A DNA stretch of 32,000 nucleotides, taken from assembly GCA_049323615.1 (NCBI GenBank), contig JBMOPD010000007.1, positions 39,232-71,231 of the forward strand, read 5' to 3'. The DNA comes from Bacillota bacterium. GTDB lineage: Bacteria > Bacillota > Desulfotomaculia > Desulfotomaculales > Desulfocucumaceae. A program made the position numbers and the translations under genes. Below the pieces are notes generated by a model. That model saw only the letters and a list, made by a program, of their open reading frames with translations. It was not told where the DNA came from and searched no databases. This document shows, one piece after another, positions 1-32,000 of this stretch (position 1 is the stretch's first letter; each line of letters begins with the position of its first letter).

Positions 1-510
1 AAAGCCGAGGGAAGTCAGGATGGCCCCGGGGAATGCCAACAGGTAACGGGAAGCAATTTCGGCAACACCAAGCCATTCCGCTGGCGGAGTTGAGTCGGTC
101 GGGTACCTAAAGATAAAAATCCAGATCCACAAACCAAATAAAGAAGCAGGCAACCACCGCAACCATCGCGGCCAACCCCGGATGCTGACCAGGAGGGTAC
201 TGCCAAAAGTAAAAAGAAAAGCAAAAGAAACGGCAATCAGGATTGCATGACTGCCGTTTAATACAGCGCCCCTAAGAGTTTCCCATCCTCCCACTTCCAA
301 GCTGGGGGGAAAAAAAATATAAGCCCATTCAGCGATACCGTGGATTAGGCCAAAGCCAGCCAGAAACGGCAGGTGCCGGCCCAGGTGGAAGGTGCTGGGG
401 CGCCTGACATGAAAGGCAATACTAAAACCCATAAGAAAAAAGGCCAGGCCATAGATAAAAAAAACAAGAAACCAGTTATGACTTAAAAAACTCCGTACGG
501 CACCTTCCAA
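1..510 (-). CDS. Integral membrane protein, N-terminal part (3' end runs off the window); possibly the membrane module of a sensor protein
   Basis: Absent from the ORF track because there is no stop codon in the window. The reverse frame is open from position 1 up to TTG at 510-508, with GGGGGTG 6 nt upstream. The translation LEGAVRSFLSHNWFLVFFIYGLAFFLMGFSIAF..GLIHGIAEWAYIFF..AILIAVSFAFLFTFGSTLLV..LFGLWIWIFIF shows at least 5 hydrophobic helices. Confidence 0.5.
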   Translation of the reverse strand, partial: MEGAVRSFLSHNWFLVFFIYGLAFFLMGFSIAFHVRRPSTFHLGRHLPFLAGFGLIHGIAEWAYIFFPPSLEVGGWETLRGAVLNGSHAILIAVSFAFLFTFGSTLLVSIRGWPRWLRWLPASLFGLWIWIFIFRYPTDSTPPAEWLGVAEIASRYLLAFPGAILTSLGF

Positions 511-602
511 TGTCTTCACCCCCAAGATTTGCTTCTCCCGCTTCGATACTTGACCTATGAATCTTCGGCAGACAAATACCCCAGAGGCTGAAGTTTAACA
601 AT

Positions 603-631
603 AGTTTAGTCAAATCTGTATTTTCCGTCAA
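603..631 (-). promoter_or_regulatory. Candidate sigmaA-type promoter for the partial membrane-protein gene
   Basis: Minus strand reads TTGACG (631-626), a 17-nt spacer, then TAAACT (608-603), about 90 nt upstream of the TTG start. Confidence 0.3.
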
Positions 632-754
632 TTACCGGAGGCCAAGTTCTGTTATCGGACTTTGGTTCCTATGTCTAAAGGGCGCTGGTTGTTCATCTCT
701 CCCCACTTGCCCGGGGGCTTCCGACGAGGGCGTATCCGAACCTGGTGTTGTAAA

Positions 755-2353
755 TCAAAGGGATGCATCTGGGGCCGGGCCGCCCCCTTTGCTACCCTGG
801 TTCATCAGGTGGGCGTACCTGGCCTTTTCTTTCTGCCTGGCCTCCTCCACCTTTTTCCTGGAAAGCGGGAGAATAAGCGGAATGGTTAAAAAAGCGATCA
901 GGGCGCTGACCAGCAGGGCGTCCGCGATGCCCATGACCATGGCCTGCTTCTGCACCACCATGTTCATGTACCCCAGCGCCGCGGCGTCACCGTTTCCGGG
1001 ACCGGTAAAGGTGTTGGCCAGGGAATTGAGCCGGTGGTAGGTCTCCACCGCCGCCGGGGAAGTCCAGTTTACCCCGTCGGCCAGCCAGGCCGCGTGATAG
1101 ACCTGCCTGTTCAGCATGACATAGGTCATGTAGGCAATCCCCAGGGAGGCCGAGATCTGCCTGACCAGGTTGTTAATGGCCGATGCCTGGCCCACCAGCA
1201 GCGGCGGAATGGTGTTCATGCCGGCGGTGGATATGGGCATCATGCCCAGGCCCAGGCCAACCGCCCTCAGCACCAGCAGGATCTGCAGGGAACGGTAGCT
1301 GGTCTCCAGGGTGATAAAACTCAGCATGTAGGTGAAGAAGCCGGCTATGGCTATTCCCACCAGGCCCAGGGGCAGGGCGCCGATCTTGTCAAACAGCCGG
1401 CCGCTGATGGGCATCATAAAGCCGGTGACCAGGGCCATGGGCATTATTAAAAGGCCGGTCTGCATGGGGGTAAGTCCCTGCAGGCTCTGGCAATACAGGG
1501 GCACCAGGAATATGGCGGCAAACATGGCGATAGTTAAAAAACTGGTGGCGGCGATGCTGGCGCTGAAGACCGGGTTTTTAAAAAGCTTGATATCCAGCAT
1601 GGGATAGGGGACTTGCAGTTCCCAGAGGCAGAAAAGGAGCAGAAAAAAACCGGCCAGGGTAAACAGGGTGACTATATACTGGGAAGTCCAGCCCTCCTTT
1701 TGTCCCTGACTTAAAGCCAGCAGGAGGGAAAAAAGCCCGGCGCTGGACAGTATGCTGCCCAGAACATCAAATTTCAGGCCTTTAATCAACGGAGTCTCGT
1801 CAATCATGGCATATGAAAGAATAACGGCAATGATTCCCACCGGTATGTTGATGGTGAAAATAAGGTGCCAGCTGTAATGGTCCACCAGGTAACCGCCCAG
1901 GGTGGGACCGACGGCAGGGGCCATGGTGGCGGCAATGCCCCACATGCCCATGGCCATCCCCATTTTCTGCCGGGGTACCATCCTGAAAATAATGGACATG
2001 CTCAGTGGAATGAGCATTCCCCCGCCCAGGGCCTGGACCACCCGGAAAGCCACCAGGGAGTCGTTGTTCCAGGCTATACCGCAGAGGGCCGATCCCAGTG
2101 TGAAGGCTATCAGGGCATATATGTATACCCTCTTGTAGCCGAACCTGTCTCCCAGGTAGCCCGTGACGGGCACCACGACCCCGGAGGTAAGCAGGTAGGC
2201 CGTCATCACCCACTGGATATCGTCCGGGGTTACCCCGAAAATGGACATCAGCCTGGGCAGGGCCACATTGACAATGCTTCCGTCCAGTATGGCCATAAAA
2301 GCCCCGAACACCAGCACAAACAGTCCTGCCCAGGGAAAGGGGCGGTCATTCAT
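755..2353 (-). CDS. MFS drug efflux transporter, DHA2 (EmrB/QacA, 14-TMS) family
   Basis: 532 aa. The N-terminal motif MAILDGSIVNVALP is typical of DHA2, and the protein is hydrophobic throughout. Its ATGA start/stop overlaps the upstream HlyD gene at 2350-2353. Confidence 0.9.
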   Translation of the reverse strand: MNDRPFPWAGLFVLVFGAFMAILDGSIVNVALPRLMSIFGVTPDDIQWVMTAYLLTSGVVVPVTGYLGDRFGYKRVYIYALIAFTLGSALCGIAWNNDSLVAFRVVQALGGGMLIPLSMSIIFRMVPRQKMGMAMGMWGIAATMAPAVGPTLGGYLVDHYSWHLIFTINIPVGIIAVILSYAMIDETPLIKGLKFDVLGSILSSAGLFSLLLALSQGQKEGWTSQYIVTLFTLAGFFLLLFCLWELQVPYPMLDIKLFKNPVFSASIAATSFLTIAMFAAIFLVPLYCQSLQGLTPMQTGLLIMPMALVTGFMMPISGRLFDKIGALPLGLVGIAIAGFFTYMLSFITLETSYRSLQILLVLRAVGLGLGMMPISTAGMNTIPPLLVGQASAINNLVRQISASLGIAYMTYVMLNRQVYHAAWLADGVNWTSPAAVETYHRLNSLANTFTGPGNGDAAALGYMNMVVQKQAMVMGIADALLVSALIAFLTIPLILPLSRKKVEEARQKEKARYAHLMNQGSKGGGPAPDASL

Positions 2354-3021
2354 TAACCAACCACCTGCTTGATGTATATTTTTACAAAGGCGTTGGTGCC
2401 GTACAAAAACTGACGGCCTTTAAAATCTTTCACCACTATCTTGACCGGAATCCTCTGCACCACCTTGGTGAAGTTGCCGGATGTATTGGTGGCGGGAAGA
2501 AGTGAAAAGGTTGACAGGGACGCCTCGCCTATTTTCTCCACCCGGCCGGCAAATTTTTGGCCGGGTATGGCGTCCACCGTTACATCCACCTTTTGTCCGG
2601 GCCTGACTGAAGCAAGCTTTGTTTCTTCCACGTTGGCCGTTATATAAAGGCTGAAGGGGTCAATGATCATCAGCATGGTCTGGCCCGGCACGGCCATTTC
2701 CCCTGGATTGGCAATCTTTTTGATCACCACCCCGTCCGCCGGAGCCCTGGCCACCGCCAGGTCGGGGTTGGTTCCCGGCGGCAACAGGGTGTCGTCCAGC
2801 CTGACCAGCGCCTGGCCGGCCACAACCTTGTCTCCCTCTTCAACGTTGATACTGATTATCCTGCCTGACACCTGGGGGCTGACCCTGACAATGGCCCCGT
2901 CCACCCTGGCATCCTCGGTTTTTACATAATAGGCGTTGTTATACCAGTAATAAACGGTTATACCCAGCAGGGTGACCGCCATCAGCGCCAGGACTATATA
3001 TATTTTCTTCTTGTTATTCAC
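2353..3021 (-). CDS. HlyD-family membrane fusion protein, short EmrA-like form lacking the long coiled-coil hairpin
   Basis: 222 aa. It has an N-terminal TM anchor (IYIVLALMAVTLLGITVYYWY), then VDGAIVRVSPQVSGRIISINVEEGDKVVAGQALVRLD (lipoyl/barrel-sandwich motif). It is translationally coupled to both neighbours. Confidence 0.85.
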   Translation of the reverse strand: MNNKKKIYIVLALMAVTLLGITVYYWYNNAYYVKTEDARVDGAIVRVSPQVSGRIISINVEEGDKVVAGQALVRLDDTLLPPGTNPDLAVARAPADGVVIKKIANPGEMAVPGQTMLMIIDPFSLYITANVEETKLASVRPGQKVDVTVDAIPGQKFAGRVEKIGEASLSTFSLLPATNTSGNFTKVVQRIPVKIVVKDFKGRQFLYGTNAFVKIYIKQVVG

Positions 3022-4127
3022 GCAGCATCACCTTTTATTAATTTAACGGTCATTCCGTCCTCCAGCCTACCGCTGCTGTACACCACCAGGTCCTGCCCCT
3101 CGCTTATTCCGTCCCTGACCACGGCGAACTTGTCGCTTATTTTTTCAACCTGCACGGGCACTTTGGACACCTTGCCCTGGTTGTATATAAATACTGAATA
3201 ATTGCCATTTTCGTCCACCAGTGCGGTCCTGGAAATAACGAACCGCTTTACCGCTCCTCCATCGGTATACACCCGGGCGAACATTCCGGGCTTTACCGAC
3301 AGGTCGGCGCCCGCCAGCTGGAATTTTACCTGGTATCCCCTGGTGGCCGGGTCAACGGTATAAGATATGGTTTTAACCCCGGCCTCCAGCATCCTGTCCA
3401 CCGAATCCACATTCACGGCAACCTTCTGCCCCACTTTCAGGGAATTAACCTTTTTCTCATCCACGTAGGCCACCACCGCCACCCTGTCCAAATCGGCCAC
3501 AAAGAATACCGCCTTGGTGGGTGAACAGACCTCGCCGGGGTTGATATACCTGGCGGTGACCACCCCGTCTATGGGGGAGGTAATGACGCTGTTGGCGTAG
3601 TTGGCCTCCACCGACTGCAGGGCGGCCCTGGCCTGGGCAAGCTTGTGGGGAGCCGTTTCCTCGGCCTGGATCCTGGCCAGTTCGTAAGGCGCGGCATACT
3701 TGTTGTCAAAGTCGGCCTTTGAAAGGGCGCCGCTCTTGTACAGGGCCAACCCCCTCTCGTAGTTATCCCTGGCGGTGGCCAGGTCGATCCGGGCCTTTTT
3801 GACGCCGGCCTCGGCGTCTTTCACCGCCGCCATGTTTTGATCCCTGGCAGCCTCGATATCCGGCATGTCGATCCTCATCAGCACCTGTCCGGCCTTTACC
3901 CGGCTGCCCACTTCAACCGCGACCTCAGAGACCTTACCCCCTACCTTCGGCAAAACGGTTACCGAATCAAGAGCCTCAGTCTTCCCGGCAATATAATCGG
4001 TTCCGGCCGGAGTGCTGATCCTGACTTTTTCCGTGGCCACCTGTACGCCGGCCTCCCTGCCGACGCAGCCCTGAATAAAAAAAGATGCCAAAATCAGCAC
4101 CACCGGAATATACCGCCCCAGTTTCAT
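3018..4127 (-). CDS. Efflux periplasmic adaptor subunit (RND/MFP family) lipoprotein
   Basis: 369 aa. It has a signal peptide with lipobox FFIQGC, an MFP beta-barrel, and an alpha-hairpin segment (ARIDLATARDNYERGLALYKSGALSKADFD). Confidence 0.85.
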   Translation of the reverse strand: MKLGRYIPVVLILASFFIQGCVGREAGVQVATEKVRISTPAGTDYIAGKTEALDSVTVLPKVGGKVSEVAVEVGSRVKAGQVLMRIDMPDIEAARDQNMAAVKDAEAGVKKARIDLATARDNYERGLALYKSGALSKADFDNKYAAPYELARIQAEETAPHKLAQARAALQSVEANYANSVITSPIDGVVTARYINPGEVCSPTKAVFFVADLDRVAVVAYVDEKKVNSLKVGQKVAVNVDSVDRMLEAGVKTISYTVDPATRGYQVKFQLAGADLSVKPGMFARVYTDGGAVKRFVISRTALVDENGNYSVFIYNQGKVSKVPVQVEKISDKFAVVRDGISEGQDLVVYSSGRLEDGMTVKLIKGDAA

Positions 4128-4161
4128 GCATATGTCCCCTCCTGCCCTTACAACATTGTTA

Positions 4162-4190
4162 AGTATATGATTAAAAAATTAGGCTGTCAA
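4162..4190 (-). promoter_or_regulatory. SigmaA-type promoter P2 (TTGACA-17-TATACT) for the adaptor-HlyD-MFS unit
   Basis: Minus strand: TTGACA at 4190-4185, a 17-nt spacer, TATACT at 4167-4162. It sits in the 75-bp gap after the RND gene and is a paralogue of the promoter at 8776-8804. Confidence 0.55.
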
Positions 4191-4202
4191 TATGAAACCT
4201 CT

Positions 4203-7200
4203 CTATCCTATTCCGTCTACTGCTTTCCATGCCCGGTAGCGGTCCATGGCCCTGCGGCCCCAGTCGTCAAATATGGTATAAACCACCGGTACCACCACCA
4301 GGGTAAGGACGGTGGAGACCAGCAGCCCCCCGATAACCACCGTGGCCATGGGCGCCTGCATCTGGGTGCCCTCACCCATGCCCAGGGCCAGGGGAAGCAT
4401 GGCGAATATGGTGGTGGACGCAGTCATCAGTATGGGCCGCAGCCTTACCGGCCCGGCCTGGACAATGGCCTCGTCCCTGGGCAGTCCCCTGTTTTTCAGC
4501 TGCTTTATGTAGTCCACCAGCACGATGGCGTTGTTCACCACTATACCGCACATCATGATCAGCCCGATGAAGGCCGGGACGCTGAAGGGCCTGCCGGTCA
4601 GTACCAGGCTCAATACCACCCCGGTTATTGAAACCGGTATGGAGAACATGATCACGAAGGGGTAAAGAAGCGACTCAAACTGTCCGGCCATCACCATGTA
4701 AACCAGCAGTATGGCCAGTATCAGTGCCGGGCCCAGGTCTCCGAAGGACTCGGACATGTCCTGGCTCTGGCCGCCGATAATAAAGGTGTAACCGGGGGGA
4801 AGGGGGATGGCGTCCAGCTTTTGCTGAATGTCAGCAATAACGCTGCCCAGGTCGCGCCCCGTATAGTCCCCATATATATATGCCACCCTGGAGTTACCCG
4901 CTCTTTCCACGTTGCGAGGCCCCTCTCCCTCCACCATGTCCACCACTTCCGCGATGGGAATTTTTGCCCCGTTGGAGGCCGTGAAGCTCAGATTGGCCAG
5001 GGCGGCGGTATCCTTTCTTGACTCGGGGTCCAGTATCAGCCTGACGTCGGTCAGGGTCCCACCCTGGTCAATGCTGGTGACCACCTGCCCCTCGCCGGCG
5101 ACTTTGATGGCCGACGTCACCTGGGACGAAGAAATGCCGTAGTGGGCCAGCTTGTCCCGGTTAATCAGCATCTGCAGCTCCGGGCTGCCGGAGGTCATGC
5201 TCTGGGCCACGTGGGTGGTCCCGGGAACCTCTTCAACTGCTTTCTTCATTTGCCCGGCAAGATTTTTCAGGGTATCCAGGTCGTTGCCCTGCAGTGTAAT
5301 CTCTATGGCCCGTCCTGATACGGCCCGGCTCAACATATTGCCAGAACCGGAAGAAATTCTCACGTTCACCCCGGGGAAGCCCATCACCTTGGGGCGCAGA
5401 TCGTTTATAACTTCATCCGTGGACCGCCGGCGGTCATCCTTCAGCCTGACATTGAGCTGGCCCCGGTCGCCCCCGCTGGCGCCCATGGGGCCTCCCCCCC
5501 CGCCAACGCTGGTCAGCACCGACTCCACCTCGGGGACCTTCTGCACCTGCTTGCGAATTGCCTCCACCACCTTGCCGGTTTCCGAAAGGGTGGTGGCCAC
5601 CGGCATCTCGACACTGATGTTAATCTGCCCGGCGTCCTGGGCGGGCATGAACTCCATACCGATAAAGCGCACCAGCAGAAGGCTTGCAAAGGTAACCAGG
5701 GCTGCCGTGATAACTACCTTGGCCCTCCGGCCCAGGGACCATTTAAGCAGGCTGCGGTATTTTTCGTCCAGGGTGTGGTACCACAGCTCGCTTTTCCTGA
5801 AAATTTTATTCCACCAGCTTTTCCCGTCGCCCAGACCTTCCATCTGCCCCAGTATGCGTGAACAGATGAGAGGGACCAGGGTCAGCGCCACAAAAAGCGC
5901 CGCCAGCTGGGAAAAGGCCACGGTCAGGGCAAACTGCCTGAAAAGCTGGCCGGCGAGCCCCTTGACAAACACCATGGGCAGGAACACCACCGCCACTGTA
6001 AGGGCCGAGGCCGTAACGGCCATGCCCACCTCGGCCGCTCCCTTCCTGGCGGCCTCCTTCGGTTCCAGGCCCTGGTAGCGGTGGCGGTATATGCTCTCCA
6101 GCACCACTATGGCATAGTCCACCATGTGCCCCACGCCCAGGGAAAGCCCGGCCATGGACATCATGTTCAGGGTCATGTTGTTGAAATACATAAGTGAAAA
6201 TGTGGTGATCACCGCAAAGGGGATGGTGGTGGCGATAACCACCGTGGTGCGCAGGTTTCTTAAGAAAAGCAGCAGCACCAGCACCGCCAGGCCGCCCCCC
6301 AGAATAATGCTGCGGGTAATATCGTTTATCGAGTCCTTTACAGTCTTGGACTGGTCAAAAACAGTGGCAAACTCTATTTCGCCGGGAAGTTCCTTTTTAA
6401 GCCTGTCCATTTCCTGCTTGACCCGCTCGGCCACGTCCACGGTGTTGGAACCGCTCTGCTTGTTTATGGACATGCTGATGGCCGGCCTGTCGTTCAGGAG
6501 GGCGTAGCTGTTCACGGTGGCAAAGGTGTCCTCCACGTCGGCCAGGTCTCCCAGGCGGACGCTGCCTCCGCCGGGCAGCTGCACCGGCAGGGCCTTCAGC
6601 TCGTCTACTGTATTGTAGCGCCCCAGGGCCCTGACCACGTAGTCCTTTTGGCCCTTGCGCAACACCCCTCCGGACACGTCAACGTTTTCTCCCTGCATCG
6701 ACTGGGTCAGCTGCGCCACCGTTAGCCCGTACTGCTGGAGCCTGCCCGGATCGATACGCACCTGTACCTCCCGGGACAGTCCCCCCGCCACACTCACGCC
6801 GGCCACCCCCGGCACCCTCTCCAGGGCAGGCTGTATATTGTCCTCCACCATCTTCTTTAACGCGTACTGATCGCTGAGGCCCGACACGGCTACGGCCAGT
6901 ATGGGCATCATGGAGGTGTCGAACTTGTAAACGGCGAGGTTTTCCACCTCGTCGGGCAGCCTGCGCTTGTACATCTCAAGCCTGGCCCTGACGTCGGCCT
7001 GGGCGGTGTCCATGTTTGTGCCCCAGGCAAACTGGACCCTCACCTGGCACGACCCCACCCTGCTGTTGGAGGTTATCTTTTCCACGTTGCTGACCGTACC
7101 CACCGCGGCCTCGATTACCCGGGCCACGTCCTTTTCAACCTCTTCGGGGCCGGCCCCGGGATAAGAGGCTGAAACGGTGAGGGTGGGGTTGGTTATCTCC

Positions 7201-7313
7201 GGGAGCAGGTCGATGGAAAGATAGCTTAAGGCCGTGAATCCCAGTACCAGCAAGCCGACAATGACCATCACCATGGTCACCGGCCGCTCCACCGAAAAAT
7301 CGGTTATTTTCAT
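4203..7313 (-). CDS. RND-superfamily efflux permease (AcrB/AcrD/AcrF family)
   Basis: 1036 aa. The N-terminus RPVTMVMVIVGLLVLGF..LPEITNPTLTVSASYPGAGPEEVEKDV is the typical AcrB-family start. The layout is 12 TMS with two large extracytoplasmic loops. Confidence 0.95.
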   Translation of the reverse strand: MKITDFSVERPVTMVMVIVGLLVLGFTALSYLSIDLLPEITNPTLTVSASYPGAGPEEVEKDVARVIEAAVGTVSNVEKITSNSRVGSCQVRVQFAWGTNMDTAQADVRARLEMYKRRLPDEVENLAVYKFDTSMMPILAVAVSGLSDQYALKKMVEDNIQPALERVPGVAGVSVAGGLSREVQVRIDPGRLQQYGLTVAQLTQSMQGENVDVSGGVLRKGQKDYVVRALGRYNTVDELKALPVQLPGGGSVRLGDLADVEDTFATVNSYALLNDRPAISMSINKQSGSNTVDVAERVKQEMDRLKKELPGEIEFATVFDQSKTVKDSINDITRSIILGGGLAVLVLLLFLRNLRTTVVIATTIPFAVITTFSLMYFNNMTLNMMSMAGLSLGVGHMVDYAIVVLESIYRHRYQGLEPKEAARKGAAEVGMAVTASALTVAVVFLPMVFVKGLAGQLFRQFALTVAFSQLAALFVALTLVPLICSRILGQMEGLGDGKSWWNKIFRKSELWYHTLDEKYRSLLKWSLGRRAKVVITAALVTFASLLLVRFIGMEFMPAQDAGQINISVEMPVATTLSETGKVVEAIRKQVQKVPEVESVLTSVGGGGGPMGASGGDRGQLNVRLKDDRRRSTDEVINDLRPKVMGFPGVNVRISSGSGNMLSRAVSGRAIEITLQGNDLDTLKNLAGQMKKAVEEVPGTTHVAQSMTSGSPELQMLINRDKLAHYGISSSQVTSAIKVAGEGQVVTSIDQGGTLTDVRLILDPESRKDTAALANLSFTASNGAKIPIAEVVDMVEGEGPRNVERAGNSRVAYIYGDYTGRDLGSVIADIQQKLDAIPLPPGYTFIIGGQSQDMSESFGDLGPALILAILLVYMVMAGQFESLLYPFVIMFSIPVSITGVVLSLVLTGRPFSVPAFIGLIMMCGIVVNNAIVLVDYIKQLKNRGLPRDEAIVQAGPVRLRPILMTASTTIFAMLPLALGMGEGTQMQAPMATVVIGGLLVSTVLTLVVVPVVYTIFDDWGRRAMDRYRAWKAVDGIG

Positions 7314-8578
7314 CTGCCGCTACCTCCCGTGACCCCTTCCCCCGCCGGGGCGCCCTTGCCGCTTTCCCCTGCAGGGGGCTTTCCGGAGGCGCCCCCCGGG
7401 GGCTTCCCGCCTTCAGTGCCCGCCCCCTGGGCTCCGGGTTTTGCCTCTTGGGCGATCCTGACGGGCATGCCGTTGACAAGGGACTGCTGGCCCAGGGTCA
7501 CCACCAGGTCCCCGGGCTTCAAACCTTCCCCCGACACCTCTGTCTTATTGCCCTCGGCCACGCCGGTCTCCACTTTGCATTCCTTGGCCTTTCCGTTTTC
7601 CACCACAAACAGGTACTTGCCGTCGGGCCGGTTGATTACCGCGTCAACGGGCACCACCATGACATTCTTGCTCTCCATGACAGGAATCCGGGCCCTGGCG
7701 AACATGCCCTGCTTTATAAGACCGTCGGGGTTGGCCAGCTCAATCTCCACCGGGTAGCCCCTGGCTATGCTGTCCACCGCGGGGCTTGAGGCGATTATTT
7801 TTCCGGTGAAGGGTTCCTTTCTCACGTCCGGTATTTCCACGTCCACCTGCTGCCCGGCGGACAGCCTGTTTATGTGCTGGTCCCCCACAAATACCTTCAC
7901 CTTAACGGTGCTTATATCCACCACCCCCACGGCCTGGGTGGCGGTGGTCACATTCTGCCCCACCTCAACGCCGACGAAGGAAACAACGCCGTCTACGGGG
8001 GACCTGACCGTTGAACCTTCCAGCAGGCTCTGCTGGTAGTTCAGGCTGGCCTCGCTTTTGGCCACGGCGGCCTCATACTCTCCCGACATGGCCTGCTCGT
8101 ATTTAAGTTCCATTTCGTCGTATTTATCCTTGGAAACGGCCCCGGCCTCGTACAGCTTTTTGTAGTTGTCCAGGGCGTTTCGGTAATATTCCCTGTTTTT
8201 GCGGGCCATCTCCAGCCTGGCCCTGGACATGGCCAGGTCCGCCTCCTGGGTCCTGACCTGGGCGGAGATCTCAGACGTATCCAGGGTAAACAGCACGTCT
8301 CCCTTTTTCACCCGGTCGCCCATGCGCACCGCCACCGAGGCCACCCGGCCGGCCACCTTGGGCGCCAGCACCGCGGACCTGGCGGGCTGCACCTGGCCGT
8401 TGAAAAATTTAATGTCCCTTACATCGGCCACTGCCAGCGGGGAGGTGGCCACCGCCACGGCATTCACACCGGTGCCCGGACCTCCTTTACCGGCATTTCC
8501 GGACTTGCTCCCGCAGCCGGCTGAAACCATCAGGATAATTAAAAAAATTACGAAAAAAACAGGCCTTAATCTCATCAT
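7310..8578 (-). CDS. Efflux RND periplasmic adaptor subunit lipoprotein with a G/P/A/K-rich C-terminal tail
   Basis: 422 aa. It has the lipobox MVSAGC and MFP core motifs (VAGRVASVAVRMGDRVKKGDVLFTLD). A roughly 50-aa low-complexity tail is present. The stop overlaps the RND start. Confidence 0.9.
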   Translation of the reverse strand: MMRLRPVFFVIFLIILMVSAGCGSKSGNAGKGGPGTGVNAVAVATSPLAVADVRDIKFFNGQVQPARSAVLAPKVAGRVASVAVRMGDRVKKGDVLFTLDTSEISAQVRTQEADLAMSRARLEMARKNREYYRNALDNYKKLYEAGAVSKDKYDEMELKYEQAMSGEYEAAVAKSEASLNYQQSLLEGSTVRSPVDGVVSFVGVEVGQNVTTATQAVGVVDISTVKVKVFVGDQHINRLSAGQQVDVEIPDVRKEPFTGKIIASSPAVDSIARGYPVEIELANPDGLIKQGMFARARIPVMESKNVMVVPVDAVINRPDGKYLFVVENGKAKECKVETGVAEGNKTEVSGEGLKPGDLVVTLGQQSLVNGMPVRIAQEAKPGAQGAGTEGGKPPGGASGKPPAGESGKGAPAGEGVTGGSGR

Positions 8579-8775
8579 TCATCCTCCATCCATGTGGTCC
8601 GGAGTTTTATTACTCTTACCGGGTAATAAGCATGTCCGGCAGGCGGACATAGAAAAAGGACACCGGTCAACAACCCCCGGCATCCCATTTTCAGGTCTTT
8701 ATCCATCCCACGATAACGGCGGCATTTAAAGACACTCCTGCTTATAGTTAATCATTTAAAAGGTTTACATTGTTG

Positions 8776-8804
8776 AGTATATGACTAATTGGAATGACTG
8801 TCAA
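8776..8804 (-). promoter_or_regulatory. SigmaA-type promoter P1 (TTGACA-17-TATACT) for the adaptor-RND unit
   Basis: Minus strand: TTGACA at 8804-8799, a 17-nt spacer, TATACT at 8781-8776. This implies a 5' UTR of about 190 nt before the ATG at 8578. Confidence 0.55.
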
Positions 8805-8847
8805 TACTTAGTGAATAAAGAAAAGATCGGTCAATAAACCCGGCAGG

Positions 8848-9909
8848 CTACTCTTCCAGGGCTTCCAGGATTGCCTGCCAGTTGCAGTACTCCACTATAT
8901 TCTCCAGTGTTATCCTTACTCCCGCCTTGTCTCCGGGAGTTATATGCCTGGATATCCTGGAAATCTTGTCGATGGTGGTATACGTGTCGTAATGGACCAG
9001 GATTACCGGCACGCCCTTCTCTTCGGCCCTGGCCAGCACCTTGACGTCGGGGTAAAGCCCGCCGGTCAGGATCAGCGCCGATGTGCTGGTTTCCAGGGCG
9101 GCCAGCGCCAGGTCGGCCCTGTCCCCGCCGAGAACAACGGCCTTATCGGCGGAGCGGCGCAGGTACCTGATGGCTCCGTCCAGGGTCATGGCCCCCACCA
9201 TGATATCCTCCACCAGCAGGCCCAGCCGGTCATGGCCGGCCAGTATTTCCCCGCCCAGTTCCTTGTAAAATTCCTCCACCGTGGGGGCTGCTATCTCCGG
9301 GCGCCTGGGGATTACGCCCAGGGTCTTAAACCCCCGCTCTTCCAGGATGGGGGCGAAGATCCCCTTTGTCTTGGAGACCAGGGGCCAGGGGATGTTGTTG
9401 AACAGGTTGCCCACCACGGACACAGTTTTAGCCTCCAGGTGCTCGTTCAGGAAAAGGGCCTGGTCAACGCTGAAGTCATTTTCTATCTTTATGGTCACCA
9501 GCACCTTGGCTCCCAGCTTAAGGGCCAGGGCAACGTCGCACAGTCCCCAGCTCTTATAAATATAAGGCTTGACGGCACCATCGATAAGCACTATATCCGC
9601 GCCCCGGGCCACCCTCTGGTAGGAGCTTATAATGGCTTCCACCGATTCCCTCTTTTTGCCCCCGGAAAGGTACGACTGCCCGGCCCGGCAGGGCACGATG
9701 TCGCTGATGGGACTTTCCATGTTGAGGATCTCCTTCATCAGCACGGCATCCTCGTCTTCCTGGCCGTTGGCCCGCAGGGGAGCCCCCACGGGCTTAAAAT
9801 AAGCAACCTTTTTGCCTTCCCGCTGAAATTTGAGGGCCAGCCCCAAAACCACCATTGTCTTGCCGCTGCCGGGATAACCGATGACATACAAATTTTTCAT
9901 TTTATTCAC
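8848..9909 (-). CDS. DRTGG-domain protein with a P-loop (BioD/CobQ-like) N-terminal domain, resembling the N-terminal regulatory half of phosphotransacetylase
   Basis: 353 aa. It has the P-loop GYPGSGKT and a C-terminal GGDRADLALAALETSTSALILTGG (DRTGG signature). Its start lies 1 nt after the stop of the upstream ACD gene. Confidence 0.8.
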   Translation of the reverse strand: MNKMKNLYVIGYPGSGKTMVVLGLALKFQREGKKVAYFKPVGAPLRANGQEDEDAVLMKEILNMESPISDIVPCRAGQSYLSGGKKRESVEAIISSYQRVARGADIVLIDGAVKPYIYKSWGLCDVALALKLGAKVLVTIKIENDFSVDQALFLNEHLEAKTVSVVGNLFNNIPWPLVSKTKGIFAPILEERGFKTLGVIPRRPEIAAPTVEEFYKELGGEILAGHDRLGLLVEDIMVGAMTLDGAIRYLRRSADKAVVLGGDRADLALAALETSTSALILTGGLYPDVKVLARAEEKGVPVILVHYDTYTTIDKISRISRHITPGDKAGVRITLENIVEYCNWQAILEALEE

Positions 9910-9910
9910 C

Positions 9911-12016
9911 TCACGAAACCGAAATGGTAATTTTTATATCGAGGGCGCTTAAACCTTCCGCATAGGCAAAAACCGGGTTGACGTCGATTTCAGTGATTTC
10001 CGGAAAGTCCATGGCCAGGCAGGCGACACGCCCCACCGCATCCACCAGGGCACTTATGTCCCTGGGCTTTTCACCCCGGTAACCCCTCAGAAGAGTATAC
10101 GCCTTGGTCTCGGTAAGCATCTTTTCAATTTCCCTGCGGGAAAGCCTCCTGGCCAGGCGGAAAGACACGTCTTTAAGCAGGTTTACATAAATTCCGCCCA
10201 GCCCCACCGCGATCATGGGGCCGAACTGGACATCCCTGGTCATCCCGATGATCAGTTCGGTCCCTTTGGGCATCATCTTCTGCACCTCGACCCCGTAGAT
10301 ATCGGCCTGGGGCATGTATCGGTAGGAATTTTCCATTATTTCCAGGAAGCCGCTGTACACCTCCTCCGCTGTGTTCAGCCCCACCTTCACTCCGCCCACA
10401 TCGGTCTTGTGCAGTATTTTCGGCGAGGCCACCTTGAGCACCACCGGATACCCCAGTTTACCGGCCTCCTCTACTGCCTCCTCGGGGTTGGCGGCCAGCA
10501 CTATGGGCGCCGCCGGTATCCCGTAGGCCCGGGCCACGTCGGCCGCCTCGCTGCCCAGCAAAACCAGGCGGTTGTCCCTGAGCACATCGTAAAACACCGC
10601 TTTTACCGCCTTCTTGTCGATATCGGCAAACTTGACTGTCCCGCCGGTATCCGGAGAATTCCTGTATTCATTGTACCGGACCATCTCGCTGATGGAGGCG
10701 ATTACGGGCTCGGGAAAAGTATAGCAGGGAATCCCGGCCTCTTTTAATATATTCTTGCCCTCGGCCATGGAGGGCCCGCCGATGTAAGTCACGTAAAACA
10801 CCTTGTCCGGGTATTTATTCTTCATGTCTATAACCACCCTGGAAGTTTCCGATGGGTTGTTGGTGGCCGTGGGACAGGCAATCACCACCACGCTGTCCAC
10901 ATTGGGATCGCTGCACACCTTATCTATGGCAAACTGGTACCGGTCGGCCATGGCGTCCCCCAACACGTCCACCGGGTTGTAAATACCGGCCTCGGCCGGC
11001 AGGCCACCCCTCAGGGCATCCAGTGTCTCCTTGGTGAAACGGGACATGGTCAGCCCCTTAAGCTCGATGTTATCTGAAGTAATAATGCCGGGGCCTCCGG
11101 AATTGGTCACAATGGCCACTTTGGGCCCTTTGGGCACCGGCGACTTGGCAAAGGCTACGGCCAGGTCGAACAGCTCGGTAATGGTGCGCGCCCGGATCAC
11201 CCCGCACTGCCTGAATGCAATATCGTACGCCAGGTCGCTCCCGGCCAGGGCGCCGGTATGGGATGAGGCGGCCTGGGCACCGGCCTGGCTGGTCCCCGAC
11301 TTGTATATAATTACGGGCTTCTTCCGGGCGGCCTGGCTGACCACGTCCAGAAACCGGGGGCCGTCGGTGACATCCTCGATGTAACACAAAATAACCCTGG
11401 TATAGGGGTCGTCAGCGGCCTCCTGGATAAAGTCCATCTCCGAGAGGTCGGCCTTGTTTCCCAGGCTCACAATCTTTGAAAAACCCAGCCCCACCTCGTG
11501 GCTCCAGTCCAGTATAGCCACCAGCATGGCCCCGCTCTGGGAGAAAAAGGCCATATCCCCCTTTAAGGGGAAACCCTTGACAAAGGTTGTATTGATGGGC
11601 ACGTGGGTATCCATCATACCGGCGCAGTTTGGCCCCAGCATTCTCATGCCGTACTGCCGGCACAGGGCCAGCAGCTTTTTTTCCATATCCAGGCCTTCCC
11701 TGCCGATTTCCTTAAAGCCCGCGGTAATGGTCACCAGATTCTTGACCCCGTTCTCGCCGCACTCCCCGGCCACCTCCAGCACCCTGGCGGCAGGCACCAC
11801 TATCACCGCCACATCAACTTTTTCCGGCAGGCCGCTGATCGAAGGGTATGCCTTTAAGTTCTCAATTTCACTTTCTTTTGGATTAATGGGGTAAATTCTT
11901 CCTCCGTACCCTGATGAAATCAGGTTTCTGACTATGGCATTGCTTATTTTTCCCGGCGATCTGGATGCCCCTATAACGGCCACGGACGCCGCATCAAAGA
12001 AGCTTTTGATGCTCAT
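9911..12016 (-). CDS. Acetyl-CoA synthetase (ADP-forming) / acetate--CoA ligase family protein (fused alpha-beta ACD)
   Basis: 701 aa. It has an N-terminal CoA-binding motif (SVAVIGASRSPGKISN), a succinyl-CoA-synthetase-like ligase domain and a C-terminal ATP-grasp. It has no GNAT domain, so it is not a Pat-type acetyltransferase. Confidence 0.9.
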   Translation of the reverse strand: MSIKSFFDAASVAVIGASRSPGKISNAIVRNLISSGYGGRIYPINPKESEIENLKAYPSISGLPEKVDVAVIVVPAARVLEVAGECGENGVKNLVTITAGFKEIGREGLDMEKKLLALCRQYGMRMLGPNCAGMMDTHVPINTTFVKGFPLKGDMAFFSQSGAMLVAILDWSHEVGLGFSKIVSLGNKADLSEMDFIQEAADDPYTRVILCYIEDVTDGPRFLDVVSQAARKKPVIIYKSGTSQAGAQAASSHTGALAGSDLAYDIAFRQCGVIRARTITELFDLAVAFAKSPVPKGPKVAIVTNSGGPGIITSDNIELKGLTMSRFTKETLDALRGGLPAEAGIYNPVDVLGDAMADRYQFAIDKVCSDPNVDSVVVIACPTATNNPSETSRVVIDMKNKYPDKVFYVTYIGGPSMAEGKNILKEAGIPCYTFPEPVIASISEMVRYNEYRNSPDTGGTVKFADIDKKAVKAVFYDVLRDNRLVLLGSEAADVARAYGIPAAPIVLAANPEEAVEEAGKLGYPVVLKVASPKILHKTDVGGVKVGLNTAEEVYSGFLEIMENSYRYMPQADIYGVEVQKMMPKGTELIIGMTRDVQFGPMIAVGLGGIYVNLLKDVSFRLARRLSRREIEKMLTETKAYTLLRGYRGEKPRDISALVDAVGRVACLAMDFPEITEIDVNPVFAYAEGLSALDIKITISVS

Positions 12017-12271
12017 TGGATCACCCCTTTTATCCTCAAAGTCCGGCTGTCATGGTTTTTCCGGAATATAGCAAGACTAATATTTTTAATTATAAATCGG
12101 CTGTTATATCAAGTAAATAGCTAATTAGCGAGTTTGTGCATAATAGTACTATTTTCAATTTAGTGATAATTTAGCTTATCCAGAAAATATTATGGGTCAG
12201 TGGGAGTCCGGTTATTTTTAATGACCTTCAGGCAGAATATATTGACAGGAAAAGCAAGGGAGGTGTATGAC

Positions 12272-12532
12272 TTGTCTTTTGAGATCCTGACCAGGGTTGA
12301 CCGGGACCTTTCGGTGGAACCCAGTTACATAGTCAGGTACCAGGTATTCGAGGACGGCCATTTTCTGGGGGACGGGGTGGTGCAGTACCACAGGCTGGCG
12401 GAAGCCAACGATTTTGCCATACCCGGCACAATCCGCCGGAAGGACGGAAGGCCCCTCCCCGTTGAAGCCAGGGGCAAGATTATCCGGAGCATACACGATG
12501 CCGTCAAACCATATATAACAGCCGGCCACTAA
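12272..12532 (+). CDS. Hypothetical small protein (start uncertain; the ORF is open from 12200)
   Basis: TTG at 12272 lies 6 nt after AAGGGAGGTG. Alternative starts are ATG 12221 and GTG 12200. I recognise no motif. It converges on the ThrRS-ED gene with a 12-bp gap. Confidence 0.45.
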   Translation: MSFEILTRVDRDLSVEPSYIVRYQVFEDGHFLGDGVVQYHRLAEANDFAIPGTIRRKDGRPLPVEARGKIIRSIHDAVKPYITAGH

Positions 12533-12544
12533 AAACAGGGCGGC

Positions 12545-12961
12545 CTATACTATCCTGGCAACCCTTGAGTAGGGGTGCCCCTTGGCGTTGATCTCCAGGG
12601 TGTTGAACCAGCCAAAGGGCGTGCGCAAGGCATCAAACCCCTTTTGTTTTAAAATTTCTTTTACCCCGTCCATAATCTCCAGGGAGGACTCCGGGGGCCC
12701 CAGCCTGGCAAAAAGGTGGGCAAAGGGGTGCAGCACGATGGTGTTCACCTTCAGGTTGCGGGCGTTCTTTTCTATCTCGGCAGCCGCCCTTGCCGCAACT
12801 TCTTCCGGTCTTTCCTCGTCGCCGGCCTCAACACTCAGCAGCACCACCACCGACTCCCCGACGCTGGTTTCCCGGGGTTCCGGCGGCTCCACCACTTTGG
12901 ACCGCCCCTTTTCGGTTATGCAGCTGCGGAAGCTGTTGACGTGCATCATTATAAATCGCAT
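12545..12961 (-). CDS. Free-standing archaeal-type threonyl-tRNA synthetase editing domain protein (tRNA-Thr-ED, DTD-like fold)
   Basis: 138 aa. Its length and motifs match archaeal ThrRS N-terminal editing domains as I recall them: MRFIMMH start, HPFAHL, PFGWF, KGHP. RBS AAAGGAGG lies upstream. Confidence 0.75.
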   Translation of the reverse strand: MRFIMMHVNSFRSCITEKGRSKVVEPPEPRETSVGESVVVLLSVEAGDEERPEEVAARAAAEIEKNARNLKVNTIVLHPFAHLFARLGPPESSLEIMDGVKEILKQKGFDALRTPFGWFNTLEINAKGHPYSRVARIV

Positions 12962-13041
12962 GAATGACCTCCTTTTCTATCCTGCATTCTTAATTCAGGC
13001 AGTCTTCCAGATATAATTTATTGCTAATATTTTCATCAACA

Positions 13042-13069
13042 CTCCTGTCTCCTGTCTTCTGTCTCCCAA
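13042..13069. repeat. Heptanucleotide tandem array CTCCTGT CTCCTGT CTTCTGT CTCCCAA
   Basis: Direct reading. The unit is the reverse complement of the ACAGGAG array at 31377-31404. It lies in the 113-bp gap between the TtcA-like and ThrRS-ED genes. Confidence 0.8.
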
Positions 13070-13074
13070 TTTCC

Positions 13075-13896
13075 CTAATCTGTTCCCTCCATGATTAATC
13101 TGCTTTTAGTCCTGGGCACCCGGGGCAGGGTGCGGGGCCAGAGATTTTCCAGGTCCGCACCCTGCAGGGCCGAAAGCACCTTTTCCCTCAGGTCGGGATA
13201 CTTTGACTTAAGCCCTTTTACCACGGCCTTTATCTCTTCCCGCTTGGTGAAACCGCTGACCGGGCAGGGATTCTCAATTACCGGCACCTTCTCCATGACA
13301 GCCAGCTCCCTTATGGTTTCCTGGCCCAGGTAGACCAGGGGCCTGATCATGTACAGTCCGGTCCTGTCCAAAAAGGTGTTGGGAGAAAAGGTCCTGAACT
13401 GCCCGGTATAAAAAAGACTCATAAAGAAGGTGTCCACCACGTCGTCCAGGTGGTGGCCCAGGGCTACCCTGTTGCACCCCAGTTTCAGGGCCAGTTCGTT
13501 CAGCGCCCCCCGCCTGAGGGTGGAACAAAGGGCGCAGGGATTTTTTTCGTTCCTCACGTCAAAAACTATCTGCCCGATGTCGGTGGCCTGGTAAATAAAA
13601 TCTATCTCCATCCGCCGGCAGTATTCCTCAAGCGGTGTGATGTCCATACCAAACCCCAGGTCCAGGTAAATACCGTGTATCGCGAATTTAACGGGGGCTG
13701 TCCGCCTGACCGCGTCCAGGGCGTACAAAAGCACGCCGCTGTCCTTTCCCCCGGACAGTCCCACCGCCAGGCGGTCACCGCCGGCGATCATGCCGTAATC
13801 GACAATGGCCCTTTTTACTTTGGCCAGGGCCCACCGCCGGAAATCCTTCTTCCCCATGGGCTGCTCCTTTAATTTGTCACGCACCCTGTTTAACAT
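13075..13896 (-). CDS. PP-loop ATPase, TtcA-family tRNA 2-thiocytidine/thiolation enzyme
   Basis: 273 aa. It carries the PP-loop LSGGKDSGVLLYAL and cysteine motifs NPCALCSTLRRG and ENPCPVSG. Confidence 0.85.
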   Translation of the reverse strand: MLNRVRDKLKEQPMGKKDFRRWALAKVKRAIVDYGMIAGGDRLAVGLSGGKDSGVLLYALDAVRRTAPVKFAIHGIYLDLGFGMDITPLEEYCRRMEIDFIYQATDIGQIVFDVRNEKNPCALCSTLRRGALNELALKLGCNRVALGHHLDDVVDTFFMSLFYTGQFRTFSPNTFLDRTGLYMIRPLVYLGQETIRELAVMEKVPVIENPCPVSGFTKREEIKAVVKGLKSKYPDLREKVLSALQGADLENLWPRTLPRVPRTKSRLIMEGTD

Positions 13897-13988
13897 AAAA
13901 TATCCCCGAAAACAGGAATTAAAACCGTCTACGGAATAATTTGCGGAAGGCAGTACCAGATTATCGCCAGGCGGACCCAGCAGAGAGA

Positions 13989-15023
13989 TTAAAAGCGCCA
14001 GTATCTTCCGAGCCTGGATACCACCCGGGCGATTACCGCGGCGGTGCCAGCCCCTGCGGCTTCATTTCTTTTCGCTCTTTTTTCCTCCCCGGGGCCGGAG
14101 AACGACTTCAGCACTTCCACCGTGCACCGGGCCAGGCCCCCCAGGGCATACCCGCCCTCGAGGGCGGCCACCAAACGCCCGCCGCATACCTGCCGGGCCA
14201 GCCCGGCCACAACGGCCCCCAGCCGGCCGAAGCCCTCGGTGCTCAGCCCCATTCCGCCGATAGGGTCCCCCCGCCAGGCGTCCTGCCCGGCGGCCACCAT
14301 GATCATGTCCGGCCGGTACTGCCTGCAGACCGGAACCAGCACCCTGTCGAATACCTCAAGGTAATCCGGGTCCCCGGCGCCGCCGGGCAAAGGCACGTTT
14401 ATGTTGTAACCCGCACCGGGGCCCTCTCCGACATCCTCCGGCCACCCGGTACCCGGGTAGCCCATGGCCCGGTGCACCGAAAAATACAGCACGGCGGGAT
14501 CATTGTAAAAAATCCGCTCGATTCCGTTGCCGTGGTGGGCGTCCCAGTCCACCACCAGCACCCTTTCCAGCCCCCGCCCCAGGACGTGACGGGCGGCCAC
14601 GGCCAGGTTGTTGAAAAAGCAGAACCCCATTCCCAGCGACGGTTTGGCGTGGTGCCCCGGCGGCCTGACCAGGGCGAAACAATTCTCCACCTCACCGTTT
14701 AAAACCGCCTCCACGGCCGTGATCGCCCCGCCGGCCGCCAGAACGGCCGCCTCAAAGGTACGGGAGGACCCCACGTTGCCGCCCATGAAGGAACCCCCGC
14801 CCCGGCGCGAAAACTCCTCCACTTTCTCTATGTATTCCATGTGGTGGACCAGGGTCAGTTCCCCCACAGTGGCCGGGCGGGGTTCGATAATTTTCAGGCT
14901 GCTCTTGATACCGGCCGCTGCTATCCCTTCCATAATCGTCTTTAGCCGGTCCGGCCTCTCCACGTGACTACCGGTATCGTGTTCCAGGTATGCGTCGTGA
15001 TAAACCAGGCCGGTCACAGCCAC
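13989..15023 (-). CDS. Histone deacetylase-family protein (AcuC/acetoin-utilisation-like lysine or polyamine deacetylase)
   Basis: 344 aa. It carries the motifs RPPGHHA, VVDWDAHHGNG and LEGGY. Confidence 0.9.
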   Translation of the reverse strand: MAVTGLVYHDAYLEHDTGSHVERPDRLKTIMEGIAAAGIKSSLKIIEPRPATVGELTLVHHMEYIEKVEEFSRRGGGSFMGGNVGSSRTFEAAVLAAGGAITAVEAVLNGEVENCFALVRPPGHHAKPSLGMGFCFFNNLAVAARHVLGRGLERVLVVDWDAHHGNGIERIFYNDPAVLYFSVHRAMGYPGTGWPEDVGEGPGAGYNINVPLPGGAGDPDYLEVFDRVLVPVCRQYRPDMIMVAAGQDAWRGDPIGGMGLSTEGFGRLGAVVAGLARQVCGGRLVAALEGGYALGGLARCTVEVLKSFSGPGEEKRAKRNEAAGAGTAAVIARVVSRLGRYWRF

Positions 15024-15050
15024 TTATCATCCATCCCGTGAAGCTTTTTC

Positions 15051-15072
15051 GTCAGAATCCAGAATTCAGAAG
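15051..15072. repeat. Heptamer-type repeat GTCAGAATCCAGAATTCAGAAG (left inverted end of the 15051-15306 block)
   Basis: It matches the reverse complement of 15290-15306 (GTCAGAATTCAGAATAA) at 14 of 15 positions. It also matches the reverse complement of the TCTGGAT array at 31604-31638. Confidence 0.75.
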
Positions 15073-15250
15073 TTAAAAAGACCAATCCCCGAAAAGTTTG
15101 CCTGCTCCGGTATTAATTTTACAGTGTCCGCCAAATTTAGGCAACTGTATAGGGTACCCACCCGTCACTGTCCCTTTTCCTCCCCCAAAATAAAAGACAC
15201 CCCTTCCGGGATGTCCCTAAAGGCTTACCCTGAAAATCTTTCCCGTCAGA

Positions 15251-15304
15251 ATCCAAAAAGCCAGAATACAGAATAGATGCACTGTACTTTTATTCTGAAT
15301 TCTG
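15251..15304 (-). terminator. Intrinsic terminator of the ubiX-ending operon, built from heptamer repeat units
   Basis: Arms at 15262-15275 (CAGAATACAGAATA) and 15291-15304 (TATTCTGAATTCTG) pair at 13 of 14 positions. On the minus-strand RNA the hairpin is followed by GCUUUUUGG. The ubiX stop codon (15290-15292) lies at the loop/arm junction of this hairpin. Confidence 0.6.
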
Positions 15305-15922
15305 ACTGCTGGCGGCTGATTGCTGACAGCCGACTGCTATTTTCAAGAAAACTTTCCTTTCCTCAAGGCCCATCCAGCGCTTGAAAAGTCCGTGGGGGAC
15401 CCCTACCAGGTCCAGGGCCTTCCCCACCGTCTGGTTGATTACATCGTCCAGCTGTTTGGGCTGGTGGTAAAAGGCCGGAACCGGAGGCATCAGTATCCCG
15501 CCGGCCATGGTGACCTGCTCCATCAGCCTGATGTGCCCCAGGTGCAGCGGGGTTTCCCGCAACAGCAGGACCAGCCTCCTTCTTTCCTTGAGCACCACAT
15601 CGGCGGCCCTGGCCATCAGGTTGTCGTTGTAAGAACAGGCTATGGCCGAAAGGGTCTTAACAGAACAGGGAGCGATGATCATGCCGGCGGTCTGAAAAGA
15701 TCCGCTGGCGATTGAAGCCCCGACGTTTTCCATGTCGTATGTCCTGTGGGCCAGTCCCCTGACATAATTTAAATCGTAGGATGTCTCATGGGTTATGGTT
15801 ATTTCGGCCACCCTGGATATAATCAGGTGGGTTTCAATATTTTTTTCGGACGCCAGCACCTCCAGCAACCGGATGCCGTAAATGGCCCCGCTGGCGCCGC
15901 TTATGCCGACGATAATTCTCAT
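15290..15922 (-). CDS. ubiX: UbiX-family flavin prenyltransferase (prFMN synthase)
   Basis: 210 aa. The N-terminus MRIIVGISGASGAIYGIRLLEVL is the classic UbiX/Pad1 flavoprotein start. The last ~17 residues derive from the heptamer repeat. Confidence 0.9.
   Translation of the reverse strand: MRIIVGISGASGAIYGIRLLEVLASEKNIETHLIISRVAEITITHETSYDLNYVRGLAHRTYDMENVGASIASGSFQTAGMIIAPCSVKTLSAIACSYNDNLMARAADVVLKERRRLVLLLRETPLHLGHIRLMEQVTMAGGILMPPVPAFYHQPKQLDDVINQTVGKALDLVGVPHGLFKRWMGLEERKVFLKIAVGCQQSAASSQNSE
15293..15341. repeat. Seven consecutive degenerate heptads TTCTGAA TTCTGAC TGCTGGC GGCTGAT TGCTGAC AGCCGAC TGCTATT
   Basis: Direct reading shows strict 7-nt periodicity. The stretch lies inside the 3' end of the ubiX ORF and encodes the tail IAVGCQQSAASSQNSE. 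Confidence 0.75.
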
Positions 15923-15986
15923 CGGAAACCCTCTTTCTTCAAAAAATGGGGCTGCCTCCGGGTACGCCGGGGGCTGTTGGTTTTCA

Positions 15987-17642
15987 TTATTGTATTTTGC
16001 CTTCTTCCTTCAGTTTGTCGGTCACCATCTGCCTCAAGGCCACCTTGTTGATCTTGGAATCCCCGGCCAACGGGAAACTGTCCACCAGTTCCAGCCTTTC
16101 GGGCAGCTTATACATGGCCAGCTTTTTGGTCTTCAGGTAGCCCACCATCTCCTCAAAGGTCAGGGGCTCCGCCGAAGAGGCCGGAATTACAAAGGCGCAG
16201 GCCTTCTCACCCATCACCGGGTCGGGCATGGCGACGACGGCGGCGTTGGAAACCTTGGGATGGGCGATGAGCAGGCTTTCGATTTCACCGGGGTAAATAT
16301 TCTGGCCCCCCCGGATGATAATATCCTTTTTCCGGCCGGCAATCACTATATAGCCGTCCTCGTCAATCTTGGCCAGGTCCCCCGGGCAGGCCCAGCCCTC
16401 GGCGTCAACGGCCTCGGTAAAGGTTTTTTCGGGATCCCGGTAGTACCCGCTGGAGCTTTGGGGGCCTCTGAAGTAGAGAAGGCCCACTTCACCGCGGGGA
16501 ACTTCCTGCCCGCTGTCGTCCACCAGCTTGATCTCGTTGCCTACAAGCGGCCTGCCCACCGTTGAGCGCCTTTTTTCCGGGGAATCCCCGGTGGAGGTGC
16601 CGGAAATGGACCCGGTATCCTGGGAGCCGTAGGTGCTTAAAATGGGGCATCCCATTTTTCTTTCCACTTCCTCGGCCAGGGTTGGGGAAAGGTAGCCGCC
16701 GCTGCACCTGATTATCCTCAGGGAGGACAGGTCGTACTTCTCCAGGGGTTCTTGGATCATGGCGGCCAGTTGGGCCGGGACCACACAGGGAACGGTGACC
16801 CTTTCCTTTTCAAAGAACTCCAGGGCTCCCACCGGGGTATATTCGTGCAGCAGCGCAATTTTCGCTCCCACCTGGGGCGCCACAAAATAGGTGGGTGTTC
16901 CGCCGGGCGCCCCGGGCCAGGGGGCAACGGCGCAGACCACATCGTCGGCGCTTAGTTTCCAGTTTTGAGCATGGGTTTTGGAGCTCCACAGGCGGGCCGC
17001 GATGGTCCACTCAACTATTTTGGGCAGGCCGGTGGTGCCCGTGGTGCTGGTCAGAAATCCCACCTCGGTGGCCTTGAGCCTTCTGGAGAGCAGGTATTCC
17101 CCGCTGTATTTTTCCACCGGGGCCTTTTGAACCATTTCGGAGTATGAAGCCGCCCCATCCGGGACTTCATCTCCGACCACAATGACGTGCTTCAGCTTGG
17201 GTAAACCGGGGCGGACCTCCCGGATCATTTCAAAATAATCAAAATTCCTGTATTTCCACGGTATTATCACCGCCGAGGCCTCAATCCGCCCCAGGATTTC
17301 GGTCAGCTCCGAGTGCCGGTATACATGCATCAGAGCTATGGAAATCAGCCCGGCCTTTTCGGCGGCCACCCTGGCGATAAATCCCTCCACCCGGTTGGGC
17401 AGCTGGATGGCAATGCGGTCGTCCTTTCCCAGTCCCAGCTCGATCAGCCCCACCGCAAGCCGGTCTATCTGCTGTTTGGCCTGGGACCAGGTAAGCCTGT
17501 TCCCTATTGAATCTATCAGGGCTTCCTTGTCGGGAAATTTGCGGGCATTCTCCTCCCAGTAGTCGGAGATAACCTCGCCGGTCCAGTAGCCCTGTTGGCT
17601 AAATTCCTCAGCTTCCTTTTCATTGAACCTTACCGGTATCAA
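15987..17642 (-). CDS. AMP-forming aryl/acyl-CoA ligase (ANL superfamily, DhbE/EntE-like aromatic acid ligase)
   Basis: 551 aa. It carries the AMP-binding motifs LTSTTGTTGLPK, YGSQDTG and GDLAKIDEDGYIVIAGRKKDIIIRGGQNIYPGEIE. The N-terminal region resembles aryl-acid adenylating enzymes. Confidence 0.9.
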   Translation of the reverse strand: MIPVRFNEKEAEEFSQQGYWTGEVISDYWEENARKFPDKEALIDSIGNRLTWSQAKQQIDRLAVGLIELGLGKDDRIAIQLPNRVEGFIARVAAEKAGLISIALMHVYRHSELTEILGRIEASAVIIPWKYRNFDYFEMIREVRPGLPKLKHVIVVGDEVPDGAASYSEMVQKAPVEKYSGEYLLSRRLKATEVGFLTSTTGTTGLPKIVEWTIAARLWSSKTHAQNWKLSADDVVCAVAPWPGAPGGTPTYFVAPQVGAKIALLHEYTPVGALEFFEKERVTVPCVVPAQLAAMIQEPLEKYDLSSLRIIRCSGGYLSPTLAEEVERKMGCPILSTYGSQDTGSISGTSTGDSPEKRRSTVGRPLVGNEIKLVDDSGQEVPRGEVGLLYFRGPQSSSGYYRDPEKTFTEAVDAEGWACPGDLAKIDEDGYIVIAGRKKDIIIRGGQNIYPGEIESLLIAHPKVSNAAVVAMPDPVMGEKACAFVIPASSAEPLTFEEMVGYLKTKKLAMYKLPERLELVDSFPLAGDSKINKVALRQMVTDKLKEEGKIQ

Positions 17643-17664
17643 ACGGGAATCCCCCTTTCGTTAT

Positions 17665-18939
17665 TCAGCCAGCTGAATTGTGATTGGCCGGTTCGGCGGC
17701 CGGCGCCGCCCCGGCCATTACTTCCCGGAAGGCCGCCACCACCGCCCGGGCAAATTCCGGGTCTTCCAAATTGGCGTCAATCTCCCTTATTTCAATGGCA
17801 CTTTTTAACCGCCTCTTCAGCTCATCGACAAAGATGCGGTCGGTATCGGGGTCGTAAAGAACCGTGGAAGCGCCGTCAATGGCGGACCAGCCCCTGAGCG
17901 GGACAAGGAACTTGACCGGGCCCCGGGCCAGGTTGAGCTTCTCGGCGAAAACCCCGGCCACCGTCACCAGCTCGTCGGGGGCCACCCGGAGAAAGGTGCG
18001 GTGGGCATCCAGGTCATACCTCTTCCGGTTATAATAGTCGGGCTTGTATTTGCTTTTCGGGGGCGTCATCAGGTTGACACAGCAGGGAGCGATCACCTGG
18101 GGCAGGCCCATCTTACCCGCAGCCTCCAGCCTGTTGGGACCGGCCGCCCTGGTCCCGCCCAGGATCTCTTCCCCCACCCCGCCGGGGGCCAGGTCAATTA
18201 CGGCCTCAAACATGCCCTCCCTTTCAATAAGCTCCTCCATTGCCTTGTCGGCCACGCCGGTGGCCGAAAAGCCCACCACCTGGCACCCCTCCCTTTCCAG
18301 CTGGTCCCGCACCATTGAGGCGCACTTCTCGCACATGTTCAATTGAGTCATGGCCACCAGGGCCTTGCCTTTTTGTTTTTTCTTCAGTACTTCCGCGCCG
18401 CTGCGGCCACCCCCGGCCATTCCGGTGATGGACCCGGCCGCCCGGTCCAGGATGCTGCGCATCAGGTCGTTCAGCCCGGTAAAGTCTACCACCGAATGCA
18501 TAATATCAATGTCCGCCGTGCCGAAATACCTGCTGGTCAGCCCCCTGGCCGCGGCCACGCTGGAAACCATCAGCTTCGGCACACCGAAGGGCAGGGCCTT
18601 CATCACGCCGGTGCCCAGCAGGGTTCCGGTGGCGCCCCCGATGCCGACAATTCCGTCCAGCCTGCCCGAACGGTACAGTTCCTTCACCTTTCTGCCCGCC
18701 CCGTCGGACACGGCCTGGATCAGCGCCGGCCGGCCGGCGTTGACAGCATCCGCCCCGGGCTCCCCGGCGGCGGCCAGGACCTCTTCCCTGGTTATGTCGG
18801 CCTCAATAGTGGGGCAACCCTTTGTGCCCACGTCTATGACTATTGTCTGAAAACCCTCTTTTTCTATTTGCTCCTTCAGGTAAATGGTTTCAGCCCCCTT
18901 GGTGTCCAGCGTGCTGACGATGACTATGGTTTTACCCAT
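17665..18939 (-). CDS. Tm-1-like ATP-binding domain protein (UPF0261 family)
   Basis: The start is reassigned to ATG 18939, with RBS GAGGTGG upstream. MGKTIVIVSTLDTKGAETIYLKEQIEKEGFQTIVIDVG is the typical UPF0261 N-terminus. The 47 upstream codons in the ORF track lack an RBS. Confidence 0.85.
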   Translation of the reverse strand: MGKTIVIVSTLDTKGAETIYLKEQIEKEGFQTIVIDVGTKGCPTIEADITREEVLAAAGEPGADAVNAGRPALIQAVSDGAGRKVKELYRSGRLDGIVGIGGATGTLLGTGVMKALPFGVPKLMVSSVAAARGLTSRYFGTADIDIMHSVVDFTGLNDLMRSILDRAAGSITGMAGGGRSGAEVLKKKQKGKALVAMTQLNMCEKCASMVRDQLEREGCQVVGFSATGVADKAMEELIEREGMFEAVIDLAPGGVGEEILGGTRAAGPNRLEAAGKMGLPQVIAPCCVNLMTPPKSKYKPDYYNRKRYDLDAHRTFLRVAPDELVTVAGVFAEKLNLARGPVKFLVPLRGWSAIDGASTVLYDPDTDRIFVDELKRRLKSAIEIREIDANLEDPEFARAVVAAFREVMAGAAPAAEPANHNSAG

Positions 18940-19110
18940 AAAACCACCTCTTCTGTGGACTACGGCCCTTAAACTTTTTGCCTGCACACCTATCGGGGAT
19001 TGTGAAATTAATAACATGAATGACGCCCCGGGTGTCACGCTGCGGAGCCGGTCTGCCGTACAGACAAAGACAAAAGGCATTTACATTAATTTGCCTCTTT
19101 TACGCCGGCC

Positions 19111-19151
19111 CAGTCCGGGCGCCCCTGGCCAGGGGGCCCGGACTGTCCGGG
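19111..19151 (-). other. GC-rich long imperfect palindrome / stable stem-loop inside the operon
   Basis: CAGTCCGGGCGCCCCTGG (19111-19128) pairs with CCAGGGGGCCCGGACTG (19129-19145), giving 17 bp with one bulge. An overlapping mini-palindrome CCCGGACTGTCCGGG lies at 19137-19151. No U-run follows on either strand. Confidence 0.6.
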
Positions 19152-19164
19152 TTAATCCCGCCCC

Positions 19165-20580
19165 TTAATCCTCAAAGCCGTAGTCCTTCCACTTGCTTAA
19201 CACTGTCTTGACCATGTCTCCGTCCAGCTGGATTTCTATGGGCTTGCGCTCCCACTCGTGCGGAATGCAGGCGTCCATGATAATCCGCGAGCAGATATCC
19301 CGGTTATTGATGGGGAGGGAGGGATCCAGGGGCGTGGACCGCCCCCGCTTGATCAGCTCGGTGGACCGGTAGGGGTCGTAACGCACGCTGAGCGCCCACA
19401 TAACCTTGTTCCAGTCATCGGCCGGGATATCGTCGTCCACCACGATCACGCCCTTGAGGCCGTAGTGGCCGGTAGTGGTGGAAACAACGGCGGTGCCCAC
19501 ATGCATGGAGTGGCCGGGATACATTTGTTTTACCGAGACTATGGCCCAGAACCGGCCGGTGGACTCGGGGGGAATGTAGACCGACTTGATGCCGGGAACC
19601 CTCATGTTCTCCAGGTCGGTCCACAGGGTGGCAGTGCGGTTCAGGGACTGGATCATGTGGGTGTCGGTAATCGGTTTACCCACCGAGGTGGCCCACAAAA
19701 TGGGGTTGTTGCGGTGCAGCACCCTCTTCACCCTGATAAAGGGCTTCGGCCACTCCTCGCTCTTCTTGCCGGAATAATACCCCGTGTATTCCCCGAAGGG
19801 ACCTTCCTCCCGGCGCTCCACCGGGTCGATTTCACCCTCCAGGATTATTTCTGCCGTGGCCGGCAGGGGCAGCCCGGTCAGGTCGCTGATAATCACCTCG
19901 GCCGGTTCGCCCCGCAGCGCCCCGATCACATCGTATTCCGATGTCCCGGCCGAAACCAGGGTACTGCCCACCAGGAAGTTCAGGGGGTCGCCCCCGATCA
20001 CCGCCGCGGCGGGCATCGGCTTGTTCAGGGCGATGTATTTGTTGAGGTGGAAGTCGGCGTGCTTGCCCTTGATGATTTGCACGCCCACGGATTTTTCATC
20101 CAGGATCTGCATGCGGTAGGTGCCCAGGTTCACCCATCCCGAATCCGGGTCCCTGGTAATGAGGGCCACCGCCGTGCCGATGAACCGCCCCCCGTCCATG
20201 GGGTAAAACTTCGGGGTGGGGAAATCGAAGAGATTTACCCCGCCGCCTTCCACTATGTTTTCCATCACCGGGCCGGTGGAAACCTCCCGGGGAGGAATCA
20301 GCTGCTTGATGGACAGCTCCATCCAGTGCCGGGCCAGGTTGCACATGCTGGTGTGCACCGGCATGTCGAGGGCCACGGCCAGCCTTTTGGAGGTGGTGAA
20401 GGCGCTGGTAAACACCGGAATGTCATACCCCTTGGGCTTCTGGAAAAGGAGCGCCGGCCCCTTTCTTTCCTCGTTTATCTTGGCGATGTGCGAAAGTTCC
20501 AGGTTCCAGTCCACTTCCGCCTCTATTCTTTTCAGCTCTCCTATTTCATCGCATTTCTTGATGAAATCCCTTAAATCCAT
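19165..20580 (-). CDS. UbiD-family (de)carboxylase, phenylphosphate/aromatic carboxylase-like
   Basis: 471 aa. It shows UbiD-fold motifs including GPFGEYTGYY and an N-terminus MDLRDFIKKCDEIGELKRIEAEVDWNLE. RBS GGAGG lies upstream. Confidence 0.9.
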   Translation of the reverse strand: MDLRDFIKKCDEIGELKRIEAEVDWNLELSHIAKINEERKGPALLFQKPKGYDIPVFTSAFTTSKRLAVALDMPVHTSMCNLARHWMELSIKQLIPPREVSTGPVMENIVEGGGVNLFDFPTPKFYPMDGGRFIGTAVALITRDPDSGWVNLGTYRMQILDEKSVGVQIIKGKHADFHLNKYIALNKPMPAAAVIGGDPLNFLVGSTLVSAGTSEYDVIGALRGEPAEVIISDLTGLPLPATAEIILEGEIDPVERREEGPFGEYTGYYSGKKSEEWPKPFIRVKRVLHRNNPILWATSVGKPITDTHMIQSLNRTATLWTDLENMRVPGIKSVYIPPESTGRFWAIVSVKQMYPGHSMHVGTAVVSTTTGHYGLKGVIVVDDDIPADDWNKVMWALSVRYDPYRSTELIKRGRSTPLDPSLPINNRDICSRIIMDACIPHEWERKPIEIQLDGDMVKTVLSKWKDYGFED

Positions 20581-20616
20581 ACTCCGACCTCCATCTGTTA
20601 AGCAATTTTATTAAAC

Positions 20617-21702
20617 TCAGCTGTCCGGCTCCCGGGGAAAAAATTTCTTGCCGGCCAGCAGGGTGCTGGCGATATGTTCCAGGGCGCTGGACTTGGGCTT
20701 TACCACCGGCTCGGCCTTTTTCCTGGACCAGACGGTTTCCGGCCTGGTCTGGAGCAGTATTATATTGCCGGGAGGGGGCAAATCGCTGTCCACGGCCCAT
20801 TCCAGGTCCTGGGGGACGCCGTAGTGCCGCTCCACCATTTTCCCCAGCTTGGCCAGCTGCACAACTTCACTGTCCTCCAGGCAGGGCAGGTTAACTTCCT
20901 CCGGGGGAACATCCACCGCCTGGATGCTTCCGCCGGGGCCGTACACCATTTTCATCTTCTTGGAACAGATGACCCGCCTGGTGATCTGCAGGGTTACCTT
21001 GTCAACGGTGTATTTGTCCGGCGTGACCTGGCCGCTGACCAGGCTTTCCCCCAGCCCCCAGCTGCCTTCGATAAATATTCTTGAAGGGTCGCCGTTCAGC
21101 GGGTCCAGGGTGAACATGACCCCGGACGACCTGGCATTGACCATTTTAAGCACGGCCACCCCGATGGGCGAACTTTCCACCCGCATCCCGCGCTGCATCC
21201 GGTAGGCAATGGCCCGGGCGTTAAAGGAGCTGGCCCATACCCTCTTAACGTGGGCCAATACTTCCTCCGGGCCGTTTATATTGAGAAAGGTATCGAACTG
21301 CCCCGGCATGCTCACCGGGCCGCTGGACCGGATGGCCACACTGACGCCGGGAGCCCCGCATCTTTTCCCAAGCTCATGGTAGTGTTCAAGTATAACCTCC
21401 CTGATATCCCCGGGCACCGGCTGCGACTCCACCAGCCCGCCGATGTGCCGGCCGGCCTCCTCAAAAGCGCCCACGTCTTCCTTCATCCTGTCGATATTAT
21501 CGTCAAAATACTGGCGGATGGACCGGCCAACCCCGGTTTCGTCTATGAACGTTTCGTAAGCCTTCAGTGATACGGCGAATCCGGGGGGTACCGGCAGGCC
21601 GGACCTCAGCATCTCACCGAGGCCGCAGCACTTTCTGCCGGCCAGAAAAAGGTCATCCCTGTCCAGGTCCTCCAGCCAGTATACGTATTTATTGTCTTCC
21701 AC
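20617..21702 (-). CDS. PEP/pyruvate-dikinase N-terminal (ATP-grasp, PPDK_N) domain protein, phenylphosphate synthase beta-subunit (PpsB)-like
   Basis: 361 aa. It carries LFLAGRKCCGLGEMLRSGLPVPPGFAVS, the nucleotide-binding domain signature of PEP synthase. Its size matches the ~40 kDa PpsB. Confidence 0.85.
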   Translation of the reverse strand: MEDNKYVYWLEDLDRDDLFLAGRKCCGLGEMLRSGLPVPPGFAVSLKAYETFIDETGVGRSIRQYFDDNIDRMKEDVGAFEEAGRHIGGLVESQPVPGDIREVILEHYHELGKRCGAPGVSVAIRSSGPVSMPGQFDTFLNINGPEEVLAHVKRVWASSFNARAIAYRMQRGMRVESSPIGVAVLKMVNARSSGVMFTLDPLNGDPSRIFIEGSWGLGESLVSGQVTPDKYTVDKVTLQITRRVICSKKMKMVYGPGGSIQAVDVPPEEVNLPCLEDSEVVQLAKLGKMVERHYGVPQDLEWAVDSDLPPPGNIILLQTRPETVWSRKKAEPVVKPKSSALEHIASTLLAGKKFFPREPDS

Positions 21703-21744
21703 GGGTTGCCCCCCTTTTTTCCAGGAAAAGAACCCGGCGGTGGG

Positions 21745-23580
21745 TTACAGGATGGTAACGATACCCCTGTTCCCGTTCACCCTGATTCTCATGCCTGTTT
21801 TTATGGCCGCTGTGGCGTATCCCGCGCCGACCACCGACGGCAGGCCATACTCCCGGCAGACAATGGCAGCATGGGACATTATGCCGCCAACGTCGGTAAC
21901 CACGGCAGAGACCTTGGAGAATATGGGCGCCCAGCTGGGAGAGGTGGTAGGCGCCACAAGAATTTCGCCTTCCTGCAGCGTGGTCAGCTCTGACGGGCCG
22001 CGAACCACCCTGGCCACTCCTTCGATTACCCCAGGGGCCCCGGCGAAACCTTTCAGCTGGGAAATATCCTCCACCTTGGTCTTGTCGGCGTCCAGCCAGG
22101 CTTCCAGCCGTTCGGTGGTAATACCCCAGAGGATGATGGTAAAGGGTTCATTGACAGTTTCCGGCGGGATCCCCAGGGCCGGCGGGGGGGGATTTTCCCT
22201 GAATTTTTTCAACACATCCTTGCGCCACTCTATCTCCCGGGGCCAGTAGGACGGTCCCCTGGCCTTTACGCCGGTGGCCCAGGCGCATACCAGGTCGTAG
22301 AGCGCCTGCTGTATTTCAAAGCGGTTTAAGTACCAGATATCTTCCACATCGTTGAAGAACCCGTGTTTCACGAAAACCCCGGAAAGCTCCCTCACCTTCA
22401 TGTAGAACCTGGTGTGGAACCAGTGTTCCACATAAAACAGGTGCTCTTCCACGTAGGGATACACCGTCTGGGATATCCCCAGGAGCTGCCGGAAGGTCTG
22501 GCGGTCCTCATCGGTGCGCAGCAGGGAGGCGTATTCCTCCACGATGCGGTCCCGTTCCCGGCGCGTTTCCTCCACCGGCCGCTCCAGGCTCTCGCCCTTT
22601 TCCACCAAGTCAATGTAGGCGCGTATGGACATAAAGGGTATCTCCGGGCGGTCGTACCAGCTCCAGTGGTCGTGGTACCAGCCGGTGCCGGAGGAAGTGT
22701 AAAACCACGGCTCCTTGGACTCTTCCAGTTGCTCCAGCCATTTCCGGCCGGGATCCGAATCGGCCAGTTTTTTAACCAGCTCGCCGGGTTCCACGGTAGA
22801 CTTGATGACCTCGGCCACCCCCAGGCTGACCGCCGATTTGGCCAGCCCCTTTAGCTTCCGGTCGGGCTCGAACAGGATCACGTCTATCCCGGAAACCATT
22901 TTGGTAATGGCCCCGTCCTCGATACCCTGGAACGCCCTGCGGCAGAAACCGGCGAAGGTGACGTAAGCCGCGTAGCCCAGGTTGAGGAATTCAAAGTGGT
23001 ACTGCCAGGCCTTCAGGGCCAGGCTGATCAGCCGGTCGTACTTGTTGATCAGGTGGTAGCCGCTGCTCATGCCCACCCCGTCCATAACCACCGATATGTC
23101 TTCCATGTCCGGCAAATCGGCAATGTCAATGCTGTCAACTTCCCCGATTATTTCCTCCATCTTGACTTTCCACCGGCCGTAAAGACGGTCCCAGTTCTCG
23201 TAATAATAGCCGGCCCGCTGCATGAAATGCTGTACCCGCTCTTCCACAATCTTGGGGTCGGTCACGGGAACAGGGGTGATGTACACGTAGCCGTTTTTAA
23301 TGCGGTGGTCAACGCCATAGGCGGGAGGCACCATAAATATCCGGGTGTTGTTCTGGGAGAGGGCCAGAAACCAGGCCTCATCCCAGATCAGGTCGAAGGG
23401 GTACATCGCTTCCGGGTAGTGCAGCCCGTCATAAAACCAAAGCATGCTGTTTTCGTATTCTTCTCTTTCTTTATCATCCCGGGAAAAAATGTAATAATAT
23501 GGGTACATTCTTTCCCAACCCTCTGTCCCGGGAATTTCCGGGACATCCCCTGGCTTCATAAATTGGCGCTGCGCGGACAT
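21745..23580 (-). CDS. PEP-utilising-enzyme mobile (phospho-His swivel) domain protein, phenylphosphate synthase alpha-subunit (PpsA)-like
   Basis: 611 aa. The C-terminus GGIMSHAAIVCREYGLPSVVG is the phosphohistidine swivel motif. A ~480-aa N-terminal domain begins PGTEGWERMYPYYY..WFYDGLHYPEAMYPFD, as in PpsA-type proteins. RBS AAAGGAGG lies upstream. Confidence 0.85.
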   Translation of the reverse strand: MSAQRQFMKPGDVPEIPGTEGWERMYPYYYIFSRDDKEREEYENSMLWFYDGLHYPEAMYPFDLIWDEAWFLALSQNNTRIFMVPPAYGVDHRIKNGYVYITPVPVTDPKIVEERVQHFMQRAGYYYENWDRLYGRWKVKMEEIIGEVDSIDIADLPDMEDISVVMDGVGMSSGYHLINKYDRLISLALKAWQYHFEFLNLGYAAYVTFAGFCRRAFQGIEDGAITKMVSGIDVILFEPDRKLKGLAKSAVSLGVAEVIKSTVEPGELVKKLADSDPGRKWLEQLEESKEPWFYTSSGTGWYHDHWSWYDRPEIPFMSIRAYIDLVEKGESLERPVEETRRERDRIVEEYASLLRTDEDRQTFRQLLGISQTVYPYVEEHLFYVEHWFHTRFYMKVRELSGVFVKHGFFNDVEDIWYLNRFEIQQALYDLVCAWATGVKARGPSYWPREIEWRKDVLKKFRENPPPPALGIPPETVNEPFTIILWGITTERLEAWLDADKTKVEDISQLKGFAGAPGVIEGVARVVRGPSELTTLQEGEILVAPTTSPSWAPIFSKVSAVVTDVGGIMSHAAIVCREYGLPSVVGAGYATAAIKTGMRIRVNGNRGIVTIL

Positions 23581-23612
23581 GGCCCGCCTCCTTTTACTAC
23601 ATTTTTTTCTCT

Positions 23613-23630
23613 TTATAAAACTTATAAAAC
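23613..23630 (-). promoter_or_regulatory. Perfect tandem 9-mer (GTTTTATAA x2 on the minus strand) 33-50 nt upstream of the ppsA-like start
   Basis: Plus strand reads TTATAAAAC TTATAAAAC. Each copy contains a TATAA -10-like core, and no good -35 lies upstream. It is a candidate activator-dependent promoter or operator. Confidence 0.3.
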
Positions 23631-23711
23631 GGTGCGCTGCTGCGGGCGGCGATCACTTCCTTCCCGGGTCTTAAAACGGCAGTCCACAAAAAGTTTGACG
23701 GGCCTCTTTTC

Positions 23712-23740
23712 TTGACATAGGCCGGCTTACTCTGTAAATT
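23712..23740 (+). promoter_or_regulatory. Near-consensus sigmaA-type promoter on the plus strand (TTGACA-17-TAAATT)
   Basis: TTGACA at 23712-23717, an exact 17-nt spacer, TAAATT at 23735-23740. It points away from ppsA and toward the 3' end of the regulator gene. Confidence 0.4.
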
Positions 23741-23793
23741 GAAAACATAAAAGTCACTGTAAACACGGCTTGCCAGGCCGGCGTTTTACAGTG
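23741..23793 (-). terminator. Intrinsic terminator for the regulator gene
   Basis: Hairpin at 23755-23793: a 9-bp stem CACTGTAAA/TTTACAGTG, a 1-nt bulge, then 3 more bp. On the minus-strand RNA it is followed by ACUUUUAUGUUUUC. Confidence 0.55.
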
Positions 23794-23854
23794 TCACCCC
23801 GCCACTGCCGGCCTGTTTACTTGACCGGGGAGGACCGGCAGTGGCGATTTTTTT
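23747..23854 (+). ncRNA. Candidate ~105-nt small RNA between the ppsA-like gene and the regulator gene
   Basis: It is bounded by the promoter at 23712-23740 and the terminator at 23800-23854 and contains two strong hairpins. No ATG or RBS is present. Confidence 0.3.
23800..23854 (+). terminator. Plus-strand intrinsic terminator (12-bp stem plus T7)
   Basis: CGCCACTGCCGG (23800-23811) pairs with CCGGCAGTGGCG (23835-23846). Seven T follow at 23848-23854. The U-run is on the plus-strand side only. Confidence 0.6.
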
Positions 23855-23863
23855 GGCTTTGCC

Positions 23864-26302
23864 TTACCTCATTCCCTCAATCATCTTTAGGGCCAGCTGC
23901 ACCTGCAGATTGGTCTCGGGGTGGCTTAAATTTATTCCGGCTATTTCGGATATACGCCTCAGCCTGTATTTCATGGTGCTGGAATTCATGAACCCGTTGC
24001 GGGCCGCTTTCTGAATGTTGCAGTTGTTGTTGAAATAAAGCATCAGGGTCTGCACCAGGTGGGAATTGTGTTTTTCGTCGTATTTCAACAGGGGGCCGAT
24101 GACGCGGTCAATAAACTTTTTAAACTGTTCCGCGTTGATATTGAGCAGGCCGAAAACACCAAGCAACTCGTGGGCCTGGCATTTGTTCCGGTAGTTCAGC
24201 GACTTGATTATATCAATGGTTATGCAGGCCTCCTGGTACGAGGCGGCAAACCCGGACACGCCCCGGCAGGGCGAACTGATGCCCGCCCGCCAGATGTAAT
24301 CCGGAAAAATGTCGTTGAATCTTCTCTCCATTTCCCCGGTCATGTTCCGCAAGTGGGTGGCCGCCTGTTTTTCCCGGGTTTCATCCAGAATTAAAAGGCC
24401 AATTATGTTTACCTTTTTCCCGATAACCACTATATTGGGGGATACCTGGCTGACCACCCGGTCCACAGCCTGAAAGAGGCTTTTCCCTTTACAGTAGCTC
24501 TCCGGCGGGGCAACGGCGGCTTTGGGAATAAAATCGATGGCCACCACCCTGAAAGTCCCGGTCAGGTCCAGCCCCAATTTCTCGGCCCGGCGGATAATCA
24601 CTTCCTCGTTATCAAGCTTCCCTTCCAGCAATTCTTCCAAAAAGTCTTTCTTAAGCCTCCTTTCGGTCTCAAAGGAGGCCTTCTGTTTGAGCAAATCCAG
24701 GGCAATGACGGTCCCGGCATGCTCAACGGCCATGCAGTCCAGCTGGCTGAGAGGCCGGTTGCCCTCCAGGGTGGCGACAAAGCCCAGGTTATCACTGCCG
24801 GCCATTATGGAGGCCACCACCAGGTTAGACTGGGGATTTGATTTCTTTGCCGCCGCAATATTGATTAAACGTTTCTCGGCAAAAAGAGTGGCCATTTTTT
24901 CCCTGAACCGGGCCTCCTGTATGGTGTCCTGCCAGACCTGCCCGATATCCCCCGCGCCGCCCCCGGGAACCGAGCTTGATATGATATTGAAGAACTGGTC
25001 TGCGATAATCACCGGGCGGGATAAAATAACGGCCAGGTTGCGGCCTATTTCCTCCAGGCCGTGGCCCTCCAGCACCAGGGAGGTAAGCCGGTTGTGAATG
25101 TGCGTGGATTTTTGCAGCGCCTCGTGCTCGGCCAAAAGCAGGCTGTTGACCCGGTACAGCTCGGCGATATTCTCCTGCAGCTTTTGATTGGTGTGCTCAT
25201 AAACCCGGGCATTGCCCAGGGCTACGGCGGAATGGGCCCCCAGAAACCCGAGTATTTCCCTGTCATGCTGGGAAAATTGCCCCCCGCCGCTTTTATTGAT
25301 CACAATCAGGGCGCCGATCAGCTCTTTCCTCAAATAAAGGGGAATCCCCAGCAGGCCTTTTATCTCAATATCCAGTCCCTGGATGGCCCGGGGAACACCG
25401 TAGCTTTCCACCGGCTCCCGGCTTTCCAATATGGAAGTGACCAGGCCCGAGGATTCGGTGAGCACCCGGGTGTTTATTTTCTCCCGGCCCATCGTTTCAT
25501 AAAGCAGTATCCTTTTTTTCCTTTCGGTGACCACGGCCATAACCGCCTTTTGGGCCCGCAGCAGTTTTTGCGCGTAATCCACCGTTTTTACCGGCATGTT
25601 GCTGGAGCTGAGATTGGTGCTGATGTCAATTATGGCCTGGTTCATGGCCTGCCATGTTTTTGCCCTCTCCCGCTCCTCCTCCAGCAGGGTCTGAAAATTT
25701 TTGAGCACCGTATTTCTATTTAAATCCTTTATATTGCGGGCCGCCTGCCCGTTCCATTCCTCCAGGGACCTCATTTCATAGCGGCAGTATGGGTCTCCCA
25801 TGCCCCGGCACATGGTCTCCACACAAACCACATCCCGCCCCATAAAACCGGACCCGAAACCGCTGGTATACCCGGTAAGGGTCCAGCAGACGGGTTCTTT
25901 TGCCCGGCCGTACTTAAGCAGGTAATTTTCGGCCTCATATGAATTTCGCCAGATCCCGCGCATGAGAAAGGCGCCGCTTTGGCGGTCAAACTTCAGCTCG
26001 TCACAGGTGGCGTGCACCATGCCCTCCAGGGTATGCATCATGGGCCCCGCCAGCATCCAATCGGCATCGCTTTTAAAAGTGAAGAATTCCCGGGAGGCCA
26101 TCACGTCAAAGTGTCCGCAGCGGTATCCAAAACGGGTAAGGATATTGCGGGCCATATCTTCTCCCAGGTTCCTCACCAGTTCTTCCCTTAACCGGAACAG
26201 GGAATCGGCCCGGAAAAGCAGCATCCGGTTGCCGCGCAGGCTTATTATCCCCTCATCCGGATTTATGTCAAGGAGTTCCGTCACCACAAAATCTGGAACC
26301 AC
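23864..26302 (-). CDS. Transcriptional regulator: XylR/DmpR-type aromatic-sensing N-terminal domain (XylR_N + V4R) - GAF - PucR-family C-terminal HTH
   Basis: 812 aa with a GTG start after AGGGGGG. The N-terminus GIISLRGNRMLLFRADSLFRLREELV..ILTRFGYRCG..PVCWTLTGYTSGFGSGFMG..CRGMGDPYCRYE matches the A-domain of phenol/xylene sensors. A central GAF-like block follows. The C-terminus IQKAARNGFMNSSTMKYRLRRISEIAGI is a PucR-type HTH. No sigma54 AAA+ motifs (GAFTGA, Walker A) are present. Confidence 0.85.
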   Translation of the reverse strand: MVPDFVVTELLDINPDEGIISLRGNRMLLFRADSLFRLREELVRNLGEDMARNILTRFGYRCGHFDVMASREFFTFKSDADWMLAGPMMHTLEGMVHATCDELKFDRQSGAFLMRGIWRNSYEAENYLLKYGRAKEPVCWTLTGYTSGFGSGFMGRDVVCVETMCRGMGDPYCRYEMRSLEEWNGQAARNIKDLNRNTVLKNFQTLLEEERERAKTWQAMNQAIIDISTNLSSSNMPVKTVDYAQKLLRAQKAVMAVVTERKKRILLYETMGREKINTRVLTESSGLVTSILESREPVESYGVPRAIQGLDIEIKGLLGIPLYLRKELIGALIVINKSGGGQFSQHDREILGFLGAHSAVALGNARVYEHTNQKLQENIAELYRVNSLLLAEHEALQKSTHIHNRLTSLVLEGHGLEEIGRNLAVILSRPVIIADQFFNIISSSVPGGGAGDIGQVWQDTIQEARFREKMATLFAEKRLINIAAAKKSNPQSNLVVASIMAGSDNLGFVATLEGNRPLSQLDCMAVEHAGTVIALDLLKQKASFETERRLKKDFLEELLEGKLDNEEVIIRRAEKLGLDLTGTFRVVAIDFIPKAAVAPPESYCKGKSLFQAVDRVVSQVSPNIVVIGKKVNIIGLLILDETREKQAATHLRNMTGEMERRFNDIFPDYIWRAGISSPCRGVSGFAASYQEACITIDIIKSLNYRNKCQAHELLGVFGLLNINAEQFKKFIDRVIGPLLKYDEKHNSHLVQTLMLYFNNNCNIQKAARNGFMNSSTMKYRLRRISEIAGINLSHPETNLQVQLALKMIEGMR

Positions 26303-26433
26303 GGAACTACCCCCCTATAAATTTACTGAACTGTCTGAATTTTAAGGTTATTTTAGCACGGCAGCGGGAAACTGCCTATCCCCCGTACAGGTTGAAAATT
26401 TATAATGACAATTTAGCCACAATGGACAAATAT

Positions 26434-27044
26434 TTATTTAACCGTACGGTTGATACGGTAGTAGCGGCTGCCCTCCCTGGCCATCCGGTCAACAAGAGAG
26501 GAAGGATTTCTCCCGGCGATCACCTGGAGATGAGGGTGAATCATCGACCCGCCGGCATAGGGCATGTAGTTCCAGTTAACCGTCCCGTAGCGGGCGTTGT
26601 CCGGGTCTTTACGGGCGGCTATCCGCAGGAATTCCAGTGCGGCACTGAGGCTTTGCTCCAGCATTGCCGGTGTCATTTCCCCCATGCCGACAAAATGGTC
26701 CGGGCCCATCACCACAACCCCGTTGTATGATTCGTACACACTGAGGTTGGGTACCACCACCGCCTGACCCGACCGGAGCCTGCCGGTGGGGATAAATTCC
26801 TCCAAAAACCGGGGCGTTGTATTTTCTATATTTTCCGGGCAAAAGGGACAAAGGCGGCTGTCGTATCCGGCCACAAAGGGTCTCCAGTCATGCCTGTCCA
26901 GCTTAAACGTCTTGGAATGAAAAATCCGTGACAGCTGGCTGGCGGGTCATACCTGATCTCGCTGTGGAATTGGGTAATCTCAAAATTATCCCTGGGGTTA
27001 TGAAATACAGATTTTACTATACTCCTTTTGAAGTTGAACTTCAT
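26434..27044 (-). pseudogene. Galactose-1-phosphate uridylyltransferase (GalT/HIT-like) family gene remnant, frameshifted and C-terminally truncated
   Basis: Two ORF fragments (26826-27059 and 26434-26874) join if one nucleotide is added or removed near 26940-26948, within GACCCGCCAGCCAGC. The joined product contains CPFCPEN and HPHLQV motifs but is only ~200 aa, against ~330 aa expected. The likely true start is ATG 27044 after GAAGGAGGG. Confidence 0.7.
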
Positions 27045-27106
27045 GAAACCCTCCTTCACATTTTAATACCGGAAAATAAAGTTAGTGTTTTGTATTAATT
27101 GTAACA

Positions 27107-27138
27107 AGGAAAAATAAAAAACCCTGTCGAAAGGGTTT
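27107..27138 (-). terminator. Minus-strand intrinsic terminator upstream of the GalT-like remnant
   Basis: AAACCCT (27119-27125) pairs with AGGGTTT (27132-27138) around a 6-nt loop. On the minus-strand RNA it is followed by UUUUAUUUUU. Confidence 0.5.
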
Positions 27139-27365
27139 CGGCCAAAGATTATATTCTCTTATTTTTTGTTTTCAGCCCCGGGGCGAAATACATCTGGTAA
27201 CTCCAAAAGCGGTTTAATCTCCACAGCAACCACCCGGTAAGATAATACCACCTTTTTCCCTGCCTATTTTATCAAAAAATAAATAGATAACACAGCGCCC
27301 TGGGGGATTGTAAAAGGATCCGGCATCCCTGCATAGAATAAATTATCTATAAAGGAGAGGTTGAC

Positions 27366-27707
27366 ATGAAGTGGCTTTTATTCCTGGCTATAAACGCGGC
27401 GGCCCTCCTGGCGGCCGACTGGGTGCTGGCCGGCATCCATATCTCCGGGTTGATCCCGGCACTAATCGCGGCCTTTGCCCTGGGGGTGGTGAACACCCTG
27501 ATCAGGCCGGTGCTGGTGCTGATTACCCTCCCCATCACCGTTGTCACCCTGGGGCTTTTTATCTTTGTGGTCAACGCCCTGTCCTTCGCCCTGGCGGCAT
27601 TCCTGGTCCCCGGCTTCCACGTGTACAGCTTCGGGGGGGCCTTCTGGGGAGCCATAATCACCAGCCTGGTCAGCTGGGCCCTCAGCCGGCTGGCCGAGTC
27701 AAAATAA
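27366..27707 (+). CDS. 4-TM membrane protein of the phage holin family IV / DUF360 (YvlD-like)
   Basis: 113 aa with RBS AAGGAGAGG. The sequence LIRPVLVLITLPITVVTLGLFIFVVNALSFALAA is typical of this family, and four hydrophobic helices are present. Confidence 0.8.
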   Translation: MKWLLFLAINAAALLAADWVLAGIHISGLIPALIAAFALGVVNTLIRPVLVLITLPITVVTLGLFIFVVNALSFALAAFLVPGFHVYSFGGAFWGAIITSLVSWALSRLAESK

Positions 27708-27831
27708 CTGATCAATTAAAAATTGCCCTTGGCGCTGAGGCCGGGTACCCCGGCTTCTTCCATTTGAAATATTAATTGACATACTAAACGCCCAAACCGC
27801 CGGGAAACATAGTTTTCAAGGGGGTGGAAAA

Positions 27832-27972
27832 TTGAAAAAGGAAAAAAAGGAAATTAACAAGACGCCCATGACCACCAAGACCGGCGGCAAAGACGACAAG
27901 TCCCCGTCCACCATCAAGGAACCCCCGTACCACGACCTGCCCATCGACCTGACCGGGCCGGTGCGGGGGTGA
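27832..27972 (+). CDS. Candidate 46-aa hydrophilic small protein
   Basis: A TTG start lies 5 nt after AAGGGGGTGGA. The product is LKKEKKEINKTPMTTKTGGKDDKSPSTIKEPPYHDLPIDLTGPVRG. A strong terminator follows immediately. It is not in the ORF track, which lists an antisense 79-aa ORF instead. Confidence 0.4.
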   Translation: MKKEKKEINKTPMTTKTGGKDDKSPSTIKEPPYHDLPIDLTGPVRG

Positions 27973-27984
27973 TAGTTCCAGATT

Positions 27985-28018
27985 ATAAACCCACCGGTAC
28001 GGTGGGTTTATATGTTTT
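27985..28018 (+). terminator. Intrinsic terminator (perfect 12-bp stem)
   Basis: ATAAACCCACCG-GTA-CGGTGGGTTTAT is followed by ATGTTTT. Confidence 0.75.
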
Positions 28019-28029
28019 GGCACAGGCAG

Positions 28030-28173
28030 TATAATTCAAAATATTTAATCTCTGCTGCATTAAGAAAAAGACCTGGAAAATTGGCTGGAGGAGATGCCGG
28101 AGATTCAAAACAAGTACTGGAAAAATGCTGGTGGGAAAAGGGCCCCGGATTGAATAGGGGTCCTGTGTTTTTT
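28030..28173 (+). ncRNA. Candidate small RNA or terminator-containing leader upstream of the cyclase-NTase gene
   Basis: A TATAAT box lies at 28030-28035. An imperfect direct repeat pairs CTGGAAAATTGGCTGG (28073-28088) with CTGGAAAAATGCTGG (28117-28131). There are 7 GGA triplets in about 100 nt. The terminator lies at 28139-28173. Confidence 0.3.
28139..28173 (+). terminator. Intrinsic terminator 93 nt upstream of the cyclase-NTase start codon
   Basis: AGGGCCCC (28139-28146) pairs with GGGGTCCT (28157-28164), giving 8 bp including one G-U pair, around a 10-nt loop. GTGTTTTTT follows. Confidence 0.55.
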
Positions 28174-28265
28174 GTTGGATTGTTATGTCAGAAAAAAGGA
28201 ATATTCCACCAGATATAGAAAGGGATTAATGTGAATCCTTAAAGAAGTTAGCGGAGGGAACAAAA

Positions 28266-29840
28266 TTGGCCCCGTCCTTACTTATGCAATACCAGCAGCT
28301 GGGCAAGCTGGAATCGCTGTGCATCGCCTTTTTCGACCTGGTGGATTCAACCTACCTTAAAAAGAAATTGGGCCAGACCCGGGGAGTGGACCTGGCGGTA
28401 AGCCACAACAGGCTGGCGGCCGGTATCTGCCAGCAATTCAGGGGCAGGGTGGTCAAGCATATCGGAGATTCCATAATGGTGGTCTTCGATACCCCCCTGG
28501 AGGGCATGCTGGCCGCCCTGGAATTTATAAGCTCGATAAACAAGGACCGGTTGCCCTTCCGCACCAAGGCGGGGCTGACTCACGGCATCGTCACCCGGGT
28601 GGATATTGACGGCGCCGATTACCTCGGGCAGGCGGTGGACCGCAGCGCCCGCCTGACCGGCCAGGCCCTGCCCAACCAGGTGCTGACGGATGAAACGACC
28701 ATGGACATAATCAAGCCCTTCATGGGGGATTTCAGCCAGATAATCTCCCGCTTCCTCGGAGTGCGTGATTTAAAGGGGATTGGCAAAGTTCCGGTCTACG
28801 AGGTGGCCCCGGCGGACTCCGGCTTTATCAACGAGGACGACCCGGTTGTGGAAGTGCAGGTGGGGTCCCCGGAGCCCGTAAAAAGCAGGCCGGCGCCAGC
28901 AGCCGCTTCCGATGCCCGGCTCCGGCTGCCGCCGCTGGCGGTGCCGCAGCCGGCCGGGCCGCTGGTGGTTGATGAGCCGCTGGGAAAAGTACTGGAATGC
29001 TGTACAATGTCCAGGGCCGAATTGGACTCGGTGGCCATCGGCTACCAGAACCTCAGCCACCTGCTGGAAAAGGCCCACGATATGCATATCCGCCAGGTGG
29101 TCTTAAGCGGGTCCTTTGCCCGGGGAACCATGGTCCGGCCGCTGGCGCCGGTTGACGTGATTGCGGTGATGGCACCCCCGGCGGACCAGCAGCAGGGGGT
29201 TAAGGAGACCTTACAGCATCTGGATCAGTATTTATCCAGGGTATACCCCGGTTCCACGTCCATTCAATCAGAGCGGTGCGTCAACCTCTCCATGGAGGGG
29301 ATAGAGTTTTCGGTTATCCCGGTTTTGGCCGTGATTGAAAACGGGCAGGGCCGGCTGCTGACCCCCAGCCAGTCGGGAGGATTCTGGGTGCCCCGCAACC
29401 CGGCGCTGCCCGAGCAGTGGCTGGAACAGGCGGTGAAACGCAACGGGCCCGTCTTTTTACCCTTCCTGCTGCTGATCAAGGCGTGGCAGAGGATTAATTG
29501 CAATTACATCAATTCTTTCCACCTGGAATTGCTTACTGATTTGATTGCCTCCCAAACCGGCCTGGAATTGTCCTTTGCATCGCTACACCAGTGGTTTCAG
29601 TATGCATACCAGTACCTGAGCCAAAATAAAAAGCCTTTTATCAAGGAACCCGGCCAGTCAAATCTATACATCGATGACTACATGTATGCCAACAGCCTGA
29701 CTTTCAACAGGTTCAGCCGCATACTGACCGAGTCCTACAACCTGGCCAGGCAGGGCATTGCCTATCTTAAAGCCGGGGAGCCCAAAACAGCCATGACCAG
29801 GTGGAAAGCGCTGTTTGGGCCGTATATGGAGGAGGTGTAG
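28266..29840 (+). CDS. Fusion protein: N-terminal class III adenylate/guanylate-type nucleotidyl cyclase domain + C-terminal Pol-beta-superfamily (CD-NTase/SMODS/OAS-like) nucleotidyltransferase domain
   Basis: 524 aa with a TTG start 7 nt after GGAGGG. Cyclase motifs are FFDLVDST, VVKHIGDSIMVVF, GADYLGQAVDRSARL and LKGIGKVPVYEV. A P/A-rich linker spans ~190-235. NTase-like motifs are LSGSFARGTMVRPLAPVDVIAVM, IEFSVIPV and FLLLIKAWQRINCNYINSFHLELL. Confidence 0.8.
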   Translation: MAPSLLMQYQQLGKLESLCIAFFDLVDSTYLKKKLGQTRGVDLAVSHNRLAAGICQQFRGRVVKHIGDSIMVVFDTPLEGMLAALEFISSINKDRLPFRTKAGLTHGIVTRVDIDGADYLGQAVDRSARLTGQALPNQVLTDETTMDIIKPFMGDFSQIISRFLGVRDLKGIGKVPVYEVAPADSGFINEDDPVVEVQVGSPEPVKSRPAPAAASDARLRLPPLAVPQPAGPLVVDEPLGKVLECCTMSRAELDSVAIGYQNLSHLLEKAHDMHIRQVVLSGSFARGTMVRPLAPVDVIAVMAPPADQQQGVKETLQHLDQYLSRVYPGSTSIQSERCVNLSMEGIEFSVIPVLAVIENGQGRLLTPSQSGGFWVPRNPALPEQWLEQAVKRNGPVFLPFLLLIKAWQRINCNYINSFHLELLTDLIASQTGLELSFASLHQWFQYAYQYLSQNKKPFIKEPGQSNLYIDDYMYANSLTFNRFSRILTESYNLARQGIAYLKAGEPKTAMTRWKALFGPYMEEV

Positions 29841-29852
29841 GCGGGACAGGGA

Positions 29853-31346
29853 TTAGGGGTTGGAGGTCAGGGCCAGGGGGAGTATAATGGCGAATATGCT
29901 GCCCGCCCCCACGGCGCTGGCCAGTTCTATCCGCCCTCCGTGTTTTTGCACGATCCACTGGGCAATGGACAGTCCCAGCCCGGAGCCGCTCCTGCCCCGG
30001 GCGGCCGTTCCCCTGTAAAAGCGCTTGAATATTTCCGGCCTGTCCTCCTCCGGGATACCCGGCCCGGTATCTTTTACGTATATGGCCACCTGCCCCGGTT
30101 CCACCCGGATCGGTCCAATGCCCCCGGTGGAACCTGGTTGCCCTTCTCCGATCACGCTTTCCCCCAGGGCTACGCCCAGGCATATTTCACCCTCCTCCGG
30201 GGTATACTTGACGGCGTTGTCAACCAGTATGCTGACGGCCTGTACCATCAAATCGGGGTTTACATCCACCTTCAGGTCTTCAGCAAGCCCGCTTGTACCC
30301 TCCGTCCGTATCTCCCTGCCGGTAAGAAACTTCAGCCCGCCGGATACCCGGCCCATCAGTTCAGGCAGCGGCACCAGGCCGGTTTCTATACCCTGGCCGG
30401 CATCCGCCCTGGCCAGGTACAGCAGGTTGGACACCAGGCCGGTCAGCCTCTCGGCCTCCCCGGCGATGTCGGCCAGGGCCTCGGCCCTGGTGGCGGGGTC
30501 CCGGTCACCCATCCTGATCAGCAGTTCGGCATTTCCCCTGATGGTGGTCAGCGGTGTGCGCAGCTCATGGGATGCGTCGGCCACAAAGCGCCTCTGGGCC
30601 TCGTTTATTTCCTCCAGCCTGCTGTACAGGTTTTCCAGCCTTTCCAGCATCCCGTTGAGGGTCTCCACCAGTTTGTACAGTTCGTCCCTCGGCCCCCGGT
30701 ACTGGATGCGCCTTTTTAAATCACTGCCCTGCTGAATTGAAGCCGCCGCTTCAATGATCTTTTCCACGGGCTTAAAGGCCGCCCCGGCCAGGGACCAGCC
30801 CAGAAATCCGGCGGCCAGAACGGTCACCAGGCCGCCCAGCAATATCATCAGCCTCAGGCGGCTCAACACCGTTTCCACCTGGAAAAGGGACCGCCCCACC
30901 TGCAGGATGCCGATCAGCTGCCCGTCCAGGATCAGGGGGTAATTATAGATCCTGATTACCTGCCGGCCGTAGCGGACATTCTCGTAAAACTCCCTTCCGG
31001 CGGCCGCAGTCCGGAGGGTGTCCTCACTCATGGGCAGGAACTGGAGGCCCAGGTTGCCCGACCTGGTAACCAGCCTCCCCCCGGCGTCCAGCACCTGGAG
31101 GTATGTTCCCGGAGAAGAGAATACATCAACATCGGGCAAAATGACCTCACGCAGGTCAAAGGAAGCCCTGGAAATTTTAGTGGACTTTACCACCGAGGCG
31201 GCCATGGTGGAAATGCTGCGGTCAACCTCGGCGCGCAAGATCCCGTACATTGTAAAATAGACGATAAAGCCGAAGATCGCCAGGGTCAGCCCCAGCACCA
31301 CGGTATAAAGAAAGGTCAGCCTCAGCCGTACGGACATTTCTTTCAC
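29853..31346 (-). CDS. Two-component sensor histidine kinase (2 TM, HAMP, HisKA, HATPase_c)
   Basis: 497 aa. It has the H-box ASHELRTPLTTIRG, the G1 box KDTGPGIPEED and the G2 box GSGLGLSIA. The true start may be ATG 31337 (MSVRLRL). Confidence 0.9.
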   Translation of the reverse strand: MKEMSVRLRLTFLYTVVLGLTLAIFGFIVYFTMYGILRAEVDRSISTMAASVVKSTKISRASFDLREVILPDVDVFSSPGTYLQVLDAGGRLVTRSGNLGLQFLPMSEDTLRTAAAGREFYENVRYGRQVIRIYNYPLILDGQLIGILQVGRSLFQVETVLSRLRLMILLGGLVTVLAAGFLGWSLAGAAFKPVEKIIEAAASIQQGSDLKRRIQYRGPRDELYKLVETLNGMLERLENLYSRLEEINEAQRRFVADASHELRTPLTTIRGNAELLIRMGDRDPATRAEALADIAGEAERLTGLVSNLLYLARADAGQGIETGLVPLPELMGRVSGGLKFLTGREIRTEGTSGLAEDLKVDVNPDLMVQAVSILVDNAVKYTPEEGEICLGVALGESVIGEGQPGSTGGIGPIRVEPGQVAIYVKDTGPGIPEEDRPEIFKRFYRGTAARGRSGSGLGLSIAQWIVQKHGGRIELASAVGAGSIFAIILPLALTSNP

Positions 31347-31376
31347 ACCTTACCGCATTGAATTCATGATCAGAAT

Positions 31377-31411
<35 letters not shown>

Positions 31412-31508
31412 AAAAATAACCAATTCCTTGCCGAAGTGTACGGAGGGGGGAGGACCTTTCAGGCCGGGCAATAAATAGTCGCAAGTCGTCTGACGTCGGA
31501 CTTCGGAA

Positions 31509-31536
31509 CTGAAGACTGAAGACTGATGACCGACGA
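31509..31536. repeat. Heptamer array CTGAAGA CTGAAGA CTGATGA CCGACGA
   Basis: Direct reading. It resembles the CTGAC/CCGAC heptads at 15300-15334. Confidence 0.8.
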
Positions 31537-31603
31537 CCAATTTAACGCACCCCCGGCCACAGATTTTCATTATCTGTGGTGCCGTATTTATACGGCATGA
31601 GGG

Positions 31604-31638
31604 TCTGAATTCTGGATTCTGGATTCTGGATTCTGACC
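31604..31638. repeat. Heptamer array TCTGAAT (TCTGGAT)x3 TCTGACC, abutting the response-regulator stop codon
   Basis: Direct reading. Its reverse complement (GTCAGAATCCAGAATCCAGA...) matches 15051-15065. Confidence 0.9.
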
Positions 31639-32000
31639 CTAGGGCATTTCTTTTAAGACATAGCCAACCCCCCGGACGGTATGTAGCAGCCTTCTTTCTC
31701 CGCCCTCTTCCAGCTTCTGCCTGATCATGCCCACGTATACCTCCAGCACGTTTGACTCGCCGCTGTAGTCGTACCCCCATACCCTGTCCATCAGCGTGTC
31801 CCTGGTCAGCACCTGTCTGGGGTGCTCCATGAAAATCAGCAGCATGTCAAATTCCCTGGCCGTCAGCCGTATTTCCCGCTCTCCCCTGAATACCTCCCGG
31901 GTCCCGGTGTCCAGGGTCAGATCCGCAAAGGATAATCTGCGCTTCCCCTCTGCGGCGGGTTTCTGGCGGCGCAGCAGGGCCCTTACCCTGGCCAAAAACT
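31639..32000 (-). CDS. OmpR/PhoB-family response regulator, C-terminal winged-helix part (5' end beyond the window)
   Basis: LTAREFDMLLIFMEHPRQVLTRDTLMDRVWGYDY..LEVYVGMIRQKL..LHTVRGVGYVL is the Trans_reg_C signature. The frame stays open to the window end. Confidence 0.9.
   Translation of the reverse strand, partial: FLARVRALLRRQKPAAEGKRRLSFADLTLDTGTREVFRGEREIRLTAREFDMLLIFMEHPRQVLTRDTLMDRVWGYDYSGESNVLEVYVGMIRQKLEEGGERRLLHTVRGVGYVLKEMP

Follow-up and report, generated by a model that had tools for sequence, protein, structure and literature searches.

A six-gene operon for a probable single-UbiD route from phenol to 4-hydroxybenzoyl-CoA, with UPF0261 as companion of PpcB

What is the function of an operon that combines a split phenylphosphate synthase with a single UbiD-family protein, and what does its UPF0261 gene contribute? 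We have studied these questions in the DNA of an uncultured Bacillota bacterium. The window, i.e., the whole stretch of DNA analyzed, is 32 kb in length.

Gene content and signals of the operon

The cluster is a genuine six-gene operon, probably for the anaerobic conversion of phenol into 4-hydroxybenzoyl-CoA. A sequence-only reading of the window had described six co-directional genes; all the open reading frames were verified on the minus strand at the same coordinates, and the intergenic gaps of 42, 36, 225, 22 and 64 bp (operon order, ppsA to ubiX) were reproduced. The 225 bp gap (18940..19164) is conditional on a UPF0261 start at ATG 18939; the mechanical ORF reaches 19080. This ATG is preceded by a GAGGTGG ribosome-binding site, and the same start is consistent with the Pfam match, which covers the longer ORF only from residue 50 onward.

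Domain and family searches agree with the earlier assignment of a split PEP-synthase-like pair, a UbiD, a Tm-1-like protein, an AMP-forming ligase and UbiX. The first gene (21745..23580) encodes a PpsA-type phenylphosphate synthase alpha subunit of 611 aa, the swivel phospho-His carrier. It contains the PEP-utilizers mobile domain (PF00391, residues 536-606) and the phospho-His motif GGIMSHAAIVCRE, and scores 883 bits against NF006152 (cut-off 723). The protein is 54-58% identical to PpsA of Geobacter and the canonical clusters, and 70-72% identical to those of D. gibsoniae and locus L002. The PpsB-type nucleotide-binding subunit (20617..21702, 361 aa) has a PPDK_N ATP-grasp domain (PF01326, E = 3e-94), and almost every locus has its gene in synteny with ppsA.

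The carboxylase gene (19165..20580, 471 aa) is the only UbiD gene of the cluster, as had been claimed. Its product scores 644 bits against the phenyl_P_beta model TIGR02724 (cut-off 469) and only 180 bits against that for PpcA, to which it is 29% identical. In a neighbor-joining tree its clade, that of the single-PpcB loci, is sister to canonical PpcB. The phylogeny that the earlier reading had called for thus assigns the protein to the PpcB lineage, and an identical MAG protein is named phenylphosphate carboxylase subunit beta by NCBI. N151, R156, H174, E215, E259 and E264 are invariant at the metal and catalytic columns of 16 homologues; their spacing is that seen for the prFMN/Mn and E-R-E residues of Fdc1.

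The UPF0261 gene (17665..18939, 424 aa) is followed by that of an AMP-forming aryl-acid-CoA ligase (15987..17642, 551 aa, TTG start), presumed to be a 4-hydroxybenzoate-CoA ligase. The latter has AMP-binding and AMP-binding_C domains, and its nearest solved relatives are 2,3-dihydroxybenzoate- and salicylate-AMP ligases (E = 7e-88 to 5e-81); against the benzoate-CoA ligase family TIGR02262 it reaches 191 bits, below the cut-off of 375. The last gene (15290..15922, 210 aa) encodes the prFMN synthase UbiX, a flavin prenyltransferase (NF004685, 270 bits, cut-off 188; TIGR00421, 238 bits). The proposed logic of phosphorylation, carboxylation and thioesterification is upheld by these identities. 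PpsC, PpcA, PpcC and PpcD had been noted as missing, and a search of the whole 32 kb window revealed no homologue of any of them even at E ≤ 10. Genes for 4-hydroxybenzoyl-CoA reductase or the benzoyl-CoA pathway were not found within the window.

A regulator of 812 aa is encoded upstream on the same strand (23864..26302). Its Pfam domains are an XylR_N/V4R phenol sensor, GAF, GGDEF_2 and a PucR-type HTH, with no sigma-54 AAA+ domain among them. The N-terminal 233 aa match the sensor domains of CapR, MopR and PoxR (E = 4e-35 to 4e-29), and alignment shows that H106 and W134 of MopR, together with the zinc ligands C155, E178, C181 and C189, are all retained. The 283 bp between regulator and ppsA (23581..23863), the presumed promoter/operator, include the ribosome-binding site AAAGGAGG 5′ of the ppsA ATG; no match to the sigma-70 consensus was found on the operon strand of this region.

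Within the 225 bp spacer a strong GC-rich hairpin (approximately 19103-19152) lies directly 3′ of the UbiD stop and lacks a U tract. The predicted fold of the spacer has a free energy of −40.8 kcal/mol (z = −2.7), and analogous hairpins are present in the spacers of L010 and L002. The spacer has no match in Rfam, and no conserved small ORF is common to the three spacers. The operon ends in two hairpins (15193..15306), the 126 nt fold of this region having a free energy of −41.4 kcal/mol (z = −3.7). An intrinsic terminator had been placed at 15251-15304. The inverted repeat there is real, forming an AT-rich hairpin (approximately 15245-15306) built from CAGAATN heptads that extends into the ubiX stop and precedes a T run, but the canonical terminator, with a GC-rich stem of 11 bp and a U tract, is at 15193-15218.

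The single-UbiD architecture in other bacteria

A ppsA-ppsB-ppcB core without ppcA, ppcC and ppcD was reportedly described in 2009 for Geobacter metallireducens, as the strict-anaerobe type. The architecture of the operon is one already described, the single-UbiD version of Geobacter and Desulfotomaculum relatives. Its core corresponds to the cluster of G. metallireducens, which of the ppc genes has ppcB only (PMC1924859, PMC6114531), and the complete order of regulator, PpsA, PpsB, UbiD, UPF0261, ligase and UbiX is the same in D. gibsoniae (Desulfoscipio/Desulfotomaculum). The gene set and order recur in the Bacillota MAG loci L002 and L010 also, so that the arrangement reflects more than chance. 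The operons of D. gibsoniae, P. aromaticivorans and L002 are likewise preceded by an ortholog of the regulator.

The earlier view of a novel or minimal system is therefore not sustained, the arrangement with UPF0261 being the commonest context of PpcB (see below) and the type being that of D. gibsoniae and G. metallireducens. Nor does UbiX stand in for the canonical subunits, as had been suggested: it is present in 29 of 34 canonical Thauera-type PpcABCD loci, and prFMN dependence thus does not discriminate between the two types.

UPF0261 and its association with ppcB

The UPF0261 gene, regarded in the earlier reading as an incidental unknown, is the most informative gene of the cluster. It is present in 64 of the 72 assessable species-representative single-PpcB loci, directly 3′ of ppcB in 48, and its usual neighbor is ppcB rather than ubiX. 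Canonical PpcA/PpcC loci have none (0/34 metagenome loci, each of at least 9 kb, and 0/3 genome loci). This complementary distribution has a nominal Fisher p = 4e-23, the loci being phylogenetically related. All five homologues sampled, down to 52% identity, lie within PpsAB-UbiD-ligase clusters. UPF0261 is missing from five single-PpcB loci (L017, L025, L029, L032 and L033) and is therefore not strictly required; in L017 a HAD-hydrolase protein occupies its slot. In L001 and L156 a PpcD-like gene is found alongside UPF0261, so that PpcA/PpcC, and not PpcD, may be what the protein replaces.

Two subfamilies can be distinguished. The larger, A (46 loci), is without any ligase. In subfamily B, which includes the window protein, the gene adjoins or sits near that of the ligase in the approximately 20 loci having both (in L015 two genes intervene), and in P. 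aromaticivorans the two overlap by 4 bp. This closeness fits a ligase-related role equally well. The gene next after UPF0261 is usually that of PpsC, which could tie UPF0261 to the synthase instead.

The protein comprises PF06792 and PF23189 as N- and C-terminal domains, and matches MarK (PDB 9MPY) and Tm-1 with E = 4e-46. MarK, the only characterized UPF0261 enzyme, phosphorylates a phenolic hydroxyl with conversion of ATP to ADP, demonstrating aryl-phosphate chemistry for UPF0261 (PMC12624787). D12-T13-K14 align with MarK D14-T15-K16, so retaining the ATP-site lysine, and the D-T-K motif is found in 99% of subfamily B. Is the protein then a second phenolic kinase, parallel to PpsAB and outside the carboxylase, making phenylphosphate at the lower cost of one ATP or acting on other phenolics? 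The conserved ATP site would suit such an enzyme, and about a quarter of aromatic-kinase genomes have the MarK type together with the PpsAB-like AcvAB/HpeHI type (PMC12624787). However, the window protein has Ser, Leu and Ile in place of the phenol-binding H219, H304 and H348 of MarK, and at the position of His219, which contacts the phenolic oxygen, 99% of subfamily B have Ser (Ser225). One would not expect a redundant kinase to be missing only from clusters with PpcA/PpcC, PpsAB being in both types. Moreover, UPF0261 is linked most tightly to ppcB; L065, L004 and L001 have no PpsAB gene on the operon strand of the available sequence, which for L004 and L001 extends only 3-4 kb upstream. We consider a second kinase unlikely.

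The UPF0261 proteins linked to PpcB group in a single clade, separate from MarK and from second-copy UPF0261s, with invariant residues not found in MarK (R70, H148, R264, D311, R314 and W351). The Thauera enzyme owes its ability to carboxylate phenylphosphate to the phosphatase-like delta subunit (PMC6114531). UPF0261 most likely partners PpcB, as an ATP/ADP-binding, phosphoryl-handling protein that would cover for the missing PpcA, PpcC and PpcD; replacement of these subunits in that specific capacity is a tentative proposal that may well prove wrong. The loss of the MarK His219 in subfamily B counts against a role with PpcB. So does the D. anilini system, in which the analogous reaction on aniline proceeded in vitro with two PpcB paralogues, both required, and without UPF0261 (PMC7500099).

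The proposed pathway and its substrate

We think it probable that the operon provides a single-UbiD route of the strict-anaerobe, Geobacter/Desulfotomaculum type from phenol to 4-hydroxybenzoyl-CoA, with UPF0261 as the partner of PpcB. The regulator with its MopR-like N-terminal phenol sensor would presumably turn the operon on. PpsB would bind ATP and charge the swivel histidine of PpsA, which would phosphorylate phenol with conversion of ATP to AMP and Pi. UPF0261 might bind the aryl phosphate, take up or release the phosphoryl group and pass on phenolate. The PpcB-type UbiD, using prenylated flavin provided by UbiX, would carboxylate phenylphosphate para to the oxygen with release of the phosphoryl group, giving 4-hydroxybenzoate, and the DhbE-like ligase would form the CoA thioester. 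Gene identities, synteny, phylogenetic placement, sensor residues and the complementary distribution are direct observations; which substrate is used, in which direction the reaction runs and, most of all, what UPF0261 does are what we infer.

Could the same chemistry act on aniline, cresol, catechol, hydroquinone or another phenolic, to give a different product acid? Sensors of the MopR type can be adapted to other phenolics, and the ligase is outside the classical benzoate/4-hydroxybenzoate-CoA ligase family, with its nearest solved relatives using ortho-hydroxylated benzoates. The cultured phenol degrader D. gibsoniae can use many phenolics for growth (PMC4148979), and PpsAB-like and PpcB-like proteins serve aniline in D. 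anilini (PMC7500099). Yet that aniline enzyme shares only about 27% identity with the Pps-alpha phenol enzyme of the same organism (PMC7500099), compared with the level of identity noted above between the window PpsA and that of canonical PpsABC-PpcBDAC clusters. The UbiD protein exceeds the PpcB equivalog cut-off, the regulator retains the phenol-contact and zinc residues of MopR, and 4-hydroxybenzoyl-CoA-reductase-like FAD, 2Fe-2S and Mo genes are direct neighbors of the cluster in L002, L012, L017, L066 and P. aromaticivorans. The aniline, cresol or catechol-type substrate suggested earlier is thus the less likely, and we give a substrate other than phenol slightly less credence even than the second kinase.

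Least probable of all is that UPF0261 aids cofactor supply or the ligase, as a kinase supplying dimethylallyl phosphate, in prFMN maturation for UbiX/UbiD or as an ATP helper of the ligase: HD, HAD, Nudix and metallophosphoesterase genes and the prFMN chaperone LpdD recur near UbiX (PMC10865409), and subfamily B lies close to the ligase, but canonical clusters with UbiX never have UPF0261, making a general role in prFMN supply unlikely, subfamily A has no ligase, and the gene mostly adjoins ppcB.

For the single-UbiD route with UPF0261 as PpcB partner, we found no paper connecting UPF0261 with phenylphosphate carboxylase. The finding added here is the association of UPF0261 with single-PpcB loci, in which it is the near-universal companion of the single-UbiD version.

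The operon, its regulator and its neighbors

The operon comprises six co-directional genes on the minus strand. The PpsA-like protein (21745-23580; 611 aa; NF006152, 883 bits) contains the phospho-His motif GGIMSHAAIVCRE, and its swivel domain, the PEP-utilizers mobile domain PF00391, bears a GGIMSHAAI motif. The ATP-grasp subunit is encoded separately by the PpsB-like gene (20617-21702; 361 aa; PPDK_N domain PF01326). There follow genes for a PpcB-type UbiD protein (19165-20580; 471 aa; TIGR02724), a UPF0261 protein (ORF 17665-19080; PF06792 and PF23189), an AMP-forming ligase (15987-17642; 551 aa) and UbiX (15290-15922; 210 aa; NF004685, 270 bits). We set the start of the UPF0261 protein at ATG 18939, giving 424 aa, because a GAGGTGG ribosome-binding site precedes this codon and the Pfam match begins only at residue 50 of the longer ORF. 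With this start the intergenic gaps of 42, 36, 225, 22 and 64 bp reported in the earlier sequence-only reading are reproduced exactly, and every gene-family assignment made there is borne out by Pfam and NCBIfam. Proteins identical to the UbiD and UPF0261 products are named by NCBI "phenylphosphate carboxylase subunit beta" and "Tm-1-like ATP-binding domain-containing protein", respectively.

The ligase scored 191 bits against the benzoate/4-hydroxybenzoate-CoA ligase family (TIGR02262), under the cut-off of 375 bits. Its nearest solved relatives are aryl-acid adenylating enzymes of the DhbE/EntE type, which activate hydroxybenzoates, and it may still serve as a 4-hydroxybenzoate-CoA ligase.

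The same reading had closed the operon with an intrinsic terminator. An AT-rich hairpin does lie over the ubiX stop codon, at ~15245-15306, but the canonical GC-rich stem with a U tract is found further on, at 15193-15218. The AT-rich hairpin is built of copies of a heptad, CAGAAT[C/T/A], that occurs in intergenic DNA at 15053-15072, 15262-15304 and 31609-31635, the last with three tandem copies. The pattern CAGAATNCAGAAT gave 7 matches where 0.07 were expected, and the motif is also present at ~1100-1130 in the UbiD-UPF0261 spacer of L010, a related MAG locus among the PpcB loci from other genomes; the repeat may be a REP-like element.

The spacer between ppcB and the UPF0261 gene (18940-19164, minus strand) starts with a GC hairpin of -40.8 kcal/mol that has no U tract. 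A long spacer is also found at this position in Desulfoscipio gibsoniae and in loci L010 and L002, and in the latter two it again contains a GC hairpin, which may be a site of mRNA processing or stability, or a border between two expression units. The 225-bp spacer was searched for a small gene resembling PpcC and for RNA elements; it contains no conserved ORF and matches no Rfam family. The sequence TTTCACAAT, common to the spacers of the window and L010, was dropped as an operator candidate because it is not enriched in the window (9 matches against 6 expected).

Directly upstream and co-directional is a regulator of 812 aa (23864-26302, minus strand) with XylR_N, V4R, GAF and GGDEF_2 domains and a PucR-type helix-turn-helix (HTH_30). 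Over its first 190 residues it matches the phenol-sensor domains of CapR, MopR and PoxR (E 4e-35 to 4e-29), the match to the MopR structure 5KBE having E 7e-30. Counting along the alignment, MopR residues H106, W134, C155, E178, C181 and C189 are all conserved; we take the first two to be phenol contacts and the other four to be the zinc site. No match to Sigma54_activat, i.e., no sigma-54 AAA+ activator module, was found in the regulator.

No other aromatic-catabolism gene was found within the 32-kb window. Downstream neighbors encode HDAC-family and TtcA-like proteins, a threonyl-tRNA synthetase editing-domain protein, an ADP-forming acyl-CoA synthetase, and RND and MFS transporters. In Bacillus and Rhodopseudomonas, AMP-forming acyl-CoA ligases that have been acetylated are returned to activity by deacetylases of the AcuC/LdaA type, so that the HDAC-family protein, encoded just past the operon terminator (13989-15023, minus strand), might regulate the operon ligase. 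This gene is not syntenic in relatives, and D. gibsoniae has a weak GNAT match after ubiX instead. The editing-domain protein (12545-12961, minus strand) is a stand-alone 138-aa polypeptide of the archaea-type family PF08915 (E 1e-35) in a Bacillota genome. The synthetase (701 aa) is followed, within 8848-12016 on the minus strand, by a DRTGG/AAA_26 protein resembling the N-terminal region of phosphotransacetylase, and this pair could conserve ATP from acetyl-CoA or aryl-CoA. Upstream lies a gene (28266-29840, plus strand) for a 524-aa fusion protein that combines the catalytic domain of an adenylate/guanylate cyclase with a SMODS nucleotidyltransferase domain and could be a signaling or defense-type nucleotide synthase; it is adjoined by a HAMP/HisKA histidine kinase gene (29853-31346, minus strand).

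Comparison with described phenylphosphate carboxylase clusters

The UbiD protein scored 643.9 bits against the beta-subunit equivalog TIGR02724 (cut-off 469 bits) and failed the PpcA (alpha) model TIGR02723, with 180 against 565 bits. Residues N151, R156, H174, E215, E259 and E264, read in the window sequence, do not vary among 16 homologues and are spaced in the same way as Fdc1 N168, R173, H191, E233, E277 and E282, which we take to be the metal and prFMN-phosphate ligands and the E-R-E triad. Assignment as a plain 4-hydroxybenzoate decarboxylase was rejected, with 296 bits against a cut-off of 650 for the VdcC model and locked synteny with PpsAB. The phylogeny that the sequence-only reading had proposed places the protein, in a neighbor-joining tree constructed without bootstrap support values, within the clade of PpcB proteins from loci lacking ppcA and ppcC (single-PpcB loci), grouped with those of L001, L002 and L081; the PpcB proteins of canonical, Thauera-type clusters form its sister clade, and PpcA falls outside both.

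The window was searched by tblastn at E <= 10 with PpcA, PpcC, PpcD, PpsC and LpdD queries from related loci. The sole UbiD match was the ppcB gene itself, 29% identical to PpcA, so a second UbiD is absent from the 32 kb. For PpcC (gamma, ~84 aa, PF09662) and PpcD (delta, a KdsC-like HAD phosphatase, TIGR02726) only noise was obtained in the window (E > 0.2), and neither PpsC, the stimulatory CBS-pair protein, nor LpdD had a match there. The absence of PpsC, a second UbiD, PpcC and PpcD, as originally noted, thus stands for the window.

These four absences, including that of an 84-aa gamma subunit, distinguish the window operon from PpsABC/PpcABCD of Thauera aromatica. The proteins that are present are nevertheless orthologues of those of canonical clusters, with identities of 54-58% for PpsA, 41-42% for PpsB and 58% for PpcB, and a UbiX gene occurs in both types. 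The two types are expected to share their overall chemistry.

Is the arrangement then a new one? The phenol operon of Geobacter metallireducens, Gmet_2100-2102, consists of ppsA, ppsB and ppcB, with a ppcB homologue as its only ppc gene (PMC1924859, PMC6114531). Clusters of this type resemble that of the window in having contiguous ppsA-ppsB-ppcB, PpcB as the sole UbiD, a UbiX-like gene, and neither ppcA nor ppcC (PMC1924859, PMC6114531, PMC5946492). A comparative study has named PpsAB, PpcB and the UbiX-like gene as a core common to syntrophs and to reducers of nitrate, sulfate and iron (PMC5946492). We observed the single-PpcB arrangement in Geobacter and Geotalea loci (L062, L075) also. The Geobacter and proteobacterial versions contain a UPF0261 protein of a different subfamily (A) and PpsC, do not include a ligase gene, and seem to be under another type of regulator, whereas the window version (Bacillota) has subfamily B, an in-operon ligase, no PpsC and a PucR-type regulator.

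An exact counterpart exists in D. gibsoniae (Desulfotomaculum gibsoniae) Groll, a sulfate reducer in culture that can use phenol for growth (PMC4148979). The order of genes is identical, i.e., XylR_N/V4R-PucR regulator, PpsA, PpsB, UbiD, UPF0261, ligase and UbiX, and the proteins are ~70% (UPF0261), 70% (PpsA) and ~77% (PpcB) identical to those of the window. In Paradesulfitobacterium aromaticivorans the genes are rearranged, and those for the three subunit types of 4-hydroxybenzoyl-CoA reductase come after them. Since the same operon is found in D. gibsoniae, and clusters of this kind have been described in Geobacter and as a common core, the architecture is not new. The suggestion that the cluster is non-canonical has to be withdrawn in favor of a widespread, already described strict-anaerobe type; the gene cluster itself is ordinary, one more copy of an anaerobic phenol-activation operon.

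Two further systems share features with the operon. The ani cluster of Desulfatiglans anilini likewise combines a split PEP-synthase-like kinase with a PpcB-like UbiD and has no gamma or delta subunits (PMC7500099). However, it needs two PpcB paralogues from different clusters (PMC7500099) where the window has one UbiD, and the alpha subunit of its kinase shares only ~27% identity with Pps-alpha of the same organism (PMC7500099), whereas the PpsA of the window falls among genuine PpsA proteins. The putative benzene carboxylase cluster of Peptococcaceae, abcD-abcA-bzlA-ubiX, is likewise a Bacillota operon in which a gene of the UbiD family is combined with ubiX and a gene for an aryl-CoA ligase, but the window UbiD is a PpcB equivalog, preceded by PpsAB and under a phenol-type sensor.

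Partners of PpcB in other genomes

A scan with a PpcB alignment, taking one genome per GTDB species, yielded 80 loci, which were read from plus-strand ORFs, gene-order strings and tblastn tables. Using NCBIfam and Pfam, gene clusters from these loci were assigned as the CBS-pair protein PpsC (c5), KdsC-like PpcD (c18; TIGR02726), PpcC (c49; TIGR02725/PF09662) and an LpdD-type prFMN chaperone (c8); two others (c6, c10) were discarded as artefacts of long antisense ORFs in high-GC loci. The commonest gene order was PpsA-PpsB-PpcB-UPF0261-PpsC-UbiX, seen in Geobacter and Geotalea as well as in Beta-, Gamma- and Alphaproteobacteria; a second form, PpsA-PpsB-PpcB-ligase-UPF0261(-PpsC), occurs in Desulfomonilaceae and other Deltaproteobacteria. 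Most of the proteobacterial and deltaproteobacterial loci encode PpsC, and the window order PpcB-UPF0261-ligase-UbiX belongs to Bacillota. Genes similar to those of 4-hydroxybenzoyl-CoA reductase flank the cluster in L002, L012, L017 and L066.

Enough flanking DNA for assessment was available at 72 loci. A UPF0261 gene occurs in 64 of these, directly after ppcB in 48. The remainder are three canonical loci and five with neither partner, and no locus has both. The Thauera order PpcB-PpcD-PpcA-PpcC was seen in L068, L073 and L080 only, all three without UPF0261. In order to enlarge the canonical sample, metagenome contigs were scanned with a PpcA alignment, retaining loci of at least 9 kb with PpcC (n = 34). 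None of the 34 contains UPF0261, and PpcD is present in 32; the type of ligase that lies within the window operon is found at a single locus. The sequence-only reading had also counted UbiX among the features peculiar to the cluster, but UbiX is present in 29 of the 34 canonical loci and so does not tell the two types apart.

The association of UPF0261 with the PpcA/PpcC context gave a nominal Fisher p = 4e-23, a value that is only indicative because the loci are not phylogenetically independent. Across both scans, UPF0261 stands as an alternative to PpcA/PpcC in partnership with PpcB, a dedicated UPF0261 clade being present in ~90% of single-PpcB clusters and absent where PpcA/PpcC are present.

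Some individual loci depart from the common patterns. In L017, which is from Bacillota and has no UPF0261 gene, the place of that gene is taken by one for a HAD-hydrolase protein of 426 aa (13238-14518). Locus L083 has a low-molecular-weight phosphotyrosine phosphatase and two tandem UPF0261 genes (7452-10482). In L073 (Thermincola) the canonical PpcB-D-A-C genes are followed by three more UbiD paralogues (13789-17861), together with a divergent PpsA of 28% identity. This PpsA belongs to a second lineage, also found in L082 (13036-14757), L007, L008 and L015, whose members (~573 aa, with an Rph_4th match) are 27-31% identical to the window PpsA and pair with PpcB in several loci, including those of P. 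aromaticivorans and Thermincola.

The UPF0261 protein and its possible function

The sole known catalytic activity in the UPF0261 family is that of MarK (Novosphingobium aromaticivorans Saro_1862; PDB 9MPY), shown in 2025 to be an ATP-to-ADP kinase acting on the phenolic hydroxyl of acetovanillone and related monomers; in other bacteria the PpsAB-like dikinases AcvAB and HpeHI do its job (PMC12624787). The window protein aligns with MarK from end to end (E 4e-46). The two have the same two-domain fold family, and both are found in aromatic catabolism with aryl phosphates. The ATP-site motif is kept, window D12-T13-K14 corresponding to MarK D14-T15-K16, and K14, equivalent to Tm-1 K20, is 99% conserved in subfamily B.

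The substrate site is different. The acetovanillone pocket of MarK employs His219 to the phenolic oxygen, His304 for stacking, and His348 (PMC12624787). In the window protein the changes are H219 to S225, H304 to L310, H348 to I354 and G195 to N201. The PpcB-linked proteins cluster together in a clade of their own, which excludes MarK and the second-copy UPF0261 proteins of the same loci (neighbor-joining, without support values). Subfamily A (46 loci) is followed by PpsC, has the motif NDTRG, with Arg at the position of the ATP-site Lys, and retains His219. Subfamily B, which includes the window protein (14 loci and all top database matches), is linked to the ligase and has the motif TDTKG and Ser at the His219 position (99% conserved), and a third group, M, comprises four loci. 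Many invariant residues are common to A, B and M and have no counterpart in MarK, including R70, H148, R264, D311, R314 and W351; clade-specific arginines lie in the substrate-binding domain. Five of five inspected subfamily-B homologues (52-70% identity) reside in PpsAB-UbiD-ligase clusters. Apparent fusions of more than 600 aa (e.g., in L026 and L027) were rejected as over-extended ORFs crossing ppcB in another frame.

The genomic setting differs also. MarK is accompanied by AcvCDE, a biotin carboxylase, and by AcvF, a phosphatase (PMC12624787), whereas the window gene has PpcB, the ligase and UbiX as neighbors, and neither acvCDEF nor hpeCBAD lies beside it. The kinship with MarK might suggest a redundant kinase, duplicating the phosphorylation of the substrate. 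The altered pocket argues against this, as does the specific exclusion of the protein from PpcA/PpcC clusters.

Following the Thauera paradigm, as outlined in PMC6114531, phenol would be phosphorylated with conversion of ATP to AMP and Pi, phenylphosphate would be carboxylated to 4-hydroxybenzoate with loss of the phosphate, and 4-hydroxybenzoate would then be thioesterified. This logic was correctly recognized at the outset. To judge from sequence, the corresponding parts are present: a predicted phenol-type sensor-regulator, a split dikinase of PpsAB lineage, a UbiD of PpcB lineage, UbiX and an aryl-acid adenylating enzyme. The operon might conceivably act on another substrate, but the identity of PpsA, the sensor residues and the neighboring reductase genes argue for phenol.

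The makeup of phenylphosphate carboxylase in strict anaerobes has been open since 2009, because only a PpcB homologue was recognized, and a different catalytic mechanism has repeatedly been suggested (PMC6114531). In the Thauera enzyme, CO2 exchange is all that the alpha-beta-gamma core catalyzes, and phenylphosphate is used only with the help of the phosphatase-like delta subunit (PMC6114531). In gene neighborhoods UPF0261 takes the place of PpcA/PpcC, and usually of PpcD; it belongs to a family with established aryl-phosphate chemistry and carries clade-specific arginines. Taken together, these features suggest, as the most likely role of UPF0261, that it takes charge of the phosphoryl group for PpcB. 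Whether the phosphoryl group would be hydrolysed or passed to ADP, saving one ATP, is pure speculation, the latter being attractive in view of the energy problem noted for sulfate reducers (PMC6114531).

A more specific proposal, which we advance tentatively and consider rather unlikely to hold in full, is that the PpcB-linked UPF0261 protein is the missing part of the strict-anaerobe carboxylase. As a phosphotransferase related to MarK it would bind phenylphosphate and strip off the phosphoryl group, possibly transferring it to ADP with recovery of one ATP, and deliver phenolate to a prFMN-dependent PpcB, thus replacing PpcA, PpcC and PpcD. Against a phosphoryl-handling role of UPF0261 in general stand the five single-PpcB loci without UPF0261, the co-occurrence of PpcD with UPF0261 in L001 and L156, and the properties of subfamily B, which lacks His219 and is encoded next or close to the ligase in loci with both. 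Moreover, the aniline system of D. anilini worked in vitro with two PpcB paralogues alone (PMC7500099). A helper function in cofactor supply or for the ligase is disfavored, since canonical clusters have UbiX and no UPF0261, and subfamily A has no ligase.

The association of UPF0261 with PpcB is strong, complementary to that of PpcA/PpcC, and absent from the literature searched, in which no paper paired phenylphosphate carboxylase or UbiD with Tm-1, and none on UPF0261 dealt with phenylphosphate carboxylase. The 2025 description of MarK makes this association newly interpretable. UPF0261 is a concrete and cheap candidate that can be tested in G. metallireducens and D. gibsoniae, making a 15-year-old question about this enzyme directly testable, with relevance to the energetics of anaerobic phenol degradation and to UbiD enzymes as carboxylation catalysts. 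If the proposal were true, it would account for a Geobacter enzyme without the 14CO2 exchange activity typical of Thauera, and for the way in which energy-limited anaerobes can afford to activate phenol.
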